Shown: positions 1 through 64,000 of the stretch, one piece after another
How the letters are laid out: each line of letters begins with the position of its first letter
Numbering within the stretch: the stretch's first letter is position 1
Assembly: GCA_024742405.1 (NCBI GenBank)
Contig: JANSYP010000008.1
Coordinates: 39,106-103,105, forward strand
Source: Paracoccaceae bacterium
GTDB lineage: Bacteria > Pseudomonadota > Alphaproteobacteria > Rhodobacterales > Rhodobacteraceae
Reading direction: 5' to 3'
Length of the DNA: 64,000 nt
Notes under the pieces: generated by a model
Seen by the model: the letters and a program-made list of their open reading frames with translations, nothing else
Told to the model about the DNA's origin: nothing
The model's database searches: none
Made by a program: the position numbers and the translations under genes

Positions 1-249
1 GGCCTCGATAGCGCCCGAGCCAACGGCGGCAGGCACCTCCTTGTCCTTGTAGAGCGTCGCGCTGTCGTAAATCTCGACATCGATTGCGCCGCCCGTCCGC
101 TCTTCGACTTCCTTCTCGAACAGCAGGAGGTTCTCACCAAGATGGCTTGTCAGTGGCAACTGAAGTGAGATCCGCATTTTTTCTTCCGCGGCCGCAGCGG
201 TCCCCAAGACGGACACGCAGACGACGGCAACCAAGCTCTCCCTAAGCAT
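1..249 (-). CDS. TRAP transporter substrate-binding protein (DctP family), N-terminal 83 codons; gene continues beyond window edge
   Basis: Not in ORF track. Reverse translation from ATG (complement of 247-249) gives MLRESLVAVVCVSVLGTAAAAEEKMRISLQLPLTSHLGENLLLFEKEVEERTGGAIDVEIYDSATLYKDKEVPAAVGSGAIEA: a signal peptide plus a DctP-like N-terminus. A GGAGG RBS lies just upstream (complement of 253-258). Confidence 0.6.
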   Translation of the reverse strand, partial: MLRESLVAVVCVSVLGTAAAAEEKMRISLQLPLTSHLGENLLLFEKEVEERTGGAIDVEIYDSATLYKDKEVPAAVGSGAIEA

Positions 250-724
250 TCATTCCTCCCGTTTCTTAGCTGAATTGACGCAACCTACAGAGCGACGTCG
301 ATTTGGCAACTGCTTCCGGGTCTTACAGATCTGCGGCGCCGGCGCCCGCTGCCGATTGCAGTAGGTTCGTGCTCAGTGGCGCGGTTGCGCAGGGTCCCGG
401 TTTTTTACCAACACGACCCCTCGCTGACGCTGGGCACAGCGAGTCCATAGCCGTCGGCTCTGCGACCAAGAGACCAGAGCGACGCGGTCGCATCCGCGAG
501 AGCTGCGGTCGATGGCAAAGGTGGCGACTGCAGGATCATGACGTGTCACAGCGATTTCGAGGCGCGCGCGGATCCACCGAACAGAGTTGGCCAACAGTCC
601 GGCATGGTGGCCGGTTTCGACATTCTACCAGATAGGCTCGGGGACGCATCTTGGATTGCCGCACTGCACGAACGGCATTAGGTGCCGGCGTTTCGCCGGG
701 GTCCTTTTGAGACCGTTTTCTTGT

Positions 725-755
725 GAGAGGCGCGGCTCGGAATGCCGCGCGTCTC
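725..755 (-). terminator. Candidate hairpin downstream of the giant gene stop
   Basis: GAGAGGCGCGGC-tcggaat-GCCGCGCGTCTC: 12-bp GC-rich stem with one mismatch and a 7-nt loop, about 55 nt past the stop at 810. There is no clear U-tract on the minus strand, so the call is weak. Confidence 0.3.
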
Positions 756-809
756 GTCTTTGCTAATTCGCGAAGCGGCGCCGCCGGACGGCAGAGCCGG
801 TGGGACATC

Positions 810-3800
810 TCAAGCGAAGAGAAAGTCGTCTACTGGTACATAATCGGCGATGTCGAGAACGCCGTCGTAGCGCGCGGCCTCTGAGAGCGCGGCCCCGGTG
901 ACGAGATAGGCCTCGCCGGCATCGGATGCGCCGAGATCGCCCCGCCACGCACCGATCAGGACATCAGCCAAGCCATCACCATCGACATCTCCAGCATCCG
1001 CCACGCTCCAGCCGACGGTGCTTTCTTCGCCGAGACCAAGGATCGAGATCCCCTGGTCAGGCGTCATGTCAGCCAGGCGAAAGACCCCGTCTCCAGCGGT
1101 GGTGAAGTCGTCCGCCAGAGCCTCGCCGAAGACAAGGTAAGCGCCGCCACTCTCGCCGAGACCGTAGGTGCCTATGAGAATGTCAGGCGCACCTTCGCCG
1201 TCGACATCACCCGCTGTCGACACCGAGAAGCCGGTAAGGTCGCGCTCGTCCGCGCCGACAAAGCGCAGGCCACGACCGCCCGACAGGTCGGAGAGATCGA
1301 CCGTGACATCAAGACCTGGCAGCGTCTCCAGGGTGAGGCCGGCGCCCGACAACAGAAACACTTCGCCGCCGAAGAACGCACCGTCGGCATCGGAGAGATA
1401 GGCACCGAACAGAACATCGCCGAAGCCGTCTCCATCGATGTCTCCCGCGTCGGAGAGGCCACGGCCGAGCGCATCGCCAGCATCCGGGCCGTAAACCACG
1501 AGACCTTCCCTGTTGGTCATCGTGCCTATGTCGATCTCGCCACCGGTACCGCGGGCGGCGAGGATGGCCGAGCCGAAGATCACCGCCCCGACACCATTCT
1601 GCGCACCGGAGCCGTCCGGCGAACCGGTCCAGCCGCCTGCGATGACATCGAGCAGCCCGTCGCCGTCGACGTCGCCCGCGCCCGACACCTGGAAGCCCAG
1701 GAGGTCCTGCGCCTTCTCGCCGACGATGGTGACGCCGTCCGCGCCCGAGAGGTCGGCAAGCGCGATGGTTCCGTCGCCGTCGTCCCCGGTTTCGGCGAGG
1801 ATGGTCGCGCCAAAGACGACATGGGTCTCGCCTCTGCGTCCGTTGGCCTGGCCGGCGCCGATGACGATGTCGTCATGGCCGTCGCCGTCCAGATCGCCGA
1901 CAGAGGAGATCTGGTGTCCGGCATAATCAAGGATGGCCGAGCCAGTGAGCGTCACGCCTTGGTCCTTCGTCAGCGCGCCAAGGTCGATGGCGGTTTCGCC
2001 TGCCCGCGCGGCCTCGATCGCTGAGCCGAACAGGACGAAAGCGCGGCCAGCGAAGATGTCGGCACCGAACGCACCGACGAGGACGTCGCCCAGCCCGTCC
2101 CCATCAACGTCGCCGGCGTCTGCCACACTCCAACCCGCGAACTCGGCATTGAGAGCGCCCTGCAGGAGCGTCCCTGCGCCACCTGAGAGGTCGCCAAGAT
2201 CCAGTGTGGCAAAACCGTTTGTCGGCCGGAGTGCGCCGAGGGTTGCACCATCGACGACATAGGCCTCGCCGGTCGACAGCAGCGCGCCGCGGTCTGCGCT
2301 GAACGCGCCGACGACAATTTCGGGCGTACCGTCGCCGTCCACATCGCCGGCGGTGGAGACCGAGATGCCGGCGTTGTCGTCCGCATCGACACCCGTCAGC
2401 GCGACGATGGACAGCGGCTGGACGGTAATGTCAGCGTCGGTAAGCTCGGTATTGCGGACTAGGACGCTGGTTTCGCCATAATCCAGAACCGTATGGCCCG
2501 ATCTCGCATTGAAGGTGAGCGTGTAGTCCGAGTTGTCCGCAAGGCGGATGACGTCGATACCAACCTCGAAATCGGAGATGACATCCTGTCCGTCGGCGGT
2601 CCCGAAGTGGAAAATGTCGGCGCCGTCTCCGCCAACGACGCGGTCGTCATCGGCGCCGCCGGTGATCAAGTCGTCACCGTCGCCGCCGAAGATGTAATCG
2701 CGGCCGGCGTCTCCGCTCAGCCTGTCGTTATCGGCGCCGCCGAGAACGCTGTCGTCGCCCGCGCCGCCTTCGATGTCGTCGCGCCCGTCATTGCCGCGGA
2801 GCCGGTCGTTGCCGTCTCCGCCGAAGATGTCATCGCCGCCTTCGCCGCCATTCAGATTGTCGTTGCCGTCTCCGCCGATCACCGTGTCGTTGCCACGGCC
2901 ACCGATGATGCGGTCGTTGCCTGCGCCCCCGTCGAGAGTGTCGTCGCCGTTGCCGCCGTTCACGGTGTCTTCGCCGTCTTCACCGAAAATCGTATCGTCG
3001 CCGTTCCCGCCGGAGGCGCGGTCGTCGCCTGACCCGGACGAAATGAAGTCCTCGCCGTCCTGACCTGCCAGCCTGTCGTTGCCCTCGCCGCCGGCCAAGC
3101 CGTCGTCGCCTGAGCCGCCGCGGAGATTGTCGTCGCCCTGTCCGCCAGACATGCGGTCGTCACCATCTCCACCGAACAGTTCATCGTCTCCGCCGTTGCC
3201 GGCAAGGAAGTCGTCGCCACCCTGGCCGCGAATGATGTCGTTGCCGTCGGCGCCGCGCAGAAGCTCCCCATCCGCGGTGCCGCGAAGTGTGAGGTCCCCC
3301 GGCAGCGGGGTATCCGCCGTGCCGAAGTTGAAGGTCCGGGTATCGCCAGGCTCAATGGCCGCGAGCGGTTGGCCGGCGGAATCCTCAAACACGCCTTCCT
3401 CGAACTCCACGGCGTAGCGTGCGTCGGGACGAAAGAAGTCGGACGGCGTGACGATCGCTGTGTCGCCGTCGATCTGAACGAACAGCGGATCGCGCACATC
3501 GACAACGAGGATGTCGGACGGGTCGTCGCGGTTGACGAAGCGGATCTCGCCCTCGCCGCGCACGACCGCCTCGGTAAAGGTGAGGACGACGGATGTGCCG
3601 GGGTCGACATCGCGGCCATTGTCCGCCGGTTCGGACGCGAGGAGAAACGGGCGCGCATCGGCGCCGAAATCGATCGCGACCGGGGTCGTCGTGATCCCGT
3701 CGGCCTCGTAGCCGAGGCGGCCGTCCGAGTTCGAGCCCCAGGAGTAGGTGGTCCCATCGGCCGCAACGGCGATGATGTGGTTCGGTCCGGTCGCGATCTC

Positions 3801-5918
3801 GACGATCTCGACGTCGTCGAGTTCGGCGATCTTGGTGGGATAGAACGAGCCATCGGTTTCGACCGCCTGGTCGCCATCGAGCGCGCCGGTCGGACCCTCA
3901 TCGTTCGGACCCCAGGCATAGACGTCGCCATCGGCGGTCAATGCGACGGCCCAGCGGGCGCCGCCCTTGACGTCGATGACCGCGCCCGGAATGTCGATCT
4001 CGACCGGGACCAGCACCTTGTCGTCGGTCGGCCCGAATGTGCCATCGCCATTGTCTGTGCCGACGAGAAGCTGCCCGAACGAATTCTCGCCCCAGCCGTA
4101 GAGCCGACCGGATGCGGAGACGGCATAGGACGTCTGCGTAGCGGCCGCGACGGCGACGATATCGGCGGGCAGTCCCTCGATGAGAACCGGCGACAGGACC
4201 TCCCGTACCGGATCGCCGTCGTCCTCGAGTTGGGCGGAGCCGGCGGCCTGTCCGTCGATGTTGGAGCCAAAGCCGTAGACTGATCCGTCGTCGGTGAGTG
4301 CAACCGTGTGGGACGTTCCGGCGGCAACGGCGAGCACGCGACCCGGCAGATCGACCTCGGTCGGGACGAGGCGTTCGTCCTCGTCGCCCTGACCGAGCTG
4401 ACCGGAGGTGTTCTGTCCCCAGGCGTAGAGCGTGCCGTCGCTGGTGATCGCGTAGGACGCGCCGTTGCCCATCTCGATGACGGCCACGGGTTTCTCGTCA
4501 AGCGAGCCGGAAATCCTTTCGGGGACAAGTCGTTGTTCCTCGTCGCCGAGGCCGAGGCGGCCGGAGTTGCCGAAGCCCCAGATGTAGATGTCGCCGTCCG
4601 AGGTCAGGAACGCGGCGTGGATGAGGCCTGCGGAGACAGAGACGATATCACCGTCGAAGCCGCTCGGCAGCTCGACCGCGATCGGTGCCGCGATGTCGTA
4701 ACCCACAACACCCTGGCCGAGCTGCCCGAGGATGTTCTCTCCAGCTGCCGTAAGCGCACCGCTGTCGGGGTCCAGAAAGACGGAGAAATGATTGCCGGCG
4801 CCGACGGTCGTGTTCGCCGGGGCGACGGTGCCTTCGTAGAAGGCCAGCGACCGCGGCCGCTCCAGCGTTTCTTCGTCAAACGCGCGGGACGCGAGGATGT
4901 TCGTCTCGCCGATATCGAAATAGTCGCCATCGCCGTTCACGTCGGTAAGAATGTAGACATTGTCGCCGAAAGCGTCGGAGTCATTGGATGTGAGGACGAT
5001 GCGGCCCTCGCCGTCGGCTGCGACCGAGAAGGCGGCGAACGTCTCGAACACGCCTGGCACAAGGCTGGAGTTCCAGATCTCGACGGTCTCGTCAGGCTGG
5101 TCGATGACGCCGGAGCCGTCGAGGTCGGTGAAACGCACCAAACTGTTGCCGTCATCGTCGCTGTCCAGCCATTCGAAGACGACGATGCTCTCGCCGTCGG
5201 CAGCGGCGGTGAAGTCGATGGGCGCGCCGGTCGATGTCTTGTCGGCGAAGGTCGAGAACTCGTCGGCCTCGATAGTGCCAGAGCCGTCGGTGTCCTCGAA
5301 CGTGTAGATGGAGTCCTCGGCGGCCCCCGACGGGTCGATGAGGTATCCGCGAGTGCCGATGAACGTCAGATCAAACGGCGACGAGGTCGGAACGATGGCC
5401 GTGAGGTCGAGCCAGAGCGTTGCTTCGCCAGCGTCCTCAGCGTCGCCGTCACCGTTGAGATCCTCGGTGCGGTAGATGCCGTCCTGCGGGCGGGAAGAGA
5501 CGCCCGCGTTCACGACGTAGATCGCGCCGTCCGGACCCTCGGCGATGCCGTTGGGCGTCGGCAGCGTGAAGGAGGCGTCGTTGCCGGCCTCCGAGAACCA
5601 GACAGAGGCCTCGCCCGCGTCGTTGGCATCGCCATCGCCGTTCAGATCGAACAGGCGATAGACAGTGTCGGTGTCGCCGTCACCGATGTAGACTGCCCCG
5701 TCTGACGCTTGGGTCAGGTTCAGGATGTTCCCGGTCGGGTTGACGAGGCCACTTGCGTTGTCGCCATCGAAGAACACGATCCGTTCGCCGGCATCGGCCG
5801 CGTCGCCATCCCCGTTCGTGTCCGCGAGCAGATAGACCTTGTCGCTACCCACCACCGAACGCGACCCCTGGTCGCCAAGCAAAACGCCATCGACTGGCGC
5901 GTTGAAAACACGCGTCAT
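810..5918 (-). CDS. Giant multi-propeller calcium-binding protein (RCC1 + RTX + FG-GAP), probable secreted or surface adhesin-like protein
   Basis: ORF track, 1702 aa. My counts from the translation: six DxNGDGDxxDxGE-type loops at the N-terminus; seven RCC1-like repeats (GQLGQG, GRLGLGDEE, SGQLGQGDEDERLVP); an Ig-like segment; 24 consecutive GGxGxDxxx nonapeptides; seven FG-GAP repeats (AGDVDGDGxxDxxxGA). No N-terminal signal peptide. Confidence 0.93.
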   Translation of the reverse strand: MTRVFNAPVDGVLLGDQGSRSVVGSDKVYLLADTNGDGDAADAGERIVFFDGDNASGLVNPTGNILNLTQASDGAVYIGDGDTDTVYRLFDLNGDGDANDAGEASVWFSEAGNDASFTLPTPNGIAEGPDGAIYVVNAGVSSRPQDGIYRTEDLNGDGDAEDAGEATLWLDLTAIVPTSSPFDLTFIGTRGYLIDPSGAAEDSIYTFEDTDGSGTIEADEFSTFADKTSTGAPIDFTAAADGESIVVFEWLDSDDDGNSLVRFTDLDGSGVIDQPDETVEIWNSSLVPGVFETFAAFSVAADGEGRIVLTSNDSDAFGDNVYILTDVNGDGDYFDIGETNILASRAFDEETLERPRSLAFYEGTVAPANTTVGAGNHFSVFLDPDSGALTAAGENILGQLGQGVVGYDIAAPIAVELPSGFDGDIVSVSAGLIHAAFLTSDGDIYIWGFGNSGRLGLGDEEQRLVPERISGSLDEKPVAVIEMGNGASYAITSDGTLYAWGQNTSGQLGQGDEDERLVPTEVDLPGRVLAVAAGTSHTVALTDDGSVYGFGSNIDGQAAGSAQLEDDGDPVREVLSPVLIEGLPADIVAVAAATQTSYAVSASGRLYGWGENSFGQLLVGTDNGDGTFGPTDDKVLVPVEIDIPGAVIDVKGGARWAVALTADGDVYAWGPNDEGPTGALDGDQAVETDGSFYPTKIAELDDVEIVEIATGPNHIIAVAADGTTYSWGSNSDGRLGYEADGITTTPVAIDFGADARPFLLASEPADNGRDVDPGTSVVLTFTEAVVRGEGEIRFVNRDDPSDILVVDVRDPLFVQIDGDTAIVTPSDFFRPDARYAVEFEEGVFEDSAGQPLAAIEPGDTRTFNFGTADTPLPGDLTLRGTADGELLRGADGNDIIRGQGGDDFLAGNGGDDELFGGDGDDRMSGGQGDDNLRGGSGDDGLAGGEGNDRLAGQDGEDFISSGSGDDRASGGNGDDTIFGEDGEDTVNGGNGDDTLDGGAGNDRIIGGRGNDTVIGGDGNDNLNGGEGGDDIFGGDGNDRLRGNDGRDDIEGGAGDDSVLGGADNDRLSGDAGRDYIFGGDGDDLITGGADDDRVVGGDGADIFHFGTADGQDVISDFEVGIDVIRLADNSDYTLTFNARSGHTVLDYGETSVLVRNTELTDADITVQPLSIVALTGVDADDNAGISVSTAGDVDGDGTPEIVVGAFSADRGALLSTGEAYVVDGATLGALRPTNGFATLDLGDLSGGAGTLLQGALNAEFAGWSVADAGDVDGDGLGDVLVGAFGADIFAGRAFVLFGSAIEAARAGETAIDLGALTKDQGVTLTGSAILDYAGHQISSVGDLDGDGHDDIVIGAGQANGRRGETHVVFGATILAETGDDGDGTIALADLSGADGVTIVGEKAQDLLGFQVSGAGDVDGDGLLDVIAGGWTGSPDGSGAQNGVGAVIFGSAILAARGTGGEIDIGTMTNREGLVVYGPDAGDALGRGLSDAGDIDGDGFGDVLFGAYLSDADGAFFGGEVFLLSGAGLTLETLPGLDVTVDLSDLSGGRGLRFVGADERDLTGFSVSTAGDVDGEGAPDILIGTYGLGESGGAYLVFGEALADDFTTAGDGVFRLADMTPDQGISILGLGEESTVGWSVADAGDVDGDGLADVLIGAWRGDLGASDAGEAYLVTGAALSEAARYDGVLDIADYVPVDDFLFA
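2610..3270 (-). repeat. RTX nonapeptide repeat block (24 units) inside the giant gene
   Basis: Translation GADGNDIIR GQGGDDFLA GNGGDDELF ... GGDGADIF. The 27-nt periodicity is also visible as repetitive antisense ORFs in the track (2493..3032, 2773..3063). Confidence 0.9.
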
Positions 5919-6660
5919 TCAGATTTCCCCCAGTTTTTCTGCTTGATCGACAAGCAGACCCACGATCGGTCCACGGCACCGACCAAATGCATGTCGGCTG
6001 GCCGCGGAGTCGCTGGGCTGGCTGTTCGCGAGGTTAGCTGGGAGATATCTTGGCGGATGTCAATCTGACAAAAACAATCAGAAATCGCGCCGTCTGCTGT
6101 CGAGAGAGCGAAAACGCGTTTTGGTCCAGTTACTTATATGTGCGTCTGACATGAATGTCGCACGTCCCGCGTCGCGCTGATTGAGCCCGGCTGCAGAGAA
6201 TTGAGGGTTTGCAGCTTCACCGTACCGTCTTAACGGACGGGCCAGTCTGGGGGGCTCCGCATCGCTGAGAACTCGTTTCTGCAGGCGCGAACACCAGCTT
6301 GATCCCTTTACGTCAGTAGCGACCGCATGTGCGTCTGTTTGTTTTGTCCTGCAGTGCGTGAGCGCTGCGACGACGCAGCGAATGTCAGCCGGTCGCAATC
6401 CGACGCTTCGCGCCGCTGCCGGTTCATGCCCCGGGTGCACACAAACCACCGGACTCTGCCACTGTTCCAGAGCGGTGAATAAACGGTACCAAGCCCGCAT
6501 TTTGAAGGCGTCTCGATGAACCTCGTCATCGATAGGTTCGAAGGTGTTTGACGTGGGAACAGGAGGCAAACCTGCAACTCCTGTGCATATCTCGACCAGA
6601 CCACGTCGCGTCAGGAGGCGCATTTACGTGCGCCCGAGGTGCATTGGGAGTGTCGACACA

Positions 6661-6681
6661 GATTTGGTGACCGAGTCACCG
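6661..6681. promoter_or_regulatory. Palindromic operator-like site, copy 1 (GATTTGGTGACCGAGTCACCG)
   Basis: Inverted repeat GGTGAC-N3-GTCACC. Its flanks are almost identical to copy 2 (GATTTGGTGA...AGTCACCG). It lies 54 nt upstream of the ATG at 6735 that heads the cydD remnant. Confidence 0.55.
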
Positions 6682-6734
6682 TCTCTTCCCGCGCATGTGT
6701 GGAAAAAGATCTGCGGTACTTTCGGGGAATCGCC

Positions 6735-7865
6735 ATGCTCGCTCAAGTAGATCGCACAGCCGAAAGCTGGTTGCGGCTGCGCTGTCTCGCCTCTGCGGGC
6801 GCAGGTGGACCAACCGTCGCCCTTTATCCGTCTCTGATGATTTGGATGCCTGAGCCGGCACCGTCCGGAACTCCACGTAACCTTCGGCATCACCCGCGCA
6901 GAGACCCTTCGCACGCGCACCATGGCCGTCCTGCGCATCGCCTTTCTGTCCTCGACGGTGCTGGAGCTTTTTTTCAGCCCTGGGCGTTGCGCTCGTCGCC
7001 GTTTTCGTCGGGTTCACCCTGCTCGGAGAAATCGGTTTCGGATCCTGGGGAACGCCGCTGACGCTCGGCCAGGCCCTGTTTCTGCTCCTGATCGCCCCCG
7101 AGTTATTCCAGCCGCTCCGCGACCTGGCACGACCGTGCCGCTGGCCATGTCGTCACCGCTGTACTGCATGCGCTGGATGCGGCGGACCGCGCGACTTGCC
7201 TCGGCCTTGGCCAGCCGTCCAGACCGCTGCCCGGACCGATTGCGTTGTCGCTCCGCGGCGTGCGCGTGGATATGCGTGGCCAGCTGGTACGCCTGCCCGA
7301 CGTTGCACTGCGCGGAGGCGATGCGCTCGCCCTGACCGGGCCGAGTGGCGCGGGCAAGAGCACCGCGCTCGCTGCCATTGCGGGACTGACCCCGATCGCG
7401 TCAGGCCGGATTGATGTGTGTGGCCTGGCGCTTAGTGCCGAAACCGCCGATGCATGGCGCGCCCGGATCGCCATGGTGCCGCAAGGCCCCCATTTCCCGG
7501 ATGTGCCGCTCGGGGACTGGCTCGATATCGCGAAGTCCGGCCGCGATCCGTGGCCCGCGCTCCGGAAGGCCGGGGCCGACGGCATCGTCACGCGCCTTCC
7601 CGAGGGTCTCGAAACCCGCCTGGGCGAGACCGGGGGCGGGGTGTCCGGCGGAGAGGCGCGCAGGCTGCTGCTGGCGCGCGCCATTCTCACGGGCAGTGAT
7701 CTCATCCTCGCCGACGAGCCGACCGCCGATCTCGACCGGGAGACGGCGGAGCGGATCATTGAAGCGCTCTGCGATCGCAACGTCGAAGGGTGCACGGTGA
7801 TCGTTGCGACCCATGACCCTGACCTCGCCGTCGCGATGGGCCGGCAGGTGGCGCTCACGGCATGA
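6735..7865 (+). pseudogene. cydD: cydD remnant (thiol-exporting ABC transporter CydD): large internal deletion plus at least two frameshifts
   Basis: The frame of ORF 6922 gives TMAVLRIAFLSSTVLELFFS. After the T7 run at 6968-6974 the CydD-like sequence continues one frame over (ALGVALVAVFVGFTLLGEIGFGSWGTPLTLGQALFLLLIAPELFQPLRDLA). It shifts again near 7120-7125 into ORF 7245..7865 (WHDRAAG..., Walker A GPSGAGKST, LSGGE, Walker B). Only about 1.1 kb remains where a CydD of about 570-590 aa needs about 1.75 kb. Confidence 0.8.
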
Positions 7866-8892
7866 GGGCGCTTCTGCAAATCGCCGGGCTGCTCTTGACC
7901 GCAGACCGGTGGGCCATGGCGCGGGGGGCTGCACTATCGGTCACCGTCCTGGCGATGGGGGCGGCACTTCTGGGACTCTCGGGCTGGTTCATCACCGCAA
8001 CCGGAATTGCGGGTCTTGCAGGGCTTGGGATCGCCTTCGATGTCTTCCGGCCATCGGCGGGCGTGCGCTTTCTGACGCTGGGGCGCACGGCTGCGCGCTA
8101 TGGCGAGCGACTGCTGACCCATGACGCGACGCTCCGCGCGCGGTCATCGGGGTTTTCGTGGCACTGGCGCTGGCCGAAACGCTGCTGCCCCTGCGGCGCG
8201 GCTTCTCCGATCTTGGTCGCATGGTGGGGGCCGCAAATCGCATCGCCCCGCGCGTGACACCGGCCCGTCCGGTCCAGGCCGGGTTGGAGCCGCTATCTGC
8301 TCCGTTGCTGGCCCTGGACTGCGCAGAGGGGATACTCACGCTTCAAGCCGGCGAGGCCGTCGTTGTCACTGGGCCCACCGGTGCCGGAAAATCCACCTTG
8401 CTGATGCAGATCGCGGGGCTCGGCGACGATGGCGGTATCTCGATCAAGGGCCATCGGCCAAACGACCGGCCCGAGAATGCGTTGCGCGCACTGGTCGCGG
8501 CGCTGCCGCAGAGAAGCGCGCTCATCGCCGGTACGGTGCGTGACAACCTGTCTCTCGCGGGCGACATGCGTGATCGGGACATGTGGGACGTTCTCGACGC
8601 GACGGCCCTGGCGCCCGACATCAGAGCCCGCGGAGGGCTCGACGGACGGCTGGGCGAAGGCGGTGCTGGTTTGTCGGGCGGGCAGGCGCCGCGCCTGACC
8701 CTGGCCCGTGTCCTGCTGAAGCACCCGCAGATCCTGCTTTTGGACGAGCCGACAGAGGGCCTCGACGCCGGCACCGCAGATGCGGTTCTGCGGAACGTAA
8801 GGGACTTCCTTCCGAACGCGCTGATCGTCGTGGCCATGCATCGGAGCGCGGATCGTCCGATTTTCGACAGGATCGTTCGGCTCTCGCCCTGA
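7862..8892 (+). pseudogene. cydC: cydC remnant: N-terminal ~90 aa joined out of frame to the last TM helix and the ATPase domain
   Basis: ORF 7862..8257 starts MRALLQIAGLL...LSGWFITATGIAGLAG...AGVRFLTLGRTAARYGERLLTHDATLRA (CydC N-terminus) and then becomes nonsense. ORF 8158..8892, in another frame, resumes with (AVIGVF)VALALAETLLPLRRGFSDLGRMVGAANRI followed by an ABC ATPase (GPTGAGKST, LSGGQ, LLLDEPTEGLD). About 600 bp of TMD-coding sequence is missing. The start overlaps the cydD stop (ATGA). Confidence 0.8.
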
Positions 8893-8910
8893 TTTGGTGA
8901 TGAAGTCACC
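8891..8910. promoter_or_regulatory. Palindromic operator-like site, copy 2 (GATTTGGTGATGAAGTCACC)
   Basis: Same motif as copies 1 and 3. It overlaps the cydC-remnant stop codon and lies 114 nt upstream of the cydA start. Confidence 0.55.
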
Positions 8911-9023
8911 GAGGCGTCCCGCCCGAACGATCTACACCACCCCTCGATGCGCAGCGGAGGCCGACTCGGGCTTGTCCGGGACCCGTTCGGTCCGCGCCGC
9001 GCAACGATCGAGGTGGAGCCAGA

Positions 9024-10700
9024 ATGGAGCTAGATGTCGTCGAGCTGTCGCGCCTGCAATTCGCGATGACAGCCATGTACCACTTCCTCTTCGTGCTGCT
9101 GACGCTGGGCCTGTCGGTCATCGTCGCGATCATGGAGACCGTCTATGTCATGACGGGCCGCCCGATCTGGCGGCAGATGACGAAATTCTGGGGCACGCTC
9201 TTCGGGATCAATTTCGTTCTTGGCGTCGCCACCGGCATCACCATGGAATTCCAGTTCGGCATGAACTGGAGCTACTACAGCCACTATGTCGGCGACATCT
9301 TCGGGGCGCCGCTCGCCATAGAAGGGCTGATGGCGTTCTTCCTCGAAGCGACCTTCGTCGGGCTCTTCTTCTTCGGCTGGGACAAGCTGACGAAGGTGCA
9401 GCATCTCACCGTCGCATGGCTCGTAGCACTCGGTTCGAACTTCTCGGCGCTCTGGATCCTGATCGCGAACGGATGGATGCAGAACCCCGTGGGGTCCGAG
9501 TTCAATCTCGATACGATGCGCATGGAAATGACGTCCTTCGCCGAGGTGCTCTTCAACGAGGTGGCCCAGGCGAAATTCGTGCATACTGTGTCGGCGGGCT
9601 ACGTGACCGCTGCGGTCTTCGTCCTCGGTGTCTCGGCCTGGTATCTGCTGATGGGCCGCCACATCGCGCTGGCGAAGCGCTCCATCACCATCGCGGCCTC
9701 CTTCGGACTGGCTGCGGCCCTCTCCGTCGTCGTGCTCGGCGACGAGTCGGGCTACTCCGCCAGCCACACCCAGAAGATGAAACTCGCCGCGATCGAGGCG
9801 ATGTGGGAGACCCACGACGCGCCCGCGCCCTTCACCATTGTCGGGTTTCCCGATCAGGCGGCGCGCGAGACCCACTATGCCGTGGAGATCCCCTGGGCCA
9901 TGGGTCTGATCGGCACGCGGTCCCTGACCGAAGAGATCCCGGGCATCGACGCCCTCGTGGCCGAGGCCGGTGACAGAATCCGTCGCGGTCTGATCGCTTA
10001 CGACGCGCTGATGGTCATCCAGGCAGAGCGCGAGACTGCGCCGGACGACGCCCGGCGGGTCTTCGAACAGACCAAGGACGATCTGGGCTATGCCTATCTG
10101 CTGAAACGCTATGTCGATGACCCGCGCGACGCGAACGATGCGCAGATCGCACAGGCGGCCTGGGACACCGTGCCCACCGTCTGGCCGCTTTTCTGGGCCT
10201 TCCGGATCATGGTGGGGCTCGGCTTCGCGTACATCGGCATGATGCTCTTTTTCTTCTGGCGGTCATCTTTCCGGGAACAGACCTATCCGCGCTGGGCGCT
10301 CTGGGGCGCAGTCTTTGCCATCCCGGCCCCCTGGATCGCGGCGGAACTGGGCTGGTTCGTCTCCGAATTCGGCCGTCGGCCCTGGACCGTGGATGGCGTC
10401 CTGCCGACGGCACTCTCGGCCAGCCACCTCAGCGTTCAGGACCTGCTGATCACGCTGGCGGGCTTCATGATCTTCTACACCATCCTCTTCATCGTCGAGA
10501 TGGGGCTGATGCTGAAATACATCCGCAAGGGCCCGTTCCAGGATGTCGAGGAAACCGACGCCTGGGAGGCGCGGCACGCGCATCGTCTGCGAACCCATGA
10601 CGGCCAGGGGCCCTTCGCTCCGGCCGGTGCGCGCGCGGCCTCGGCCGTTGGCGGCGCGCTCCCCGGCTCCAGCGCAACCCCGGTGGAGTACCTGACATGA
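9024..10700 (+). CDS. cydA: Cytochrome bd ubiquinol oxidase subunit I
   Basis: ORF track, 558 aa. N-terminus MELDVVELSRLQFAMTAMYHFLFV is the canonical CydA start. Multi-TM protein with a Q-loop-sized hydrophilic insert. Confidence 0.97.
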   Translation: MELDVVELSRLQFAMTAMYHFLFVLLTLGLSVIVAIMETVYVMTGRPIWRQMTKFWGTLFGINFVLGVATGITMEFQFGMNWSYYSHYVGDIFGAPLAIEGLMAFFLEATFVGLFFFGWDKLTKVQHLTVAWLVALGSNFSALWILIANGWMQNPVGSEFNLDTMRMEMTSFAEVLFNEVAQAKFVHTVSAGYVTAAVFVLGVSAWYLLMGRHIALAKRSITIAASFGLAAALSVVVLGDESGYSASHTQKMKLAAIEAMWETHDAPAPFTIVGFPDQAARETHYAVEIPWAMGLIGTRSLTEEIPGIDALVAEAGDRIRRGLIAYDALMVIQAERETAPDDARRVFEQTKDDLGYAYLLKRYVDDPRDANDAQIAQAAWDTVPTVWPLFWAFRIMVGLGFAYIGMMLFFFWRSSFREQTYPRWALWGAVFAIPAPWIAAELGWFVSEFGRRPWTVDGVLPTALSASHLSVQDLLITLAGFMIFYTILFIVEMGLMLKYIRKGPFQDVEETDAWEARHAHRLRTHDGQGPFAPAGARAASAVGGALPGSSATPVEYLT

Positions 10701-11860
10701 TCCTCCACGATCTCATCGAATTTGAAACCTTGCGCGTGATCTGGTCGGCGCTGCTCGGGCTCCTGCTGATCGGCTTCGGGCTGACCGACGGCTTCGATAT
10801 GGACGTGGGCGCGCTCCTGCCCTTCGTCGCCCGGACAGAACTGGAACGGCGCGTGGTGATCAACACGGTCGGGCCGGTCTGGGAGGGCAACCAGGTCTGG
10901 TTCATCCTGGGCGGCGGCGCGATCTTTGCTGCCTGGCCGCCGCTCTACGCGGTCAGCTTTTCGGGTTTCTACCTGGCGATGTTCGTCATTCTCGCCGCGT
11001 TCATCGTCCGGCCCGTGGCCTTCAAGTACCGCTCAAAGCGGGACAGCGCCAGCTGGCGGAGCGGCTGGGACTGGGCGCTGTGCGCCAGCGGGGCGATCCC
11101 CGCGCTCTTCTTCGGGGTCGCGGTGGGCAATGTCCTGTTTGGCGTGCCCTTTCACCTCAACGACATGCTGATGCCGCGCTATGATGGCTCCGTCCTGACC
11201 AAGTTCGCGGGGCTCTTGCGCCCCTTCGCACTGCTTGCCGGCGTCGTGTCCCTGGCGATGCTGCTGACGCACGGCGCGGCATGGCTCAGCCTGAAGGCCG
11301 AAGGTCCCGTCGCCCGCCGCGCGCGGCGGATCGGCAGCGGGGCCGGGCTGGTCGCCATGGCAGGCTACGCCCTGGCCGGATTCTGGCTCGCCACCGGCAT
11401 CCCCGGCTTCGCGCTGGTGGGGGAGGTTGTCACCGACGGCCCGTCCAACCCGCTCTATTCGCAGGTGTCGCAGGGCGGCTCCTGGCTCTCCGCCTACGCG
11501 GCGCGCCCCTGGATCGCGGTTGCGCCCCTCATGGGCTTCGTCGGCATGGCGCTGGCCATTCGCGGGCTGCGGGCCGGGCGCGAGCATTCGACGCTGCTCT
11601 GGTCGAAGCTCGGGATCACCGGTGTGATCTCGTCGGTGGGGCTTACGATGTTCCCCTTCATCCTGCCCTCGACCGTCGACCCGAACGCCTCGCCGACGGT
11701 GTGGGACGCCTCCTCCTCGCACCAGACGCTTTTCATCATGCTGGTCTGCACGGCGATCTTACTGCCGCTGATCCTCGCCTACACCGCGTGGGTCTACCGG
11801 GTGCTCTGGGGCAAGGTCACCGCAGCCAACGTCACCGCCAATGCCGACAGCCTCTACTGA
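10697..11860 (+). CDS. cydB: Cytochrome bd ubiquinol oxidase subunit II
   Basis: ORF track, 387 aa. ATGA overlap with cydA. Polytopic membrane protein with a CydB-like sequence (VWEGNQVWFILGGGAIFAAWP). Confidence 0.97.
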   Translation: MILHDLIEFETLRVIWSALLGLLLIGFGLTDGFDMDVGALLPFVARTELERRVVINTVGPVWEGNQVWFILGGGAIFAAWPPLYAVSFSGFYLAMFVILAAFIVRPVAFKYRSKRDSASWRSGWDWALCASGAIPALFFGVAVGNVLFGVPFHLNDMLMPRYDGSVLTKFAGLLRPFALLAGVVSLAMLLTHGAAWLSLKAEGPVARRARRIGSGAGLVAMAGYALAGFWLATGIPGFALVGEVVTDGPSNPLYSQVSQGGSWLSAYAARPWIAVAPLMGFVGMALAIRGLRAGREHSTLLWSKLGITGVISSVGLTMFPFILPSTVDPNASPTVWDASSSHQTLFIMLVCTAILLPLILAYTAWVYRVLWGKVTAANVTANADSLY

Positions 11861-11875
11861 GAAAGGAGGATCGCA

Positions 11876-12031
11876 ATGTGGTACTTCGCCTGGCTGCTCG
11901 GACTGCCCCTGGCCGCGGTCTTTGCCGTGATGAACGCCGTGTGGCTGGAGCTTCAGCGCGACCGCAGGCTGGCCGACGAGGATGGGCCGCACGCGGTGCA
12001 GCTGCCGCCAAAGCGGGTGGCCGCCGAGTAG
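11876..12031 (+). CDS. cydX: Cytochrome bd oxidase small subunit CydX (51 aa)
   Basis: Below the ORF-track size cut-off. AGGAGGA RBS 6 nt upstream. Translation MWYFAWLLGLPLAAVFAVMNAVWLELQRDRRLADEDGPHAVQLPPKRVAAE carries the MWYFxW single-TM signature of CydX. Starts 15 nt after cydB. Confidence 0.8.
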   Translation: MWYFAWLLGLPLAAVFAVMNAVWLELQRDRRLADEDGPHAVQLPPKRVAAE

Positions 12032-12078
12032 CCGAAAACCCGCCGCTGCAACGAAAACCAAAGAAGGGAGCAAGACCA

Positions 12079-13380
12079 ATGGAAAGACGTCAGTTCCTGT
12101 CCCTAGCACTGGGAGGAGGGGCGGCGACGCTCGCCGCCGCGGGGCGCCCGGCAGAGGCCGCCCCGGTTCGGACATCGGCGCGCATCGTCATCATCGGCGC
12201 CGGAGCCGCCGGAACGGCGCTCGCCAACCGATTGACCCGCCGCCTCGACGGGGCCCAGATCACGATCATCGACCCTCGGCAGCAGCATCTTTACCAGCCG
12301 GGGCTGTCGCTCGTCGCCGCCGGGCTGAAACCTTCGAGCTACGTCGTCTCGGACACGGCCCAGTGGCTGCCCTCCGGCGTGACCTGGCTGCCGGAACGGG
12401 TCGCGGCCGTGGATGCCGAGGCCAAGACGGTCGCGACCGAAGGCGGTCAGATGCTGCCTTACGACTGGCTGGTCGTCGCATCCGGCCTCTTGCTGGATCA
12501 TGATGCAATCGAGGGTTTCAGCCTCGACATGGTCGGCGAGAACGGGCTCGGCGCGCTCTATGCCGGACCGGAGCATGCCGCCCGGACATGGGCCGCGGCC
12601 TCGAAATTCATCGAAGAAGGCGGTACCGCGCTCTTCACCCGGCCCGCGACCGAGATGAAATGCGCCGGCGCGCCGCTCAAGCACGCCTTTCTGATCGACG
12701 ACATCGCGCGCCGCGCCGGCAGCGCAAGCAAGACCAACATGGTCTATCTCGCGCCGCAGGGTGTGCTCTTCAGCGTGCCGATCGTCGCCGAAAAGGTCCG
12801 GATGCTCATTGGGGAGCGCGGCATCGACACGCAGTTCAACCAGACGCTGAAATCCATCGATGCCGGCGCCCGGCGCGCGACCTTCACGTCCGAGACCGGC
12901 GGCGAGACCGAGATGGACTATGACTATCTCCAGGTCATCCCACCGCAGCGCGCGCCCGATTTCGTGCGCCAGTCCGGCCTCAGCTGGGCGGACCGGTGGG
13001 TGGATCAGGGCTGGATAGAGGTCGACCCCGCAACCCTGCGACACCGCCGCTACCCGGAGATCTTCGCCGTGGGCGACATCGCCGGCGTGCCCAAGGGCAA
13101 GACCGCCGCCAGCGTGAAATGGCAGGTGCCGGTGGTCGAGGATCATCTGGTCGGCGCCATCGAGGGCCGCGAGGGGTCCCAGACCTACAACGGCTACACC
13201 TCCTGTCCGCTCATCACCCGGGTCGGGCGCGCGATGCTGGTGGAGTTCGACTACCAGAACAACCTCACGCCCTCCTTTCCCGGGATCATCGCGCCGCTGG
13301 AAGAGCTCTGGATCAGCTGGCTGATGAAGGAGGTGGCGCTGAAAGCCACCTACAACGCAATGCTCCGTGGCCGGGCGTAG
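12079..13380 (+). CDS. sqr: Sulfide:quinone oxidoreductase (type II-like) with twin-arginine signal peptide
   Basis: In-frame ATG at 12079 inside track ORF 11281..13380, with a GGGAG RBS. MERRQFLSLALGGGAATLAAAGRPAEA is a Tat-type leader. GAGAAG FAD fold; motifs HLYQPG, KCAGAPLK and YNGYTSCPL match the two redox cysteines of type II SQR. Confidence 0.88.
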   Translation: MERRQFLSLALGGGAATLAAAGRPAEAAPVRTSARIVIIGAGAAGTALANRLTRRLDGAQITIIDPRQQHLYQPGLSLVAAGLKPSSYVVSDTAQWLPSGVTWLPERVAAVDAEAKTVATEGGQMLPYDWLVVASGLLLDHDAIEGFSLDMVGENGLGALYAGPEHAARTWAAASKFIEEGGTALFTRPATEMKCAGAPLKHAFLIDDIARRAGSASKTNMVYLAPQGVLFSVPIVAEKVRMLIGERGIDTQFNQTLKSIDAGARRATFTSETGGETEMDYDYLQVIPPQRAPDFVRQSGLSWADRWVDQGWIEVDPATLRHRRYPEIFAVGDIAGVPKGKTAASVKWQVPVVEDHLVGAIEGREGSQTYNGYTSCPLITRVGRAMLVEFDYQNNLTPSFPGIIAPLEELWISWLMKEVALKATYNAMLRGRA

Positions 13381-13390
13381 GGAGGGACCG

Positions 13391-13759
13391 ATGAAAGACC
13401 TGACATTCTCTACGCTGGTCGCGGTGTTCGAAGAGGTTTTCGGACGCGGGCTCTTCTGGATGATGGTCGCGGCTGCGGCACTCATCACGCTTGGATATCT
13501 CTACGTCCTGCTGCGCGACCGTGCGGTGAGCTGGAAGAAATTCCTGCTCGCCCAGCTGTCGATGCCGGTCGGGGCGGTTCTCGCGGTCTGGTTCGTCATG
13601 GTGATGACCGAGTCCCACCTGTCCGACCTCGGCGGTCCGGTCGACATCATCGTTTTTCTGGCCGTCGCCGCGGTGGGCGCCGTGGGCATGGCGATCCTCG
13701 TCTACACGCTTGAGTCGCTCCTGGGCTCGACGCGCACCAAGCGTGCGCCGGAGGGATGA
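13391..13759 (+). CDS. Small membrane protein (about 3 TM), unknown function
   Basis: ATG at 13391 after GGAGGGA, 10 nt downstream of sqr. Hydrophobic segments LFWMMVAAAALITLGYLYVLL, VGAVLAVWFVMVM, IIVFLAVAAVGAVGMAILVY. Confidence 0.5.
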   Translation: MKDLTFSTLVAVFEEVFGRGLFWMMVAAAALITLGYLYVLLRDRAVSWKKFLLAQLSMPVGAVLAVWFVMVMTESHLSDLGGPVDIIVFLAVAAVGAVGMAILVYTLESLLGSTRTKRAPEG

Positions 13760-13787
13760 GCATGGTCCGACAGGCAAGGAGCCGGTC

Positions 13788-14762
13788 ATGAGCAGCCTTG
13801 AGCACGCAGCGGCGCCCGAGGCCGCACCCGCCCGGCTGGAGCACTTTCCGATCACCTTCTTCGGGGTCACGATGGGGCTTTTCGGGCTGGCCCTGGCGCT
13901 CCGCGCCGGAGGGGTCGCGGCGACGTCGCTGCTCGTGACGGCGGGTACCGCGTTGCTGCTGATCGCGCTGGCGGGCCTCTATGCCCTCAAGATCCTGCGG
14001 CATCCCGATCAGGTCGCTGCGGAATGGCAGCACCCTGTCCGGCTCTCCTTCTTTCCGGCCGCGAACATCTCGGTCCTGCTCCTGTCGCTTCTGCTGCAGG
14101 ACAGCCTGCCGGGCGTCTCGGCCGTGCTCTGGGGGCTGGGTGCCGTCATTCAGGCGATCCTGACGATCGTCATCGTATCGGCCTGGATTTCCCATCGCGC
14201 CTTTGTGCCCGGGATGCTGTCGCCGGCCTGGTTCATCCCCGCGGTCGCCAATGTGATCGTGCCCCTCGGCGGGGCGCATCTGGCGCTCTTCGAGATCAGC
14301 TGGTACTTCTTTTCGGTCGGGCTCCTGTTCTGGGCGATCCTCCTGACGCTGGTCTTCAATCGCCTGATCTTTCACGATCCGCTGCCGGGCAAACTGCGCC
14401 CGACCATGGTGATCCTGATCGCCCCGCCCTCGGTCGCGTTCCTGGCCTGGACCGAGCTGAATGGCGGCAGCCTCGATGCGGCTGGCCTGTTTCTCTTCAA
14501 TACCGGGCTTTTCTTCGCGGCGCTTGTCGCGGTGCAGGTGCCCGCGCTGCTGCGTCTGCCCTTCGCGATGTCCTTCTGGGCGCTGTCCTTCCCGCTGGCC
14601 GCACTGACGACAGCGGTCTTCCGCTACGGCGCGCTCAGCGGAAATCACCTCTCCCAATTGGCGGGTTTCGGCCTTCTCGGCCTGCTCGCCGTCACCATCG
14701 CCGCGCTGTCGGTCCGCACCATCCGTGCGGCGATGGCTGGCGAAATCTGCAAACCGGAATAA
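13788..14762 (+). CDS. TehA/SLAC1 (TDT) family anion channel/transporter
   Basis: ATG at 13788 after AAGGAG. LEHFPITFFGVTMGLFGLALALR resembles the TehA N-terminal motif. About 10 TM helices. Confidence 0.75.
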   Translation: MSSLEHAAAPEAAPARLEHFPITFFGVTMGLFGLALALRAGGVAATSLLVTAGTALLLIALAGLYALKILRHPDQVAAEWQHPVRLSFFPAANISVLLLSLLLQDSLPGVSAVLWGLGAVIQAILTIVIVSAWISHRAFVPGMLSPAWFIPAVANVIVPLGGAHLALFEISWYFFSVGLLFWAILLTLVFNRLIFHDPLPGKLRPTMVILIAPPSVAFLAWTELNGGSLDAAGLFLFNTGLFFAALVAVQVPALLRLPFAMSFWALSFPLAALTTAVFRYGALSGNHLSQLAGFGLLGLLAVTIAALSVRTIRAAMAGEICKPE

Positions 14763-14786
14763 ACCCCAAACCACAGGAGATCCTTC

Positions 14787-15221
14787 ATGAAAAAACTCAT
14801 CCTTTCCGCCCTTCTGGCGGCCACGACCGCGGCGTCAGCCTTTGCCGAGGACGCGTCCAAACTCGTGACCGTCGTGACATCGGCCGAGCCGCAGACCCAG
14901 CTGATGGCCATGGTGCTGACCATGCAGGCCGCGCAGCAGGGCGCCGCCGCGCACATCCTGCTCTGCGGACCGGCCGGCGACATCGCGCTCCGGGACGCGC
15001 CTGCCACGGCAACCACGGGCCAGCCGCCCCGCGATATGAGCCCCCAGGGACTGATGCAGATGATCCGCGAGAAAACCGGCGCGACCGTCGAGGTGTGCGC
15101 GATCTACCTGCCCGGGCGCGGTGACGATGCTTCGGTCCTCCTGGACGGGATCAGTGTCGCCAAGCCGGACGAAATGGCCGGACGGCTGATCGCGCCGAAC
15201 ACCCGCGTTCTGTCCTTCTGA
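14787..15221 (+). CDS. DsrE/DsrF-like sulfur-relay family protein with Sec signal peptide
   Basis: ORF track, 144 aa. MKKLILSALLAATTAASAFA-ED is a leader peptide. The mature part, KLVTVVTSAEPQTQLMAMVLTMQAAQQGA..ILLCGPAGD...VEVCAIYL, is DsrE-fold-like. Confidence 0.6.
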   Translation: MKKLILSALLAATTAASAFAEDASKLVTVVTSAEPQTQLMAMVLTMQAAQQGAAAHILLCGPAGDIALRDAPATATTGQPPRDMSPQGLMQMIREKTGATVEVCAIYLPGRGDDASVLLDGISVAKPDEMAGRLIAPNTRVLSF

Positions 15222-15238
15222 GGCGCCACGCGCCTCGA

Positions 15239-15282
15239 TCACCTGCCGCTCTGCGAAACGCGCGCGTCAGGGCGGCAGGTGA
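15239..15282 (+). repeat. Inverted repeat TCACCTGCCGC-N22-GCGGCAGGTGA between the dsrE-like and rhodanese genes
   Basis: 11-bp perfect arms read directly. No T-tract follows, so it is not a classical terminator. Confidence 0.5.
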
Positions 15283-15341
15283 CATCGGCGGGCGCCAGAC
15301 GGCCCGCGCGCGCCCGTTCCACCCCGACTTGGAGAACTCTC

Positions 15342-15929
15342 ATGCGCATTCTCACCCGCATCGCAGCAATCTTGGCGCTGGCTCTGGCAGCCGCTGCCGC
15401 TATCGCCGCGCCGGAACCGGATGACCCCGGAAAACGGACCTCCTGGGGCCTCTATCTGACCTCGAAAGAAGCCTACGACTTGAAGCAGGCGCAAGGTGAC
15501 GACGCGCTCTTTGTCGATGTCCGTGAACCGGTCGAGATCATGTTCACCGGCTTCACTGACGTCGTGGACATCAACGTCCCCTTCATGCTGGTCGACCCGT
15601 CGGCTTGGCACCCGGATAAACCTGTCCTGAAGATGGAGAAGAACCCGGACTTCGCCGCCGGCATCCTTTCAGCGCTCGACGCACGTGGCCTCGACCGTAC
15701 CGCGCCGGTGATCCTGATGTGCCGCTCGGGCGGCACGCGCGGCGCGCCCTCCGCCAACGCGCTCGAGGGGCACGGGCTGGAGCAGGTCTATGTCGTGGTC
15801 GACGGGTTCGAAGGATCGGCGCGCAAGGACACGCCCGACGCCCCGTGGCGCCTCGTCAACGGCTGGAAAAATGCGGGCCTGCCCTGGAGCTATGATCTGA
15901 ACCCCGCGAAAATCCATCTGAGGGACTAG
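15342..15929 (+). CDS. Rhodanese-domain sulfurtransferase with signal peptide
   Basis: In-frame ATG at 15342 after GGAGAA. MRILTRIAAILALALAAAAAIA-AP is a leader peptide. The active-site loop CRSGGTRG is typical of rhodanese. Confidence 0.8.
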   Translation: MRILTRIAAILALALAAAAAIAAPEPDDPGKRTSWGLYLTSKEAYDLKQAQGDDALFVDVREPVEIMFTGFTDVVDINVPFMLVDPSAWHPDKPVLKMEKNPDFAAGILSALDARGLDRTAPVILMCRSGGTRGAPSANALEGHGLEQVYVVVDGFEGSARKDTPDAPWRLVNGWKNAGLPWSYDLNPAKIHLRD

Positions 15930-15946
15930 GCAGCGCGCGGCGGCGG

Positions 15947-16864
15947 TCACATCGCCGGGGCACTCGCGGCCAGGTCCGACCGCGCCGCCGTCAGGCAGGC
16001 TCCGATCTCTGCGAAGAGCTGCGCATGGGGCGAGCTCTGCCGCCATGCCAGGGCGATCTGGCGCGGGCGCGCGCCTTCGAGCGCGCCGAGATGCAGCGCA
16101 TGACCCCTTGAGATGCCCGCATCGATGGCGAGCTTCGGCAGCAGCGTGATGCCGATCTCCTCCTCGACCATCGCCACGAGGGTCGAGAGGCTCGTCGCGG
16201 CAAAGCTCGGATCTTCGTCCAATGTGATGTCCGGAAAACTCGACAGCGCATGGCGCTGCAGACAGTGGCCTCGCTCCAGAAGCAGCAGCTTCCTGTCGAC
16301 CAGATCCTCCGACCGGATCGTGCTGCGGTTGCCTAGCGGATGGTCCGTCGGCGTCGCGAGCCAATAACCGTCGCTGAACAGGATCTCCGTTTCGATCTGC
16401 GCCGGCAGCGGGTGCGGCAGCGCCATCAGGATCAGGTCGAGCCGGCCCTCCATCAGCCCCTCGACCAGCGGATCGGTCAGTTCCTCGCGCAGATAGAGCT
16501 TTGTATCAGGCAGCGCCGCGCGCAAACGCGGCATCGCCCGCGGCATCAAAAACGGCCCCACCGTCGGGATCGTGCCGAGGCGCAGGGCGGTTGCCTGCGC
16601 GGCGTTTTCGCGCTGGGCCCGCTCCTCGAGATCCTGAACCCCGGCCAGGATCCCGCGCGCCCGCTCGGCAAGATCGCGGCCGACGGGCGTCATCAGCACG
16701 CGGTGCTTGGTCCGCTCGGCCACCTGAACGCCCAGCCGACTCTCCAGCTCCTTCAATCCGGTCGAAAGTGTGGATTGTGTGACGTGGCACAACTCCGACG
16801 CGCGCGAGAAGCTTAGGGTCTTGTCCAACGCGACAAGGAATCGGAGCTGGCGGAGGCTGGTCAT
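15947..16864 (-). CDS. oxyR: LysR-family regulator, OxyR-like, lacking the second redox cysteine
   Basis: ORF track, 305 aa. HTH FSRASELCHVTQSTLSTGLKELE. LLLLERGHCLQRHALSSFPDITLDEDPSFAATSLSTL aligns with E. coli OxyR LLMLEDGHCLRDQAMGFCFEAGADEDTHFRATSLETL. Divergent from a peroxiredoxin gene. Confidence 0.8.
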   Translation of the reverse strand: MTSLRQLRFLVALDKTLSFSRASELCHVTQSTLSTGLKELESRLGVQVAERTKHRVLMTPVGRDLAERARGILAGVQDLEERAQRENAAQATALRLGTIPTVGPFLMPRAMPRLRAALPDTKLYLREELTDPLVEGLMEGRLDLILMALPHPLPAQIETEILFSDGYWLATPTDHPLGNRSTIRSEDLVDRKLLLLERGHCLQRHALSSFPDITLDEDPSFAATSLSTLVAMVEEEIGITLLPKLAIDAGISRGHALHLGALEGARPRQIALAWRQSSPHAQLFAEIGACLTAARSDLAASAPAM

Positions 16865-16965
16865 TGCTTATCGATTTAGTGAATAGCCAGAAGCTTCACA
16901 ATCAATTTCCAAGATTGCCGAGCGCGCCATATCTGACCAGCATCGCAAAATAGAGGAGCAAGGAC

Positions 16966-17628
16966 ATGACTGCGCACGCCACTGCCGCCGCGGAAACGGC
17001 CACCGGACTGCCGCGGCTGAACGAACCCGCACCCTACTTTGACGCGCTGACGACCCACGGCCGCAAGACCCTGACCGATTACAAGGACAAGTGGCTGATC
17101 CTGTTTTCCCACCCCGCCGATTTCACGCCGGTCTGCACCACCGAATTCACGGCCTTTGCCGCCCATGCGGCGGAGTTCGCGGCGCTCGATACTGAACTCC
17201 TGGGTCTCTCCATCGACAGCCACTATGCCCACATCGCCTGGGTCCGCGCGATCCGGGACAGTTTCGGCGTCGAGATCCCCTTCCCGATCATCGCTGACCT
17301 GGACATGAAGGTCGCGCAGACCTTCGGCATGATCCAGCCTGGGGCCTCGGATACCCAGGCGGTCCGGGCCACCTTCGTCATCGACCCCGAGGGCATCCTG
17401 CGCGCGATGGTCTACTACCCGATGTCCAACGGGCGGTCGGTCGGTGAGATCCTGCGCCTTGTGACGGCACTGCAGACCTCCGACAGCGAGGGCGTCGCGA
17501 CACCGGAAAACTGGCAGCCGGGACAGGACGTCATCGTGCCGCCGCCCCAGACCGCCGAGGCCGCGGATGCGCGGATGTGGGAAGGCTTTGAGACGAAGGA
17601 CTGGTACTTTTCCACCAGAACGCTTTGA
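16966..17628 (+). CDS. 1-Cys peroxiredoxin (Prx6 subfamily)
   Basis: ORF track, 220 aa. FSHPADFTPVCTTE peroxidatic motif; no resolving Cys motif seen. Confidence 0.9.
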   Translation: MTAHATAAAETATGLPRLNEPAPYFDALTTHGRKTLTDYKDKWLILFSHPADFTPVCTTEFTAFAAHAAEFAALDTELLGLSIDSHYAHIAWVRAIRDSFGVEIPFPIIADLDMKVAQTFGMIQPGASDTQAVRATFVIDPEGILRAMVYYPMSNGRSVGEILRLVTALQTSDSEGVATPENWQPGQDVIVPPPQTAEAADARMWEGFETKDWYFSTRTL

Positions 17629-17714
17629 TCAGTCAGGTGAACCGACCGTTGGTGCGTCTGGGAACCGGACGCGCCGCACAGCGCCGGATATCGGAAACCG
17701 GGGAAAGCAAGCGC

Positions 17715-18389
17715 ATGGAAAACGCATGGATCGATCGCTTCAAGGGGCTGAGCCGCCTGCCCGACGACATCCGCGCCGAGCTTGAACAGGGCAGCCAGAT
17801 CGTCTCCGTCCCGGCCGGCACGCAGATCTTCGCGCCCGGTCAGACCGCGGACAATCTGTTGCTGCTGCTGGACGGCACAGTGCGGGTCCAGCAGAAGTCC
17901 GAGACCGGGCGCGAAGTCTTTCTCTACCGTGTCCATGCCGGCGAAAGCTGCGTTCTGACCACCGCCTGCATGCTGGCCTTCGAGGACTACTCCGCCGACG
18001 GGATTGCCGAAACCGACGTCTCCGCCGCTGCGATCCCGCGGCGGACCTTCGACAGTCTGGTGGCCAAATCCCCGGTCTTTCGCGAGTTCGTCTTCACCGC
18101 CTATTCGCGGCGGATCACGGACCTCTTCACCCTGATCGACGATATCGTTTTTCAGCGCATGGATGTCCGGCTGGCCGCGCGCCTGCTGGAGCTGGTCGAC
18201 GAAAACGGCGTCGTGCGCGCGACCCATGCCGTGCTTGGGACCGAGCTCGGAACGGCGCGCGAGGTGATCTCGCGCACCCTGTCCGAATTCCATCGCCGCG
18301 GCTGGGTCGAACAGTCCCGCGGTGAAGTTCACATTACGGGTCGTGCGGGGCTCGAACGGCTGGTCAGATCGTCGGGGGCACAGGCCTGA
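17715..18389 (+). CDS. Crp/Fnr-family transcriptional regulator (no FNR-type N-terminal Cys cluster)
   Basis: In-frame ATG at 17715 within track ORF 17625..18389. Has a cNMP-binding-like beta-roll and a C-terminal HTH, LGTELGTAREVISRTLSEFHRRGWV, with the E-x-x-S-R signature. Only two cysteines, as CX5C (ESCVLTTACML). Confidence 0.85.
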   Translation: MENAWIDRFKGLSRLPDDIRAELEQGSQIVSVPAGTQIFAPGQTADNLLLLLDGTVRVQQKSETGREVFLYRVHAGESCVLTTACMLAFEDYSADGIAETDVSAAAIPRRTFDSLVAKSPVFREFVFTAYSRRITDLFTLIDDIVFQRMDVRLAARLLELVDENGVVRATHAVLGTELGTAREVISRTLSEFHRRGWVEQSRGEVHITGRAGLERLVRSSGAQA

Positions 18390-18407
18390 CCGCGCTGAGG
18401 CCCGGAT

Positions 18408-18432
18408 GCTTTGGTGACCAAGTCACCAAAGC
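18408..18432. promoter_or_regulatory. Palindromic operator-like site, copy 3 (GCTTTGGTGAC-CAA-GTCACCAAAGC)
   Basis: Perfect 11-bp arms. Lies 19 nt after the Crp/Fnr gene stop and 250 nt upstream of the pdo-like gene. Confidence 0.6.
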
Positions 18433-18682
18433 ACCGCGCGGGGAAATGCAACGGTACGCCAACCGATTCTCGATGGAGTGACGCATGACCCCCTTTCCGG
18501 GCAGACCCGGCCGCGGACCGCGGCGCGTTCGTGCTGCCGGTCTCGACCCGGCGCCCTGTACCGGCGACCCCGACGCGGCCTAATGCCGGAGGCTGGTTCG
18601 GTTCCTGTCCGGACGCCACTTCTTTGTGTGCTATGGCCCGCGGGGCCAAAGGCATGGCCTGACTACGGAGGAGACACTCGAA

Positions 18683-19567
18683 ATGACCACCTATCCCGTC
18701 ACCATGGACGTAAAACCCGACGTCCAGGCCTTCTTCGACGAGGCGACGAACACCATCAGCTACATCGTCAAGGACCCGGCATCGACCGCCTGTGCGATCA
18801 TCGACAGCGTCATGGACATCGACTACGCCGCCGGCCGCATCGCCTATGACCATGCCGACGAACTGATCCGCCAGATCGAGACCCAAGGCCTCAAGCTGGA
18901 ATGGATCATCGAGACCCATGTCCATGCCGACCACCTCTCCGCCGCCCCCTACATCCAGCAGAAGCTGGGCGGCAAGATCGGCATCGGATCGAAGATCCTG
19001 GTGGTGCAGGACACGTTCGGAAAGGTCTTCAACGAGGGCACGGAGTTCCAGCGCGACGGCTCCCAGTTCGACGCACTTTTCGACGATGGCGACACCTACA
19101 TGGTCGGCCAGATGCAGGCCGTTGCCATGTACACGCCGGGCCACACGCCGGCCTGCATGGTCCATGTCATGGGTGATGCGGCCTTTGTGGGTGACACGCT
19201 CTTCATGCCCGATGGCGGCTCCGCGCGGGCGGATTTCCCCGGCGGCGACGCAGGTACGCTCTATGACAGCATCCAGAAGGTCCTGGCGCTGCCCGATGAG
19301 ACCCGTCTCTTCATGTGCCACGATTACGGGCCGAACGGGCGCGACATCGCCTGGGAAACCACCGTGGGCGAGGAGAGGGCACACAATATCCATGTCGGCG
19401 GCGGCAAGACGAAAGAGGAGTTCGTCAAGTTCCGCACCGAACGGGACGCCCAGCTCGATATGCCCAAACTCATCCTTCCATCGCTGCAGGTGAACATGCG
19501 CGCAGGCGAGGTGCCGCGGGACAAGGATGGCAACCCGATGCTCAAGGTACCGGTCAACGCGCTCTGA
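18683..19567 (+). CDS. MBL-fold persulfide dioxygenase-like protein (ETHE1/Blh-related)
   Basis: In-frame ATG at 18683 after GGAGGAGA. ETHVHADHLSAA metal motif, YTPGHTPACM. Sits directly upstream of an SQR gene. Confidence 0.85.
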   Translation: MTTYPVTMDVKPDVQAFFDEATNTISYIVKDPASTACAIIDSVMDIDYAAGRIAYDHADELIRQIETQGLKLEWIIETHVHADHLSAAPYIQQKLGGKIGIGSKILVVQDTFGKVFNEGTEFQRDGSQFDALFDDGDTYMVGQMQAVAMYTPGHTPACMVHVMGDAAFVGDTLFMPDGGSARADFPGGDAGTLYDSIQKVLALPDETRLFMCHDYGPNGRDIAWETTVGEERAHNIHVGGGKTKEEFVKFRTERDAQLDMPKLILPSLQVNMRAGEVPRDKDGNPMLKVPVNAL

Positions 19568-19588
19568 GATCCGAGGGAGGGGACAGTT

Positions 19589-21268
19589 ATGGAACTGAAG
19601 AAGATATCGCCAAGGATCACGGTCAGCCCGCAGATCACCATCGAAGATGTCGAAGCGATCGCCGCAGAAGGCTATCGCGCGATCATCTGCAACCGCCCGG
19701 ACGGCGAGGGCGCGGATCAGCCCTCCTTTGAAGAGATCGAGGCCGCAGCAAACGCTGCGGGAATCACCGCGCGCTATGTCCCGGTCGAGCGCGGCCTTGT
19801 GAGGGACGAGGATGTCGCCGCCTTCGGCGCGGCCCTCGACGAGGTGCAGCGCCCGGTGCTCGCCTACTGCCGGACGGGCACCCGCTCGGCCACGCTCTGG
19901 TCCTTTCACGAATCCCGGAGCCGCCCCATGGCCGAAATCCTCGCCGCGACCAAGGCGGCAGGCTACGACATGAACGGTGTGGCGCGCCGCATCGCCAATG
20001 GCGGCAAGACACCGACAGACACTGGGGACGCGCATTTCGAGGTGGTGATCGTCGGCGCCGGCGCCGGGGGTATTTCCCTTGCCGCCAGCCTCAAGTCGCG
20101 CAAGCGCGGGCTCAATATCGCCGTGATCGACCCCGCGGACATCCACTATTACCAGCCCGGCTGGACCATGGTCGGCGGCGGCGTGTTCGACGCCCAGACA
20201 ACGGCCAAGACCATGGGCAGCCTGATCCCCAAGGGCGTGCACTGGATCAAATCCGCCGTGGCGGCGTTTGAGCCCGAGAAGAACGCCGTCATCCTCGATG
20301 GCTGCCGGGTCGTCAAATATGACCGTCTGGTGGTCTGCCCGGGACTGAAGCTCGACTGGGGCAAGGTCGACGGGCTCGAGGAGACGCTGGGTCGCAATGG
20401 CGTCACCTCCAACTACCGCTACGATCTGGCCCCCTACACCTGGGAACTGGTCCAGCAGATGATCGAGGGGCGTGCGATCTTTACCCAGCCGCCCATGCCC
20501 ATCAAATGCGCCGGCGCCCCGCAAAAGGCGATGTATCTCTCGGGGGACGCCTGGTTCCGCAGAGGCGTGCTGAAGGATATCGACATCCAGTTCATGAATG
20601 CCGGCGGGGTGCTCTTCGGCGTGAAGGATTTCGTGCCCGCGCTCGAAGCCTATGTCGAGAAATACGACGCGACGCTCAATTTCTTCCACAACCTGGTCTC
20701 GGTCGACGGCCCGACCAAGACGGCCGTTTTCGAGGCCAACAAACCCGACGCCGAACCGACGCAAGTCTCGGTCGAGTTCGACATGATGCATGTCTGCCCG
20801 CCCCAGACCGCGCCGGATTTCATCCGCGTGTCGCCCCTGGCCGATGCCGCGGGCTGGGTCGATGTCGATCAGGCGACGCTCCGTCACAAGAGCTATGACA
20901 ATATCTGGAGCCTGGGCGATGTCATGAACGCGCCGAACGCCAAGACCGCCGCCGCCGCGCGCAAGCAGGCGCCGACCGTGGCCGACAACATCGTCGCCGA
21001 TATCGCGGGACGCTCCGCGGTGGCGCAGTATGACGGCTATGGCTCCTGCCCGCTGACGGTCGAACGGGGCAAGATCGTGCTGGCGGAGTTCGGCTATGGC
21101 GGCGTGCTCCAGCCGAGCTTCCCGTCCTTCCTGATCGACGGCACGAAACCCACCCGCGCGGCCTGGTTTCTCAAGGAAACCCTGCTTCCGCCGATTTACT
21201 GGAAGGCGATGCTCCGCGGTAAGGAATGGCTGGCAAAGCCCGAACGGCTCAAGGTCGCGGCCGGGTAG
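19589..21268 (+). CDS. sqr: Fusion of a DUF442/TIGR01244 (phosphatase-like sulfur-transfer) domain and a type II-like SQR
   Basis: ORF track, 559 aa. The N-terminal ~140 aa carry the CX5R loop AYCRTGTRS. Then come GAGAGG, HYYQPGW, IKCAGAPQK and YDGYGSCPL. No signal peptide. Confidence 0.88.
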   Translation: MELKKISPRITVSPQITIEDVEAIAAEGYRAIICNRPDGEGADQPSFEEIEAAANAAGITARYVPVERGLVRDEDVAAFGAALDEVQRPVLAYCRTGTRSATLWSFHESRSRPMAEILAATKAAGYDMNGVARRIANGGKTPTDTGDAHFEVVIVGAGAGGISLAASLKSRKRGLNIAVIDPADIHYYQPGWTMVGGGVFDAQTTAKTMGSLIPKGVHWIKSAVAAFEPEKNAVILDGCRVVKYDRLVVCPGLKLDWGKVDGLEETLGRNGVTSNYRYDLAPYTWELVQQMIEGRAIFTQPPMPIKCAGAPQKAMYLSGDAWFRRGVLKDIDIQFMNAGGVLFGVKDFVPALEAYVEKYDATLNFFHNLVSVDGPTKTAVFEANKPDAEPTQVSVEFDMMHVCPPQTAPDFIRVSPLADAAGWVDVDQATLRHKSYDNIWSLGDVMNAPNAKTAAAARKQAPTVADNIVADIAGRSAVAQYDGYGSCPLTVERGKIVLAEFGYGGVLQPSFPSFLIDGTKPTRAAWFLKETLLPPIYWKAMLRGKEWLAKPERLKVAAG

Positions 21269-21362
21269 GCGGCAGGCCGCATTTCCCCGTGCCGCGCTTT
21301 ATGCGCCATGACCGGCGGGCGGAACATCCCACTCCGTCCGCCCCCCTGTTCCGGACGCCAGA

Positions 21363-23099
21363 ATGATCGACCCCATCCGCCGCTATGTCCCGATCCTCGA
21401 TTGGGGCCGGACCTACTCCAAGCGGGCACTCTCAAACGACCTGATCGCTGCGGTGATCGTGACGATCATGCTGATCCCGCAATCGCTGGCTTACGCCTTG
21501 CTCGCGGGACTGCCGCCCGAGGCGGGGATCTATGCCTCGATCGTGCCGATCATGCTCTACGCGATCTTCGGCACCAGCCGCGCCCTGGCGGTGGGCCCCG
21601 TGGCGGTCGTCTCGCTCCTGACGGCGACGGCCATCGGACAGGTGGCCGAGCAGGGGACGGCAGGCTACGCCGTGGCGGCCCTGACGCTGGCCTTCCTGTC
21701 GGGCGGGTTTCTTCTGCTAATGGGGGTGCTGCGGCTGGGCTTTCTCGCGAATTTCCTCAGCCACCCGGTGATCGCGGGCTTCATCACGGCCTCCGGGATC
21801 CTGATCGCGACGAGCCAGCTCAAGCATATCCTGGGCATCAGCGCCGGAGGGCATACGCTGCCCGAGATGCTCGGCTCGCTATTGGAGCATCTGCCCGGGA
21901 TCAACTGGACCACCGTTCTGATCGGCGTCGCGGCGACCGGCTTTCTGTTCTGGACCCGCAAGCATCTCAAGCCCCTGCTGAAGCGGCTGGGCACGCCCGC
22001 GCTGCTGGCCGATGTCCTGACCAAGGCCGGACCGGTAGCGGCGGTGGTGGCCACGACCCTCGCCGTATGGGGCTTTGGCCTCGCAGACCAGGGCGTGAAG
22101 GTCGTGGGTACGGTGCCGCAAAGCTTGCCGCCCCTGACGCTGCCCGGCTTTTCGCCGGACCTGCTGGGTGCGCTGCTGGTCCCGGCCATCCTCATCTCGA
22201 TCATTGGCTTCGTCGAAAGCGTCTCGGTCGCGCAGACTCTCGCCGCAAAGAAGCGCCAGCGGATCGATCCCGATCAGGAACTGATCGGCCTTGGCGCGGC
22301 GAACCTCGGCGCGGCCTTCACCGGCGGCTATCCGGTGACCGGCGGCTTTTCCCGATCAGTGGTGAATTACGATGCCGGCGCCGAAACCCCCGCCGCGGGG
22401 GCCTTCACCGCGCTGGGCCTCGCCTTCGCAGCTGTCGCCCTGACGCCGCTCGTCTACTACCTTCCCAACGCGACCCTCGCCGCCACGATTATTGTCGCCG
22501 TGCTCAGCCTTGTGGACCTGTCGATCCTGAAGAAGACTTGGGGCTATTCCCGAGCTGATTTCATCGCCGTCGCGGCCACCATCCTGCTGACGCTTGGCCT
22601 CGGCGTTGAAATCGGCGTGGCCTCGGGCGTGGGGATCTCGGTGCTCCTGCATCTCTACAAGACGTCGCGCCCCCATGTGGCGGAGGTCGGGCTCGTCCCC
22701 GGCACTCAGCATTTCCGAAATATCCGCCGCCACAGCGTGGAAACCGACCCTTCGATGGTTACCCTGCGCGTGGACGAAAGCCTTTATTTCGTGAATGCGC
22801 GCTTCCTCGAGGATCTGGTCCAGAAGCGCGTGATCGACGGTTGCGCCATCCGCAACGTCGTGCTGATGTTCTCGGCCGTCAACGAGGTCGACTTTTCCGC
22901 GCTCGAAAGCCTTGAGGCGATCAATCACCGCCTGAAAGACATGGGGGTGGGGCTTCACCTGTCCGAGGTGAAGGGCCCCGTCATGGACCGGCTGAAGCGC
23001 TCGCATTTCATCGAGGACCTGAACGGTTGCGTGTTCCTGTCGCAATTCGAGGCATGGGAAAGTCTTGCCGCCGCGCCGTTGCCGAACGCCGCCGAATGA
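21363..23099 (+). CDS. SulP-family anion permease with C-terminal STAS domain
   Basis: ORF track, 578 aa. LIPQSLAYALLAGLPPEAGIYAS is the SulP signature region; the C-terminal part is STAS-like. Confidence 0.92.
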   Translation: MIDPIRRYVPILDWGRTYSKRALSNDLIAAVIVTIMLIPQSLAYALLAGLPPEAGIYASIVPIMLYAIFGTSRALAVGPVAVVSLLTATAIGQVAEQGTAGYAVAALTLAFLSGGFLLLMGVLRLGFLANFLSHPVIAGFITASGILIATSQLKHILGISAGGHTLPEMLGSLLEHLPGINWTTVLIGVAATGFLFWTRKHLKPLLKRLGTPALLADVLTKAGPVAAVVATTLAVWGFGLADQGVKVVGTVPQSLPPLTLPGFSPDLLGALLVPAILISIIGFVESVSVAQTLAAKKRQRIDPDQELIGLGAANLGAAFTGGYPVTGGFSRSVVNYDAGAETPAAGAFTALGLAFAAVALTPLVYYLPNATLAATIIVAVLSLVDLSILKKTWGYSRADFIAVAATILLTLGLGVEIGVASGVGISVLLHLYKTSRPHVAEVGLVPGTQHFRNIRRHSVETDPSMVTLRVDESLYFVNARFLEDLVQKRVIDGCAIRNVVLMFSAVNEVDFSALESLEAINHRLKDMGVGLHLSEVKGPVMDRLKRSHFIEDLNGCVFLSQFEAWESLAAAPLPNAAE

Positions 23100-23106
23100 G
23101 GTTGCG

Positions 23107-23658
23107 CTACCGTGCTTCCACACGCATGGCGACTTTGCAGCAGGATGCCTCGCCACGTAGCAAGGACAACACTCTTCGAGGCCGCGCGCTCTTTTTTGAT
23201 GCTTCAGCCCTTTGAGGTGCTCTGTGCCGATCCGGCCAAGCCTCTTTCTTGACCGTAAAGTGCCTGCCTCTTGGCCGATTTGCCCAGTCCTCCCGCGGCA
23301 GAACAGGCTCTGAGTTGTCCCAATGCTCGAAAAACGTGTCGTCCGGCACCCGGAACAGATCGACCTGGCACGCGTCTTGATCGCCCCGCCGGCCCCTGTT
23401 CAATGTAGCGACAGACTTGCCCTCGGCGACGGCAAGGAAGCAGTCCCGGGAGCTGAGCGGGTAATCCTCAGCGCTTTGGAACGCGCTGAATGCGGCCAGC
23501 CTGTCTCCCGGATACGATGTGTGCTGGATTACGTGTCGGCGTCGATTAAATCGTCGATCCGGGCCGCGTCCCGTTCGACGAGGCAGGTCCTGATGACTCT
23601 TGCTTAAGCGCTTTATTCGAATGGGTCTTGTCCAGATCTGCAACCCCGTTCGGACCAT
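23107..23658 (-). pseudogene. SnoaL/NTF2-like protein gene, apparently degraded at both ends
   Basis: The central part, VIQHTSYPGDRLAAFSAFQSAEDYPLSS...AVAEGKSVATLNRG...QVDLFRVPDDTFFEHWDNSEPVLP, resembles SnoaL-like proteins (YIQHNP...FRxxDGKIxEHWD). The N- and C-terminal extensions look like read-through junk. Confidence 0.3.
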
Positions 23659-24096
23659 CGAGCTGTATACGATCCGAAGGATTGGGTGGCTGAACGGCGG
23701 CAGTCACATCTCAATGTTCGATGATCTTGCCAATTGCGTCGCTGTCGAAAAAGTCGGTCGTGATCCATTCCGCCGCGTCGTTAACGATATCCTGATGGAC
23801 CTGTACGAAGACGTGGCGCTTTACCTGAAGGGCGCGAGCGTCATTGAAGGCGCATATTGGATTGCGCTCCAGCAACGGCTCGAAGACTGCGATGAAACCC
23901 TCAGCCCCGTCGGCGACACCAGTAGAATGCCGGACATGGCGGTTGCCGGTATAGGCGCTGACCGCGGCGCGCCCGTTGCCCTTTACGATTCCTTCGAGCT
24001 AGAGGCTAAACGCGTCTTCCTTTTCAGACGGCATGGGGGAAGTCTTGTGTCGACAATTGAAGGGGCGCCGCCGGGCGCGCTTTTCGGGTGCGGGTG

Positions 24097-24408
24097 TCAT
24101 TGATCCAAGACATCGCGCGTTATCTCGGTGCTTTCGGCATCGACTATCGACATGAACTTTGCCGCCGTCGGGGCCGGTGCAAAACCGCCCATCGACGCCA
24201 GTGCAGCCTTTGACGAGGCCCAATGGACAGTCGCCACCGAAACGGCCTCTGACGCTCCGGTTTCGCAGGGCGCAAACCCGGGCTGCAGGCTGACATGCTC
24301 TGTCTCGACGCGCGCATCGACGGTCGCGATCTCCGCGATGCTGACGCCATCGCCCATTTGCATGGCCGCGACGAGTGTTAGCGCACCGGCGAATAGGACG
24401 GTCTTCAT
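24097..24408 (-). CDS. Small secreted protein, unknown function
   Basis: ORF track, 103 aa. MKTVLFAGALTLVAAMQ is signal-peptide-like. No recognisable family. Confidence 0.3.
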   Translation of the reverse strand: MKTVLFAGALTLVAAMQMGDGVSIAEIATVDARVETEHVSLQPGFAPCETGASEAVSVATVHWASSKAALASMGGFAPAPTAAKFMSIVDAESTEITRDVLDQ

Positions 24409-24546
24409 GAATGCTGTCTCTTAAGTGAACGAAGTTTCGGGGCGACACCGCGCGAGCGAGTCCGGAATTTCGGGATCAGGCACGGCAGAAAATCCTCGCC
24501 GTAGCCAGGGAAGGCTGCTCGCTGAATTGCTGCAGCGTCTTTCGGC

Positions 24547-24766
24547 GTGGAGGTTGGCCCGGTCCATGCAGCCAAGGCTGCCGTCGTGGCGGGTTGGTGT
24601 GCACTATCTGCCGGTCAGCGAAGTGGCGGACGAACTGCGGTCAGGTCAGCTTTCCGAGGTATTGCCCGACTGGGCCCTGCCGGATCTGGGCGTCTACGCG
24701 GTCTGGCCGGACTTGGTACCGCAAAAGAAACTGGCCTGCCGACTGATCGACCACCTGCGCGAATAG
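24547..24766 (+). pseudogene. C-terminal fragment of a LysR-family regulator (frameshifted)
   Basis: Frame 1: AAKAAVVAG... Frame 2: LPVSEVADELRSGQLSEVLPDWALPDLGVYAVWPDLVPQKKLACRLIDHLRE. This is the typical tail of a LysR substrate-binding domain, and no N-terminal HTH is present. Confidence 0.5.
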
Positions 24767-25448
24767 GATGAAGGCCGTTTGTAACGCGTCACACGGTGGT
24801 CACATGCGCGCAGAGAGCCGGACCACGTTCGATGAACCCGCTCGCAAATCGCAAGGACGTGTCACGGCCCGTCGTGAGCAACGTTCCGAGTCCGGATGTC
24901 GTTGCCGTCGTAGGTTCAGATCGTAGGTGCTCAACGATACGTTTGCGAAGGCGTGATACTCGGCCATATCAGCGGATCGAATGGCATCTAGCTGTCAGGT
25001 ACTTGAGCTGAACGAAGGAACGACAAGGCCGCCGAACCAGGTAAAGAAGTGACTTGCTCGGCTCGGCCATCCAGCATCATCAAAATCTTGTTGCACTCGC
25101 ATTGCAGCGATCTGATGCGAGCGCAGCATTGGTCGACTTGGGTTCGAAGCAGACCGGCGTTGGTGCAGCAAAACGTCAGGTGTCGTAATCCGCCACGCCA
25201 TCGCTCGCGGTCCTGGCCGCACAGCCACAAGGCTCTGACAAGGTGCAATGCGGCGACCCCACAACGGTCATTCATCGGCCGCAAATCTAATTGGGGTTCG
25301 GGAGGCAAGATGCACGGACCTTTTCTGCTGCAATCGGCAACCGCCCGGTCGACTCTGCGTGAAAGAAGTGACCCGGCAGCTTCGGATCAATCGTCTATTT
25401 GGTTCGGTCAGGTTCCTTGCATCAAACAAAACGCGTTTGTTGGTGCGA

Positions 25449-25712
25449 TCAGTGCAGCCGAGCGCGCACAATATAGCCTTCGACCGTATCCTCACCGAGC
25501 GCCCGCAGCGCCTCGAGGCGGTGAAAGCCCTCGACCAGTACAAATCCAACTTTTCCACATCTCACACTTATGGGGGATGTCTGCCCGTTTTCCAGAATGT
25601 CCTCGGCCAGCTCTCTCACTTTTACCGGATCAAGAGTCTTTTGCCGTTTGACCGGAACGTAGACGTCGTCAATGGGGAGGATTTCTTTGTTCAGCATCGA
25701 CTGATCTTGCAT
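25449..25712 (-). CDS. Small ParB/Srx-fold (ParB N-terminal domain) protein
   Basis: ORF track, 87 aa. ...DPVKVRELAEDILENGQTSPISV....VLVEGFHRLEALRALGEDTVEGYIV matches the ParB-like GxHRxxA motif. No Srx-type GCHR cysteine. Confidence 0.65.
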   Translation of the reverse strand: MQDQSMLNKEILPIDDVYVPVKRQKTLDPVKVRELAEDILENGQTSPISVRCGKVGFVLVEGFHRLEALRALGEDTVEGYIVRARLH

Positions 25713-25967
25713 CGGTCGCCACAGATTGGCCAGTCCGGATATCGAGAACTTGATCGGTGGAAGCCGGTTTGCGCGCTGCTTCAGCGTAGTGTTTCAAGCT
25801 GCGTCTTGTTGCGGTCTTGCAGCTGCTGGCTCAATGGGGACCGGCTCTTGGCGGACTCTACAGCCTCACCTGCCGTTACACTGCAGAATTTGCCTTGCTG
25901 CCGACCTTGCACCGCGCAACGTTGCAACCGTCGTGCAGAAAGGAAATTGGCGTTCTGGGTCGAGACC

Positions 25968-26297
25968 TCAGCCAGGAAGCAATTCTTTCTGGACCGCATC
26001 ATCCCAGCCCAAATAGAACCTGTCCTGATCACGGATTACCGGACGGACCATCACTTTCGGTTTGGCGGAGATCTGCGCCTCTGCCTCGGAATTCTTCAGC
26101 CAGTCATTGAGCGCTCGGTAATCATTCGATTTTCGATCCACCAGTCGATCACCGAACTCAACAACCAACTCGGCAAGTTCCGCCTCACTCAGAGGCTCGG
26201 CGCGAACATCGCGAAAGCGAACGTCCTTACCCGCTGCCTCCAATGCCTTGCGGGCCTTCTGGCAGATTGCGCAGGTGTTCAATCCGTAGATCATCAT
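25968..26297 (-). CDS. ArsC/Spx/YffB-family thioredoxin-fold protein
   Basis: ORF track, 109 aa. MMIYGLNTCAICQKARKALEAAG... and ...VMVRPVI have the layout typical of the ArsC family. Confidence 0.7.
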   Translation of the reverse strand: MMIYGLNTCAICQKARKALEAAGKDVRFRDVRAEPLSEAELAELVVEFGDRLVDRKSNDYRALNDWLKNSEAEAQISAKPKVMVRPVIRDQDRFYLGWDDAVQKELLPG

Positions 26298-26668
26298 ACG
26301 ACCATCTCCCTCGACAATGATCCTGCAAACTCAAGTATCAAAGCGTCCGGCGCAACCAGTTCGACTCCGCCCGCCTCCCGCAAAGCCCATGATCACAGGC
26401 ATCTCTGGTTGATCCGAAGTCCTCAAATTCGACCCAATGCTGTCGTTCAACCCGGTCGACAACCTCGTGGCTACTCTCGCATGGCGGACATTTTTGCGAC
26501 GCGAAAACCAGATGTGCACTGCAGGGCCGCGGACCTATGTCGGCACTGCATGATTTCGACGGGGACTCTTGATTGTCGAGGGCCTAGGGTGATGGAAATC
26601 AGGTGCCGACCGTGCCGGTCCTCGGTCCGGGTCGGAACCACCTGGTCTCACAAGGAGCGAGCACCATA

Positions 26669-27082
26669 GTGGATCTCACCCGGCTCATCTACGTCTCACA
26701 ACCCTTCGGATTTGACGATGCCATTCTGAGCGGCATCTTGCTCGACGCTCGAAAGAACAACAAACGGGACAGCATTACCGGAGCACTCGTTTGCCGACAG
26801 GACATCTACCTGCAGCTTCTTGAGGGTCCCGAGACGGAAGTACTGGCGGCGTTCGAGCGTATCAGCCGAGATGACCGACATCTCGAGATTAGAAAACTGG
26901 TGTCGAGGCCCGTTCATGACCGCATCTTCGGAGATTGGGCGATGCTTCACGACCCTGCGAAGTCTTGGATCTGGACCCAGTCGGAACTGTCTGAGGGAGC
27001 CTTGGACAACGCGACCCCGGAAGAGATCGAGAAGGTGTTTGAAAACCTTGCCGAGAGGGTAAAAAACGTCTCCTCAGTTTAG
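26669..27082 (+). CDS. Short BLUF-domain blue-light photoreceptor
   Basis: GTG at 26669, 8 nt after AAGGAG, inside track ORF 26603..27082. LIYVSQP...ILLDARKNNKRDSITGALVCRQDIYLQLLEGPETEVLAAFERISRDDRH...F.DWAM is the BLUF signature. Confidence 0.8.
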   Translation: MDLTRLIYVSQPFGFDDAILSGILLDARKNNKRDSITGALVCRQDIYLQLLEGPETEVLAAFERISRDDRHLEIRKLVSRPVHDRIFGDWAMLHDPAKSWIWTQSELSEGALDNATPEEIEKVFENLAERVKNVSSV

Positions 27083-27493
27083 CGGATCCGGTCCTTTCCG
27101 GGCATTGCGCGCATCAGGATGCTGCGATGCCGCTTCACCAAAACGGCCGTTCACGAAGCGGATCGCATTCCTCATAGCGCTTGGGTCAGGAGGCGGATGG
27201 TGTGCGATTTTGCTGAACTCGTCCCTTCCTCATCGCCTCTGCACGCGGGTTGAATGTCTTGTCTGGCCGCCGCTGGGTGGGGTCCGGTACGGACCGGCGT
27301 GGATGATGGTTTGCTCGTCGATCGAAGGACGAGCCCGTTCGAAAACTAGGTCAAACCGCACGGTGCGACCGGGTACAGGCTGCCGGCCGTCTCGCATTGT
27401 CTCAATGGCACTGCCAGCCCGTCATCGTGAGAAAAAGCAATGACTCTCTGAGGTGGTCGCACCTTGCCGGACAGTTTCGCAGGTTTGCTCGGT

Positions 27494-28020
27494 TCAGTCG
27501 CTCCAAGCCTGCGAACTGCGCGTCGTCCTGTGTCCTCCCAGCAAGCGCTGAGCAAGGTCTTTGAGTCTTTCAGAGGGCCGTTCCTTTTTTGAGGACACGG
27601 CAAGCTTGGAAGTCATCCGAATTTCGCCGAGATAAAACTCCTTGTGCTCAGGTGACCGCCCAAACCGCTTGACGAAGATATTGTCTGGGTGCTTGCCACG
27701 ACAGTCCATTGAGAGTCGTATGCCCGCTTCGGTCAGCGGAGATCCCCAGCACCTCGGTGAACTGCGACCCCTTTTCCGTACTCGTAATCGCGGTCGGCCC
27801 GGGTTTGGCAATGACTAAATCTAGCGCGTCGGCACAAAAACCTGCCTGCCTCATGTGGCTGAGCCGCCCGCGCAGAATCCTTCACGTCGCCCAGTCCGCG
27901 ATCGCGACCAACGACAGAAGCCGGATTTGACAGGTGCGAACGCGAGGTCTGCACAGTAAACCCGGTTCGGGCGATCTAAGACCATCGGTTTTAGCGGGTA
28001 GAGACAAACAGGATTGTACA
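27494..28020 (-). mobile_element. IS3-family transposase OrfB remnant (multiple frameshifts)
   Basis: Pieces lie in three frames: DRPNRVYCADLAFAPVKSGF, TEKGSQFTEVLG, LTEAGIRLSMDCRGKHPDNIFVKRFGRSPEHKEFYL. These are DDE integrase-core motifs of IS3-type OrfB. Confidence 0.55.
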
Positions 28021-28099
28021 GATTACGTTGGCTCGTCCGTCGGCGATTGCAGATGGTATCCAAGTCGAGCGGCGCGATCAGACGTGTTCGTTTTGCGTG

Positions 28100-28559
28100 T
28101 TGGTGCATGACGGGCCTCTGATCCGTCGGGAGGAGGGTTTCGGGTGCCGGTGGGTGGTCGGCGAGGGCGCTGTGCGGCCTGGCAATCCTGTCGTGCCGCC
28201 GCCAGGTTATCGAGGGTGATCTGGAACGCTCGCAACGAGCGGAGGATCTCCCGGTTGAGCAGCTCCCCGCGGAACCGGGCAGTGACGCGCTCCACGTCGC
28301 CGGTTTCCCAAGGTGAGCCGGGGTCGATGCAGACGGCCGTCGCACCGAGGGCGGCAATCCGGTCCCGAGCCGCCCGGGCCCCCATCCCACCATCCTGTCG
28401 CCTCCTGTCGTCGTGGGTCTGCGACGCTATGTGCACCTCGCGGACCCCATCGACGCGCGCCACGCCTTGCCCGAAGAAAGCGTCAGCCAGACGCAGCTTC
28501 GCGCCAATTTCCTCGCGCTTGTCTCCCTCGTGCGCCATTCCGGCTCCTCCCTTCGCCAA
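28100..28559 (-). mobile_element. Second transposase (integrase-core) remnant
   Basis: CIDPGSPWETGDVERVTARFRGELLNREILRSLRAFQI, and in another frame RPHSALADHPPAPE: the C-terminal part of an rve-type transposase. Confidence 0.5.
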
Positions 28560-28592
28560 CCACCGAAGTGGAGCAGTTCAGATTCGTTGGCA

Positions 28593-28952
28593 TCAGTTGA
28601 ACCCGCCTTGCGTCGCCGTCCAGATCGGGCCCGAAAGCCAGCGTTCGATGGTGGCGACGGAGAGGGCAGGGGCGCTGCCGGTTGGCGCCGCGAGATCCGC
28701 TGCGTACAAGCCGACCAGCTTGGGGGATGAGGGCACGGGATCCGCCCCGCCAATCCGGCACCGACGAGTAAAATGGGACCGATCTGCTTTGTGGGCTCTC
28801 ACAGAGTTCTTGGAGGCGGCGTTACGGACATAGCCTCTTGTGGGTTCTACCACTCGATCAAGGCTGCCTGAGCCGGCAACATGCGCGGGCAGAATGTTGT
28901 CATCGGCGGTGTCCTGTGCCACTTCGGCGAGCCGGTTTTCTCCGTTTTTCAT
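28593..28952 (-). pseudogene. N-terminal (SAM-like domain) fragment of a tyrosine recombinase/integrase
   Basis: SVRAHKADRSHFTRRCRIGGADPVPSSPKLVGLYAADLA....SVATIERWLS resembles the integrase N-terminal domain. There is no catalytic domain; it is cut off next to the IS debris. Confidence 0.5.
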
Positions 28953-28989
28953 ACTTACTGTCTATGACGGTTCCATGTGACGGGTGTAG

Positions 28990-29175
28990 GTGAACCTGAC
29001 GCTTGATGCCGAATTTGCGAAAACGGTGCGGGAGCTTTGTCTGAGCATGTCGCGCTTGGCGGATTCGGCGGTCTCGCAGGCTGCCAAGATCGACCGCAAC
29101 CGGCTTTGGCGCCAGAACAACCAAGCGCTGATCGATACATATGCCGAGGAAGTCGAACGGGATGGCTTGGCTTAG
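28990..29175 (+). CDS. ccdA: CcdA-family antitoxin
   Basis: ORF track, 61 aa (GTG start). ...RNRLWRQNNQALIDTYAEEVERDGLA matches the CcdA C-terminal pattern (W..EN..AI..YN..VE..G). Confidence 0.55.
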   Translation: MNLTLDAEFAKTVRELCLSMSRLADSAVSQAAKIDRNRLWRQNNQALIDTYAEEVERDGLA

Positions 29176-29208
29176 TTCCGTTTTCGAACCGTCTAGACGG
29201 CCGTCTTA

Positions 29209-29469
29209 ATGGCTCTGTTTGACCTCTTTCGCCTGACCGGCGGGCAGCTTGATGTCGATCTGCAACCGGATCTGATTGGCATCAATGCCTCGCGTATGGT
29301 GGACCCGTTGCGTGAGAAAAGCCGTTATGCGGCGTTTCCGGGTCTGACGCCCTCTGTCACTGTCGCGGGAAACGCGCTGAATCCCTCGAAACTGATGCCT
29401 TTAGGTCGGGGGCTGCGTTCTTGGTGCGTGATCGGCTGCTCACAGATCCGGCCCATGGTGTGCCCGTGA
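29209..29469 (+). CDS. ccdB: CcdB-family toxin (C-terminus possibly degenerate)
   Basis: ORF track, 86 aa. MALFDLFRLTGGQLDVDLQPDLIGINASRMVDPL resembles the CcdB N-terminus (M.QFDVY....Y.LDVQSDLL..L.TRVVVPL). Starts 33 nt after ccdA. Confidence 0.5.
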   Translation: MALFDLFRLTGGQLDVDLQPDLIGINASRMVDPLREKSRYAAFPGLTPSVTVAGNALNPSKLMPLGRGLRSWCVIGCSQIRPMVCP

Positions 29470-30580
29470 GGTCACCTGCCAACCGGCAGGCGCTGATGGC
29501 GGCCAAGGCTACCTCGAAACGTGAAGGACATACGGCGCGGCAGGGCAGTGTTCGCGACGCCTAGCATCTGACGTGCCAGGCGAGGCAAGGGGCCCGATGG
29601 TAAGCTCCTAGCCTTCTGGCGGGAGACTTCGAGTGTGTGATAGACGTTTTGCGATCTTGTAGGGCCGGACCTCGCTGTTGAAGCGGACGGGCAGGGGGCT
29701 GACCGGGTGATTCAGCAGCGCATTCTCGAGCCCCTTGAAGACACGATCCGACTGGCCCGTGAACTCGCCCACTGTGCTGGTGTGCTGCCCGCGCTGACGC
29801 CGAAGCTCCGAGCGAAGGGGTCTGACGCAGCCGTAGAACTCTTCCTGACAGAGAATGCGGTTGCGCCTGCATCGACGCTCTCGCCGCGCCTCCGCGGAAC
29901 GTCGATCTTTATGATCTCCCGCGCCGCTCGTCTCTTCTACGACCGTCGTGTTGGGCTTGGTGTTGCGCAGGAACTGACGGGTTGGCCGACCTTCCGGCTC
30001 TACGGGATCGCGCCATGACAGCAACAACCGGACGAAAGCCAGCCGAGTCGGACCGGAAGGTCTTCGACCCGGAGCTGGAGGACCTGACGTGCCTCCTTTA
30101 CATGGACCTGATGGCAAGTGGTCCGCGATCACCGTGTCCAAGGCGCCGAATGTATTCGTGACGACGGACCAGTTCGTCGCGACCTTGGCCTGACGTCGCT
30201 CCGCAACCTACCGGATCAGGAGGAGGTGGGTGGGGCGTGCAGGCTGTGAGCTCTCCCGTCGAGATCCGTCGCACAGATCCACGAGACGTCGCGCTGCTAT
30301 GTCCGGTCGAGACGTTGGGGATGATTGGCAAGCAGGACCATCTCCGGTCATAGCAGTGTGCTTCAAAGCCAACCTGAGAAACACCGAACCTAACATCCTG
30401 GGCCGTCAGGACCTGACTATCAAACGCTCACCGGACGCCGCTTTCGCCGACGAGCGCCGGACGCGTGTCGATGCTTTCGTGCGCGCAGATTTCGGCATCG
30501 CCAGGTCGTTGCGGCTGCTCCGCAACGAAACCGGGGGGCGATCTGAAACCGAGCTTGTCCACGTGCCGCACGTCTGTTTT

Positions 30581-30596
30581 ACAAATGTCGATTTGT
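30581..30596. promoter_or_regulatory. Palindrome ACAAAT-GTCG-ATTTGT upstream of the ABC operon
   Basis: Read directly, about 30 nt before the ATG at 30628. The neighbouring TTTTGACATTTGA partially repeats the half-site. Confidence 0.3.
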
Positions 30597-30627
30597 TTTG
30601 ACATTTGATAGGGGCGCGCGCTAGTCG

Positions 30628-32154
30628 ATGTTAGGCGAAGGGGAGATCGCCGCGATTTTGGGGGGAAACGATTTGTCCCAGGCTCTGCTTGAGGTTGTCG
30701 GGTTGCAAAAGAGTTTTGGCGGGGTGGTTGCGCTCAGCCACGGCGAATTCTCATTGCAGCCAGGCTCGGTCCACGCGCTGTGCGGTGGAAATGGCGCGGG
30801 CAAATCCACGTTTCTCACCATCGTCATGGGCATTCAGAGTCGTGATGCAGGCTCAATCCGCGTCAAGGGGCGGGTTGTTAACTTTGAGAGACCTCAGGAC
30901 GCGCTTGCTGCTGGGATCAGTATCATAGAACAAGAACTCAGCCCGGTTCCTGCGATGTCAGTGGCCGAGAACATTTACCTCGGGCGAGAACCGGTGCGGT
31001 TTCTTGGACGGGTCGATTTTGCCGCGATGAATCGCGATGCCCAGCGGCTGCTGGATGAGCTGAAATTCGCGATCTCGGCCAAGACTCTGATGATGGATCT
31101 CAGCGTTGCGGAGGTTCAGCTCGTCGAGATTGCCAAGGCGCTGTCCTATGATGCCGAGGTGATCATCATGGACGAGCCGACGTCGGCCCTGGGCGAAGCG
31201 GAGGCGGATCAGCTGTTTGCAGCGATCACCCGGCTGAAAGAGGCGGGCAAGGGCATCATATATGTCAGTCACCGGCTGTCGGAAATCTTTGAGATTGCGG
31301 ACAGTTACACCGTTTTCCGTGACGGCGCCTTTGTGGGGAGCGGCGCTCTGGCCGATGTAACACGTGATGATCTGATCCAGATGATCGTAGGCCGGACACT
31401 GAACGAAGAGTTCATCAAAGAGAACGAACCCATGGCTGAGATGGCGCTCTCGGTGTCCGGGCTGAATGCAGAAGGCGCCGTGCGCGATGTGTCCTTCAAC
31501 GTCCACCGAGGTGAGATCCTGGCACTCTACGGCCTTATGGGGTCGGGGCGGAGCGAGATTTTCGAGCGCCTCTTCGGTCTGACCGAGGACCGGGGCGGAG
31601 AAATACGTCTCTTCGGCGCGCCTGTCGATTTCCGATCACCCAAAGAGGCGATCGACATGGGGCTGGCCCTTGTCACCGAAGACCGCAAGGGTTCTGGCCT
31701 TGTGCTCACCAGCGATGTCCGCTCGAATATCTGCCTCACCCAGCTTGAACAGCTTTCCTTCGGGCCGGTGATGGAGCCTGCGCGCGAGGCCGATGCCGCG
31801 GAGCGGATGATCAACATGTTCAGGATAAAGACAGCGTCGGACCGGCTGGAAGTGTCGGATCTCTCGGGCGGAAACCAGCAGAAAGTCGTGCTCGGGAAGT
31901 GGTTCTTGACCAGCCCGAAGGTGTTGCTGCTCGACGAGCCGACACGCGGAGTAGACGTGGGCGCCAAGCGAGAGATTTACCGCATCATGTCGGACTTCGC
32001 CCAAGCAGGCGGTGCTATCGTGATGATCAGTTCGGAGACCGACGAAGTGCTCGGCATGGCGGACCGGGTCGTGGTGATGCGCGACGGGCGTGTCAGCGGC
32101 GAGGTTCCGCGCTCTGAGTTAAAAGCCGAAACACTCGTCCATCTGGCTGCCTAG
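30628..32154 (+). CDS. Sugar ABC transporter ATP-binding protein (two ABC domains, RbsA/MglA-like)
   Basis: ORF track, 508 aa. Walker A GGNGAGKST plus a second ABC half (LSGGNQQK). The start is uncertain (a TTG at 30673 is possible). Confidence 0.9.
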   Translation: MLGEGEIAAILGGNDLSQALLEVVGLQKSFGGVVALSHGEFSLQPGSVHALCGGNGAGKSTFLTIVMGIQSRDAGSIRVKGRVVNFERPQDALAAGISIIEQELSPVPAMSVAENIYLGREPVRFLGRVDFAAMNRDAQRLLDELKFAISAKTLMMDLSVAEVQLVEIAKALSYDAEVIIMDEPTSALGEAEADQLFAAITRLKEAGKGIIYVSHRLSEIFEIADSYTVFRDGAFVGSGALADVTRDDLIQMIVGRTLNEEFIKENEPMAEMALSVSGLNAEGAVRDVSFNVHRGEILALYGLMGSGRSEIFERLFGLTEDRGGEIRLFGAPVDFRSPKEAIDMGLALVTEDRKGSGLVLTSDVRSNICLTQLEQLSFGPVMEPAREADAAERMINMFRIKTASDRLEVSDLSGGNQQKVVLGKWFLTSPKVLLLDEPTRGVDVGAKREIYRIMSDFAQAGGAIVMISSETDEVLGMADRVVVMRDGRVSGEVPRSELKAETLVHLAA

Positions 32155-32158
32155 CTCG

Positions 32159-33175
32159 ATGGCGCAAGGAGCCCCCTCTATGTCGGCACGCTCGGACAGG
32201 GCCCGCGACCTGAAGACGCTCGCGGCGCGATATGGTCAGAAATACGGGATCCTCGCGGCTCTGGTGCTGGTCTGCTTAGCGCTGACCGTTGCGAACGAGT
32301 TTTTTCTGACGCCGCGCAACATCGTCAACGTGCTGCGGCAGGCCTCGATCAACGGAATTCTCGCGATCGGCATGACGTTTGTCATCCTGACCCGCGGAAT
32401 AGATCTGTCGGTGGGCTCAGTCGTAGCTTTGGCTGGGGTGGTGTCGGCGTCTTTGGCAACGACTTCGTCGACCGCTGGCGCCCTGGGCGGACCATATCCG
32501 GCATTGATAGCGCTTTCGGCAGGTTTGCTTGTGGGGATCGCCTGTGGCTGGGTGAATGGGGTCATCGTGGCCCGTTTCAGCGTGCCGGCATTCGTGGCGA
32601 CGCTTGGCATGCTCTCCGCAGCGCGAGGGATCACTCTGCTCTATGCGGATGGGCGCCCAGTCCCGGCCCTGACCGATGGATACCGCTATATCGGACGGGG
32701 CGATATCTTTGGCATTCCACTGCCTGTGGTGCTGTTCGCGCTCGTCTTTGTCTCCGCAGTATGGGTGCTGAACTACACCCGCTTCGGCCGTTGTATCTAC
32801 GCGGTGGGTGGCAATCCCCACGCAGCGCGGGTCTCGGGCATCAATGTCCGGCAAGTCAAGATCGGCGTTTACATGATTGCCGGGGCCCTGGCCGGTCTGG
32901 CGGGGATGCTCCTGGCCGCAAGGACCGGCTCTGCGCTGCCCCAGGCGGGCATCGCTTACGAACTCGACGCTATTGCTGCCGTAGTGATTGGCGGTACTTC
33001 GCTCGCCGGTGGAGTCGGTCGTGTGACCGGCACTCTCATCGGGGCGCTGTTGATTGCGGTGGTCAATAACGGGCTCGATCTGATGGGGGTCGAGTCCTAC
33101 TACCAGCAGGTCATCAAAGGCGCCCTGATCGTGGCCGCCGTGATGCTCGACCAAGCCCGACACAAATCGACTTAG
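32159..33175 (+). CDS. Sugar ABC transporter permease (RbsC-like)
   Basis: ORF track, 338 aa. Polytopic, with GIDLSVGS and GGTSLAGG motifs. Confidence 0.9.
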   Translation: MAQGAPSMSARSDRARDLKTLAARYGQKYGILAALVLVCLALTVANEFFLTPRNIVNVLRQASINGILAIGMTFVILTRGIDLSVGSVVALAGVVSASLATTSSTAGALGGPYPALIALSAGLLVGIACGWVNGVIVARFSVPAFVATLGMLSAARGITLLYADGRPVPALTDGYRYIGRGDIFGIPLPVVLFALVFVSAVWVLNYTRFGRCIYAVGGNPHAARVSGINVRQVKIGVYMIAGALAGLAGMLLAARTGSALPQAGIAYELDAIAAVVIGGTSLAGGVGRVTGTLIGALLIAVVNNGLDLMGVESYYQQVIKGALIVAAVMLDQARHKST

Positions 33176-33251
33176 ACAAAACAGAGGCGAAGGGACTGTC
33201 TTTCCGAGAGCAAACCGAAACACCGTGCTTACACCAAGGAGGAGATGCACA

Positions 33252-34238
33252 ATGCCGAAACTACTGAAAGCCTTGACCCTATCGACGGCCCTACTTTCCG
33301 CCACGGCAGCCGTTGCCGATGACGACATCAAGGTCGGTGCCGCAGTCTACGGGTTGAATGCGGAGTTCATGCAAATCTGGTCGGCCGCCTTGGAAGAGCA
33401 CCCAGCCGTTAAAGAAGGGATGGTTGACCTCACGATTTTCGACGGCCGCTATGACGCGCTGGTGCAACAGGACCAGTTCGAGACCATGATCACCCAAGGT
33501 TTCGACGCAATCATCTTCGTGCCGATCGATGTTGAGGCCGGTGCCGCCGCGGTCGAAGCGGCCCATGAGGCAGGCATCCCTGTCTTCGGGTCCAATACCC
33601 GGGTGAACAGCGACCTCTTGAATGCGTATGTCGGCTCAGACGATGTGCAGTCGGGCTACATGGAAGCCAAATATGTGCTCGATCAGATAGGATGCACTGG
33701 CAACGTCGTCATCATCGAAGGCCCCATCGGTCAGTCGGCACAGATCCAGCGTCTGGAAGGCAACGAAAAAGCGTTGGCTGAATGTCCGGACGTCAAGGTG
33801 CTGGAGCAGCAGACCGCCAACTGGTCGCGGGCCGAGGCACAGACCCTCATGGAAAACTGGCTGACCGCCCATCCCGGCGAGATCAATGGCGTGATTGGTC
33901 AGAACGACGAGATGGCCCTGGGTGCGATCGAAGCGATCAAAGCCGCGGGTCTCGACGTCAGTGATTTCGCCATTGCCGGGATCGACGGGGTGACCGACGC
34001 GCTGCTTGCGGTGAAGTCCAACGAGATGGCTTCTATCCTGCAGGACGGTGCGGCCCAGGCTCAAGGCGCGCTCGACCTCGCGCTCAAGGCGATCAACAGC
34101 GACTATGAACCCATGTCGGAAATCTGGGAACAGTATCCGGACATGCCGTGGAACAACGGCGCCGACCCCGAGTACAGTGTGCCGTGGACGCCGGTCACCA
34201 TGGAAAATGTCGACGACTTGCTTGCCAAGCGCCAATAG
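33252..34238 (+). CDS. Sugar/polyol ABC transporter periplasmic binding protein (RbsB-like)
   Basis: In-frame ATG at 33252 after AGGAGGAGA. Signal peptide MPKLLKALTLSTALLSATAAVA. Confidence 0.88.
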   Translation: MPKLLKALTLSTALLSATAAVADDDIKVGAAVYGLNAEFMQIWSAALEEHPAVKEGMVDLTIFDGRYDALVQQDQFETMITQGFDAIIFVPIDVEAGAAAVEAAHEAGIPVFGSNTRVNSDLLNAYVGSDDVQSGYMEAKYVLDQIGCTGNVVIIEGPIGQSAQIQRLEGNEKALAECPDVKVLEQQTANWSRAEAQTLMENWLTAHPGEINGVIGQNDEMALGAIEAIKAAGLDVSDFAIAGIDGVTDALLAVKSNEMASILQDGAAQAQGALDLALKAINSDYEPMSEIWEQYPDMPWNNGADPEYSVPWTPVTMENVDDLLAKRQ

Positions 34239-34308
34239 ACAGCCCTGCTCTGTCCCGGCGTTTGCCGCGTTCGGGGCAGAGCTATTCTGACAGCAAGGGA
34301 CAAATGCC

Positions 34309-35079
34309 ATGCCGACGACCGGACCCGAGGCCCTCGACTTTACATATCCGCTGGAGGGGAAGACCGCTCTGGTAACCGGCGCGGCTTCCGGCATTGGCGC
34401 GTCGATTGCGGAGGCCTTGGACGAAAAGGGTGTCCGGGTGGCGGTGCTGGACCTCGACAAGGACGCCGCTGCGCAGAAAGCTGAAACGCTCAAAGAGGCG
34501 ATTGCAGTCCACTGCGACGTGGCGGATGCGGCTTCGGTCCAAGCTGCTGTGAGCCAGGTTGCGATGAGCTTTGGGCATGTCGACATCCTCGTCAACTGCG
34601 CCGGGATCGTCGATCTCGCCCCTGCTGAAGAGCTGTCTTTGAGTGCCTGGCAACGCACCCTCGATATCAATCTGACTGGCAGTTTCCTGGTCGCACAAGC
34701 CGTGGGGCGCTTGATGATCGCGCGCGGCAGCGGGCGGGTAATCAACATGGCCTCACAGGCGGGTACGGTCGCCATCAACGAACACGTGGCTTACTGCGCG
34801 TCCAAATTCGGGGTGATCGGGCTGACGAAAACCTTGGCGGCGGAGTGGGGCAAGCACGGGGTTACCGTGAATTCCATTTCGCCCACTGTGGTGCTCACCG
34901 AACTCGGCAAGACCGCCTGGGCCGGAGAAAAAGGTGAAGCGGCGATCAAGCAAATCCCTTCGGGTCGGTTCGCCGAGCCGGTGGAGATTGCTGCCGCGGC
35001 GGTGTTTCTCGCCTCTGATGCCGCGGCAATGATCAATGGTGCGGATCTCATTGTCGATGGTGGCTACACGGTCAAGTAA
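34309..35079 (+). CDS. SDR-family polyol/sugar dehydrogenase
   Basis: ORF track, 256 aa. TGAASGIG cofactor motif and YCASK catalytic motif. Confidence 0.9.
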   Translation: MPTTGPEALDFTYPLEGKTALVTGAASGIGASIAEALDEKGVRVAVLDLDKDAAAQKAETLKEAIAVHCDVADAASVQAAVSQVAMSFGHVDILVNCAGIVDLAPAEELSLSAWQRTLDINLTGSFLVAQAVGRLMIARGSGRVINMASQAGTVAINEHVAYCASKFGVIGLTKTLAAEWGKHGVTVNSISPTVVLTELGKTAWAGEKGEAAIKQIPSGRFAEPVEIAAAAVFLASDAAAMINGADLIVDGGYTVK

Positions 35080-35086
35080 GGACAAA

Positions 35087-36082
35087 ATGATGCAGCGTTT
35101 TCTCAATGACCCCGACAACATCGTGGATGAGACTGTGGCGGGTTTTGTGCGCGCCCATAGCGATATCGTCCAGCTTGATCCGAACAATTCGCGGGTCGTG
35201 GTTTCGCGTTTCGCCGGCGGGGAAAACCGCGTCGGGATCGTGACGGGCGGTGGCTCCGGCCATGAGCCCGCGTTTCTCGGCTATGCTGGCAAGAACATGG
35301 TCGATGCAGTGGCCGTGGGCGAGATCTTTTCCTCTCCCACCGCCAAGAGCTTTCACGATGCCATCAAGGCGGCCGATGGGGGCGCCGGCGTTGCGGTTCT
35401 CTACGGCAACTACGCCGGCGACAACATGAACGTGAAGATGGCGCAAAAGATGGCCGGTAAGGACGGCGTCGATGTACAAACCGTCGTAGCCAACGACGAT
35501 GTCTGTTCGGCACCGCTCGAAGAACGCGAAAAGCGCCGCGGTGTGGCGGGCGAGATCTTCATGTGGAAAGTCGGTGGCGCCATGGCGGCAACTGGCGCGT
35601 CACTGCCTGCCGTGATCACTGCCGCGCAAAAGGCCATCAACAACTGCCGGTCGGTGGGGCTCGGGCTCGGGCCATGCACGCTGCCCGCGGTTGGGCATCC
35701 GAACTTCGAAATTGCAGCCGGCAAAATGGAGGTCGGGATCGGCCACCACGGCGAACCCGGCACACATGTTGAGGACTTGCGATCGGCTAACGAGATTGCC
35801 GACGACATGGTCAAGCTGGTCTTGGACGACCATGACTTGCCTGCGGGAACGGAGGTCGCAGTGCTTGTGTCTGGGTTGGGCGCAACACCAGTCAACGAGC
35901 TCTACGTGCTCTATGATCGCATCGCGGGGCAAATCGAGGCACGAGGCCTAACACTTTATCGGAGCCTCGTTGGGAACTACTTCACCTCGCTGGAGATGGT
36001 CGGAGCGACGCTTACGGTTATGGCCCTGGATGATGAACTGAAGACGCTTCTTGATACGGACACAATCAGTCCGGGCTATTGA
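35087..36082 (+). CDS. dhaK: Dihydroxyacetone-kinase-type subunit DhaK
   Basis: In-frame ATG at 35087. Motifs GGGSGHEPAF, YAGDNMNV, MEVGIGHHGEPG. Confidence 0.9.
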   Translation: MMQRFLNDPDNIVDETVAGFVRAHSDIVQLDPNNSRVVVSRFAGGENRVGIVTGGGSGHEPAFLGYAGKNMVDAVAVGEIFSSPTAKSFHDAIKAADGGAGVAVLYGNYAGDNMNVKMAQKMAGKDGVDVQTVVANDDVCSAPLEEREKRRGVAGEIFMWKVGGAMAATGASLPAVITAAQKAINNCRSVGLGLGPCTLPAVGHPNFEIAAGKMEVGIGHHGEPGTHVEDLRSANEIADDMVKLVLDDHDLPAGTEVAVLVSGLGATPVNELYVLYDRIAGQIEARGLTLYRSLVGNYFTSLEMVGATLTVMALDDELKTLLDTDTISPGY

Positions 36083-36095
36083 AGGAGGGCCGCCA

Positions 36096-36734
36096 ATGGA
36101 GTCGATCCCAAACCAAGGCGCAGGCGTCATCATCTCGGAAATCGCTGCGATGATCGTCGAGAACAAAGCCTATCTGTCCGAGATCGACGGAAAGATTGGC
36201 GACGGCGATCACGGGGCCAACATGGCCAAGGGTTTTGGCCGCGCGGCGGAACGGCTCGATCCGGACGGTACATTGAACGACGCAATGGCGCTTTTGTCCG
36301 GTGTGCTCATGTCAGAGATCGGCGGCTCTATGGGCCCGCTCTACGGGATGATGTTTTCGGACATGGCAGATGCCGTGGAAGGCGCAGAAGTGATCGATGC
36401 AGAGCGCTTTGCGCAAATGATCCGGGCCGGGCTTGATGGCGTACAGAGCATCGGCTCCGCGACCGTCGGAGACAAGACCTTGGTCGACACCTATGTTCCC
36501 GCCGTAGATACGTTCGACGCGGCGCGCGCACGGGGCGACAGTTTCGCGGAAGCGCTTTCGTCAATGCAACGCGCGGCAGAGACCGGACGGGACAGCACAA
36601 CGGATCTCGTGTCAAAGGTCGGTCGCTCTGCTCGGCTCGGAGAACGTTCCCGTGGAGTTGTGGATGCCGGCGCCACCTCCTGCTGCATGATCCTCTCGGG
36701 CTTTGCCACCGGCATTGCCGCGCGGCTTGCCTGA
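36096..36734 (+). CDS. dhaL: Dihydroxyacetone-kinase-type subunit DhaL
   Basis: In-frame ATG at 36096 after GAAGGAGGG. Motifs DGKIGDGDHGANM, GDKT, GRSARLGERSRGVVDAGA. Confidence 0.9.
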   Translation: MESIPNQGAGVIISEIAAMIVENKAYLSEIDGKIGDGDHGANMAKGFGRAAERLDPDGTLNDAMALLSGVLMSEIGGSMGPLYGMMFSDMADAVEGAEVIDAERFAQMIRAGLDGVQSIGSATVGDKTLVDTYVPAVDTFDAARARGDSFAEALSSMQRAAETGRDSTTDLVSKVGRSARLGERSRGVVDAGATSCCMILSGFATGIAARLA

Positions 36735-36777
36735 GTTGGCTTGCAAAAGCCGATCGCGCGCAGGATCCTGGACAAGT

Positions 36778-37419
36778 ATGGATGACATAGACGGCCAAAT
36801 CTTGATCGACTTCTTTCGAGCCGCGGCGACGCGTCTCGATATGGACCGCCAGAGGCTTTGCGCTCTGGACGGTGAAATCGGTGACGGAGATCATGGCACT
36901 TCGATGGCCAACGGGTTCGCTGCCGTGTCCCGCCGATTGCAGCAAATAAAGGGACAAGACCCCGCACCGGCACAGGTTATGCGCTATGCTGCCTCGGCTT
37001 TCATTGGCGAAGTCGGGGCAACTGTCGGCCCGCTCTATGCAACGGGTTTTCTCGAAGCGGCGAGGCTGTTGGAAGAACGGCGCTTGGCAACCACGGACTT
37101 AGCCGAACTCATCGATGCAATTGCGCGCGGAATTGCCCTGCGAGGAGATGCGTGTCTCGGCGACAAGACCATGCTGGATGCTTGGTTGCCTGCGGGGCAG
37201 GCAGCGCGAGATGCCGCCGATGCCGGCGCTGGAGCTGCGCAGGTCGCCCGGGCCGCGGCAGAAGCCGCCTTGCGCGGCGCCCAAGCGACAAAGGGCATGA
37301 TCGCCAGCCGTGGGAGAGCCGCGAGACTTCAAGAACGCAACCTGGGACATTTGGATCCGGGGGCTGCGTCAGCTGCCGTGATTCTGGAAGCGTTTGAAGA
37401 GACAGTGACGGAGGCTTGA
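36778..37419 (+). CDS. Second DhaL paralogue
   Basis: In-frame ATG at 36778. Motifs DGEIGDGDHGTSM, GDKTMLD, GRAARLQERNLGHLDPGA. Its stop overlaps the start of the next gene (TGATG). Confidence 0.85.
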   Translation: MDDIDGQILIDFFRAAATRLDMDRQRLCALDGEIGDGDHGTSMANGFAAVSRRLQQIKGQDPAPAQVMRYAASAFIGEVGATVGPLYATGFLEAARLLEERRLATTDLAELIDAIARGIALRGDACLGDKTMLDAWLPAGQAARDAADAGAGAAQVARAAAEAALRGAQATKGMIASRGRAARLQERNLGHLDPGAASAAVILEAFEETVTEA

Positions 37420-39476
37420 TGCCCCATCCCAAGAAGAGGACCGCAAAGGACACGCAATCGCCCAAGCCGCCGCTGCGGTTCGGAGAAGACCCGCTGCTCT
37501 GGGTCAGTTGGCTTTACTATGAAGAAGGTCTGACACAGGGTGAAATCGCCCGGATCGTCGGAGCTTCGCGTCCAACGGTAAATGCCTATCTCGCCGAAGC
37601 GCGCACCAAGGGCATTGTGAGTATCGCGATAAGCTATGAGAAACTGCGGTCCACGACGCTTTCGAGCGCACTCACCGAACGTTTTGGTCTCGACGATTGT
37701 TTGATCATCCCCGGCGAGGGAGGAGACCGGGCCTTGATCGACCGGCTCGGTTCGGCGACCGCCCAAGCCTTGCCGCGTGTTCTGCATTCGGGCGATACAA
37801 TTGCGATCACTTGGGGGCGGACGATGCTGTCCGTCGCCGACGCGGCCAAGGATCTGCATCTCCGAGACGCCACGGTCGTCCAGGCTACCGGCGGCACAAC
37901 CGCGACAATACCCTATACACCAGAAGCTTGCGCGACCCGCTTGGCCGACAGTATCGGCGCGCGTTTCGTACCGATCTCTGCCCCTGCAATCGTCTCCAGC
38001 CCGGAAGCCCGGCGGATATTGGAGCAAGAGCCGGTTGTTTCGGAACAGCTTCAAATGCTGGGCCAGGTGAACAGGATACTGTTTGGCCTTTCTTCACTTC
38101 GGCCGACTTCGACGATCCATTCCAGCGGGTTTTTCGAAGGTTCGATTCAGCAACAGGCGCAATATGGCCAAGCGATCGGGTCCTTGGCAGGACGCTTCAT
38201 TGACGGGACCGGCGCGATCATTGAGGGACCGCTTGGCGATAGAACAATCGGGATCGGTCTTGATGCGTTGCGTGCAATAGAAACCCGCATTCTGGTGTCG
38301 GGCGGCTATGACAAGGTCCCACCGATGCTGGCTGCGCTTCGCGGGAACTACGTCACCGTTCTTGTGACCGACGCGGCGACGGGCGAGGGTATCCTGCGAG
38401 CCGACGGGCTGGAGCTGGACTCTCCGCGGCCGCATCTCAAAGAAACTGCGCCGATGGTGACACCGGTTCGTGGGCGACGGAAGCAGTTTATCAATCGCAC
38501 AAAGAATGCAGTGGACGAGGCGCTTGAGGGAGCTTTGATGGCCTATCCGGGCCATATTGAAAAGATCGGCGACACGGTCCGGGCCATCCGCGCCGTTGCA
38601 CAGAAGCCCCCAGGCAAGGTCGGTATCGTGATCGGCGGCGGGGCCGGGCATGAGCCGAGCTTTCTTGGATTTGTTGGGCGTGGCCTCCCCGATGCCGTGG
38701 CCGTCGGCAACGTCTTTGCCTCGCCGCCACCGGACCGGGTTCTGGCTTGCGCGCGGGATGCCGACGACGGTGCCGGAGTGCTCTTCATCTACGGAAACTA
38801 CACCGGCGACATAATGAACTTTGACATGGCGGCGGAGCTTGCCGAGGCAAATGGTATTACGGTGCGCTCTATCCAAACAACCGACGATATCGCTTCGGTC
38901 AGCGATAATGACCGCGCCGCCGGCCGAGGTATCGCCGGCAGCATCTTTGTATTCAAAATCTCCGGCGCAGCGAGCGCGCGGCTCTACTCACTAGACGAAT
39001 GCGAAAGGATCGCACGCAAGGCCAATGCATCTTGCTACACGATCGGAGTGGCGCTCGAACCGGGCTCGAGCCCCGAGACACAGCGCCCGAGCTTCCAGCT
39101 AGGCGAGGCGGATATGGAGTTCGGCGTTGGCGTTCATGGAGAGCCCGGCGCGCTGCGTCAGCCCATGACCAGCGCCGACCGTATCGTCGATCAGATATGC
39201 GACCGGCTGTTTGAGGAAATGGCGCTGAATGAGGGCGATCGCATCGCGGTGCTGGTCAACTCCTTCGGAGGTACCCCGATGATGGAACTTTTCATACTGA
39301 ATCGGCGGCTCAACCAGCGGCTGGCCAAGCGTAACATTACTGTGCACAAGTCCCTTGTCGGGAATTTTTTCACATCCCTAGATATGGTCGGCGCCTCGGT
39401 TACGCTTCTAAAGCTCGACGAAGAATTGACTGGTCTGTTGGATGATAGTTGCGAAGGTTTCGCCTACTCTCAGTGA
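37419..39476 (+). CDS. Fusion protein: SorC-family sugar-binding transcriptional regulator (N) + DhaK domain (C)
   Basis: ORF track 37416..39476. N-terminal HTH LTQGEIARIVGASRPTVNAYLAEARTKGIV plus a SorC effector-domain-like ~300 aa. The second half carries GGGAGHEPSF, YTGDIMNF and MEFGVGVHGEPG, i.e. a complete DhaK. Confidence 0.88.
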   Translation: MPHPKKRTAKDTQSPKPPLRFGEDPLLWVSWLYYEEGLTQGEIARIVGASRPTVNAYLAEARTKGIVSIAISYEKLRSTTLSSALTERFGLDDCLIIPGEGGDRALIDRLGSATAQALPRVLHSGDTIAITWGRTMLSVADAAKDLHLRDATVVQATGGTTATIPYTPEACATRLADSIGARFVPISAPAIVSSPEARRILEQEPVVSEQLQMLGQVNRILFGLSSLRPTSTIHSSGFFEGSIQQQAQYGQAIGSLAGRFIDGTGAIIEGPLGDRTIGIGLDALRAIETRILVSGGYDKVPPMLAALRGNYVTVLVTDAATGEGILRADGLELDSPRPHLKETAPMVTPVRGRRKQFINRTKNAVDEALEGALMAYPGHIEKIGDTVRAIRAVAQKPPGKVGIVIGGGAGHEPSFLGFVGRGLPDAVAVGNVFASPPPDRVLACARDADDGAGVLFIYGNYTGDIMNFDMAAELAEANGITVRSIQTTDDIASVSDNDRAAGRGIAGSIFVFKISGAASARLYSLDECERIARKANASCYTIGVALEPGSSPETQRPSFQLGEADMEFGVGVHGEPGALRQPMTSADRIVDQICDRLFEEMALNEGDRIAVLVNSFGGTPMMELFILNRRLNQRLAKRNITVHKSLVGNFFTSLDMVGASVTLLKLDEELTGLLDDSCEGFAYSQ

Positions 39477-39499
39477 TGAACATCGCGACGAACGCCGGT

Positions 39500-40490
39500 T
39501 CTATCCCTAGGGTGAGGACTTCGGCACCCGGGCCGTCTCGGTCAACGCTGGGTCATACCGTTCGGCTCACGCCTCTGAGTGTGTCGAGCGGCGTCGTTTC
39601 CTATCGATCTGGTTTGACCTTGAGACGGGTCGGGAAGCGCTGCTTTGTGGCAAGAGGGGACGTCAGCAAGCTTACAGAGACGCGGCGGTCCAAACGTGCC
39701 TGACCATCAAGGGGCTGTTCTCTGTACGCCTTCGCCAAACGACAGGCTTTGTCGCAAGCCATCTGGGGCTGGCTGGCCTGGAATGGGCGGTTCCGGACTT
39801 CGGTACGCTGCGTCGACGGCAGAGAGCATTGCCCGTTGCCGTTCCATATCGAGGTTCAGCAGGGCCGGTGCGCCTCCTGATCCCTATCCGGCGGAAAGGC
39901 CGCCTAGCACGCAGCGGATAGCACCGGGATCAACGCGGAGGGTGGGGGCGCGTGGAACACACGTACGGATGGTCGCCCCAGGCGTCGCCCATGGCGCAAG
40001 ATGTAAATCGTAGTCGATACGGAAACACGGGACATACGAGCGGTAGAAATGACGAGCGGCGGCATCGGTGACGCTCTGATGTGACCGGACCTTCTCAGTC
40101 AGACCCGGCTAGACCAGGAGAGTGCCAGCGTTACGGCAGATGGCGCTTGTGATGCATGCAAATGCCACAATGCGATTGCTGGCCGGCAGGCTCATGCCGT
40201 CATTCCCCCGCGCGAGACCGCCAAGTTGTGGAAGCCGGACACGCCCGGCACCAGGGCACAAAACGACACCGTCCGGTCGTAAAGACATCTGGGACGTGCC
40301 CTGTGGCGTCAGCCCCGCGGAGACCACGGCCGACGCCGTGTCGAACCAAAGGTGCATTCAGTGCTTGCTACCCGGTCAGCGCCTCTCTGTGCGAGACCTT
40401 GATCGGCAGGTCGCGGAGGTACAAATCTGCGCCGCGATGCTCAGTGGATTCACGGTTCTCGGCATACCCCATACAGAGGTCGTGCGATAA
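39500..40490 (+). mobile_element. IS5-family transposase pseudogene (several frameshifts and stops)
   Basis: Fragments lie in different frames: IWFDLETG, AVQTCLTIKGLFSVRLRQTTGFVASHLGLAGLEWAVPDFGTLRRRQRAL, PVRLLI, ...DLDRQVAEVQICAAMLSGFTVLGIPHTEVV. This is the characteristic IS5-group order. Confidence 0.7.
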
Positions 40491-40601
40491 GCCCGTGCGC
40501 GGCAAGGCGCAGTCCGACCTCAGAGCGATGTGTGCAACAAGGCCGGTCCTGAGCCTAAAGCTCCGGACAATCACAGAAAAAATTTTAAATTGTTTTTTTG
40601 G

Positions 40602-40627
40602 GGAACGGAATGCGGCAAGCACGCGTT
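40602..40627 (+). promoter_or_regulatory. EcfG-type (general stress) promoter GGAAC-N17-CGTT
   Basis: GGAAC at 40602-40606 and CGTT at 40624-40627, preceded by an AT-rich tract. Lies 35 nt upstream of the ATG at 40662. Confidence 0.55.
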
Positions 40628-40661
40628 GTCGGGGCAGATTGGTTCTTTGGAGTTACCCATT

Positions 40662-41057
40662 ATGACTGATGAGGAATTCGACACCAAAAGATACCTGGAC
40701 GAGTCTGGAAATGACGACGGATTATCCAGTGCGCGTATGATCGGAAGCTTGGTATTGACAGTAATGCTCTACCCGGTCTTCGCGGTCTGGTTATTCTTCC
40801 AGGGTTTCACCATTCTTCAGATCTTTTTCATCGTTTGGCTGGTCGGTTCATTCTTTTTCGTTGGCCTGTTGATCGTCTCCGATCTGGTTTCCGACTGGAT
40901 AAAGCGACCTACCAGAAAAAATTTGAAGCGCTACAAAGATTTGCGTGGAATCTCTGCCTTGGTTCAACCCGCTGCCGCCTTGGAAAGCTTGCCGATCGCA
41001 AACGCGCGGAAACGACCACCGAGAAACCGATACCGCGCAAGACTGAGATCTTCCTAG
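40662..41057 (+). CDS. Small membrane protein, unknown function (visibly AT-richer codons)
   Basis: In-frame ATG at 40662 within track ORF 40530..41057. Two to three TM segments (LVLTVMLYPVFAVWLFF, ILQIFFIVWLVGSFFFVGLLIV) and a basic tail. Confidence 0.55.
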   Translation: MTDEEFDTKRYLDESGNDDGLSSARMIGSLVLTVMLYPVFAVWLFFQGFTILQIFFIVWLVGSFFFVGLLIVSDLVSDWIKRPTRKNLKRYKDLRGISALVQPAAALESLPIANARKRPPRNRYRARLRSS

Positions 41058-41162
41058 CGGATCAGAATTCGACGCCCTTGCCCGTGGGTGCATTACACGG
41101 GTCCCACAGACGCGCTGATCGCCCGTTCAGGTAAGCTGGACGATGGAACTGAGTTCAATCGG

Positions 41163-41936
41163 ATGGAGTATTCTGTGCCCAATCATTCGAGAGATAATAG
41201 CAGAACAGCAGCCTTCGCAGCGGGTTTGGTTTCGCTCGCGTTGGCAGGTCTGGCGTTTCCGGCATTTTCCGACGCTCCGAGCGGGCGAGCGTTGCTGCCC
41301 GAAGCCGAACAGGATGAATGGTTGGCGATCGGCCGGTTGAATGTGGCGCCGGCCCAAGGTCACTGTACTGCCACCCTTATCGCGCCGGATGTGGTGCTGA
41401 CGGCAGCGCATTGTGTCACCAATCCTCTGAACAATCGCCCCTATGCGGTTGGAAAGCTGCATTTTTTGGCCGGGTTCAGACAGAGCGCATTTGCCCATCA
41501 TGGCCGTGTTGTGAAGGTGGAAATCGCCGAAGGCTTTCTTCAAGGCGGGCAGGCTATGCAACGGGATCTCGCGCTTGTGCACTTGGACGCACCCGTTGCG
41601 GAGCATATCGCGCCAATCCCGCTCGCCCCACCGTCGACGCTCGTTGGGTTCTCCCAGGTCGACGTCTTCAGCTATGGCCGCGACCACGCATTCATCGTTT
41701 CGGTCCAGCGTGATTGCGACATTCTTTCCCGCCACAGCACAGTGTTGAAAACCAACTGCGAAGCGGTACCCGGCGTCTCCGGCGCTCCGCTTATCCTGGA
41801 GGGAGCAAGCGGTCCTAGCTTGGCCGGTTTGATCGTTGGTGCAAACAGCTCGGATATGCCTTTGAACCCCGGACCCGGCGCGGCGGCCGTAATCGTCGAC
41901 CCGATAGCGTTCGATGCCCTCCTAGGCGATCTCTAG
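41163..41936 (+). CDS. Secreted trypsin-like (S1) serine peptidase
   Basis: In-frame ATG at 41163. Leader AAFAAGLVSLALAGLAFPAFS. Catalytic triad context TAAHCV, RDLALVHL, GVSGAPL. Confidence 0.8.
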   Translation: MEYSVPNHSRDNSRTAAFAAGLVSLALAGLAFPAFSDAPSGRALLPEAEQDEWLAIGRLNVAPAQGHCTATLIAPDVVLTAAHCVTNPLNNRPYAVGKLHFLAGFRQSAFAHHGRVVKVEIAEGFLQGGQAMQRDLALVHLDAPVAEHIAPIPLAPPSTLVGFSQVDVFSYGRDHAFIVSVQRDCDILSRHSTVLKTNCEAVPGVSGAPLILEGASGPSLAGLIVGANSSDMPLNPGPGAAAVIVDPIAFDALLGDL

Positions 41937-42088
41937 CGGCATTGATTGCCACACGGCGTGGGATAAGCTCGCAACTCGGCCGGGAGAGTTCCGGAGACCC
42001 GCGCCGAGCACCCGCCCCACCGCCGATGCCACGGCATGGAGCGGCATCGGGGCCGGGTCCTGCACATGCAGTGCGACTGGTGCCGAAC

Positions 42089-43834
42089 TCAGGGCGATGC
42101 CGCGGCGGTCCCGTTGTCGTCGTCACCGGGATCAAAGCCGGCTCGGGTAAAACGAACGCGGACCGTATAGCTGTTTTCGTCGACATCGAACTCGATCCTC
42201 CCATTGAGCTGCGTCGCGAACGCTCTCATCAGGTTGGTGCCGAGTCCCGTGCCGCCGAGATGAGCGTCGCCGCTGACGGTCAGGCCCGCTGCAGGCGCGA
42301 TACCGTTTGCAATCTCGACGGAGATCTCGCCGGTCTCCGCGACCTTCAAAACCAGGCGCAGCCATTTCTCGGAATCGGCATGCCCCATGTATTTCAGCGC
42401 GTTGGTCGTCGCTTCGGCCACGAGAAGGCTGAGCGGCACCGCTTGGTCGGGATAGAGCGTCACGTCTTCAAGCTGACTGTCGAAGGCGATCGATCCGTCG
42501 GCGCCTTGGCCCAAAGACAGGATCTGATCGGTGATCTCGGTGAGCATCAGCGCGGCGTGCACCTTGCTGAGATTTTCGGTCCGATACAGGTTCCGGTGAA
42601 TCGTCGCGAGCCCCAGCACCCGGTCCTGCAGCCGCTGCACCACGGCCTTGGCCTCGGACGACTTCACCTCCCGCATCTGCATGTTCATGATCGAGATGGT
42701 GAGTTGGAGGTTGTTTGTGACCCTGTGGTGGACTTCTCTCAGCAGGACGCTCTTGTCGTGCAGCAACTGCTCCAGCGCCGCCTCATCACGCAAGACCTTG
42801 TGGACCATCCCTTCAAAGGAATGGTGAATATCGGTGATCACCGCCGACGCATTGCTGCTTTCCAGGCCATCCGGAACGGTTCTGCTATCTGCAAAGGCCC
42901 GCATCTGCCGACGCAACCGGCGGATATGGCGCGTGACCAGACGGTGAATGGCAACGAACGCGACGCCCAAGCTCGCCAGCCACATGATCACCGGAAAGAA
43001 CTGTGGCGGGATAGCGAGCACACCGCCCGCGGCGATCGAGGTTCGCTGCCACGTTCCGAGCGCATAGACCGTATCGTCGAATATCGGCACCACGGCGAAG
43101 CTGCGCATGTCGCCTGACGCGCGCCGTTCGCGGAATGTCGTCGTTTCGCTGCCCACAAGGCTTGCCAGACTGCGCGTTTGCGGCAGCACGTCGACCGAAG
43201 TCTCGTCATCTTGTCCGCTGCCCGTGAGGAACTGGCCGTTGGCTGTAAAGGCTATGACCGTGAAGTCCTCCTGCGACGGCTCCGCGCTCTGGAAATCGAA
43301 GAGTTCGAGCGGCACCGACACAAAGACGAAGCCGGCAAAGCGCGCTTCGCGGTAAACTGGCTGCATGATCACGATCACCGGACGGCGGCTGATTGGCGCG
43401 TTGGCGCTCACTTCGACGAAAGCACGGGGATCTGCAACGGCGGCGCGCCATTCCGGTAAGTCCTTGAAGTCGTAGCGGATCCCGTTGGAGGTGCACAGAG
43501 TATGGCCATCCTTTCTGATCACTCCGACAGTGATTGCAGTGTCTTGGGTCTCAACGAAGGACGCCAGACGCTGTTCGCACTGAACGCTCTCCTCCCAGGT
43601 GTCGGTTGCCAAAGGTATCAACCCGACGGACATCCCGAAGGCGCGCTGGATGATCTCGCGTTCCGCCAGGGCGGCCTCTTGGGTCAGGCCCACTAGCAAG
43701 TCGTTTGCGCGCTCATCAGCCTTTTGAACGATACTGGCGGTTTGCATCCCAGCCAGCAAACCGACCGGGATCAGCGCCAAAGACAAAAACAGAACAAGGC
43801 GCACCGCGAGGCTGCGGCGCAGTTTTGAAAGCAT
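42089..43834 (-). CDS. HWE/HisKA_2 sensor histidine kinase with a large periplasmic domain, co-oriented with ecfG-nepR
   Basis: ATG at 43834, 5 nt after the ecfG stop, within track ORF 42089..43993. TM1, about 270-aa loop, TM2, then LLREVHHRVTNNLQLTISIMNMQ (HisKA_2 H-box) and an ATPase domain. Confidence 0.88.
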   Translation of the reverse strand: MLSKLRRSLAVRLVLFLSLALIPVGLLAGMQTASIVQKADERANDLLVGLTQEAALAEREIIQRAFGMSVGLIPLATDTWEESVQCEQRLASFVETQDTAITVGVIRKDGHTLCTSNGIRYDFKDLPEWRAAVADPRAFVEVSANAPISRRPVIVIMQPVYREARFAGFVFVSVPLELFDFQSAEPSQEDFTVIAFTANGQFLTGSGQDDETSVDVLPQTRSLASLVGSETTTFRERRASGDMRSFAVVPIFDDTVYALGTWQRTSIAAGGVLAIPPQFFPVIMWLASLGVAFVAIHRLVTRHIRRLRRQMRAFADSRTVPDGLESSNASAVITDIHHSFEGMVHKVLRDEAALEQLLHDKSVLLREVHHRVTNNLQLTISIMNMQMREVKSSEAKAVVQRLQDRVLGLATIHRNLYRTENLSKVHAALMLTEITDQILSLGQGADGSIAFDSQLEDVTLYPDQAVPLSLLVAEATTNALKYMGHADSEKWLRLVLKVAETGEISVEIANGIAPAAGLTVSGDAHLGGTGLGTNLMRAFATQLNGRIEFDVDENSYTVRVRFTRAGFDPGDDDNGTAAASP

Positions 43835-43839
43835 CTCGT

Positions 43840-44397
43840 TCAAGCTGCGGCGATTTTGGTCGCGGACATCATGGCCAGGGTGGTCCGGTCCATCATCTCG
43901 AGACTGTCTTCGGTCTTCAACCCAAGGAAGTCTTTCAAACGTGCACGCCCGCGGTTCACGCGGCTCTTTATCGTGCCCGCTGCAACGCCGCACATTTCGG
44001 CCGCTTCCTCGTAGGAAAACCCCGATGCGCCTACCAGTACCAGCGCTTCGCGCTGTTCGTCAGTCAGCTTGGCAAAGGCCACCGCGAAGTCCCGCATCGC
44101 AAGACGCCCGTCATGCGCGGGCCGCTCCGACAGGGCGGCGGTCAGCGCACCGTCCACATCTTCGATCTCGCGCGCTGATTTGCGGCGCTCCGAATAGAAG
44201 GTGTTGCGCAGGATGGTGAAGAGCCAGGCCCGCATTTCGGTGCCCGGTTGAAACTGTTCGATATTCGCCCAGGCTTTCAGCAGCGCTTCCTGTACCAGGT
44301 CATCAGCGCGCTCGGGATTGCGTGCCAGACTGTGGGCAAAGGCGCGCATCTCCGGAAGGTATTCTACGATCTGCTCGCGCGGGTCCGCAGAGCTCAC
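43840..44397 (-). CDS. ecfG: ECF sigma factor, EcfG family
   Basis: ORF track, 185 aa (GTG start). Sigma-70 regions 2 and 4 (DLVQEALLKAW, FSYEEAAEMCGVAAGTIKSRVNRGR). GTGA overlap with nepR. Confidence 0.9.
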   Translation of the reverse strand: MSSADPREQIVEYLPEMRAFAHSLARNPERADDLVQEALLKAWANIEQFQPGTEMRAWLFTILRNTFYSERRKSAREIEDVDGALTAALSERPAHDGRLAMRDFAVAFAKLTDEQREALVLVGASGFSYEEAAEMCGVAAGTIKSRVNRGRARLKDFLGLKTEDSLEMMDRTTLAMMSATKIAAA

Positions 44398-44543
44398 TCG
44401 CCCTGTTCCTTCTTTCGCAAACGCTCAAGTAGTTCGGCAAAGCGGTCCGGCACGTCCTCATCGAGCGTCTCCTTGTAGAGATCGCAAATTTTTTTATCGA
44501 TTTCGCGATCAATTGGTGTGTCTCTAGACTTTTTGTCAGCCAT
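44394..44543 (-). CDS. nepR: NepR anti-sigma factor (49 aa)
   Basis: Below the track cut-off. Translation MADKKSRDTPIDREIDKKICDLYKETLDEDVPDRFAELLERLRKKEQGE. Has the position and the ...VPDRF..LL..L motif typical of NepR. Confidence 0.8.
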   Translation of the reverse strand: MADKKSRDTPIDREIDKKICDLYKETLDEDVPDRFAELLERLRKKEQGE

Positions 44544-44583
44544 TCCGGCCTCATCATACATCGTTGCCTCCGCGAACTGGTCG

Positions 44584-44615
44584 GGAACCTAACGCACTTC
44601 AACGCGTTTGGTTCC
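44584..44615. promoter_or_regulatory. Two overlapping divergent EcfG-type promoters (GGAAC-N16-CGTT on each strand)
   Basis: Plus strand: GGAAC 44584-44588, CGTT 44605-44608 (toward phyR). Minus strand: GGAAC = complement of 44611-44615, CGTT = complement of 44591-44594 (toward nepR-ecfG). Confidence 0.7.
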
Positions 44616-44635
44616 TGAAGTCTAAAAATAAAGAG

Positions 44636-45448
44636 ATGCCCATGACGACAGACGCCAACAGTCTCGCCGATCAGATCAGACAGAACCTGCCATTTCTGCG
44701 GCGCTATGCGCGCGCTCTGACAGGGAGCCAGGTCACGGGTGACGCCTATGCGGTCGCAACACTGGAGACGATCCTCAAGGACCCGAATGCCTTCGGGGCG
44801 GGCGGCGCTGCGAAGGTCGCGCTCTTTCGTGCATTTCACAGGATCTGGACCAGGTCCGGCGCTGAGATCGCGGTAGGAGAAACTGGTCTTCTTGCGACGG
44901 TTCAGGCCCGGCTGGCAGGCCTCACCAGCGGCGCGCGGGAAGCGCTTCTGCTCAATACGATCGAGGAGATGCCAGCTTCCTCCATCGCCTTGATCATGGA
45001 CTTGCCGGTGACGGAGGTCGATGATCTGATCGCTGTCGCACGCCGGGAAATGACAGCATCGAGTAGCGGTCGCGTGATGATCATCGAGGATGAAGCCATC
45101 ATCGCAATGGACCTCAAAGCAATCGTGCAGGACATCGGGCACGAGGCCGTCGGGATTGCACGTACGGCGCAACAGGCTATCGAGCTGGGTCAGGACACCC
45201 GCCCGGATCTGGTGCTCGCCGACATCCGTCTGGCCGACAACAGCTCCGGCATCGACGCCGTGAACAGGTTGCTGACGGATTTCGACAAGCTGCCGGTGAT
45301 TTTCGTCACCGCTTATCCGGAGCGTCTGCTGACCGGAGAGCGGCCCGAGCCCGCATTTCTGATCGCAAAACCCTATAGTGAGGCGCAGATCCGCTCCGCA
45401 GTGAGCCAGGCCCTGTTCTTTGCATCAACCGAAACTCTGCAAAGCTAG
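44636..45448 (+). CDS. phyR: PhyR anti-anti-sigma response regulator
   Basis: In-frame ATG at 44636 or 44642 within track ORF 44564..45448. N-terminal sigma-like domain (LPFLRRYARALTGS) plus a C-terminal receiver (VMIIEDEAIIAMDL...LVLADIRLAD). Confidence 0.92.
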   Translation: MPMTTDANSLADQIRQNLPFLRRYARALTGSQVTGDAYAVATLETILKDPNAFGAGGAAKVALFRAFHRIWTRSGAEIAVGETGLLATVQARLAGLTSGAREALLLNTIEEMPASSIALIMDLPVTEVDDLIAVARREMTASSSGRVMIIEDEAIIAMDLKAIVQDIGHEAVGIARTAQQAIELGQDTRPDLVLADIRLADNSSGIDAVNRLLTDFDKLPVIFVTAYPERLLTGERPEPAFLIAKPYSEAQIRSAVSQALFFASTETLQS

Positions 45449-45449
45449 A

Positions 45450-46725
45450 TGTTCAGTCCCGGTATCTGGGGGAGTGGATCAACGATGAATCGGTCTGGCT
45501 CTGAAGTCCAGGTCCTGCGCCTTGCGCGCCTCATCGCCGTCGGAGATTCCCATGTCTTGACCGGCGCACCATTGTGGAAAGCGCCAGGCTTGCGGGCGAG
45601 GACAGGGATGTAACGCAATGGGTCGTAGACTGTCGGGTCTCGGCTAAAGACAAGCCTGTGCTGTCCAGCCGCTTGGCCGTCCTACAAGGACGCGACCTGC
45701 GCACCACAAACGCGGATCTCGACAGGTCAGCAAACGGCACGGGCGTCGACCAAGACCGAGTATCGGTTCCGGTCGAAGCGAACAGGGAAAGTCTTGGAAA
45801 TAGGAGCTGGGGTCGCATGGAACCCATCGAGCGGGCCTGCATAGGAGACAAGCTTCGGGCGTTACTCCTAGAAACCCTCACCAGGTGGTTCGATCTCGCA
45901 TGTCTGCGTGGGCATGTGCCATCGCCTAGGCGACACAGCGATCCAGGAGCCCGGTATTGAGCTCATCGAGGTTCTTAAACCTGGGTCAGGCTACGAAGAA
46001 CCGCTGGCGTACCAAGCCGACCGGGTTCTCGACCTGACTGTTTTCGCATCCAGACGCTGGCGTGCATGTAACTGGTTCAATCAGAAAACGTCGGCACATC
46101 TGCTAGAAGCGCCGGCTGTGGGTGCGATCTTTGCCGACGTAGGTCGTATCGACCACGGTCTGCGTACGCTCTCAGGCGCTCGCGCGCGCAGGTGTCGCCT
46201 AAGAAGGCGAAAATCTTGTTTCGGGCATCGAACCCCATCTCCTGCGTCTCGCGCGGATAGGTCCGAACGAAGATCATCCGGCTGTGGCAAAGCCGGACTT
46301 GGGCGACCGTGATGATCGTGGTCACCCCTTCGATGACAATCACCACGTAGCTCCAGTTGAACTGGTCGGCTTCACCTGAATCGAAGCCTGGCGGGACATG
46401 CACTGCAACCGCGACTTCCAGCTCCGGCTTCGACCAGGACGCGGCATTTCGACTGACAGAAACGTAGGCGCGGTCCTATCCGAGATCGCTCGGTGCCTCA
46501 AAGATACGGATCCGCGCCGTCGCTCAAGCTTTGGCTTACACAGGTTCTCGGCCAGCTTTCGGTCAAGAGGTTTACGGAACGGATCGATCTTTGGCTTTGA
46601 TTTTACGCTGCGATGGTAGGAGAACTCCGTCGCTTCCCGTTGGATCACCTTCCGCACCGTTTTACGGAAAACTCAAAGGTCACGGCTGACCTGCCGTATC
46701 GTTATGCGCTCCCGAAAATTGAAGT
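45450..46725 (-). mobile_element. IS21-family istA remnant (frameshifts, no istB)
   Basis: ITIRQVSRDL.VFRKTVRKVIQ (HTH), KIDPFRKPLD, GEADQFNWSYVVIVIEGV...VAQVRLCHSRMIFVRTYPRETQEM, and the C-terminal part RFDRNRYSVLVDARAV...VYDPLRYIPVLARKPGAFHNGAPV, spread over different frames. Confidence 0.65.
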
Positions 46726-47811
46726 TGGAGTTCCCCCGGTTTCGTGGACAGTTATTGGCTGGAGGCTTTCAGCCCGGCGAGGGCTTTCCTTTCGTAGTCG
46801 ATCGGGGAGAGATAGCCGAGCGCCGAGTGTCGTCGCCCGGGATTGTACCAGCCTTCGATGAACTCGAAGATGGCCATGCGGGCCTCGGCCTTGGTCTGGA
46901 ACTTCCGGCGGCCGAGGAGCTCGCATTCGAGGGTGGCGAAGAAGCTCTCGCACATCGCGTTGTCGTACGCGTCACCGACCGACCCCATCGACGGCCGCAC
47001 CCCAGCCTCCTTGCAACGCAGGCCAAAGGCAATCGAGGTGTATTGCGATCCCTGGTCCGAGTGATGGATCACCCCGGACGGCCGGCGCTGGCCGACAGCC
47101 ATGTTTAGCGCGTCGAGCACGACCGCCAGATAGAGGAAGCCGGCCCAGGTCGGAACGTAGGTCATGTCGGCCACCCACAGCTCGTCGGGTTTCTAGGCGT
47201 AGAAGTTCCGGTCGACGAGGTCGGAGGCCGGGCGGACGCGCTCGTCGCGGATGGTCGTCCGCGTGCTTCGGCGTCGGCTGACGCCGACTAGGCCGTCCGC
47301 TTTCATCAGACGGTCCACGCGCTTGCGGCCCACATGGACGCCTTCAGCCGCGAGTTCAGCGTGAACGCGCGGTGCGCCGTAGGTCTGGTTCGACGTCTTG
47401 TGAACCCGGCGGATCTTCGTCAGCAGCCCCCTATCCGCCGGGTCGCGCGCCGATGGCTCGCGGCGGATCCAGGCGTAGAAGCCGCTGCGCGAGACCTTCA
47501 TCGCCCGCGCCATGGTGTCGATCGGAAACTCGGCCTGGTTCGCGGTCATGAACTCGAAGACTTCGAGGACATCGCGTCGTTCTGGGCGAACCAGGCCGCA
47601 GCCTTTGAGAGAATATCACGCTCCTGCCTGATCTGGCGGTTCTCGCGGCGCAGGGCTGGAACTCCTTCGCGAGGTCGTCGATGCTGCGGCCGGCCCGATG
47701 CAGGGCCACGATCTGCTCCCTGAATGCCGCAGGGTACGGGGATCTGGTTCTCGGCATTATGACACCTTCCGTTCAAAGTCATCGGGTGTCCACGAAACCG
47801 GGGGAACACCA
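46726..47811 (-). mobile_element. IS3-family element with intact terminal inverted repeats but a degraded orfA/orfB
   Basis: IRs TGGAGTTCCCCCGGTTTCGTGGAC (46726-46749) and its complement GTCCACGAAACCGGGGGAACACCA (47788-47811), with 20 bp perfect. OrfA pieces: MPRTRSPYPAAFREQIVALHRAGRS, LRRENRQIRQERDILSKAAAWFAQ. OrfB pieces (47193..47549, 46752..47174) have an in-frame stop and a small deletion (LAVVLDA|LNMAV). Confidence 0.75.
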
Positions 47812-48060
47812 CCTAAGCAGGTTCCGCTGGGTCGATACAGGGGGCGGGTCGTTCTGCCGCCGATAAACAGGGATGGGCCAATTCAGTCCCGCCATCTCCA
47901 GCAAGCCGGTCACCAAGCCTGTCGGTAGCCGCTTGGCAACTTGAAGAGGTCCTTGATTGTCAGGCGGAACTTGATCGCTGTATCTGAAGAACGTCGCAGC
48001 TCGGCCAAGCCTCCCGTCAGGAAGCGCAAGCCAGCTCATGTCCTTGTCCAGCCGGATCAA
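47812..48060 (-). mobile_element. IS5-like transposase N-terminal fragment abutting the IS3 element
   Basis: RYSDQ...LQVAKRLPTGLVTGLLEMAGLNWPIPVYRRQ resembles the YSD..I...L..K..F.LPLRQ..G...SLL...GL.W.VPD motif of IS5-group transposases. Confidence 0.4.
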
Positions 48061-48393
48061 CAGCGCCCGGCGATTCTTCGGTACCGAGAGTTAAAGCTGG
48101 ACCCGTTGCTCATGCGGTAGCAGGCGGGTACGGGCTTGCTCATGTGTGCCTTCTTACTGCCCGAAATCACGATGTGGCGCCTTGGCGGTCACAGGTTTGA
48201 GTCAACACCAACTCACGCGGTCACCACAGCCCTTCCCAGGCCCGCATTCTCGGACCGTTCTGGTTGTAAGAGCGAGTGACGCGCCCGATTTCAACAGGCA
48301 CACCACTTTGCTCTGCGGCCAGTCTGAAATTGCGCAAGTATCCAAATCTACAAGGGAGCCCGAAGCGGGTCGGTCTCGAGATGTCCGGCGTCC

Positions 48394-49542
48394 TCAGATC
48401 ACCGCAAGAAACAGCGCCCGCACCGAGGCGTCGTCCAGCGGGCGGGGATTTCCGCCGCAACTGGGATCGCGCAGGGCCATTTCGACCATGGCATCGACCT
48501 TGTCGGAGCCGACGCCCAGATCTCCCAGCCGCGCCGGGATGCCGAGATCGGCGCAGAGCGCCGTCGCAAACGCCACGAACCCCTCATAGCCGTCCTCGAT
48601 ACTCATGTAGGCCGCGGCGCGGTTCAGCCGTTCCTCGACCTCGGTACGGTTGAAGCGCAGCACGGCCTGCATCACCACAGCGTTGGTCGTGCCGTGATGG
48701 GTGTCGTAGAGCGCGCCCACGGGGTGCGAAAGCGCATGGATCGCGCCAAGCCCCTTCTGAAAGGCCGTGGCCCCCATCATCGCCGCGGCCATCATCTGCG
48801 CCCGCGCGTCGAGATCGTCGGGCGCTTCGTAGGCGCGCAGCAGGTTCTCCTTGACCAGCCGCATACCTTCCAGCGCGATGCCCTGGGACATCGGGTGGAA
48901 ATGGGGCGAGCAATAGGCCTCCAGACAGTGGGCGAAGGCGTCCATCCCGGTGCCGGCGGTGATCGCGCGCGGCATCCCGACGGTCAGCTCCGGATCGGCG
49001 ATGACCTGCGACGGCAACACCTTGGGGTGAAAGATGATCTTCTTTTCATGGCTCACGGAGTTGGTGAGCACGGACGCGCGTCCGACCTCGGACCCGGTGC
49101 CTGCCGTGGTCGGCACAGCGACATTGGGGACGATCGCATCGGCATCTGCGCGGGTCCACCAATCATCCACGTCTTCGAAATCCCAGACCGGGCGGGTCTG
49201 GCCCGCCATAAAGGCGACCATCTTGCCCAGATCGAGCCCGGAGCCGCCGCCGAAAGCGATCACCCCGTCATGGCCACCCGCTTTGAACGCCGCGACCCCG
49301 GCGGCGAGGTTCACCTCATTGGGGTTCGGATCGACCTCGGCAAACATCGCGTCGCCGAGCCCATCGTGGGCCAGAAGTGCGCGAGCTCGCTCGGTGATCT
49401 CCAGTGGGGCGAGTCCGCGGTCGGTCACCAGAAGTGGACGCGCAATGCCGGCGGCGCGGCATGCCGCGCCCAGTTCGGCGATGCGGCCCGGGCCGAAGCG
49501 GATGGTGGTGGGGTAGGACCAGGTGGCCGTAGGGGCGGTCAT
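48394..49542 (-). CDS. Iron-containing (group III) alcohol dehydrogenase
   Basis: ORF track, 382 aa. GGGSGLDLGK and metal-binding His motifs (HCLEAYCSP, HALSHPVG). Confidence 0.88.
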   Translation of the reverse strand: MTAPTATWSYPTTIRFGPGRIAELGAACRAAGIARPLLVTDRGLAPLEITERARALLAHDGLGDAMFAEVDPNPNEVNLAAGVAAFKAGGHDGVIAFGGGSGLDLGKMVAFMAGQTRPVWDFEDVDDWWTRADADAIVPNVAVPTTAGTGSEVGRASVLTNSVSHEKKIIFHPKVLPSQVIADPELTVGMPRAITAGTGMDAFAHCLEAYCSPHFHPMSQGIALEGMRLVKENLLRAYEAPDDLDARAQMMAAAMMGATAFQKGLGAIHALSHPVGALYDTHHGTTNAVVMQAVLRFNRTEVEERLNRAAAYMSIEDGYEGFVAFATALCADLGIPARLGDLGVGSDKVDAMVEMALRDPSCGGNPRPLDDASVRALFLAVI

Positions 49543-49543
49543 G

Positions 49544-50914
49544 TCAGGCCTTTCGGAAATGGTAGGACTTGGGTCGCGTTACCGACTGATAGCCGAGCGC
49601 GGACAGCGCCGCGCCGCGCCCGGTATCCTTGCAGCCGGTCCAGCAGAGCGCCGGGTCGAGATAGTCGCAGCGGTTCATATAGACGGTGCCGGTCTCAACG
49701 CCCGCCCCGATCTGGGCCGCGCGTTCGGGGTCGGAGGTCCAGAGCGAGGCGGTCAGACCGAAATCGCTGTCATTCATCAGCTCCAGCGCCTCGGCATCGT
49801 CGCGCACCGGCATGATGCCAACTACTGGCCCGAAGCTTTCCTCGCGCATAACCCGCATGTCGTGGGTCACGTCGGTCAGGATCTGGGGCGCCAGGTAGGT
49901 GCCGCCATCATCGGCAAAGCGGCTTTGGTCGATCAGTGCTGTCGCGCCCGCCGCCACCGCCTGGGTCGTTTGCGCGCGGACCAGGTCGGCAAAGCGGCGA
50001 TGCGCCATCGGGCCGAGCGTTGTGGCCTCATCCAGCGGATTGCCGAGCACGTAGCCTTCCACAATCGACAGCGCCTTTTCCACGAAGGCACTGAACATGC
50101 TGTCGACGACATAGATCCGCTCGATCCCGCAGCAGCACTGGCCGGAGTTGAACATCGCGCCGTCGATCAGGGTCTCCGCTGCGGCGTCGAGATCGGCATC
50201 CTCCATGACATAGCCCGGATCCTTGCCGCCGAGCTCCAGCCCAACGCCGGTGAAACTGTCCGCCGCCGCCCGTGCGATGGCGCGTCCCGCCCCGACCGAG
50301 CCGGTGAAATTGACGAAGCCGAAGCTGCGCGCCTCGATCAAAGCGCCGGTGGTGGCATGGTCGAGAAAGACATTGGCCAGCACATCTTCCGGCACGCCGG
50401 CCTCGTGGAAGGCGCGTACCATGCGCTCCGTCGCCAGCAGCGTCTGGGTGGAGCCCTTGAGCATGACCGTGTTGCCCGCGATGAGCGCGGGAGCGACGGT
50501 GTTGATGGCGGTCATGTAGGGGTAGTTCCAGGGCGAGACCACCAGCACCACGCCCACCGGCTCGCGCAGGATACGGCGCTCGAACGATTTGCTGTCCTCA
50601 ATCACCGTCGGTGCGAGCGCGTCGCCGGCGATATCGGCCATGTAGTCCGCGCGTTCGGTGACGCCGGCGAACTCCCCGCCATAGCGAACCGGGCGGCCCA
50701 TCATATGCGCGAGCTCCGGCACGGCCTCATCGGTCATCTCCGCCAGGCGCGCGACCCCGGCGCGGACAAGTTTGGCGCGCTCCTTCAGCGACCGCGCGGT
50801 CCAGGCCGGTTGCGCGGCCCGAAGCTGGGCGGCGGTGGCGCGGGCCTCGTCCTCGGTCAGGGTCGGGCGGGTGGCAAAAACGCTGCCATCGATCGGAGAA
50901 ATGCACTCGAGCAT
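49544..50914 (-). CDS. Aldehyde dehydrogenase family protein
   Basis: In-frame ATG at 50914 (MLECISPIDGS...), 5 nt after the upstream stop. ELGGKDP and FNSGQCCCGIERIYV catalytic motifs. Confidence 0.9.
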   Translation of the reverse strand: MLECISPIDGSVFATRPTLTEDEARATAAQLRAAQPAWTARSLKERAKLVRAGVARLAEMTDEAVPELAHMMGRPVRYGGEFAGVTERADYMADIAGDALAPTVIEDSKSFERRILREPVGVVLVVSPWNYPYMTAINTVAPALIAGNTVMLKGSTQTLLATERMVRAFHEAGVPEDVLANVFLDHATTGALIEARSFGFVNFTGSVGAGRAIARAAADSFTGVGLELGGKDPGYVMEDADLDAAAETLIDGAMFNSGQCCCGIERIYVVDSMFSAFVEKALSIVEGYVLGNPLDEATTLGPMAHRRFADLVRAQTTQAVAAGATALIDQSRFADDGGTYLAPQILTDVTHDMRVMREESFGPVVGIMPVRDDAEALELMNDSDFGLTASLWTSDPERAAQIGAGVETGTVYMNRCDYLDPALCWTGCKDTGRGAALSALGYQSVTRPKSYHFRKA

Positions 50915-50919
50915 CGGCG

Positions 50920-52287
50920 TTACGACCTTTCGAACCCGCGGAATACCTCCCAGTCGGTGACGCGGCGGTCGTATTCCGACTGCTCCCACCGGGCGGCATG
51001 GACATAGTGATCGACCACCGCATCGCCCATGGCGGCCCGCAGCATGGCGGAGCCGTCCGCGGCCTCGGTCGCCGCGCGGAGCGTCGACGGGATCTCGGGG
51101 ATGCCGTCTGCGGTGTAGGCGTCGCCGGTAAACTCCGGCTGCAGCTCCAGCCCGGCTTCGATGCCCGCCAGCCCCGCGGCGATCTGGGATGCGAAGGCGA
51201 GATAGGGGTTCAGGTCCGCGCCGCCGACACGGTTTTCGATCCGGATCGCCTTGGTGTTCTCGCCCACCAGCCGGTAGCCCGCGGTGCGGTTGTCGCGGCT
51301 CCAGACCGTGCGGGTCGGCGCAAAGGTGCCCGCGACGAAGCGCTTGTAGGAATTGATATTGGGCGCGAGGAACAGCGTGGTCTCCGACGCATGGGTCAAC
51401 AGCCCGGCCACATAGGACCGCATCATCGCCGAGATCCCGTGGTCTGCGTCTGCGTCGAGGAACTGCGGTGCGCCGTCGGCGGACCAGAGCGACTGGTGGA
51501 TATGGCAGGATGAGCCCGCGGGCTCATCGGCGTACTTCGCCATGAAAGTCACCGCATGGCCCTGGGCAAAGGCAATCTCCTTCACCGCCTGCTTGGTGAG
51601 CACATGGTTGTCGGCGGCGGTGAGCGCATCGGCATAGCGGACGTTGATCTCTTCCTGACCGGCCCAGGCCTCGCCCTTGGAGCACTCCACCGGGATGCCC
51701 GCCCCATAGACCCCGTTGCGGATGGCGCGCATGACGCCCTCCTCCTTTGCGGTCTGAAAGAGGTGGTAGTCCTCGTTATAGGGGCTGACCGGGGTCAGGC
51801 CGCGATAGCCACCATCGTGGGCCGTCTCGAAGCTTTCACGAAAGATGTAGAACTCCAGTTCCGAGGCCATCATCGCGCTCAGGCCCTTGGCCTCCAGCCG
51901 GTCGAGCTGCGCCTTCAGGATCGCGCGGGGGCTGACCGGGATCGGCGCATCCCCGTGATGGTCGAGGATATCGCAGATCACCAGCGCGGTGCCCGGCGCC
52001 CAGGGCAGCCGGCGCAGCGTGGCCATGTCCGGCTTCATCATGTAGTCGCCATAGCCCTGCGCCCAGCTCGCCGAGGCGTAACCGGGCACCGGTTCCATCT
52101 CCATATCGACGGTCAGCAGGTAGTTGCAGGAATGGGTCTCGTGGTGGGCGCTGTCGAGGAAATGCCTGGCGTGGAAGCGTTTGCCCATCAGCCGGCCCTG
52201 CATGTCGACCTGCGCCATGATGACGGTGTCGATCTCGTGCTCATCGACTGCCGCAGCAAGGGTGTCGATCGTCAGCAATCCGGTCAT
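50920..52287 (-). CDS. Glutamine synthetase family protein (gamma-glutamylating, GlnA/PuuA-like)
   Basis: ORF track, 455 aa. GS catalytic-domain motifs (FMAKYADEPAGSSCHIHQSLW, NSYKRF, ENRVGGADLNPYLA). Confidence 0.88.
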   Translation of the reverse strand: MTGLLTIDTLAAAVDEHEIDTVIMAQVDMQGRLMGKRFHARHFLDSAHHETHSCNYLLTVDMEMEPVPGYASASWAQGYGDYMMKPDMATLRRLPWAPGTALVICDILDHHGDAPIPVSPRAILKAQLDRLEAKGLSAMMASELEFYIFRESFETAHDGGYRGLTPVSPYNEDYHLFQTAKEEGVMRAIRNGVYGAGIPVECSKGEAWAGQEEINVRYADALTAADNHVLTKQAVKEIAFAQGHAVTFMAKYADEPAGSSCHIHQSLWSADGAPQFLDADADHGISAMMRSYVAGLLTHASETTLFLAPNINSYKRFVAGTFAPTRTVWSRDNRTAGYRLVGENTKAIRIENRVGGADLNPYLAFASQIAAGLAGIEAGLELQPEFTGDAYTADGIPEIPSTLRAATEAADGSAMLRAAMGDAVVDHYVHAARWEQSEYDRRVTDWEVFRGFERS

Positions 52288-52358
52288 GGGAAGGGTCCTT
52301 GGTCATGGGGAGCCCGGCCGCAGCGGGCCGGGCTCGGGTCTGTGCAGGCAGGCCGGGT

Positions 52359-53390
52359 TCAGCTGTAGCGATACGGCCGGCCGGCCTTTTCCATATCCGC
52401 GTTGTACTGTTTGAAGATCTCCACGACCTGCGCCTTGATCTCGCTTTCCGCGGCGATCTCGTCCCAGAAAACGCGCGCCGCGGCCTCGACCTGCGCCCAT
52501 TCGGCATCGGGGATCGAGGTCAGCTGCAGCTTGTCGCCATTGACGCGCAGAGCGGCCTCGCCGCCCCAGTACCACCACTGGCGGTAATAGTGCGACTGGT
52601 CGCAGCAAACCCGGAAGAGCGTCTGCAGATCCTCGGGCAGCTCGTTCCAGCGGTCCATATTGGCGTAGAAGGACCCGATCCAGGCGCCGGAGATATTGTT
52701 GGTCAGGAAGTAGTTGGTCACATCGGCCCAGCCGACGGTGTAATCCTCAGTGATGCCGGACCAGGCGATGCCGTCGAGTTCGCCGGTCTGGACCGCGACC
52801 TCGATATCCTCCCAGGGCAGGGTGACCGGCACGACGCCGAACTGTGCCAGGAAACGGCCCGCGGTGGGGAAGGTGAAGACCCGCTTGCCCTGCAGGTCGG
52901 CCAGGCTGTTGATCGGATCCTTGGTCGCGAAATGGCACGGGTCCCAGGCGCCGGCAGAGACATGTTTGATGCCGACCTTTTCGTACTCGGCTTCCCAGAT
53001 CTCCTTCAGCCCGTACTGGTTGAAGAGCACCGGCACATCGAGGCTGTAGCGACAGGCGAAGGGGAAATAGCCGCCAAAGACCGTGACTTCGGTCGGCGAG
53101 GCCATGCTGTCATCGTCCGACTGCACGGCATCAATCGTGCCGCGCTGCATCGCACGGAAAAGCTCGCCCGTGGGCACCAGCTGGTCGGCGTAGAAAAGCT
53201 CGATCTGCATCCGGTCGCCGGCGATGTCGTTGAACATCTTGATCGCGGGGTCGATCACATGTTCGGCCAACGCGGGACCCGCATAGGTCTGCATCCGCCA
53301 GGTGATGGTGCTCTGGGCGATCGCAGGGGCGGCCAGGGCGGCGGCGGGGGCTGCCGCGGCGGCACCGAGCAGTTTGCGTCTGGTGGTCAT
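52359..53390 (-). CDS. TRAP transporter substrate-binding protein (Tat-type leader)
   Basis: In-frame ATG at 53390 after GAGGAGAAG. MTTRRKLLGAAAAAPAAALAAPAIA is the leader. DctP-superfamily body. Confidence 0.85.
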   Translation of the reverse strand: MTTRRKLLGAAAAAPAAALAAPAIAQSTITWRMQTYAGPALAEHVIDPAIKMFNDIAGDRMQIELFYADQLVPTGELFRAMQRGTIDAVQSDDDSMASPTEVTVFGGYFPFACRYSLDVPVLFNQYGLKEIWEAEYEKVGIKHVSAGAWDPCHFATKDPINSLADLQGKRVFTFPTAGRFLAQFGVVPVTLPWEDIEVAVQTGELDGIAWSGITEDYTVGWADVTNYFLTNNISGAWIGSFYANMDRWNELPEDLQTLFRVCCDQSHYYRQWWYWGGEAALRVNGDKLQLTSIPDAEWAQVEAAARVFWDEIAAESEIKAQVVEIFKQYNADMEKAGRPYRYS

Positions 53391-53441
53391 CGGTCTTCTC
53401 CTCTGTTGAACGGCCCTCTTTGGCGGGGCCATAGGCAGAAC

Positions 53442-54773
53442 TCAGTCGGTTAGCCCGTAGACGGTATCGGGCAGCCATGTGGCGATCTCCGGCACCGCCA
53501 TAACAATGGCCAGAGCCGCGACCATCACAAGCACAAACGGAATGATCGAGCGATAGATATCGCCGAGGCTGACCTCCGGCGGTGCCATTGCCCGCATAAG
53601 GAACAGATTGTAGCCAAACGGCGGCGTCATATAGGCGATCTGGGTCGTGATCGTGTAGAGCACGCCGTACCAGATCAGATCGAAGCCGAGCGCGCCGACC
53701 AGGGGCACGTAGAGCGGGGCGACGATCACCAGCATGGCGGTGTCGTCCAGAAACGTCCCCATCAGGATGAAGCTCAGCTGCATCAGGATCAGGATCACCC
53801 AGGGGTTCAGGTGGAGCTGCTCGGTGAAAAGGTTCTCGATTGCCTTGACCGCGCCGAGCCCGTCGAACACCGCGCCGAACGCCAGCGCGGCCAGGATGAT
53901 CCACATGAACATGCAGGTGATGGCCAGCGTCTGGCGCACCGAGGTCTCAAAGACAGTCCACGTCATGCGCCCCTTGAGGATCGCCGCGAGAAACGCCGCG
54001 AGCGCGCCGATGGCGGAGCTTTCGACGAGGCTCGTCCATCCATTCACGAAGGGCACCATCATCACCGCGAAGATCCCCAGCGGCAGGAGCCCGGCGGTCA
54101 AGAGGCGCAGTTTTTCGGCCCGCGGCACGTCGCGCTCGGCGGCGGGCAGGGCGGGCCCGAGCTCCGGCTGCAGCCGGCAGCGGATGACGATATAAATAAC
54201 GAACATCGACGCCATCATCAGCCCCGGGATGACACCGGCGAGCCAGAGCTGGCCAACCGGCTGGCGGGCGATCATCGCATAGAGCACCAGCACGACCGAG
54301 GGCGGCACGAGGATGCCCAGAGACGATCCCGCCTGGATGACCCCGGTCACCATTCGCTTGTCATAGCCGCGTTTGAGTAGCTCCGGCAGGGCGATGGTGG
54401 CGCCGATGGCCATGCCCGCGACGCTCAAGCCGTTCATCGCCGAAATGAGCACCATCAGCCCGATTGTCCCGATGGCAAGGCCCCCGCGCAGTCCGCCCAT
54501 CCAGACATGGAACATCCGGTAGAGATCGTCGGCGATGCGGGATTCCGACAGCACGTAGCCCATGAAGATGAACATCGGCAGGGTCAGCAGCGGATACCAT
54601 TTCATCAACTTCATCGCCGCGGAGAAGCCGAGGTCATAGCCGCCCCGGTCGCCCCAGAGCAGCAGCGCGGCCATCACCGCCACAAACCCGATGGCGCCGA
54701 AAACCCGCTGGCCGGTCAGCAGCATCAGCATCATGGTCGAGAACATGAGCGCGGCGATCAGCTCGTAGGGCAT
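53442..54773 (-). CDS. TRAP transporter large permease (DctM)
   Basis: In-frame ATG at 54773 (MPYELIAALMF...), overlapping the dctQ stop. Polytopic DctM-like sequence. Confidence 0.9.
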   Translation of the reverse strand: MPYELIAALMFSTMMLMLLTGQRVFGAIGFVAVMAALLLWGDRGGYDLGFSAAMKLMKWYPLLTLPMFIFMGYVLSESRIADDLYRMFHVWMGGLRGGLAIGTIGLMVLISAMNGLSVAGMAIGATIALPELLKRGYDKRMVTGVIQAGSSLGILVPPSVVLVLYAMIARQPVGQLWLAGVIPGLMMASMFVIYIVIRCRLQPELGPALPAAERDVPRAEKLRLLTAGLLPLGIFAVMMVPFVNGWTSLVESSAIGALAAFLAAILKGRMTWTVFETSVRQTLAITCMFMWIILAALAFGAVFDGLGAVKAIENLFTEQLHLNPWVILILMQLSFILMGTFLDDTAMLVIVAPLYVPLVGALGFDLIWYGVLYTITTQIAYMTPPFGYNLFLMRAMAPPEVSLGDIYRSIIPFVLVMVAALAIVMAVPEIATWLPDTVYGLTD

Positions 54774-55282
54774 CAGGCGGGTACGCCCCTGAGCTTCAGC
54801 ACGTCCTTGAAAAGCTCCGAGACCGCCTGAAGCAGCATCAGGAAAATACCGATGCACATCAATGTCTTGATCGGCCACAGGTACGGGCGCCAGGCGGTGG
54901 GGGAACGTTCTCCGCCATACTGGAAGGAGTACATCGTGCTGTCGATCCCGCCCCAGAGCAGCACCACCAGATAGGCGATCAGGAAGAAGACCGTGAAGGC
55001 ATCGGTCCAGGCCTTCCGCCGTTCAGACAGCTCGCCATAGATCAGATCCATCCGCACCGCGGAGCCGAGCTGGATCGAATAGGGCCCGCCCAGGATGTAG
55101 TAGGCGACCATGGTGAACTGCGCCATTTCCAGCGTCCAGAGGGTCGGCAGGAAGAAGGTCTTGGAGATCGAGGACCAGAGCAGAATGCCCATCATCACGA
55201 AGATGAGGTACATCACGACCCGCCCGATCCAGTGGTTCACCGCATCGACCGTGCGGACGTAACGCTGCATGAAACTCATCAT
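54773..55282 (-). CDS. TRAP transporter small permease (DctQ)
   Basis: In-frame ATG at 55282 (MMSFMQRYVRTVD...). Four TM helices, in the usual position upstream of dctM. Confidence 0.85.
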   Translation of the reverse strand: MMSFMQRYVRTVDAVNHWIGRVVMYLIFVMMGILLWSSISKTFFLPTLWTLEMAQFTMVAYYILGGPYSIQLGSAVRMDLIYGELSERRKAWTDAFTVFFLIAYLVVLLWGGIDSTMYSFQYGGERSPTAWRPYLWPIKTLMCIGIFLMLLQAVSELFKDVLKLRGVPA

Positions 55283-55378
55283 CCGGGGGAGTTGGCGCGA
55301 GGTTCCGGCGGCTGTCAATGGGCCCCGCATGGGGGGCGGCGCCGCGCCGCAACGGGGCCCGGAGGCTCTGTCTGTATC

Positions 55379-55408
55379 ACGTCGGTATTACGTCGGTATT
55401 ACGTCGGT
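55379..55408. repeat. Tandem 11-mer ACGTCGGTATT x2.7 in the dctQ/glsB divergent intergenic region
   Basis: Read directly: ACGTCGGTATT ACGTCGGTATT ACGTCGGT. Confidence 0.8.
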
Positions 55409-55487
55409 GGACTGCGCCGACGTGCCTCGGCAGTTGCGTCCGCCGCCGGAGGTGCGATGATGGCCCTGTCAGCGAGAGGAGCGAGAG

Positions 55488-55736
55488 ATGTCTGGACTGT
55501 TGGGAATGATCATCGTCGGCCTGATCGCCGGCTGGCTGGCCGGTGTCATCGTCCGCGGCGGCGGCTTTGGGCTGCTCGGCAACATGGTGCTCGGGGTCGT
55601 CGGCGCCGTGGTCGCGGGGTTCGTCCTGCCCGCCATTGGCGTGAACCTCGGCGAGGGCACGGTGGGTCAGATCCTCTCGGCGATGATCGGCGCCGTGATC
55701 GTGCTGGTGGGGATTAGGTTGGTGAAGAGTGCTTAA
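55488..55736 (+). CDS. GlsB/YeaQ/YmgE-family stress membrane protein
   Basis: ORF track, 82 aa. IIVGLIAGWLAG....GFGLLGNMVLGVVGAVVAGF is the family signature. GAGAGGAG RBS. Confidence 0.85.
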   Translation: MSGLLGMIIVGLIAGWLAGVIVRGGGFGLLGNMVLGVVGAVVAGFVLPAIGVNLGEGTVGQILSAMIGAVIVLVGIRLVKSA

Positions 55737-56013
55737 GACGCAATTGGGTTCCCTAACAACAGCCAATAGCTATGAGCCATAATTACAAGCTCTGTAGCGT
55801 ATTCAAACGTCCGCTATCATTCCAAGATGACTGATGCTGCGTTCTGCACGAAGATCCGCTCTTTCAGGCGCCCAAAGACGTGACAGCATTGAAGGCAGTT
55901 TTGCCATGGTTTTTAGGCTGGATGCTTCAAGCACTTTAATCACGCCGCCTCGCATGCCAAAGCCGGTCGTTTTGGCTCTAGCAACGTGCACTCGCTCTGC
56001 TTCTGGTTACAAC

Positions 56014-56976
56014 TTACAAAGTTGCATCCGGTTCAAGATCCTCAGCGCCAGAGTGCGAAATTGTAGACATAGTGAGGACCCTAATCGCTTCGTTACTAAA
56101 CTCATTTCCAAAAATATCGCCCTTGCTCATCGCAACGACGTCCGCATCTCCGTCTATATTGATTGGGTGGTCTTCGAAAGAAAACGCTGCGGTTCGGCTT
56201 ATTGTGATGCCGCTACCATCGGCCAACTCAAATCTACCAGAGAAAGGCGAGTTCATTATGAAATGTGCATCTGCGATCCTTACGGGCCGGTTGCACGGTG
56301 GCGTCACGGTTCCTGTGACAGTGCAGTGTGTTAGCTTTGCTTCAACATGGATGCCTCTGCTATCACAAAGGGTAACCTGTCCCTCATAAACATAGTCGTT
56401 TCTCACAAAGTCCTGACCAAGGCTCAAGGTCTCTGACGCAGAAACCGAAAAGGGTGACCCAATAGAATCTCTTAAGAACACGAATGTTCGACGGTCTTGA
56501 ACAGAGACTCCGTTATTCACGTAGTTCGAAGAGTAAAACCAGTTACCTGCGACTGGATTTCCGGTGTCCCATTGCGTAGGATTAACAAAGTTTCTTGACC
56601 AACACTCGTACTGTGGTGCTCCCCCGGTATTTACCACATGGAGATGCAGGTGGATTCCCACTGCACCGCAGCCAACATCACCAGTAAGCCCAATCACTGT
56701 GCATGGAGTAACATTTTGGCCGATCGATACATTCCTAGCTGACAGGTGAAGATACTGAACGTAGTATGCCGGTGTATGCATTGGTCGAATTGTTACCGTA
56801 GAACAGCTGCCGCCGAGTGGGCTGATCACTCTTCCCCAAATTCCCGCAAAAATCGGCTTCGGAGTCATTGAGCTACTGAAATCGACTCCTGAATGATAGC
56901 AGTCTACATTAGGGCGATACTTACCAAATTCATCAGTTATTCCGTCCAGTCCAAGTTTTTGGGGCGTAAATGCCAT
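56014..56976 (-). CDS. M23-family metallopeptidase domain (N-terminal) fused to an unknown beta-rich C-terminal domain; no signal peptide
   Basis: ORF track, 320 aa. HSGVDF (HxxxD) and GIHLHLHV (HxH) are M23 zinc motifs. The gene lies in a visibly AT-richer 1.3-kb islet. Confidence 0.75.
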   Translation of the reverse strand: MAFTPQKLGLDGITDEFGKYRPNVDCYHSGVDFSSSMTPKPIFAGIWGRVISPLGGSCSTVTIRPMHTPAYYVQYLHLSARNVSIGQNVTPCTVIGLTGDVGCGAVGIHLHLHVVNTGGAPQYECWSRNFVNPTQWDTGNPVAGNWFYSSNYVNNGVSVQDRRTFVFLRDSIGSPFSVSASETLSLGQDFVRNDYVYEGQVTLCDSRGIHVEAKLTHCTVTGTVTPPCNRPVRIADAHFIMNSPFSGRFELADGSGITISRTAAFSFEDHPINIDGDADVVAMSKGDIFGNEFSNEAIRVLTMSTISHSGAEDLEPDATL

Positions 56977-57073
56977 TTCCCGGATCCTATCTAATCATTG
57001 AGTTCTCATGCTTCTATTAAAGCTTATAAATACCATAAAATGAGCAATCTGGCCACAGCTTGATGTGGGAAGG

Positions 57074-60000
57074 CTAGCCCTGCAACGCCCGCACCGCCAC
57101 GTCACGCTCACCCCTCGCCTTCATCGCCAGCGCGGCGGCGTGGCTCGCCGCCAGCGTCGTGAAATAGGGGATCCGGTCCATCAGGGCGACCGTGCGCATG
57201 GAGCGTGAATCCTCCACCGCCTGGGCGCCCTCTGTTGTGTTCATGACCAGGACGATATGGCCGTTCTTCATCACGTCGACGATATGGGGCTGGCCCTCGT
57301 AGACCTTGTTGACGATGTCCGAGGGCAGCCCGTGGTCGTGGAGGAACTTTGCCGTGCCGCGGGTCGCGATGATGGAAAAGCCGAGCTCCACCAGCGTGCG
57401 GGCGGCCTCCTCCAGCATCGGGGTCTTGTCGGCCTCCTTAATCGACAGGAACACCGTGCCGGAGGTCGGCAGGTCGTTGTTGGCGCCGATCTGGGCCTTG
57501 AGGAACGCCATGTGGAAATCGGCGTCCGCCCCCATGACCTCTCCGGTGGAGCGCATCTCTGGCCCCAGCAGCGTGTCGACGCCGGGGAAGCGGGCGAAGG
57601 GCAGCACGGCCTCTTTCACCGCGAAGCTGTCGATATGCGGGCTGACGAGATCGAAGTTGCCGAGCTTTTCGCCCGCCATGACCCGCGCGGCGATCGACGC
57701 GATGGGGCTGCCCACGGCCTTGGCCACGAAGGGCACGGTGCGGCTGGCGCGGGGGTTGACCTCGATGAGGTAGATATCGCCGTTCTTCACCGCGAACTGG
57801 ACATTCATGAGGCCTACGACGTTCAGCGCGCGGGCGAGGGCGACGGTTTGTGCTTCGAGCGCGGCCACGGTGTCGGCGTCCAGCGAGTAGGGGGGGAGCG
57901 CGCAGGCGCTGTCGCCGGAGTGAACCCCGGCCTCTTCGATATGCTGCATGATGCCAGCGACATGGACAGCCTCGCCGTCGCTCAGCGCGTCGACATCGAC
58001 CTCGATCGCGCCATCGAGATAGCGGTCGAGCAGGACGGGGCTGTCGCCGGAGACCACGACCGCCTGCGCGATGTAGCGCTCCAGATGGGGCATGTCGCGG
58101 ACGATCTCCATCGCGCGGCCGCCCAGCACGTAGGAAGGGCGGATGACGAGTGGGAAGCCGATAGCTGCGGCCGCGGCCACGGCATGGGCATCGGTGCTGG
58201 CGATGGCGTTCTTGGGCTGCTTGAGGCCGAGCTCATTGACGAGGGCCTGGAAGCGCTCGCGGTCTTCGGCGAGGTCGATGGCGTCGGGCGTGGTGCCGAG
58301 GATCGGGATGCCCTCGGCCTCCAGCGCGTTGGCAAGCTTCAGGGGGGTCTGTCCGCCGAACTGGACGATGACGCCGTGGAGCGTGCCGTTCTGCTGCTCG
58401 GTCGACAGGATCTCCATCACATGCTCGAAACTGAGCGGCTCGAAATAGAGCCGGTCTGAGGTGTCGTAATCGGTGCTGACCGTCTCGGGGTTGCAGTTGA
58501 TCATGATCGTCTCGTAGCCGGCCTCGGTCAGCGCGAAGCAGGCGTGGCAGCAGCAATAGTCGAACTCGATCCCCTGGCCGATCCGGTTGGGCCCGCCACC
58601 GAGGATCACCACCTTGCTGCGGTTGGTGGGGCGGGCCTCGCATTCGACCTCGCCCATCACGGGGACCTCGTAGGTCGAGTACATGTAGGGGGTCTGGGCC
58701 TCGAACTCGGCGGCGCAGGTGTCGATGCGCTTGAAGACCGCCGTCACTCCGAGATTCTGGCGGGCGCGGCGGACATTGGCCTCGTCCCGCCCGGTGAGGG
58801 TGGCGAGGCGCGCGTCGGTGAAGCCGAGCATCTTGACCATGCGCAGGCCCTCGGCGTCGAGCGGCAGCCCGTCATGGCGGAGCGCCTCCTCGGCCTCGAT
58901 GATCTCGCGGATGCGGGCGAGGAACCAGGGGTCGAACGCGGTAATGGCGTGGATGTCGTCGTCGGTGAGCCCGTGGCGCATGGCCTGGGCGATCACGCGC
59001 AGCCGGTCGGGGGTCTTGGCGGTGAGCGCGCGGGTGATGGCGGCGGGGTCGGGGGCGCCCTCGATGTCGATCTCGTCGAAGCCGGTGAGGCCGGTCTCCA
59101 TGGAGGCCAGCGCCTTTTGCAGGCTTTCGTGGATCGTGCGGCCGATGGCCATGGCCTCGCCCACGGATTTCATCGCCGTGGTCAGCTCGGGCTTGGCGCC
59201 GGGGAACTTCTCGAAGGCGAAGCGCGGGATCTTGGTGACGACATAGTCGATGGTCGGCTCGAAGCTCGCCGGCGTCACCTTGGTGATGTCGTTGTCAAGC
59301 TCGTCCAGCGTGTAGCCCACGGCGAGCTTCGCGGCGATCTTGGCGATGGGAAAGCCCGTGGCCTTGGAGGCGAGCGCCGAGGAGCGAGAGACCCGCGGGT
59401 TCATCTCGATCACCACCATGCGCCCGTCGTCGGGGTTCACCGCCCATTGGACGTTGGAGCCACCGGTCTCCACCCCGATCTCGCGCAGCACGGCGATCGA
59501 GCCGTTGCGCATGATCTGGTATTCCTTGTCGGTCAGCGTCAACGCGGGCGCGACGGTGATGCTGTCACCGGTATGCACGCCCATGGGATCGACGTTCTCG
59601 ATGGCGCAGACGATGATCGCGTTGTCCGCGACATCGCGGACGACCTCCATCTCGAACTCTTTCCAGCCGAGCAGGCTTTCGTCGATCAGAATCTGGGTGA
59701 CCGGGGAGGCGTCGAGGCCGGTACGGCAGAGATGGTCGAATTCCTCGCGGTTGTAGGCCACGCCGCCGCCGGTACCGCCGAGAGTAAAGGCCGGCCGGAT
59801 GATCGCGGGCAGGCCGATATCCTCGAGCGCCGCGCGGCATTCGTCGAGGCTGGTGGCGATTGTGGCGCGGGGATTTTCCAGCCCGATCCGGTCCATCGCC
59901 TCGCGAAAAAGCTTGCGGTCCTCGGCCATCTCGATGGCGCCGCGCTTGGCGCCGATCATCTCCACGCCGAATTTCTCCAACACGCCCATTTCCTCAAGCG

Positions 60001-60301
60001 CGAGCGAGGTGTTGAGCCCGGTCTGCCCGCCCATGGTCGGCAGCAGCGCGTCGGGGCGTTCGGCTTCGATGATCTTGGCGACGATCTCGGGCGTGATCGG
60101 TTCGATGTAGGTGGCGTCGGCCATGTCCGGGTCGGTCATGATCGTGGCGGGATTGGAATTGACCAGGATCACCCGGTAGCCTTCCTCCCTCAGCGCCTTG
60201 CAGGCCTGGGCCCCGGAATAGTCGAACTCGCAGGCCTGCCCGATGACGATGGGCCCCGCGCCGATGATCATGATCGAAGAGATATCGGTGCGTTTGGGCA
60301 T
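57074..60301 (-). CDS. carB: Carbamoyl-phosphate synthase large subunit
   Basis: In-frame ATG at 60301 ([30 protein letters not shown]) within track ORF 57074..60427. Canonical CarB throughout. Confidence 0.98.
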
Positions 60302-60466
60302 GGGACGGTCCTTCGGGTTCAGGCGGCAAATCGCTCGCGTTATAGGGATGGGACCGCGCAGGGCAAGGGGAAGGCGACGGCGGGAAACTCCTTCGCCTCT
60401 TCGGCCCTGTGTGCTTGTGTGATGCAAGGCTCGTCAAAGGGTCATGCAGAGGGAGGGGACGGGAAC

Positions 60467-61102
60467 ATGTCGCTTGAGATCATTGGGTCGGGATTTGGCC
60501 GTACCGGGACCAGATCGCTCAAGGAAGCGCTCGAAATGCTGGGCTTCGGGCCCTGCCACCACATGACGGAGGTTTTTCAGAACCCCGCGCAGGTCGATCA
60601 CTGGACCGCCCTCGCCGAGGGGCGGGAGGTCGACTGGGAGAGTGTCTTTGCGGGCTATGTTGCCCAGGTCGACTGGCCCGGCGCCCATGTCTGGCGTGAG
60701 CTGACGGTGGCCTTTCCCGATGCCAAGGTGTTGCACAGTCACCGGCCGCCGGAGATCTGGTGGGGCAGCTTTTCGAAGACCATCGGTAGGTTGATGCAGG
60801 ACCGAGAAGGGTTGGAGATTTCGCCCCACGGTGCCGAGATGCTGCGCGCCTTCGGCGAACTGATCATGGCGGAGACCTTCGACACGAACACGCCTGATGA
60901 GGCGGCGGCCACGGCCGCCTATGAGCAGCGCCTTGCCGATGTACGGGCCGCGGTCCCGGCCGACCGGCTGTTGGTCTATGACGTGTCGGAAGGCTGGCGG
61001 CCGCTCTGCAGTTTTCTGGGCGTTCCGGTCCCGGCGGAGCCGTTCCCGTTCCTCAACCGGCGCAGCGAGTTCTGGCAGGGGTTCGGCGGCGAGCCGGCCT
61101 GA
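60467..61102 (+). CDS. Sulfotransferase family protein (Sulfotransfer_4-like)
   Basis: Only the last 211 codons of track ORF 58544..61102 are used (ATG at 60467). GFGRTGTRSLKEALEMLGFGPCHHM is the family N-terminal motif. Confidence 0.7.
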   Translation: MSLEIIGSGFGRTGTRSLKEALEMLGFGPCHHMTEVFQNPAQVDHWTALAEGREVDWESVFAGYVAQVDWPGAHVWRELTVAFPDAKVLHSHRPPEIWWGSFSKTIGRLMQDREGLEISPHGAEMLRAFGELIMAETFDTNTPDEAAATAAYEQRLADVRAAVPADRLLVYDVSEGWRPLCSFLGVPVPAEPFPFLNRRSEFWQGFGGEPA

Positions 61103-61111
61103 GGACTGCGT

Positions 61112-62032
61112 TCAGATCGCGCGTCTGGTGATCCGCTCCATCAGGCGCCGGACCCTGCCAAAGCGGGGTTCGGCATAGCGGGCGGCGTCGAAGGCCCCCG
61201 GCGCAAGCTCGGACCGGGCCAGTTTGCGATATTGGGAGTAGCGCCTGCGCTGTCCGCCGGAGCGTCGCGTGGTCCCGAGGAAGGCCGCAAGGCTGGCCCC
61301 GTGCACCTGAACGTCGATCATGCGGGCGATGCGGTGCACCGCGCCCGCCAGATCCTGTGTGACCTCGGCATAGGACATGACGGTCGGCCGCAGCCCCGAC
61401 AGCGCGAAGAAGCGTTGAAAATTGGCATCCTCACGCAGAACCCGCGCCACAGCCCGGCGCAATTGGCGCGTGCTGGGGGCGGGCAGCGCACGCTCCACGA
61501 CGGTGTTGCCTAAGTTCTGGGCGTCCTGGGCGACGGCCAGCAGAACCGCCTGCCCCTGAGCATCGCCCCGGGTCATATAGACCAGATGAGCGCCCTCGAA
61601 GAACGCCCGCCCGGCGGGATTGCATAGCGCCCGCTGGAGCTGCCAGAACTGGACCTTGGTCGCGAAGACGCCGTTGATACTTCGTTTCTCGATGAGAGTA
61701 CTGACATATTGCGCCGTGGCGGCCGGACGTCCGGCAGGGATCGGGACGCCCCAGCGTTCGGCCAGCCGGCGTTCGTAGGCGGGCAGGAAATACTCGGTCG
61801 GGATGCCGAGCCCAGCCGCCAGCATGGCCCGTGCCAGCGCGTTGGCGCCGGTGCGCGGGCCGGCACAGAGGATCACCCGCGCAGGCGGGGCAGATGGCGG
61901 CGGCTGGTCGAGCCCCGCGTCATAGGGCTTGGGCCGGTTCGGCGCGATCGCGGCATTCCACGCGGTTGCCGGAGCGGCTGTGAATGGCGAGCACGGCGCA
62001 GGAGTCGGTCTGACAGCCATGGTCCTCCGCAC
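61112..62032 (-). CDS. Stf0-like sulfotransferase family protein (start uncertain)
   Basis: ORF track, 306 aa. VILCAGPRTGANALARAML..GIPTEYF, GVFATKVQFWQL and VYMTRGDAQGQAV resemble Stf0-family motifs. Confidence 0.55.
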   Translation of the reverse strand: MRRTMAVRPTPAPCSPFTAAPATAWNAAIAPNRPKPYDAGLDQPPPSAPPARVILCAGPRTGANALARAMLAAGLGIPTEYFLPAYERRLAERWGVPIPAGRPAATAQYVSTLIEKRSINGVFATKVQFWQLQRALCNPAGRAFFEGAHLVYMTRGDAQGQAVLLAVAQDAQNLGNTVVERALPAPSTRQLRRAVARVLREDANFQRFFALSGLRPTVMSYAEVTQDLAGAVHRIARMIDVQVHGASLAAFLGTTRRSGGQRRRYSQYRKLARSELAPGAFDAARYAEPRFGRVRRLMERITRRAI

Positions 62033-62120
62033 GCTCCCAAAGGATGTAACCTGCTGTCGAGCCTAGCCGAGCGGGCCCGGGCTGCATAGCGGCGGCCCGC
62101 GCATGGGCTGAAAACCGCGG

Positions 62121-62966
62121 TCAGGGAAAGGGCGAGTCGTCGCCGCGGAAGCGGATGCCGTCCTGGCGCACCGCCTTGAGCTGGTGCTGCGTCTTGGCAT
62201 TGAGGTTGATGAAACGGTAGAGCCGGTTGGATTCCCAATTCAGCGCCCGATCCAGAACCAATTCGATGCCTTCGCCGAAATCGCCGCGATTGATCTCGTG
62301 CACGGCGCGCATTTCTCCGGTAAAACGCGAGCTGAAATTGTAGTAGATATCGTCGAAATAGATCACGCAGCCCGACGGGATATAGGGGATCAGTCGGTCA
62401 AACACTGCTTTGGTGCTGGAATAGAGATCGCAATCGATCCAGATCAGAATGGGTTTGTATTCCAGCAGCGTTTCGAGAAACTCATCGGTGAGTGTTTCGT
62501 CGAACAATCCGCGATGCAATTCGAAATTGTCGTACTTTGCGCCGCAATACTTCTGAAGCTCCTCGTACCTTCCGTGATAGGTGCCTTCTTCCCAGTCGTC
62601 CCCGCCGACCAGCGATGCGTCTGACGCCTCATCGACGTCCGGAAGGCCCGAAAACGTATCGAATCCGTGGACTTTCACCCGGTCGTCCATCTTCAGGTAT
62701 TTCGCGGCATGGAGTTTCTTGGTGAAGGCATAGCCGTCGGCAACCCCGAATTCGAGTACGGAGTATTTGCCTTCATAGGTGTCGCGGAATTCGCCCAGTA
62801 CCTCGTAGATATGGTCGATGCGATAAAAGGCACCGCTCGCGTTTCGCAGGGCCCGGCGCGGCGCGCGTATCAGATTGAGATATGTCCAGGTTTTAAATCC
62901 GGTTCCGGGAATACACTTTCCGAACCAGTACAGGGCTTTCTGAAAGCCCCCGCCTCTCTCTGCCAT
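62121..62966 (-). CDS. TylF/MycF-like class I SAM-dependent methyltransferase
   Basis: ORF track, 281 aa. LEFGVADGYAF, VHGFDTFSGLP and IWIDCDLYSSTKAVFD are TylF-family motifs. Confidence 0.7.
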   Translation of the reverse strand: MAERGGGFQKALYWFGKCIPGTGFKTWTYLNLIRAPRRALRNASGAFYRIDHIYEVLGEFRDTYEGKYSVLEFGVADGYAFTKKLHAAKYLKMDDRVKVHGFDTFSGLPDVDEASDASLVGGDDWEEGTYHGRYEELQKYCGAKYDNFELHRGLFDETLTDEFLETLLEYKPILIWIDCDLYSSTKAVFDRLIPYIPSGCVIYFDDIYYNFSSRFTGEMRAVHEINRGDFGEGIELVLDRALNWESNRLYRFINLNAKTQHQLKAVRQDGIRFRGDDSPFP

Positions 62967-63102
62967 TAGGCTTTACTCAAACTCTATAATTGTGACCGAA
63001 TTTCCGACGATAGATGGCCACTGAACTAGCATGGCATCGCTGCGTGGCACAACGGTTTTGTCGGGGCGGGTTTAATGCAGGCCGTGTCGTGCGGCCGCCG
63101 GG

Positions 63103-63885
63103 TTGTCGCGCGGTAAGACGCGGGTCTGCCGGAATCGGCGCAGCGCGGTGGCAAAATCGCTGCGCGCGCTTAGTCTTTGGCACGGGCAGTGGGCTCCGTT
63201 GCGGGGTAAGGGCGTCGTGGTCATCGGAATTGGCAAACAGGAGGCGCCCCGGGCGTTGGGGCGATGGACCGAGGTCGCGCTGTTCTTCCTGGCGGCGCCC
63301 GTCGCGGGTGCGGTGTTCCTGCCGCCCAACCAGATGTTCGGGATGCTGTTTGCGCTCACGCTGGTCGGGCTGGGGCTGTTGGCGATCACGCCGGGCTTTC
63401 GCTGGGGGGATCTGGTTCAGGGCTGGGCCGCGCTCCGGCCGCTTCCCATACTTGTCTTCTGCGCCATTGTTCTGGCCGTTTGTGTGCTCACGATCCGCGC
63501 GACCCGGCCCGACGCCGAGTTCTTCCTGATCCGCCAGAACCCCGGGCTGATGCTGATGATCGCGCTGCTCTACCCGGTGCTTTCGGCACTTCCGCAGGAG
63601 ATCGTCTATCGCGCGCTTTATTTCCGGCGCTATGGCGCGATCCTGCCCGGGGGGATGCTGGGTCTCGTGCTCAATGCTGCGCTCTTCAGCCTCGCACACC
63701 TGATGTATTGGAGCTGGCTGGTGCTGGCGATGACCTTTGCCGGCGGGCTGGTCTTCGCCTGGGCCTACGCGGTGCGCCGCAGCTTTCCGCTCGCCGTTGT
63801 GCTGCACGCTCTGGCCGGGGTCATCCTCTTTGCCGTAGGGCTGGGGGTGTTCTTTTATTCCGGCGCCGTGACGCGGCCGTTCTGA
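63103..63885 (+). CDS. CPBP-family intramembrane glutamic endopeptidase (start uncertain)
   Basis: ORF track, 260 aa. Motifs PQEIVYRALYFRRYG, NAALFSLAHL, VLHALAGV. Polytopic. Confidence 0.75.
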   Translation: MSRGKTRVCRNRRSAVAKSLRALSLWHGQWAPLRGKGVVVIGIGKQEAPRALGRWTEVALFFLAAPVAGAVFLPPNQMFGMLFALTLVGLGLLAITPGFRWGDLVQGWAALRPLPILVFCAIVLAVCVLTIRATRPDAEFFLIRQNPGLMLMIALLYPVLSALPQEIVYRALYFRRYGAILPGGMLGLVLNAALFSLAHLMYWSWLVLAMTFAGGLVFAWAYAVRRSFPLAVVLHALAGVILFAVGLGVFFYSGAVTRPF

Positions 63886-63922
63886 GCCGGTGCGTCCCGA
63901 ATGGCCCAAAAGGAGTCTGCCC

Positions 63923-64000
63923 ATGCCCTGGATCTATCTCGGCCTCGCCATTCTGGGCGAAATCATCGGGACCACGGCGCTCAAGGCGTCCGACGGGTTC
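63923..64000 (+). CDS. SMR-family small multidrug efflux protein, first 26 codons (runs off window)
   Basis: AAGGAG RBS, then MPWIYLGLAILGEIIGTTALKASDGF, the typical EmrE/QacE N-terminus including the conserved Glu. Confidence 0.7.
   Translation, partial: MPWIYLGLAILGEIIGTTALKASDGF

What the first reader, a model, noticed from the sequence alone, without database searches (positions are those of the whole stretch)
6661..18432. One palindrome, three copies: in front of the cydDC remnant, cydABX-sqr and pdo-sqr-sulP
Seen in the sequence:
- Copy 1: GATTTGGTGACCGAGTCACCG (6661-6681).
- Copy 2: GATTTGGTGATGAAGTCACCG (8891-8911).
- Copy 3: GCTTTGGTGACCAAGTCACCAAAGC (18408-18432).
- The consensus is TTTGGTGAY-N3-GTCACC. 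All three copies are intergenic and upstream of a same-strand operon.
- By eye I found no further intergenic copy in the window.
- Copy 3 sits 19 nt after a Crp/Fnr-family regulator gene whose recognition helix carries the FNR-like E-x-x-S-R signature.

Caveat: the half-site GTGAC resembles FNR/Dnr-type TTGAC half-sites, but the central spacer is one bp shorter than in canonical TTGAT-N4-ATCAA or TGTGA-N6-TCACA sites. Assigning the site to this regulator therefore rests on proximity only.

Inference: a shared operator ties bd oxidase expression to both sulfide-oxidation arms.
Basis: partly seen in the sequence, partly recalled or inferred. Interest (0 to 1): 0.75.

Follow-up and report, generated by a model that had tools for sequence, protein, structure and literature searches.

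The report
Sulfide-regulon binding site of Crp/Fnr regulator
The three palindromes are real, conserved promoter sites that most likely let an uncharacterised Crp/Fnr-family regulator switch on sulfide-detoxifying enzymes and the sulfide-resistant cytochrome bd oxidase together, using a half-site spacing one base shorter than usual for that family.

Summary
Exactly three copies of TTTGGTGAY-N3-GTCACC lie at the stated coordinates, where none is expected by chance.

Comparative genomics supports the interpretation and sharpens it.
- In 80 genomes that carry an orthologue of the adjacent Crp/Fnr gene ("CrpX", 74-96% identical), the same 19-bp motif lies just after the regulator's stop codon.
- There it heads the YgaP-TM/YeeE/PDO/sulfurtransferase-SQR/SulP operon. 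It precedes 54 of 56 YgaP-TM genes and 19 of 23 cydA genes.
- It is absent upstream of OxyR, Prx and CrpX itself.
- Ninety-seven sites share an extended -10 element at a fixed distance. This puts the site centre at about -42, with no -35 hexamer, which is the geometry of a class II activator rather than a classical operator.
- The half-site GTGA fits the recognition helix R-E-V-I-S-R. The N3 spacing is conserved down to 42-50%-identical relatives in Acidithiobacillus and Thioalkalivibrio.
- The protein's only two cysteines (C-x5-C, in the beta-roll) are conserved across the family.

Copy 1 fronts a degraded cydDC. It matches a lineage-specific site in front of intact cydDC in the nearest relative.

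No paper in the searched library links this regulator family to sulfide. The signal and the binding itself remain inferred.

The parts
6664..6682 (+). Site 1 (TTGGTGACCGAGTCACCGT, centre 6673), upstream of the degraded cydD'C' genes
   Evidence: 22.8 bits. An orthologous site lies 231 nt upstream of intact cydD in the nearest relative L202. Eight cydD genes of other genera have no such site.
6700..6708 (+). Predicted extended -10 of site 1 (TG at 6700-6701, hexamer AAAAAG at 6703-6708)
   Evidence: The positions match the conserved T+27, G+28 and A+31 found in 97 aligned sites. Read. No transcription start has been measured.
6895..8892 (+). cydD' (6895-7865, three frames, residues 1-230 missing) and cydC' (7862-8892, residues 94-282 deleted at 8140): pseudogenes
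   Evidence: tblastn with intact CydD and CydC of L024. Only ABC_tran domains are left. L202 has intact copies of both genes.
8894..8912 (+). Site 2 (TTGGTGATGAAGTCACCGA, centre 8903), 121 nt before the cydA start codon; it begins just after the cydC' stop codon
   Evidence: 28.4 bits. An orthologous site precedes 19 of 23 cydA genes at a median of 115 nt.
8933..8938 (+). Predicted -10 hexamer of site 2 (TACACC, A at +31)
   Evidence: The same TACACC is seen at this offset in L010 and L026.
9024..15929 (+). Genes downstream of site 2, in order:
- cydA 9024-10700
- cydB 10697-11860
- cydX 11876-12031
- Tat-signal SQR-like flavoprotein 12079-13380
- DUF5368 13367-13759
- TehA/SLAC1 13710-14762
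- unknown gene 14787-15221
- rhodanese 15279-15929
   Evidence: Pfam and NCBIfam scans. The cydX ORF and the Tat signal MERRQFLSLALGGGAATLAAAGRPAEA were read. The gene order is shared with L201 and L202.
15947..16864 (-). OxyR-like LysR regulator, divergent from the peroxiredoxin gene; not the binder of the motif
   Evidence: NCBIfam OxyR model, 3.6e-63. None of 19 OxyR genes and none of 18 Prx genes has a site upstream.
16966..17628 (+). 1-Cys peroxiredoxin, directly upstream of the regulator gene
   Evidence: The Prx-CrpX pair is conserved in 18 loci.
17715..18389 (+). CrpX, a Crp/Fnr-family regulator of 224 aa and the proposed binder. Recognition helix R182-E-V-I-S-R187. Its only cysteines are C79 and C85.
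   Evidence: - Pfam cNMP_binding plus HTH_Crp_2.
- Orthologues 74-96% identical in 80 genomes.
- Cys conservation 80/81 and 77/81; 126/132 and 94/132 in the wider family.
- AlphaFold model with a Crp fold.
18411..18429 (+). Site 3 (TTGGTGACCAAGTCACCAA, centre 18420), a perfect palindrome that starts 21 nt after the CrpX stop codon
   Evidence: 32.2 bits. The same position is occupied in nearly all 80 loci and in D. shibae.
18447..18455 (+). Predicted extended -10 of site 3 (TG at 18447-18448, hexamer AACGGT at 18450-18455)
18626..23099 (+). Genes downstream of site 3:
- persulfide dioxygenase 18626-19567
- sulfurtransferase(DUF442)-SQR fusion 19589-21268
- SulP/STAS transporter 21363-23099

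The YgaP-TM and the two YeeE-half genes that head this operon in relatives are missing here.
   Evidence: The extra genes in relatives were identified. Their absence from the window is shown.

Best explanation
The palindrome is the DNA-binding site of the adjacent Crp/Fnr-family regulator, here called CrpX. CrpX is the orthologue of a Dinoroseobacter shibae Crp/Fnr gene, most likely Dshi_2521 ('DnrB'), for which no function has been described.

The site:
- Its 19-bp consensus is T-T/C-G/T-G-T-G-A-C-n-W-n-G-T-C-A-C-C-R-A.
- Each monomer of the CrpX dimer reads a CRP-like GTGA half-site through Arg182, Glu183 and Arg187 of the recognition helix.
- The two half-sites are one base pair closer (GTGA-N5-TCAC) than in CRP or FNR sites.

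The promoters:
- The site is centred about 42 bp upstream of the predicted transcription start.
- These promoters have an extended -10 (TGn-nAnnnT) and no -35 hexamer.
- CrpX would therefore act as a class II activator that replaces the -35 contact.

The regulon in this window:
- site 3 heads pdo, ST-sqr and sulP;
- site 2 heads cydABX, a periplasmic SQR-like flavoprotein, DUF5368, tehA and a rhodanese;
- site 1 is a lineage-specific promoter in front of the now degraded cydDC.

The biological logic is that sulfide poisons haem-copper oxidases. One regulator therefore co-induces sulfide and persulfide removal, sulfur-anion transport, and the sulfide-insensitive bd oxidase.

The inducing signal is most likely sulfide or sulfane sulfur. 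It would be sensed in the beta-roll pocket, where the protein's only two cysteines (C79-x5-C85) sit.

Shown:
- the existence and conservation of the site;
- its co-occurrence with the regulator gene;
- its fixed distance to a -10-like element;
- the content of the regulon;
- the conservation of the cysteines.

Inferred:
- binding by CrpX;
- activation rather than repression;
- the identity of the signal;
- the role of the cysteines.
For: 1. Statistics. There are three perfect copies in 64 kb where none is expected. In 1.48 Mb of orthologous loci, 115 hits reach 12 bits, against about 1 in shuffles.

2. The site travels with the regulator.
- It lies 0-200 nt after the CrpX stop codon in nearly all 80 genomes.
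- It is found on metagenome contigs with 57-75%-identical orthologues.
- It is found in D. shibae DFL12.
- In 42-50%-identical relatives an N3-spaced GTGAY-N3-RTCAC again follows the regulator gene. In 6 of 8 such loci a YgaP-TM gene comes next. These include Acidithiobacillus, Thioalkalivibrio and gammaproteobacterial MAGs.

3. Regulon counts. Sites precede YgaP-TM 54/56, cydA 19/23 and PDO 12/58 (the loci where no YgaP-TM gene lies between the site and PDO). They precede OxyR 0/19, Prx 0/18 and CrpX 0/80.

4. Promoter geometry. In 97 sites aligned on their centres, T+27 is 72%, G+28 78%, A+31 86%, T+35 45% and A+42 58%. Nothing resembling -35 is present at +7 to +12.

5. Match between helix and half-site. 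CrpX has R-E-x-x-S-R, conserved in about 120 of 132 family representatives. From established work on CRP and FNR, Arg180, Glu181 and Arg185 of CRP read GTGA, whereas Val208 in FNR gives TTGA.

6. DNA site, not RNA hairpin. The half-sites vary independently. For example, position -7 is T opposite +7 C in 19 sites, with only 2 compensated. There is no Rfam match.

7. Sensor. C79 and C85 are the only cysteines. They are conserved 80/81 and 77/81, and 126/132 and 94/132 in the wider family. They are also conserved in PDB entry 3dv8.

8. Content. Every gene behind the sites belongs to sulfide or persulfide handling or to bd oxidase.
Against: - No binding, expression or transcription-start data exist. 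The -42 position rests on a predicted -10 element.
- The half-site spacing is one bp shorter than in every Crp/Fnr site I can name from memory, so the docking geometry is unexplained.
- The loci were chosen through CrpX homology. Co-occurrence of site and regulator gene is therefore partly built in, and no genome-wide distribution of the site was obtained.
- The scoring matrix was built from strict core matches, so scores favour that core.
- A 30%-identical paralogue with the same R-E-V-V-S-R helix sits near cydDC or tatSQR in some genera. It could share or compete for the sites there.
- The signal could be something other than sulfide, such as respiratory inhibition, NO or CO.
- Dedicated persulfide sensors known so far are mostly repressors (review PMC13467558).
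Confidence: 0.72

Rival explanations
1. The site is bound by CrpX, but CrpX is a repressor. It occupies the -35 region in the absence of sulfide and leaves the DNA when its cysteines are persulfidated, as CstR, SqrR and BigR do.
For: The known dedicated sulfane-sulfur sensors with a cysteine pair are mostly repressors (review PMC13467558). The site overlaps the region where a -35 element would lie. CrpX has a conserved cysteine pair.
Against: There is no -35-like hexamer under or beside the site. The spacing to the -10 is held within about one bp over 97 sites. A fixed spacing is needed for a class II activator contact and is not needed for steric repression. By established knowledge, Crp/Fnr proteins centred near -41.5 are activators.
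Confidence: 0.15
2. The palindrome is recognised by another regulator: the OxyR-like LysR protein next door, the Crp paralogue found near cydDC in some genera, or an unlinked factor. CrpX is then only a neighbour.
For: The odd-length 13-bp core has the format of LysR-type boxes and does not fit the even spacing of Crp/Fnr sites (read directly from the sequence). The paralogue carries the same R-E-V-V-S-R helix.
Against: - None of 19 OxyR-Prx intergenic regions holds a site, although LysR regulators normally bind their own divergent promoter.
- Most loci with CrpX and the site have no detectable OxyR-like gene in the fetched flanks of up to 10 kb.
- The window has no paralogue.
- The motif follows CrpX-family genes into Acidithiobacillus and Thioalkalivibrio, where neither neighbour is present.
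Confidence: 0.07
3. CrpX binds the site and activates, but the physiological signal is not sulfide. It would be a more general cue of respiratory or redox stress: inhibition of haem-copper oxidases, NO, CO, low oxygen or peroxide. A haem or metal held by Cys79 might sense it.
For: - bd oxidase protects against several respiratory poisons.
- CrpX is co-transcribed with a peroxiredoxin next to an OxyR-like gene.
- Cys79 is more conserved than Cys85 (126 against 94 of 132), as expected for a single ligand residue.
This is a lead only.
Against: Most of the regulon is specific for sulfide and persulfide chemistry: PDO, two SQR-type enzymes, sulfurtransferases, YeeE/YedE halves and YgaP-TM. In D. 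shibae the Crp/Fnr genes Dshi_2521 and Dshi_2528 took no part in the aerobic-anaerobic network (PMC5398030).
Confidence: 0.2
4. The palindrome is a dispersed repeat (REP-like) or an RNA hairpin or terminator at the end of the regulator gene, with no role in promoter control.
For: It is a perfect 9+9 inverted repeat directly after a stop codon. Exact matches occur in many unrelated metagenome contigs.
Against: - There are only three copies in 64 kb, all before sulfide or bd genes.
- No T-run follows the palindrome and there is no Rfam match.
- The stems show no compensatory changes, but the bases themselves are strictly conserved.
- Copies 1 and 2 are imperfect palindromes.
- The metagenome matches away from CrpX genes have random central triplets and lie in unrelated taxa, as expected by chance for 16 fixed bases in so large a collection.
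Confidence: 0.02

Closest known systems
CRP (cAMP receptor protein) class II promoters, site TGTGA-N6-TCACA centred at -41.5
   Same: - Same protein fold and domain order.
- Same Arg-Glu...Arg pattern in the recognition helix.
- Same GTGA half-site; about a quarter of sites even read TGTGA.
- Same position relative to the -10 element, and no -35 element.
   Different: - The half-sites are one bp closer (GTGA-N5-TCAC), so the symmetry centre falls on a base pair, which is A/T in 96-98% of sites.
- A conserved C follows GTGA.
- NCBIfam CRP and FNR models score far below their cut-offs.
- The pocket holds a conserved C-x5-C.
- The regulon is a small sulfide and bd-oxidase set, not catabolite control.
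FNR / FnrL / Dnr / FixK regulators, site TTGAT-N4-ATCAA
   Same: Same superfamily, the E-x-x-S-R motif in the recognition helix, class II geometry, and control of a terminal oxidase in response to a respiratory cue.
   Different: - CrpX has no N-terminal cysteine cluster. It has only two cysteines, both in the beta-roll.
- Arg replaces the FNR Val before the Glu, and the half-site is GTGAC rather than TTGAT.
- The spacer is N3 rather than N4.
- The D. shibae Crp/Fnr genes Dshi_2521 and Dshi_2528, one of which is the CrpX orthologue, played no part in the oxygen and NO network (PMC5398030).
Dedicated sulfane-sulfur sensors: SqrR/BigR/YgaV (ArsR family), CstR (CsoR family), FisR (sigma-54 activator)
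   Same: - The regulated genes match: sqr, pdo/blh, DUF442 or rhodanese sulfurtransferases, YeeE/YedE-type transporters and YgaP-type membrane proteins.
- A conserved cysteine pair is present.
- The regulator gene lies next to its target operon.
   Different: - The protein family differs. A 2026 review lists only CsoR, ArsR and Fis-type primary sensors, with MarR, OxyR and PerR as secondary ones (PMC13467558).
- The inferred mode is class II activation rather than de-repression.
- Cytochrome bd is in the same regulon through the same site.
- Reactivity of the cysteines has not been tested.
CooA and HcpR (haem-based gas-sensing Crp/Fnr regulators)
   Same: Same fold; P. gingivalis HcpR (9day) is among the structural matches. 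These are class II-type activators of a small detoxification or respiration regulon.
   Different: There is no evidence for haem. CooA did not appear in the PDB sequence search at E <= 0.001. The sites of those proteins have even spacing (from memory).
PDB 3dv8, a Crp/Fnr-family protein of Eubacterium rectale (structural genomics, no function)
   Same: It is the best solved relative by sequence (E 4.4e-21) and it keeps both cysteines of the C-x5-C motif.
   Different: It comes from a Firmicute and has no known site or regulon. Identity is only about 26-35%.

Membership tests
Crp/Fnr superfamily of transcription factors (the regulator) | N-terminal cNMP-binding-type beta-roll domain | tested here: met
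   Pfam PF00027, 50.6 bits against a cut-off of 27.5, residues 60-148 of the long ORF. The AlphaFold model shows the beta-roll.
Crp/Fnr superfamily of transcription factors (the regulator) | C-terminal Crp-type helix-turn-helix after a long dimerisation helix, with overall fold similarity to solved members | tested here: met
   PF13545, 52.6 bits. The model has a helix at 120-160 and an HTH at 171-194. Foldseek probability is 1.00 to T. thermophilus CAP 4ev0, 3dv8, GlxR and M. tuberculosis CRP. The PDB sequence search gave 38 Crp/Fnr entries.
FNR-type regulators and sites | Cysteine cluster (three N-terminal Cys plus one central Cys) for a [4Fe-4S] centre | tested here: not met
   The protein has only two cysteines, C79 and C85, and none is N-terminal.
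FNR-type regulators and sites | Site TTGAT-N4-ATCAA (14 bp, even symmetry) | tested here: not met
   The consensus of 97 sites is GTGAC-nWn-GTCAC, with an N3 spacer and G rather than T at the first half-site position.
CRP-type sites | Half-site (T)GTGA read by Arg-Glu...Arg of the recognition helix | tested here: met
   G-T-G-A is 97-98% conserved. The helix is R182-E183-x-x-S-R187. The reading rule itself is established knowledge and was not tested here.
CRP-type sites | Six-bp spacer between TGTGA and TCACA | tested here: not met
   The spacer is five bp in all sites scored. An N3-type core also follows 5 of 7 distant relatives' genes.
Class II activator-dependent promoter | Activator site centred near -41.5, overlapping the -35 region, with a recognisable -10 and no -35 hexamer | tested here: inconclusive
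   The sequence evidence fits. TG lies at +27/+28, A at +31 and T at +35 from the centre, which puts the centre at -42, and there is no -35. No transcription start has been measured.
Dedicated sulfane-sulfur (persulfide) sensors | Regulon made of sqr, pdo, sulfurtransferase and sulfur-anion transporter genes, next to the regulator gene | tested here: met
Dedicated sulfane-sulfur (persulfide) sensors | Conserved cysteine pair that forms a di- or polysulfide bridge with sulfane sulfur | not testable with these tools
   A conserved C-x5-C pair exists. Its chemistry cannot be examined here.
Dedicated sulfane-sulfur (persulfide) sensors | Membership of the CsoR, ArsR or Fis/sigma-54 families | tested here: not met
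   The protein is a Crp/Fnr family member. The list of sensor families is taken from PMC13467558.
REP-like dispersed palindromes / intrinsic terminators | Many copies without regard to gene function, or a hairpin followed by a T-run, with pairing kept by compensatory change | tested here: not met
   There are three copies in 64 kb, all at sulfide or bd promoters. No T-run follows the palindrome. There are no compensatory changes.
LysR-type (OxyR) binding box | Site in the regulator's own divergent promoter | tested here: not met
   No motif is found upstream of any of 19 OxyR-like genes or 18 Prx genes.

The most novel reading that the evidence does not exclude
CrpX founds a fourth family of dedicated sulfide or sulfane-sulfur-sensing transcription factors.
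- It is a Crp/Fnr-type class II activator that senses through a conserved C-x5-C pair in the ligand pocket. A haem or metal held by Cys79 is an alternative.
- It binds a palindrome whose half-sites are one bp closer than in any described Crp/Fnr site.
- The family is widespread. There are 403 clusters at 50% identity with E <= 1e-30, found in Roseobacters, Stappia, Hoeflea, Acidithiobacillus, Thioalkalivibrio and many uncultured Gammaproteobacteria.
- Its ancestral target is the small YgaP-type membrane protein.
- In marine Rhodobacterales it has been extended to couple sulfide oxidation with the sulfide-resistant bd oxidase.
Probability: 0.45. Interest if true: 0.85.

Novelty: new variant of a known kind. 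Interest (0 to 1): 0.7.

Why it matters
- **Regulatory link.** Sulfide poisons haem-copper oxidases, and bacteria are known to answer with sulfide oxidation and a switch to cytochrome bd. How the two responses are wired together is known for few organisms. Here a single conserved site, and apparently a single regulator, does both in a large group of abundant marine bacteria (the Roseobacter group and relatives).
- **A new sensor family.** The regulator belongs to a family not so far counted among sulfide or persulfide sensors. A new sensing chemistry in the well-studied Crp/Fnr scaffold may be waiting to be described.
- **A structural question.** The conserved one-bp-shorter spacing asks how a Crp-type dimer docks on half-sites rotated by about 36 degrees.
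- **A function for orphan genes.** The result offers a testable function for D. shibae Dshi_2521 (DnrB) and Dshi_2528 (DnrC), which had none.
- **A practical tool.** The motif can be used to annotate sulfide-responsive genes, such as DUF5368, the YgaP-TM protein and TehA-like channels, in genomes and metagenomes.

Tried and rejected
1. **Searching the literature for the motif itself.** TTGGTGAC gave only primers and unrelated hits. Written forms such as GTGAC-N3-GTCAC gave nothing.

2. **Literature searches joining Crp/Fnr with sqr, pdo, sulfane sulfur, Roseobacter, DUF2892 or the Dshi locus tags**.
   - No paper assigns this regulator a function.
   - Only PMC5398030 names Dshi_2521 and Dshi_2528, and it gives them no function.

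3. **Metagenome scan for the exact 19-mer**.
   - 109 of 120 hits were chance matches in unrelated taxa, so the scan is useless as a count.
   - The other 11 hits lay beside CrpX orthologues or PDO genes, or both, and extended the link to 57-75% identity.

4. **Is copy 1 a recent duplicate of copy 2?** The flanks do not align beyond the site. No similarity of 5919-6900 to any fetched locus was found. Rejected.

5. **Does copy 1 serve the divergent ORF 6078-6623?** The -10 features are absent on that strand (read). The ORF has no family match or homologue. Rejected.

6. **The OxyR-like LysR regulator as the binder.** Rejected, because no site lies in its own promoter region.

7. **RNA structure or a known RNA family.** Rejected.

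8. **The generic sigma-70 and terminator scan** found nothing at the three sites. The -10 element emerged only from the alignment of 97 sites.

9. **My first GC3-based gene caller** missed the SQR gene and had to be revised. Intergenic and coding labels in the loci come from that heuristic and from tblastn, not from curated annotation.

Full report
**1. Observation**

The three sequences are at the stated coordinates.
- The 18-nt pattern TTTGGTGAYNNNGTCACC has three perfect + strand matches in the window. Copy 3 also matches on the - strand.
- With up to 3 mismatches there are 9 matches, against a mean of 2.0 in dinucleotide-preserving shuffles. No shuffle reached 9.
- A fourth match to the 15-nt core lies at 59555. 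It has no TTT flank and sits inside a long coding ORF.

**2. Gene map**

| Coordinates | Strand | Feature |
|---|---|---|
| 810-5918 | - | RTX/RCC1 giant protein |
| 6673 (centre) | + | site 1 |
| 6895-7865 | + | cydD' (pseudogene) |
| 7862-8892 | + | cydC' (pseudogene) |
| 8903 (centre) | + | site 2 |
| 9024-10700 | + | cydA |
| 10697-11860 | + | cydB |
| 11876-12031 | + | cydX |
| 12079-13380 | + | Tat-signal SQR-like flavoprotein |
| 13367-13759 | + | DUF5368 |
| 13710-14762 | + | TehA/SLAC1 channel |
| 14787-15221 | + | unknown gene |
| 15279-15929 | + | rhodanese |
| 15947-16864 | - | OxyR-like LysR regulator |
| 16966-17628 | + | 1-Cys peroxiredoxin |
| 17715-18389 | + | Crp/Fnr regulator 'CrpX' |
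| 18420 (centre) | + | site 3 |
| 18626-19567 | + | persulfide dioxygenase |
| 19589-21268 | + | DUF442 sulfurtransferase-SQR fusion |
| 21363-23099 | + | SulP/STAS transporter |

The window comes from a Rhodobacteraceae MAG: an identical CrpX protein is on record under that name.

**3. The motif follows the regulator**

CrpX is unusually conserved. It is 74-96% identical in 80 species-level genomes of Ruegeria, Roseovarius, Palleronia, Marivita, Thioclava, Paracoccus, Stappia, Roseibium, Hoeflea, Amorphus and others.

- A strict pattern search found the palindrome within about 40 nt of the regulator's stop codon in some 30 of these loci.
- A 19-bp weight matrix found it in nearly all of them. 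This includes variants that read TGTGAC in the promoter-distal half.
- Over the 1.48 Mb examined, 115 positions score at least 12 bits, against about one in shuffled sequence.
- The central base is A or T in 96-98% of sites.

**4. What lies behind the sites**

In most genera the site after CrpX heads an operon of these genes:
- a 70-aa YgaP-like membrane protein (PF11127);
- two YeeE/YedE halves (PF04143, DUF6691);
- PDO, ST-SQR and SulP.

Counts of genes with a site no more than 330 nt upstream:

| Gene | With a site / total |
|---|---|
| YgaP-TM | 54 / 56 (median 65 nt) |
| cydA | 19 / 23 (median 115 nt) |
| PDO (loci where no YgaP-TM gene lies between site and PDO) | 12 / 58 |
| tatSQR | 3 / 21 |
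| cydD | 0 / 8 |
| OxyR-like | 0 / 19 |
| Prx | 0 / 18 |
| CrpX | 0 / 80 |

Sites 2 and 3 of the window are therefore orthologous to widely conserved promoter sites. The OxyR-like neighbour is not the binder, and CrpX does not appear to autoregulate through this motif.

**5. Promoter geometry**

I aligned 97 distinct intergenic sites on their centres, oriented towards the downstream gene. A second conserved element appears at a fixed distance:

| Position from site centre | Base | Frequency |
|---|---|---|
| +26 | R | - |
| +27 | T | 72% |
| +28 | G | 78% |
| +31 | A | 86% |
| +35 | T | 45% |
| +42 | A | 58% |

- This is the pattern of an extended -10 promoter (TGn-TAnnnT), with A-11 at +31 and T-7 at +35. 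The predicted start is then at +42 and the site centre at -42.
- Positions +7 to +12, where a -35 hexamer would lie, are part of the site (C-R-A) or unconserved.
- All three window copies fit: copy 1 has TG and A-11, copy 2 has TACACC, and copy 3 has TGcAACGGT.
- With a median of 65 nt from the site centre to the YgaP-TM start codon, the leader would be about 23 nt and would carry the visible GGAG ribosome-binding site.

This is the architecture of class II CRP/FNR-dependent promoters (established knowledge: centre at -41.5). It is an inference from sequence. No start site has been measured.

**6. DNA site, not RNA structure or repeat**

- The two half-sites vary independently. Position -7 is T opposite an unchanged C at +7 in 19 sites, and only two are compensated.
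- Nothing in 5900-23500 reaches an Rfam gathering score.
- No T-run follows the palindrome.
- An exact-match scan of metagenomes returned 120 contigs. Eleven lie beside CrpX orthologues (57-75% identity) or PDO genes, or both. The rest are in unrelated taxa with random central triplets, as chance predicts for 16 fixed bases.

**7. Fit between protein and site**

- The recognition helix is A-R-E-V-I-S-R.
- In CRP the corresponding Arg180, Glu181 and Arg185 read GTGA. FNR has Val at the first position and reads TTGA (established knowledge). The observed G-T-G-A, 97-98% conserved, is therefore what this helix should read.
- The spacing does not fit.
- The spacing is not an accident of one lineage. 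In relatives only 42-50% identical, an N3-spaced core again follows the regulator gene:
  - Acidithiobacillus: GTGATTAAGTCAC;
  - Thioalkalivibrio: GTGACAAGATCAC;
  - a gammaproteobacterial MAG: GTGATTTTGTTAC;
  - a metagenome contig (L210): GTGACTTAGTCAC;
  - a near match in one further locus.
- In six of the eight loci examined (seven distinct genomes), the next gene is again a YgaP-like membrane protein.
- In several of those gammaproteobacterial loci a sigma-54 activator next to an SQR gene and rhodanese genes lie close by. The family is thus generally embedded in sulfur loci.

**8. The sensor**

- CrpX has only two cysteines, C79 and C85. They are conserved in 80 and 77 of 81 orthologues.
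- Among 132 full-length representatives of the wider family (35-57% identity), C79 is kept in 126 and C85 in 94. They sit within the signature G-E-S/T-C-x-L-T-T-A/S-C-L. The R-E-V-V/I-S-R helix is kept in about 120.
- The AlphaFold model (pLDDT 79) has the Crp fold. It places the pair on the short helix 80-88 inside the beta-roll, where CRP binds the cAMP phosphate (the CRP comparison is inference).
- The best solved relative, 3dv8 from Eubacterium rectale, keeps both cysteines.
- A cysteine pair is the hallmark of CstR, SqrR and BigR-type persulfide sensors (PMC13467558). That makes persulfide sensing the leading idea.

**9. Copy 1 and gene decay**

In the window:
- CydD residues 1-230 are gone, and the rest is split over three frames.
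- CydC lacks residues 94-282, with the junction at 8140.

In the relatives:
- L201 is 94% identical in DNA and keeps the cydC stretch that the window lacks.
- L202 belongs to the same MAG as L001. It has intact cydD and cydC, and a 17.6-bit site (TCAGTGATCAAGTCACCGT) 231 nt before cydD, with TG at +27/+28 and A at +31.
- More distant genera have no site before cydD.

Copy 1 is therefore a lineage-specific cydDC promoter site that has outlived its genes.

The window lineage has also lost the YgaP-TM and YeeE genes between site 3 and PDO. Only the ribosome-binding site and start codon are left. Whether these losses are real or are MAG assembly faults cannot be decided here.

**10. What is known**

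- Ebert et al. 2017 (PMC5398030) list seven Crp/Fnr genes in D. shibae.
- They state that Dshi_2521 (DnrB) and Dshi_2528 (DnrC) belong to 'subgroup B', take no part in the oxygen and NO network, and have no predictable function.
- The D. shibae CrpX orthologue (ABV94254.1) lies seven to eight genes from a 251-aa paralogue. A 30.5-bit site follows it, placed before the YgaP-TM/YeeE/PDO/SulP operon. It is therefore most likely Dshi_2521, and the paralogue Dshi_2528. This assignment is an inference from gene order.
- A review dated August 2026 lists primary sulfane-sulfur sensors only in the CsoR, ArsR and Fis/sigma-54 families.
- Six further searches found no paper tying a Crp/Fnr protein to sqr, pdo or cyd control, or describing the motif.
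- NCBIfam has no model that this protein passes.

**11. Verdict**

- The best reading is a class II activator site for an uncharacterised, widespread Crp/Fnr subfamily. In marine Rhodobacterales this subfamily couples sulfide and persulfide detoxification to cytochrome bd.
- It is a new variant of a known kind. The scaffold and promoter logic are familiar. The spacing, the regulon and the likely signal are new.
- Main weaknesses:
  - there is no experimental binding, start-site or induction evidence;
  - the loci were selected through the regulator, so no genome-wide site census exists;
  - the signal is unknown.

Noticed in passing
window 6895-8892: cydD and cydC are decayed. CydD residues 1-230 are missing and there are two frameshifts. 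CydC has a 190-residue internal deletion at 8140. cydABX downstream looks intact. Relatives at 90-94% DNA identity keep intact copies, so the loss is very recent or is a MAG assembly fault. If it is real, bd oxidase assembly would need another cydDC copy elsewhere in the genome.
   Followed up: partly
window 18430-18625: The YgaP-like TM gene and the two YeeE/YedE-half genes that follow site 3 in most relatives are missing here. The ribosome-binding site and an ATG at 18485 remain, opening a short ORF that has no similarity to them. The same state is seen in L001 and L201.
   Followed up: partly
L022 121-837, L024 882-1652, L033 3-758, L018 5663-6295, L211 3599-4354: A second Crp-family gene, about 30% identical to CrpX, has the same R-E-V-V-S-R helix and keeps C79 but not C85. 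It sits upstream of cydDC, or of tatSQR, in several genera. It is absent from the window. It may share or compete for the same sites. In L018 and L211 a site precedes it or its operon.
   Followed up: partly
window 12079-14762: Downstream of cydABX lie a Tat-exported SQR-like flavoprotein, a DUF5368 protein and a TehA/SLAC1-type anion channel. The trio is conserved in about 20 loci, sometimes with its own site. This suggests a periplasmic sulfide-oxidation and anion-export module whose parts are uncharacterised.
   Followed up: no
window 15947-17628: An OxyR-like LysR gene is divergent from a 1-Cys peroxiredoxin gene that directly precedes CrpX. The arrangement is conserved in 18 loci. It suggests that the regulator's own level is set by an OxyR-type peroxide or sulfane-sulfur response.
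   Followed up: no
window 810-5918 (- strand): A 1702-aa protein with RCC1 repeats, RTX calcium-binding repeats, FG-GAP repeats and a Big_5 domain lies directly beside the cyd locus.
   Followed up: no
window 24000-28000 and 56000-58000: G+C falls to 0.56-0.58, against 0.64-0.67 in the sulfide locus. In the relative L201, small ORFs and a ParB_N gene follow sulP. These stretches may be mobile or foreign DNA.
   Followed up: no
L205 9552-12287, L206 6218-8953, L210 9478-12341, L209 11256-12638: In gammaproteobacterial relatives, a sigma-54 activator lies within a few kb of the CrpX-family/YgaP-TM pair. It has the PAS, Sigma54_activat and HTH_8 domains of a FisR-like protein. An SQR-type flavoprotein gene lies beside it in L205, L206 and L210; in L209 the locus ends at the activator. 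Rhodanese genes lie close by in L205, L206 and L209. Two different sulfide-related regulators may therefore coexist in one locus.
   Followed up: no
L203 434-4020 (Acidithiobacillus sp.): cydAB lies divergent from another Crp-family gene about 3 kb upstream of the CrpX-family/YgaP-TM pair. A bacterial globin gene and a PadR gene lie in between.
   Followed up: no

Follow-up and report, generated by a model that had tools for sequence, protein, structure and literature searches.

Gutted cydD and cydC genes upstream of intact cydABX reading frames in a Paracoccaceae bacterium: probable stepwise decay of a cytochrome bd operon

Layout of the cydDC-cydABX region

The window, that is, the whole stretch of 64,000 nucleotides of Paracoccaceae DNA analysed here, encompasses a cytochrome bd locus in which an ORF and Pfam survey recovered cydA, cydB and cydX at full length and, within 6735-8892, only three ABC-related reading frames (Table 1). 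The two of these that match ABC_tran are easily annotated as ABC ATPases, a trap that is corrected here: they appear to be fragments of cydD and cydC pseudogenes, not transporters. For all four cydDC fragments, the top NCBIfam match is a CydD or CydC model, with scores far under the full-length cut-offs, and neither relic can form a six-TM half-transporter. The starting observation of the earlier note, namely, that cydD and cydC are both gutted and the cydABX reading frames are intact, was thus borne out by the ORFs, Pfam, tblastn and independent assemblies.

Table 1. Features of the cydDC-cydABX region in window coordinates
Feature	Position	Strand	Evidence or remark
Operator-like palindrome TTTGGTGAC-N3-GTCACC, upstream of the TsoY-family stub	6663..6683	+	Consensus match
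TsoY-family membrane-protein gene, 5' stub, about 41 codons	6735..6857	+	tblastn/tblastx; left side of deletion 1
Junction of deletion 1, about 2.55 kb missing	6858..6891	.	Flanking homology ends
cydD pseudogene remnant, codons 222-548 (TM5-6 and ATPase domain), three frames	6892..7865	+	tblastn
ORF, 206 aa	7245-7865	+	Pfam ABC_tran
cydC pseudogene, N-terminal 93 codons (TM1-2)	7862..8139	+	tblastn; 84.9 bits to NF008364
ORF, 131 aa	7862-8257	+	ABC-related
Junction of deletion 2, 568 nt of cydC missing, out of frame	8139..8140	+	L162 and L163 alignment
cydC pseudogene, C-terminal part (TM6 and ATPase domain)	8140..8892	+	tblastn; 160.5 bits to TIGR02868
ORF, 244 aa	8158-8892	+	Pfam ABC_tran
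Second operator-like palindrome, directly upstream of cydA	8893..8913	+	GGTGATGAAGTCACC at 8896-8910, 1 mismatch
cydA, intact, 558 aa	9024..10700	+	Pfam Cyt_bd_oxida_I, E 7e-171
cydB, intact ORF, 387 aa	10697..11860	+	Pfam Cyt_bd_oxida_II, E 5e-96
cydX, intact, 51 aa	11876..12031	+	Pfam YbgT_YccB, E 5e-13

The lesions were mapped against the intact CydD and CydC of the related loci L001 and L002 and of a close relative, L163, in which both cydD (548 aa) and cydC (537 aa) are intact. Instead of a full-length protein with six TM helices and an NBD in one frame (about 530-590 aa), the cydD remnant encodes codons 222-246 in frame 1 (6892-6966), codons about 247-300 in frame 2 (up to 7116) and codons 301-548 in frame 3 (7119-7865), with 77-82% identity of the fragments to CydD of L163. 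An additional T in the T7 run at 6968-6974 is specific to the window and absent from L162, a relative that is 94.7% identical to the window over 20 kb, and an 11-nt deletion at 7116/7117 is common to both. The CydD models TIGR02857 and NF008379 rank first for the fragments 6968-7117 and 7119-7862, and the remnant reaches 166.8 bits against TIGR02857, for which the cut-off is 435. The last two TM helices, the ATPase domain and the two or more frameshifts that the earlier note had ascribed to cydD are all there, and the N-terminal stub that it had added belongs to another gene, being the 5' end of a TsoY-family gene by tblastn and NCBIfam.

Likewise, cydC is not a full-length six-TM protein with an NBD in one frame but two halves out of frame with each other: frame 2 encodes codons 1-93 (7862-8140), and frame 1, codons about 283-537 (8140-8892), a refinement of the original description of some 90 codons followed by an out-of-frame jump to the last TM helix and the ATPase domain. 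For the stub, the best NCBIfam match is NF008364 CydC, well below its cut-off of 630 bits, and for the C-terminal part, TIGR02868 CydC, below the cut-off of 329. A homologue search with the C-terminal ORF recovered fragmentary proteins only and no close relative.

Several recognizable elements persist in this wreckage. Both Walker A motifs (7338-7364 in cydD and 8371-8397 in cydC) and the upstream palindrome, a perfect GGTGAC-N3-GTCACC at 6666-6680, survive, in agreement with the first reading of the letters. The histidine in LLTHDATLR of the cydC stub aligns with H85 of E. coli CydC (PDB 7zd5 chain C, residues 1-90), and the equivalent of E. coli CydD H312 is still present in the cydD remnant. 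Palindromic sites with at most two mismatches number 9 in the window against 3.0 expected; the equivalent palindrome in L001 sits 55 nt before the TsoY-family start, and that in front of cydA has a perfect counterpart at the equivalent place in L163 (9871-9885). Both window palindromes lie inside a 32-nt direct repeat (D1), the second copy of which spans 8891-8922. Judging from the sequence, cydABX is preceded by a putative operator of its own, one of the copies of this conserved palindrome. A promoter and terminator consensus scan over 6400-9100 added nothing to this picture.

Two deletions and the decay of cydDC among relatives

The TsoY-family homology stops at 6857, and the cydD homology begins at 6892, which corresponds to codon 222 of L163. 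The span missing between them, equivalent to L001 1717-4280, L002 4750-7304 and L082 4746-7299, took in most of the TsoY-family gene, all of a gene for a Crp-like regulator and, of cydD, codons 1-221 (TM1-4). The stub shares 42-47% identity (tblastn/tblastx, E 1e-4 to 6e-12) with its counterpart in these three loci, a gene that precedes the regulator and cydD, and the L001 homologue matches NF047644 TsoY_fam with 494 bits; a TDT/SLAC1-like identity, considered for the stub, was dropped in view of this NCBIfam assignment, and a literature search on TsoY yielded nothing usable. The junction of deletion 1 is colinear in the relatives L162 (genome X9), X8, X10 and X15. This comparison places deletion 1, the older, founding lesion, in an ancestor common to relatives about 5% diverged; by fusing TsoY-family codon ~53 to cydD codon 222, it killed cydD.

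Deletion 2 removed cydC codons about 95-283 (about 189 codons, TM3-5). In L163, the equivalent segment, 8538-9105, lies between direct repeats of 9-10 nt, (C)GCTCCGCGC, at 8529-8537 and 9097-9105. The lost segment is still present in L162 and X8: the X8 and X9 contigs carry 570 and 564 additional nucleotides, respectively, at the junction at window position 8139, and these inserts align to mid-cydC of L002. Deletion 2 is thus confined to the window lineage.

The sister lineage has accumulated damage of its own. L162 shares with the window deletion 1 and the 11-nt cydD deletion, and its cydC is full-length but interrupted by two in-frame nonsense codons; the cydC signature is mutated (LSGGQ to LSDGQ), the cydD Walker A motif has changed from GAGKST to GAGRGT, with loss of the lysine, and the relics also carry a 1-nt deletion. 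Set against intact orthologues, the window genes show the two large deletions, a smaller one of 11 nt and a +1 frameshift, all identical in four assemblies, and the two lineages bear different, independent lesions after a common founding deletion. Between window and L162, dN/dS is 0.37 for the cydD remnant and 0.50 for the cydC remnant; by segment, the relics range from 0.24 to 0.94, all below 1, which makes for a noisy neutral benchmark; counts are small, and codon usage is GC-biased.

Taken together, these data make it probable that cydD and cydC are pseudogenes in advanced neutral decay after one founding deletion and that the oxidase receives its haem from elsewhere. Once cydD was dead, the useless cydC and the rest of cydD gathered lesions independently in each lineage: a +1 slip in the T-run and a 568-nt deletion between direct repeats in that of the window, and a 1-nt deletion, two nonsense codons, the loss of the Walker A lysine and the mutated cydC signature in that of L162. 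The locus thus offers a well-resolved case of stepwise operon decay, from a single founding deletion to independent lesions in sister lineages. We find no support for the suggestion that the loss, in a locus dedicated to reduced sulfur, was more than an accident: the deletion between repeats, the frameshift in a homopolymer and the separate nonsense codons of the sister lineage have the look of neutral decay.

The gutted cydDC is real and not an artefact of assembly: over 5800-9194, there are 0 differences and 0 gaps in the Logan contigs of four assemblies from three studies, at depths of 25-236x (X1, X2, X5 and X6), so that independent data do not restore full-length genes. Nor are the short forms the normal architecture of the clade. 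Among 132 related loci with enough flank, cydA is immediately preceded by full-length cydDC in 92, and about 20 others show nearly full cydDC coverage. In about 10 related loci, cydAB lacks any cydDC within 10 kb, which implies that unlinked arrangements exist. A scan of metagenome contigs for CydA found no match closer than 84%.

The oxidase genes and the source of haem

By the presence of full-length CydA, CydB and CydX domains and a long Q-loop-type CydA (Pfam; PDB 6rko/7ose alignments), the oxidase is of the bd-I type. CydA aligns with E. coli bd-I CydA (6rko_A, E 6e-200), including the His/Glu/Met ligand motifs, and CydB with its E. coli bd-I counterpart at 9e-98. For expression, run X19 contributed 0 reads on 6000-13500, and no RNA run with cydABX was found. 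Three possibilities had been posed at the outset (a second cydDC copy, CydDC-independent assembly, or a dead oxidase), and this is indeed the right question: either the oxidase obtains haem by another way, or it has begun to decay too.

The second branch is the best placed of the alternatives, even if, in our estimate, an unlikely one: without CydDC, no haem would be inserted, cydABX would be next to decay, and the intact reading frames would reflect limited time and chance. Maturation of bd in E. coli requires CydDC (PMC10374445), and the "perfect conservation" with which the oxidase had been credited proves overstated. In the window CydB, six substitutions (W17S, A28G, G36D, D48E, L333P and F355L) hit columns conserved to at least 97%, a load exceeded in only 1 of 145 homologues (p=0.0014 against other branches) and amounting to about half of the lineage-specific nonsynonymous changes in CydB, which fits neutrality (29% expected) rather than constraint. 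The N:S ratios of cydB (dN/dS 0.34 against L162; p=0.78) and cydX (0.36) are inseparable from the relic benchmark. In CydA, P25L, A447S and Q452R fall at highly conserved columns in the window, where the ancestral stop codon is lost as well (+3 aa), and L8P, R46G and E441K at conserved columns in L162. The six CydB substitutions are signs that constraint on this subunit may now be weakening in the window, and they fit incipient loss of the oxidase better than its continued use. Against a dead oxidase stand the aligned CydA ligand motifs and the cydA dN/dS of 0.13 against L162, below the pseudogene benchmark (Fisher test of the N:S contrast with the relics, p=0.001), by which cydA is clearly to be seen as a gene under purifying selection. 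Moreover, neither lineage has a disabling lesion, frameshift or stop, in the 6 kb of cydABX, compared with five post-split lesions in about 5 kb of adjacent pseudogene (p=0.02), and deletion 1 is older than a divergence of dS about 0.13-0.16, which gave ample time for lesions to appear.

The oxidase, then, probably kept its usefulness through most of the period after the death of cydD, and the supply of haem would therefore be independent of this cydDC copy. Under the reading that we favor, namely, neutral decay of cydDC with haem coming from elsewhere, the most likely source would be an unlinked exporter, of the CydDC type or other, encoded elsewhere in the genome, and such redundancy would explain the tolerance of cydDC loss. 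No second cydDC was detected by tblastn within the 64-kb window, and, at 80% nucleotide identity or higher, the range to which the search is sensitive and below which a divergent copy may escape, no other genome-depth contig matched the intact cydDC of L002 or L028 in either the genome of the window (X1, 236x) or that of L162 (X9, 208x). As a reference, L028 adds little, given that the cydDC contig of L162 itself gave no match to it. Runs X2-X6 contain another cydC-cydA locus, a candidate for the missing copy; since its depth relative to that of the window contig varies from 0 to 16 across runs, it was rejected as part of a different organism. Two 18-nt matches, to 7720-7737 and 8164-8181, occur 2224 nt apart on another contig of the same depth, where about 1.0 kb would be expected for cydDC; these are probably generic matches to ABC sequences and codon bias.

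More doubtful than decay of the oxidase is the reading in which no CydDC is needed for the maturation of cytochrome bd in this clade, haem arriving by another route, such that cydDC became dispensable and then decayed. Purifying selection on cydA long after the death of cydD, the null result of the genome-depth search in X1 and X9 at 80% identity or higher, and the loss of linked cydDC with retention of cydAB in the unrelated L088 lineage are all in its favor. Some bd-family oxidase operons, of the CIO type, have no accompanying cydDC; a literature search on such cioAB systems yielded nothing usable. However, every experimentally studied bd-I-type system in the work cited here needs CydDC (PMC10374445, PMC10691846), the search for a second copy covered the genome in part and is insensitive to divergent paralogues, and gene loss is more commonly due to redundancy. 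It is rather improbable that these alga- and coral-associated marine Rhodobacteraceae have, as a clade, long (dS about 0.15) run a bd-I-type oxidase in a sulfide-detoxification locus with no CydDC, but, if true, it would mean CydDC-independent delivery of haem to a bd-I-type enzyme. Should a complete genome prove to have no cydDC at all, the signal of purifying selection in cydA would indicate that a bd-I-type oxidase can mature independently of CydDC, with a bearing on the way in which bd oxidases acquire their haem.

Far less credible is a functional remodelling, perhaps adaptive given the sulfide locus, in which ORFs 7245-7865 and 8158-8892 were retained as new, free-standing ABC ATPases. 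In the window, both ORFs still have the Walker A, signature and Walker B motifs, are called as genes and have exact protein matches in public collections, but L162 has lost the cydD Walker A lysine and the intact cydC signature, the lesions differ between lineages, and the NBDs (dN/dS 0.94 in cydC and 0.34 in cydD) fare no better than the TM remnants. An adaptive role in sulfur metabolism would also draw on the premise of CydDC as a thiol exporter, which is dated: in cryo-EM and biochemical work, the ligand of CydDC is haem, no thiol ligand being observed (PMC10374445), and the complex is a haem transporter needed for bd maturation (PMC10374445, PMC10691846), which weakens the sulfur-locus reading. 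The least tenable alternative, an assembly or sequencing artefact that conceals full-length cydDC, can be dismissed: nothing supports it beyond the T7 homopolymer being an error-prone kind of site, and it conflicts with the four identical assemblies and with the occurrence of deletion 1 in relatives that bear their own, different lesions.

Comparison with known systems

The insertion of haem into bd oxidases is an open question, of importance because bd is a drug target (PMC10374445). These oxidases are known for sulfide resistance (PMC4815019), with which the conserved cydABX-sqr linkage is consistent. The closest known arrangement is the alphaproteobacterial cydDCAB(X) operon, for example, that of Brucella (PMC5322542). 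The window retains its order, cydD-cydC-cydA-cydB-cydX, and the overlap of the cydD stop with the cydC start (ATGA), and the equivalents of the haem-ligand histidines of CydDC, the heterodimeric ABC haem exporter of E. coli (PDB 7zd5; PMC10374445), can still be read in the relics. Unlike that operon, however, the window lacks TM1-4 of CydD and TM3-5 of CydC, and what is left is broken into three and two frames, respectively.

In E. coli and Methylocystaceae, cydABX and cydDC occupy separate loci (PMC5322542), and cydABX of the window resembles this split arrangement in forming a unit of its own with its own upstream putative operator. The differences are that an intact cydDC is known elsewhere in those genomes and would have to be postulated here, and that the local cydDC of the window is not absent but a visible wreck. 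The nearest parallel to this state is L088, a marine metagenome contig (Ga0209573_1003265), in which a gutted cydDC likewise lies directly upstream of intact cydA and cydB. L088 differs in lineage (CydA 76% identical), in upstream context and in the lesion itself, a single deletion by which codons 1-203 of cydD have been joined to codons about 452-522 of cydC; its close relatives, L090 and L028, have intact cydDC, which makes it an independent second case of gutting.

Remnants of cydD and cydC

In the window, cydD and cydC are both gutted next to an intact cydABX, as the earlier note held: only three ABC-related open reading frames remain within 6735-8892 (Table), and the cydDC region spans ~2.16 kb compared with ~3.3 kb in intact relatives. 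A CydA scan at one genome per species yielded 80 loci, the best intact references being those of Roseovarius litoreus (L001) and an uncultured Rhodobacteraceae (L002), where the gene order is a 413-416-aa membrane protein, a 234-255-aa Crp-like regulator, cydD (556 aa), cydC (532 aa), and cydA. When the L001/L002 proteins are used in tblastn, CydD residues ~231-556 are scattered across frames 1, 2, and 3 of the window, and CydC appears as residues 1-93 in frame 2 and ~281-532 in frame 1, which bears out the frame jump noted earlier after about 90 codons. All four window fragments are assigned to CydD or CydC by NCBIfam, with scores far under the full-length cut-offs. Assembly error does not account for the wreck, which is not an artefact: Logan contigs from four runs (X1, X2, X5, X6; 3 studies, depth 25-236x) show 0 differences and 0 gaps over 5800-9194. 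Both genes are ordinary pseudogenes, and their decay can be put in time order.

The short N-terminal stub formerly ascribed to cydD belongs to another gene: 6729-6857 matches (tblastn) residues 11-53 of the membrane protein upstream in L001/L002, a member of the TsoY family (NCBIfam NF047644, 494 bits). The palindrome that precedes this stub, with the extended form TTTGGTGAC-N3-GTCACCAAA, is probably an operator of the Crp/Fnr regulator family, and a 32-nt direct repeat includes this copy and that before cydA. The L001 box is found 55 nt 5' of the Met corresponding to the window ATG at 6735, a spacing equal to that in the window, and in L163, a relative with intact cydDC, the palindrome stands before cydA; therefore, the upstream operator, which does survive as claimed, is that of the TsoY-family gene, and a separate copy belongs to cydABX. 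Among related loci, only 4 of 132 carry the palindrome upstream of cydA.

Table. Features of the locus (window coordinates unless a locus is named)
Feature	Position	Size or state	Remarks
RTX protein gene	810-5918 (minus strand)	1702 aa	RCC1-like repeats, Big_5 domain, RTX (HemolysinCabind) repeats; kept at the corresponding place in L162
Stretch from RTX protein gene to TsoY stub	5919-6735	~0.8 kb	GC lower, ~0.59-0.61; no called gene
ABC-related ORF	7245-7865	206 aa	ABC_tran (Pfam)
ABC-related ORF	7862-8257	131 aa	without Pfam match
ABC-related ORF	8158-8892	244 aa	ABC_tran (Pfam)
cydA	9024-10700	full length	strong Pfam match
cydB	10697-11860	full length	strong Pfam match
cydX	11876-12031	full length	strong Pfam match
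Sulfide-handling cluster	12079-23099		directly after cydABX; in order: sqr-like flavoprotein, DUF5368, SLAC1/TehA-type transporter, rhodanese, LysR regulator (minus strand), 1-Cys peroxiredoxin, Crp/Fnr regulator, metallo-beta-lactamase-fold protein, BLH(DUF442)-FAD oxidoreductase fusion, SulP-STAS permease
GGTGAC-N3-GTCACC	6666-6680 (extended 6663-6683)	perfect	before TsoY-family stub
GGTGAC-N3-GTCACC	8896-8910 (extended 8893-8913)	one mismatch	just before cydA
GGTGAC-N3-GTCACC	18413-18427 (extended 18410-18430)	perfect	just after Crp/Fnr-family regulator gene (17625-18389)
Palindrome in relatives	L001 1525-1539, 16914-16928; L163 9871-9885; L082 18001-18015

Order of the lesions

The CydA cluster holds two members within 90% identity, the contigs of which were retrieved. 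L162 (Logan; of the same length as the 28,416-nt contig of run X9) is 94.7% identical to the window across 20 kb and colinear with it save for 568 extra nt within cydC (5-nt overlap of the BLAST blocks). In L163 (NCBI MAG GCA_039184415.1), ~90% identical across cydABX-sqr, both cydD (548 aa) and cydC (537 aa) are intact. In the three-way alignment, cydD homology starts at 6892, that is, L163 codon 222, in the window and L162 alike, so that deletion 1, a loss of ~2.55 kb from the TsoY-family gene into cydD (equivalent to L001 1717-4280), is common to both, and so is an 11-nt deletion at 7116/7117. Private to the window are one additional T in a T7 run (6968-6974) and the loss of 568 nt of cydC (L163 8538-9105). 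A direct repeat, (C)GCTCCGCGC, flanks this segment in L163 (8529-8537 and 9097-9105), the hallmark of slippage or of illegitimate recombination at short repeats. Private to L162 is the loss of one C, by which its frame is regained downstream of the 11-nt deletion; its cydD Walker A motif is GAGRGT, not GAGKST, and its cydC has the signature motif LSDGQ and two in-frame stops (codon 82, GAG to TAG; codon ~119, GAA to TAA). This cydC, full length as it is, is dead by lesions of its own. Contigs of other relatives (X8, X10, X15) are likewise colinear over the deletion-1 junction, and the X8 and X9 contigs carry +570 and +564 nt, respectively, at window ~8139, matching the middle of L002 cydC with spacing preserved. 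Together, the shared deletion, the lineage-private lesions, and these contigs show one founding deletion, after which each lineage decayed independently.

Between the window and L163, dS is ~0.5 for cydDC (L163 6611-9867 vs 6892-8892), compared with 0.18-0.25 for cydAB and sqr, suggesting either a recombination boundary close to the cydC/cydA junction or operon halves with different histories. The upstream context of L163 differs as well (P-type ATPase, PPK2, DUF1905), without the TsoY-family and regulator genes.

Constraint on cydABX and its neighbourhood

The oxidase genes have been kept. After the window/L162 split, 5 disabling lesions arose in ~5 kb of pseudogene vs 0 in 6 kb of cydABX (conditional p=0.02). 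Nei-Gojobori dN/dS for the same pair is 0.13 in cydA, 0.34 in cydB, 0.36 in cydX, 0.24 in sqr, 0.37 in the cydD remnant, and 0.50 in cydC, with pseudogene segments ranging from 0.24 to 0.94; in Fisher tests against the pseudogenes, the N:S counts differ significantly for cydA (p=0.001) and not for cydB (p=0.78). By these measures, cydA has been kept by selection since the death of cydD, and the CydA ligand motifs align with those of E. coli bd-I. The constraint on cydB is ambiguous. Of the columns with at least 97% conservation across ~150 homologues, the window carries substitutions at three in CydA (P25L, A447S, Q452R) and six in CydB (W17S, A28G, G36D, D48E, L333P, F355L), compared with four and one in L162 and one and none in L163; the window CydB count is surpassed in only 1 of 145 homologues (excess on this branch, p=0.0014). 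The "perfect conservation" previously attributed to the oxidase is thus too strong, and cydB of this strain looks relaxed and may be slipping. The CydA of the window exceeds those of L162, L163, and L001 by 3 aa (10689-10700), ending in ...PVEYLT, not ...PAE; the ancestral cydA stop is gone, and the gene now has a 4-nt overlap with the cydB start.

In older work, CydDC is a glutathione/cysteine exporter, the function behind the earlier suggestion that the loss of a thiol exporter from a sulfur locus may be more than an accident. This function is contested, however, haem being the sole ligand bound to CydDC in recent cryo-EM and biochemistry (PMC10374445, PMC10691846), newer NCBI models likewise name it a haem ABC transporter, and the lesion pattern lends the suggestion no support. 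Bd oxidases do support sulfide-resistant respiration (PMC4815019), a role that fits the conserved neighbourhood cydABX-sqr-DUF5368-SLAC1, followed by genes for a Crp-like regulator, an MBL-type protein, and a SulP-type transporter; the first part of the sulfide-handling cluster is syntenic in L162 and L163. Beyond it, ~23100-46500 may be a horizontally acquired island, with third-position GC of 0.67-0.74 vs 0.80-0.90 in the flanks and genes for a sugar ABC transporter, two Dak1 (dihydroxyacetone kinase) proteins, an HWE/HisKA_2 histidine kinase, and a PhyR-type response regulator.

Search for a second copy and recurrent loss of linked cydDC

No second cydDC was found within the 64-kb window, where the other matches are generic ABC ATPases (~30.7-32 kb). 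Contigs of the genome-holding runs were searched at no less than 80% identity with intact cydDC of L002 and of L028, a related locus that adds little as a reference (the cydDC contig of L162 itself is not matched on L028). At this threshold, no other genome-depth contig matched L002/L028 in X1 (window genome at 236x) or X9 (L162 genome at 208x). These searches argue against a closely related second copy, a divergent one lying outside their reach. Another cydC-cydA locus is present in X2-X6, with depth ratios to the window contig of 0, 1.3, 16, 4.5, 2.1, and 2.1 in X1-X6; because the ratio varies between 0 and 16, we rejected this locus as the missing copy and assign it to a co-occurring organism whose abundance does not track that of the window genome; X2-X6 are thus consortia, not pure cultures. 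The contigs in question (7,659 and 16,662 nt) come from another Rhodobacteraceae-like organism, with the cydC-cydA junction apparently intact. Exact 18-nt matches to 7720-7737 and 8164-8181 lie 2224 nt apart, a spacing incompatible with cydDC, on another same-depth contig (30-35 kb; X1, X2, X5, X6). Unless the complete genome lacks cydDC, the decay of cydDC in the window is of modest note.

The order cydDCAB is typical in many Alphaproteobacteria, and others have split cydABX and cydDC clusters (PMC5322542). Among the 132 related loci with enough flank, 92 carry complete cydDC immediately 5' of cydA, coverage is nearly full in ~20 others, and ~10 have no cydDC within 10 kb of cydA. In L088 (JGI contig Ga0209573_1003265), a fusion joins cydD codons 1-203 to cydC codons ~452-522 (5642-6615), immediately 5' of intact cydA/cydB; cydDC is intact in two relatives of L088, L090 and L028 (86% nt identity in cydA). 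The short forms are, therefore, not the normal architecture of the clade, yet the loss of linked cydDC recurs: L088, like the window, combines a gutted cydDC with intact cydAB, by an independent event.

Follow-up and report, generated by a model that had tools for sequence, protein, structure and literature searches.

A cytochrome bd operon leading into sqr and sulfur-handling genes: a candidate co-regulated sulfide-oxidation and respiration cluster in marine Rhodobacteraceae

Here, we propose that a marine Rhodobacteraceae genome carries a cluster in which sulfide oxidation and respiration are co-regulated. In the 64-kb stretch of DNA analysed (the window), cydABX leads directly into a sulfide:quinone oxidoreductase (SQR) gene and its helper genes, all on one strand, and we consider it rather probable that two formerly separate transcription units were fused in this lineage into one co-regulated cluster. 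Because the linkage recurs in many relatives with shared control sites, it looks like a real sulfide-burning unit. An earlier note on this DNA had not known the arrangement as a functional unit, and likewise we found no paper describing a fused, co-regulated cyd-sqr operon in the literature searched; the route from SQR through quinone to cytochrome bd is already in published metabolic models.

Gene organisation

The genes and gaps listed in the earlier note are all borne out in the sequence (Table 1), with one correction: position 8891, given there as the start of the unit, is the stop of the upstream cydC remnant, and cydA begins at 9024. Independent gene calls on sister contigs gave the same ORFs, and purifying selection acts on every gene from cydA through sulP (dN/dS 0.05-0.36). 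The assigned identities also stand: by homology, the oxidase is of the bd-I type and the SQR a type II enzyme with a Tat signal. CydA aligns with E. coli CydA (6RKO) at 669 bits, with the positions of E. coli H19, H186, M393 and E99, the haem ligands among them, conserved, and an ATGA overlap joins cydA to cydB.

Table 1. Features of the cyd-sqr unit and its surroundings, in window coordinates
Feature	Position	Strand	Basis or remark
Third box copy TTGGTGACCGAGTCACCGT, upstream of cydD remnant	6664..6682	.	2 mismatches to consensus
cydD pseudogene, 5'-truncated, frameshifted	6892..7865	+	comparison with intact L001 CydD
cydC pseudogene, internal ~563-nt deletion and frameshift	7862..8892	+	comparison with L001, L163
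Palindromic box TTGGTGATGAAGTCACCGA, candidate operator of cydA promoter	8894..8912	.	centre 8903, 121 nt before cydA ATG
Putative -10 element TACACC	8933..8938	+	TA 30 nt downstream of box centre
cydA, cytochrome bd-I subunit I	9024..10700	+	Pfam Cyt_bd_oxida_I, E 7e-171
cydB, subunit II	10697..11860	+	Cyt_bd_oxida_II, 5e-96; TIGR00203, 394 bits, above cutoff
cydX, small subunit	11876..12031	+	YbgT_YccB; TIGR02106, 58 bits, above cutoff
cydX-sqr spacer, 47 nt	12032..12078	+	RBS (GAAGGGAG); no hairpin, no box
Type II SQR, twin-arginine signal (MERRQFL...AEA/AP)	12079..13380	+	human SQOR match
DUF5368 membrane protein, three predicted TM segments	13391..13759	+	Pfam E 7e-49
TehA/SLAC1 (TDT-family) anion channel or transporter	13788..14762	+	family match
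Secreted DsrE/YchN-fold protein, 144 aa, two invariant cysteines C60, C104	14787..15221	+	predicted fold
Inverted repeat, 15-nt arms, strong	15239..15282	+	in 120-nt spacer before rhodanese; spacer fold z = -2.7
Rhodanese, N-terminal signal-like segment, loop CRSGGTR	15342..15929	+	25.5 bits vs cutoff 22.2
OxyR-like LysR regulator, divergent from prx	15947..16864	-	214 bits to OxyR model, below its cutoff
1-Cys peroxiredoxin (prx)	16966..17628	+	Pfam-type match
Crp/Fnr-family regulator, D. shibae DnrB/DnrC type, pair SCVLTTAC	17715..18389	+	candidate box binder
Perfect palindromic box TTGGTGACCAAGTCACCAA, upstream of pdo operon	18411..18429	.	box search
Persulfide dioxygenase (PDO), probably type II	18683..19567	+	336-356 bits to MBL-fold 9G8T, 4EFZ, 4YSK, presumably type II PDOs
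DUF442 (rhodanese-like)-SQR fusion, C. pinatubonensis SQR type	19589..21268	+	architecture as in PMC9163753
SulP/STAS anion transporter	21363..23099	+	family match

The tight same-strand packing described earlier is there: from cydX through sqr, the DUF5368 gene, the tehA-like gene and the dsrE-like gene to the rhodanese gene, the gaps are 47, 10, 28, 24 and 120 nt. Each of the first four contains an RBS and none of them a hairpin, and no terminator-like site was found in any intergenic gap of the unit. In particular no internal terminator, the feature held earlier to tell against the unit, precedes sqr in the 47-nt spacer, which folds no better than its shuffles (z +1.15). The inverted repeat before the rhodanese gene lacks a U-tract; it may serve as a processing site or operator, or terminate transcription in part.

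The window SQR matches human SQOR over its full length (237 bits), with both catalytic Cys motifs (KCAGAP and GYTSCPL) aligned; C195 and C376 are invariant in the alignment, and the RR motif is present in SQR orthologues too. Its constant partner is DUF5368, found after the Tat-signal SQR in 78 of 80 loci. The earlier label "DsrE-like" for the 144-aa protein holds by predicted fold, the best nine PDB fold matches being YchN/DsrE/DsrF-family or related (E 1.7e-7 to 6e-4), and is not matched by a significant Pfam hit of the protein's own. The rhodanese gene, previously counted into the unit, does follow after 120 nt; it was found in L161-L163 and was absent from all 34 cyd-linked loci surveyed, and is therefore lineage-specific rather than a conserved member.

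Control sites and the candidate regulator

Some 120 nt ahead of cydA lies a conserved 19-bp palindrome, TTGGTGAC-N3-GTCACCAA. The window contains 4 matches to it where chance would give 0.09, and shuffles of 80 loci contain none. Across the 14 variant-A sequences (the window and 13 loci) this box is the sole conserved block upstream of cydA, its centre 92-153 nt before the gene, and 13 of the 14 have a TA at +29/+30 from that centre. The spacing of box and TA suggests class-II geometry at cydA, with a predicted transcription start. Four loci in which sqr is unlinked to cyd (L003, L028, L032, L038) have the box 103-134 nt before sqr, and the box of the pdo operon has orthologous sites in 7 loci (L003, L006, L011, L018, L081, L163, L164), D. 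shibae among them.

Judged by co-occurrence alone, the candidate binder of the box is the Crp/Fnr-family regulator, whose gene sits inside sulfide-oxidation clusters: the box is present in 10 of 17 loci with the Crp-family gene vs 6 of 63 without it, the other 7 carriers having no box at <=2 mismatches. The regulator has a conserved CX5C pair and is an orthologue, at 87% identity, of either DnrB or DnrC, two Crp/Fnr proteins of D. shibae.

Recurrence and alternative explanations

In 31 of 65 informative alphaproteobacterial SQR loci (one per species), the neighbourhood survey called for in the earlier note finds cydDCABX, and thus cydB, just upstream of sqr and in the same orientation, an adjacency far beyond chance. 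The linked loci span Rhodobacterales and Hyphomicrobiales, interleave with unlinked ones in the SQR tree, and come in at least two gene orders, cydABX-sqr-duf-tehA-dsrE and cydABX-tehA-dsrE-sqr-duf. The TehA gene accompanies 21/34 cyd-linked vs 7/34 unlinked loci, and the DsrE-like gene 20/34 vs 4/34. The idea of a functional unit thus gains from recurrence in many genera, permuted orders and shared motifs; it is weakened by metagenomic cydABX operons, of which just 3 of 14 close relatives carry sqr and, among more distant loci (55-65% CydB identity), none.

That scarcity, together with the lack of cyd at about half of the SQR loci, would fit a second explanation, in which the genes are neighbours only through a common low-oxygen (FNR-type) regulon and are not specially paired in electron transfer. 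The bd oxidase would serve general micro-oxic respiration and SQR would feed the common quinone pool, cydAB and sqr being switched on together because oxic-anoxic interfaces combine sulfide with low oxygen. Consistent with this, the canonical FNR box TTGAT-N4-ATCAA precedes cydA in 18 loci and sqr has its own FNR box in 35, cyd-linked ones included; a second set of loci (variant B) has canonical FNR boxes at both genes in place of the palindrome. However, no FNR box was found in the window's own group, which instead has a palindrome that also occurs at the pdo-sqr-sulP operon and is associated with a regulator located in sulfide-oxidation clusters. This regulator's D. shibae orthologues apparently lie outside aerobic-anaerobic regulation (PMC5398030), and the cyd-sqr adjacency recurs in permuted gene orders. 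We regard the low-oxygen explanation as unlikely. Co-regulation of cydA and sqr draws support from the motifs shared before both; since sqr has its own FNR-box promoter in many relatives, co-regulation is general and co-transcription is not.

Another option is that sqr and the genes downstream use an internal promoter in cydX or the 3' end of cydB, independent of cydABX, the close spacing being mere compaction. GC-rich hairpins in the cydX-sqr spacer of L002, L008, L011, L022 and L081 would suit it, as would the separate promoters of variant-B loci and of L027, where a T-run terminator and then an own box lie between cydX and sqr. We find it distinctly improbable for the window, whose spacer lacks hairpin and box and yielded no promoter-like site when searched. 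Moreover, directly cyd-linked loci have the box only before cydA, unlike unlinked loci, and the spacer, 9-90 nt in 12 variant-A sequences, shrinks to just 9 nt in L005.

The assembly genes that adjoin cydABX are damaged. The cydD remnant keeps only residues ~301-625 of L001 CydD, scattered over three frames, a truncation common to the window and the sister contig L163; the window cydC is without residues ~96-280 relative to L001 and L163, and L163 cydC has two in-frame stops. E. coli bd assembly requires cydDC, so a functional bd oxidase here needs another copy beyond the window. It is very improbable that the bd branch is decaying, with cydABX becoming a pseudogene because the oxidase cannot be assembled once cydDC is lost and only the SQR part in use: these lesions, independent ones in L163 included, speak for it, but all three cydABX genes are intact and, compared with L163 and L001, evolve under purifying selection (dN/dS 0.13-0.36) although the cydD truncation is older than the window-L163 split, the box at the cydA promoter is intact, and a second cydDC may exist elsewhere in the genome.

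Proposed mechanism

How might a co-regulated cyd-sqr cluster work? A single promoter ~80 nt upstream of cydA would be activated from the palindrome, centred ~42 nt upstream of where transcription is predicted to start, as in class-II Crp/Fnr geometry. One mRNA would cover cydA, cydB, cydX, sqr, duf5368 and the tehA-like and dsrE-like genes, and possibly the rhodanese gene by read-through. SQR with its FAD would be exported in a folded state to the periplasmic membrane face and associate there with the three-helix DUF5368 protein, converting HS- to enzyme-bound sulfane sulfur and reducing ubiquinone. The bd oxidase would re-oxidise the quinol at a periplasmic site and reduce O2, a route that would conserve energy and let sulfide oxidation continue when haem-copper oxidases are inhibited by sulfide. 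The sulfane sulfur would pass to the secreted DsrE-fold protein with its two cysteines and, here, to the rhodanese as well, and the TehA-type channel may carry a sulfur anion, e.g. sulfite, thiosulfate or HS-.

Because the same palindrome precedes the pdo-DUF442sqr-sulP operon, the Crp-family regulator encoded in the cluster would control both modules as one regulon; we infer its binding and would guess its signal to be sulfide or persulfide. The second module (PDO, DUF442-SQR and SulP), under the same box, probably completes the pathway. Two words of the earlier note go too far. "Self-contained" is overstated, given the cydDC pseudogenes and, in addition, this second module just downstream. 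Nor can the chain be "dedicated": a shared quinone pool cannot enforce exclusivity, since quinol made by SQR can also be used by the bc1 complex or by whichever quinol oxidase is present.

Comparison with known systems

Korshunov et al. reportedly described sulfide-insensitive respiration through E. coli cytochrome bd-I in 2016. The E. coli and window oxidases belong to the same enzyme family and share the subunits CydA, CydB and CydX. E. coli bd is sulfide-insensitive according to PMC5702731 (citing Forte et al. 2016), and the role proposed for the window oxidase starts from this known tolerance. The E. coli cyd operon has no sulfide-oxidising partner, whereas that of the window runs on into sqr and sulfur-handling genes and, unlike the E. 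coli operon, lies behind a non-FNR palindromic box.

In sulfide-adapted invertebrates, mitochondrial SQOR feeds a sulfide-insensitive alternative oxidase (AOX). The logic is alike: once cytochrome c oxidase is poisoned, ubiquinone relays the electrons of a type II SQR to a quinol oxidase that sulfide does not inhibit. However, AOX is not a cytochrome bd, conserves no energy and is not known to be genetically linked to SQOR.

The downstream module of the window pairs PDO with a DUF442-fused SQR, as does sqr-pdo of Cupriavidus pinatubonensis JMP134, and the chemistry is similar, from sulfide through sulfane sulfur to sulfite or thiosulfate (PMC5702731, PMC9163753). The described sqr-pdo operons include no terminal oxidase gene (PMC5702731, PMC9163753), and the SQR linked to cyd is an additional enzyme, with a Tat signal and a DUF5368 partner and with neither DUF442 nor an adjacent PDO. 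Type II SQRs of Epsilonproteobacteria likewise have an N-terminal twin-arginine motif (Han and Perner 2015, PMC4584964), which predicts a periplasmic location. That study reports no link of these enzymes to cydABX or DUF5368, and the window clade is alphaproteobacterial; the low sulfide affinity reported for type II SQRs counts against our proposal (PMC4584964).

Like SqrR, CstR and BigR, the regulator proposed here would be a local one, with an operator common to the genes for SQR, PDO, sulfurtransferase and exporter. Persulfide-sensing repressors include BigR and the S. aureus protein CstR. SqrR of Rhodobacter capsulatus is presented as another (PMC9995734, PMC9143464). The candidate regulator of the window differs in being of the Crp/Fnr family, not the ArsR or CsoR family, with a CX5C pair and a predicted class-II activator geometry, and its proposed regulon, unlike theirs, would include a terminal oxidase. 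In D. shibae, a study of FnrL and the Dnr regulators found that DnrB and DnrC apparently play no part in the aerobic-anaerobic network, and it did not derive a function for them from gene neighbourhood (Ebert et al. 2017, PMC5398030). The SQR/PDO context and the shared box suggest that a regulator of the DnrB/DnrC type may control a sulfide regulon.

Results

In the window, cydABX, sqr, duf5368, tehA and dsrE are closely spaced on one strand, with neither a terminator nor a promoter seen inside the row, and a candidate operator stands before cydA only. Every gene that the earlier note had named, from cydA to the rhodanese gene, is present (see table), and independent gene calls on sister contigs return the same open reading frames. 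The gaps from cydX to the rhodanese gene measure 47, 10, 28, 24 and 120 nt, exactly as that note had put them, and the cydX-sqr spacer of 47 nt, which it had described as free of hairpins, indeed folds no better than shuffled sequences (z +1.15). A Shine-Dalgarno-like sequence lies ahead of each gene, and terminator-like sites are absent from the intergenic gaps of the row. Two details of position need amending: at 8891, where the earlier note had its module begin, an upstream cydC remnant ends, and the stretch before the rhodanese gene contains a strong inverted repeat. This repeat, between the DsrE-fold and rhodanese genes, has 15-nt arms (93% complementary) around a 14-nt loop and lacks a U-tract; the 120-nt spacer as a whole folds better than its shuffles (z -2.7).

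Features of the sulfide cluster and its surroundings (window positions)
Feature	Position	Remark
1702-aa repeat-protein ORF	810-5918	minus strand
Palindromic box	6664-6682	two mismatches, TTGGTGACCGAGTCACCGT
cydD and cydC remnants	6892-8892	pseudogenes
Palindromic box	8894-8912	two mismatches
cydA	9024-10700	
cydB	10697-11860	ATGA overlap with cydA
cydX	11876-12031	
SQR	12079-13380	
DUF5368	13391-13759	
SLAC1/TehA protein	13788-14762	
DsrE-fold protein	14787-15221	144 aa, predicted secreted
Inverted repeat	15239-15282	
Rhodanese	15342-15929	
OxyR-like LysR / 1-Cys peroxiredoxin	15947-17628	divergent pair
Crp-family gene and second sulfide module	17715-23099	
Crp-family gene	17715-18389	
Palindromic box	18411-18429	perfect, TTGGTGACCAAGTCACCAA
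Persulfide dioxygenase (PDO) and DUF442-SQR	18683-21268	adjacent
Low-G+C stretch	22000-47000	

The G+C content is about 65% in the cluster part of the window, and proteins of the window are 100% identical to those of a Rhodobacteraceae MAG (locus tags NXH97_). Purifying selection acts on all of the genes from cydA through sulP (dN/dS 0.05-0.36). A sigma-70 promoter scan of the window gave 0 sites, a result that is uninformative for a high-GC alphaproteobacterium. An Rfam scan of 5800-23300 found no known RNA family, the window contains no tRNA genes, and the exact sequence of the window CydA has no database record.

By homology, the oxidase is of the bd-I type. CydA carries a Cyt_bd_oxida_I domain (Pfam E 7e-171) and a long Q-loop, aligns over its full length with E. 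coli bd-I CydA (6RKO; residues 3-505, 669 bits), and conserves the haem-ligand positions corresponding to E. coli H19, H186, M393 and E99. CydB, encoded directly downstream, matches TIGR00203 (394 bits, cutoff 117), and the small subunit CydX matches TIGR02106 (58 bits, cutoff 31.6).

Directly upstream of cydA, both cydD and cydC are pseudogenes. Measured against the intact genes of the compared locus L001, cydD is 5'-truncated and frameshifted, with residues ~301-625 left over three frames, and cydC is frameshifted and has lost residues ~96-280; no further, functional copy of cydDC lies within the 64-kb window. These lesions are not an assembly artefact, since the cydD truncation is also found in the independent assembly of the sister strain (L163, SQR 95% identical), whose cydC carries two in-frame stops of its own; the 563-nt internal deletion in cydC occurs in the window and not in L163. 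Purifying selection on cydABX persists despite the decay of these adjacent genes. In both the window and L163, the truncated cydD abuts an ORF with RCC1-like, RTX calcium-binding, FG-GAP and Ig-like repeats, and these repeats make it probable that the product is secreted and is a large adhesin or resembles a toxin.

The SQR scores 237 bits against human SQOR, versus 49-56 bits against type I SQRs and 56-79 bits against FccB. It has an FAD-binding Rossmann motif, and both catalytic cysteine motifs align with those of human SQOR, with C195 and C376 (human C201 and C379) invariant in 21 orthologues; on these alignments it is predicted to be a type II, SQOR-like enzyme. Its N-terminus, MERRQFLSLALGGGAATLAAAGRPAEA followed by AP, has a twin-arginine motif, then hydrophobic residues and finally an AxA site for cleavage (MERRQFL...AEA, with AP after the cut), and is thus a predicted twin-arginine (Tat) signal for export. 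The RR-x-F/L motif is present in the orthologues examined, and a Pfam TAT_signal is recorded for some homologues. We do not present the Tat signal as a novelty, since Tat motifs on type II SQRs were noted earlier in Epsilonproteobacteria (PMC4584964).

A constant partner of the SQR is DUF5368, a protein with three predicted transmembrane segments; in 78 of the 80 loci surveyed its gene comes after sqr, and we found no mention of it in the searched literature. In the TehA-type protein, a SLAC1 domain (PF03595, 176 bits) spans the full length, and the PDB matches are SLAH3, TehA and SLAC1, which places it in the TDT/SLAC1/TehA family of anion channels. The label “DsrE-like” of the earlier note stands for the next protein by predicted fold but not by Pfam: at E < 0.001, Pfam DsrE (PF02635) does not match the protein in the window, and 3 of 13 orthologues match it weakly (best E 0.0064). 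The best nine PDB matches that Foldseek gives for its AF2 model (pLDDT 74) are YchN, DsrE/DsrF-family or related entries (E 1.7e-7 to 6e-4, target-normalised TM 0.56-0.76), so that the model supports a DsrE-type alpha/beta fold. Two of the cysteines of this protein are invariant, and its N-terminal segment resembles a signal sequence. The rhodanese matches PF00581 (25.5 bits, cutoff 22.2), with the loop CRSGGTR and a hydrophobic N-terminal segment.

How widespread is the linkage of cyd to sqr? We surveyed 80 loci with SQR orthologues of 70-93% identity, one genome per species, from Rhodobacterales and Hyphomicrobiales, 65 of which were informative (with 3 kb or more of sequence upstream), and, in reverse, 80 metagenome loci found with CydB. 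The earlier note's idea of a cyd-sqr neighbourhood proves recurrent from the SQR side, with cydB upstream on the same strand in 31/65 informative loci (usually as the whole cydDCABX), and a minority arrangement from the CydB side, with SQR downstream in only 3 of the 14 informative metagenome loci with CydB of at least 68% identity. Because of these two counts, we regard the linkage as real and recurrent, but as a trait that only some cyd operons of marine Alphaproteobacteria have. One further locus of the 14 has a DsrE-fold gene only, one at 64% identity has TehA only, and at 55-65% CydB identity no metagenome locus has SQR downstream.

The genes stand mainly in one of two orders, either that of the window, cydABX-sqr-duf5368-tehA-dsrE, or cydABX-tehA-dsrE-sqr-duf5368, and linked and unlinked loci are interleaved in the SQR tree. 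TehA is found in 21/34 cyd-linked versus 7/34 unlinked loci, and a DsrE-fold gene in 20/34 versus 4/34. The rhodanese is ruled out as a conserved member, being confined to the near relatives L161-L163 and to one other surveyed locus, L050 (39% identity). In some loci, cydX and sqr are separated by a YeeE/YedE pair: in L017 (Roseibium sp. FZY0029, 7137-8357), this sulfur-transport-type membrane pair has its own box ahead of it, and L009 (Amorphus coralli, ~8650-10000) has a cydX-sqr gap of similar size, also with its own box.

The candidate operator is a 19-bp palindromic box, perfect between the Crp-family gene and pdo, where a 254-nt leader separates it from the pdo ATG, and with two mismatches in a copy centred 121 nt before the cydA ATG. 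The window holds 4 matches versus 0.09 expected, and the motif never occurs in shuffled sequences of the loci. Another copy, also with two mismatches, is found where the DNA appears not to code for protein, after the gene of the giant repeat protein and before what is left of cydD; no intact gene that it might control is obvious. Among the compared loci, the box precedes cydA in ten (L001, L002, L005, L008, L009, L011, L017, L018, L081, L163), lies 103-134 nt before sqr in four cyd-unlinked ones (L003, L028, L032, L038), and follows the Crp-family gene in six (L003, L006, L011, L018, L081, L163). When the 170 nt upstream of cydA are aligned for variant A, the 14 sequences with the box (the window and 13 loci), the palindrome is the sole conserved block, and a TA follows its centre by 29-30 nt in 13/14, a spacing suggestive of class-II Crp/Fnr-dependent promoter geometry.

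Loci of a second type (variant B) carry instead a canonical FNR box, TTGAT-N4-ATCAA: 18 loci have it ~85 nt before cydA, and 35 have it 63-90 nt before sqr, cyd-linked or not. Because either the box or the FNR box precedes both genes, cydA and sqr are predicted to have their type of regulator in common in every variant. In the window lineage, the two units appear, from the placing of these sites, to be fused under one promoter. Directly linked variant-A loci have cydX-sqr spacers of 9-90 nt without a box; the exception, L027, supports the pattern, its 173-nt spacer holding a T-run terminator and then a box of its own. In five other loci (L002, L008, L011, L022, L081), unlike in the window, the cydX-sqr spacer holds GC-rich hairpins that lack a T-run; these could tune the oxidase : SQR mRNA ratio.

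Which protein might bind the box? The box is present in 10/17 loci with the Crp-family gene versus 6/63 without it. The OxyR-like LysR is ruled out as its regulator, as five loci (L003, L006, L007, L008, L009) have the box and the Crp-family gene and no LysR. The Crp-family protein has the domains PF00027 and PF13545, lacks the N-terminal FNR cysteine cluster, and carries a cysteine pair in SCVLTTAC (internal CX5C) conserved in 18/18 and 17/18 sequences. It is not FNR proper, as it has the CX5C pair only and no FNR box lies within 10 kb of the window cluster, a search that is by itself uninformative for a high-GC alphaproteobacterium. No solved or characterised close relative was found (best PDB match 79 bits). 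Dinoroseobacter shibae DFL12 has an orthologue of 87% identity, within a cluster without cyd (SQR-DUF5368-SLAC1-LysR-Prx-Crp-YeeE-PDO-SulP); this locus (L164, CP000830.1 2672892-2693569) has two Crp-family genes, three boxes and no FNR box. The two genes, Dshi_2521 and Dshi_2528, were named DnrB and DnrC by Ebert et al. 2017 (PMC5398030), who reported no apparent aerobic-anaerobic role and did not derive a function from the neighbouring genes.

Downstream of the rhodanese gene come, in order, the minus-strand OxyR-like LysR, the 1-Cys peroxiredoxin, the Crp-family gene and a second sulfide module. This module encodes a persulfide dioxygenase, which is probably of type II, together with a DUF442-SQR fusion and a transporter of the SulP/STAS type. 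The adjacent PDO and DUF442-SQR are of the heterotroph sqr-pdo type, which the cyd-linked SQR does not fit. The LysR/peroxiredoxin pair, between the two sulfide modules, occupies the same place in the variant-A loci L002, L005, L011, L017, L018, L022 and L081 and in D. shibae, and may serve to defend the cell against sulfane sulfur or peroxide. Over ~25 kb downstream of the sulfide cluster, G+C falls from ~0.65 to 0.57-0.62, and this stretch may have a different origin.

Discussion

Cytochrome bd is sulfide-resistant, and SQR feeds the quinone pool. To our knowledge, direct evidence that bacteria pair the two purposefully has so far been lacking. Evidence of this kind is now given by the cyd-sqr fusion, which recurs, along with control sites in common, across many marine Alphaproteobacteria.

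In light of the gene identities, tight packing, conserved linkage, shared operator motifs and purifying selection documented here, how might the cluster work? A single mRNA would start from a promoter ~80 nt before cydA. The SQR, loaded with FAD, would be exported by Tat to the periplasmic face, sit there with DUF5368, and oxidise HS- while reducing ubiquinone. The quinol would be re-oxidised by the bd oxidase, which in E. coli resists sulfide (Forte et al. 2016, as cited in PMC5702731); the rhodanese and the secreted DsrE-fold protein would accept the sulfane sulfur. More speculatively, the TehA-type channel might shuttle a sulfur anion between compartments, linking the row to the cytoplasmic PDO/DUF442-SQR/SulP module, and the regulator might sense sulfide or persulfide. 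The main weaknesses of this picture are that cydDC are pseudogenes in the window lineage and that only some members of the clade have the linkage.

A bolder and rather doubtful proposal is that the Crp-family protein represents a new class of sulfide/persulfide sensor, acting through its CX5C pair. It would be a class-II activator at the TTGGTGAC-N3-GTCACCAA box for a sulfide-respiration regulon (bd oxidase, periplasmic SQR-DUF5368 complex, cytoplasmic PDO/SQR/SulP), rewiring the respiratory chain to sulfide rather than oxygen. D. shibae is a cultivable strain for the regulator question, with L164 as a ready test system. The cyd-sqr question itself is testable in the cultivable strains Roseovarius litoreus DSM 28249 (L011), Jhaorihella thermophila DSM 23413 (L018) and Amorphus coralli DSM 19760 (L009).

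Our findings also provide a first functional lead on DUF5368, as a constant partner of SQR, and first leads on the secreted two-cysteine DsrE-fold protein and on a Crp-family regulator that earlier work had left unplaced. In addition, the cluster may help to explain sulfide removal by abundant heterotrophs at oxic-anoxic interfaces.

What, then, is new? Already known singly are bd oxidases, type II SQRs with Tat motifs, and sqr-pdo operons. The earlier note was not aware of a description of the arrangement as a functional unit, and in the searched literature we likewise found no description of a cydABX-sqr operon, of the constant SQR-DUF5368 pair, or of a common operator, other than the FNR box, that goes with an uncharacterised regulator of the Crp family; neither sulfide nor sqr is mentioned in a survey of bd gene clusters in proteobacteria (PMC5322542). 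The route from SQR through quinone to bd has been drawn in metabolic models, for example of Acidithiobacillus ferrooxidans (PMC2754497) and of a Mycobacterium MAG (PMC12917267). The second module of the window has its pairing of PDO with DUF442-SQR in common with the well-studied C. pinatubonensis system (PMC9163753). In A. ferrooxidans, sqr and cydAB are at separate loci (AFE_1792 versus AFE_0954-0955), whereas in the window they are adjacent.
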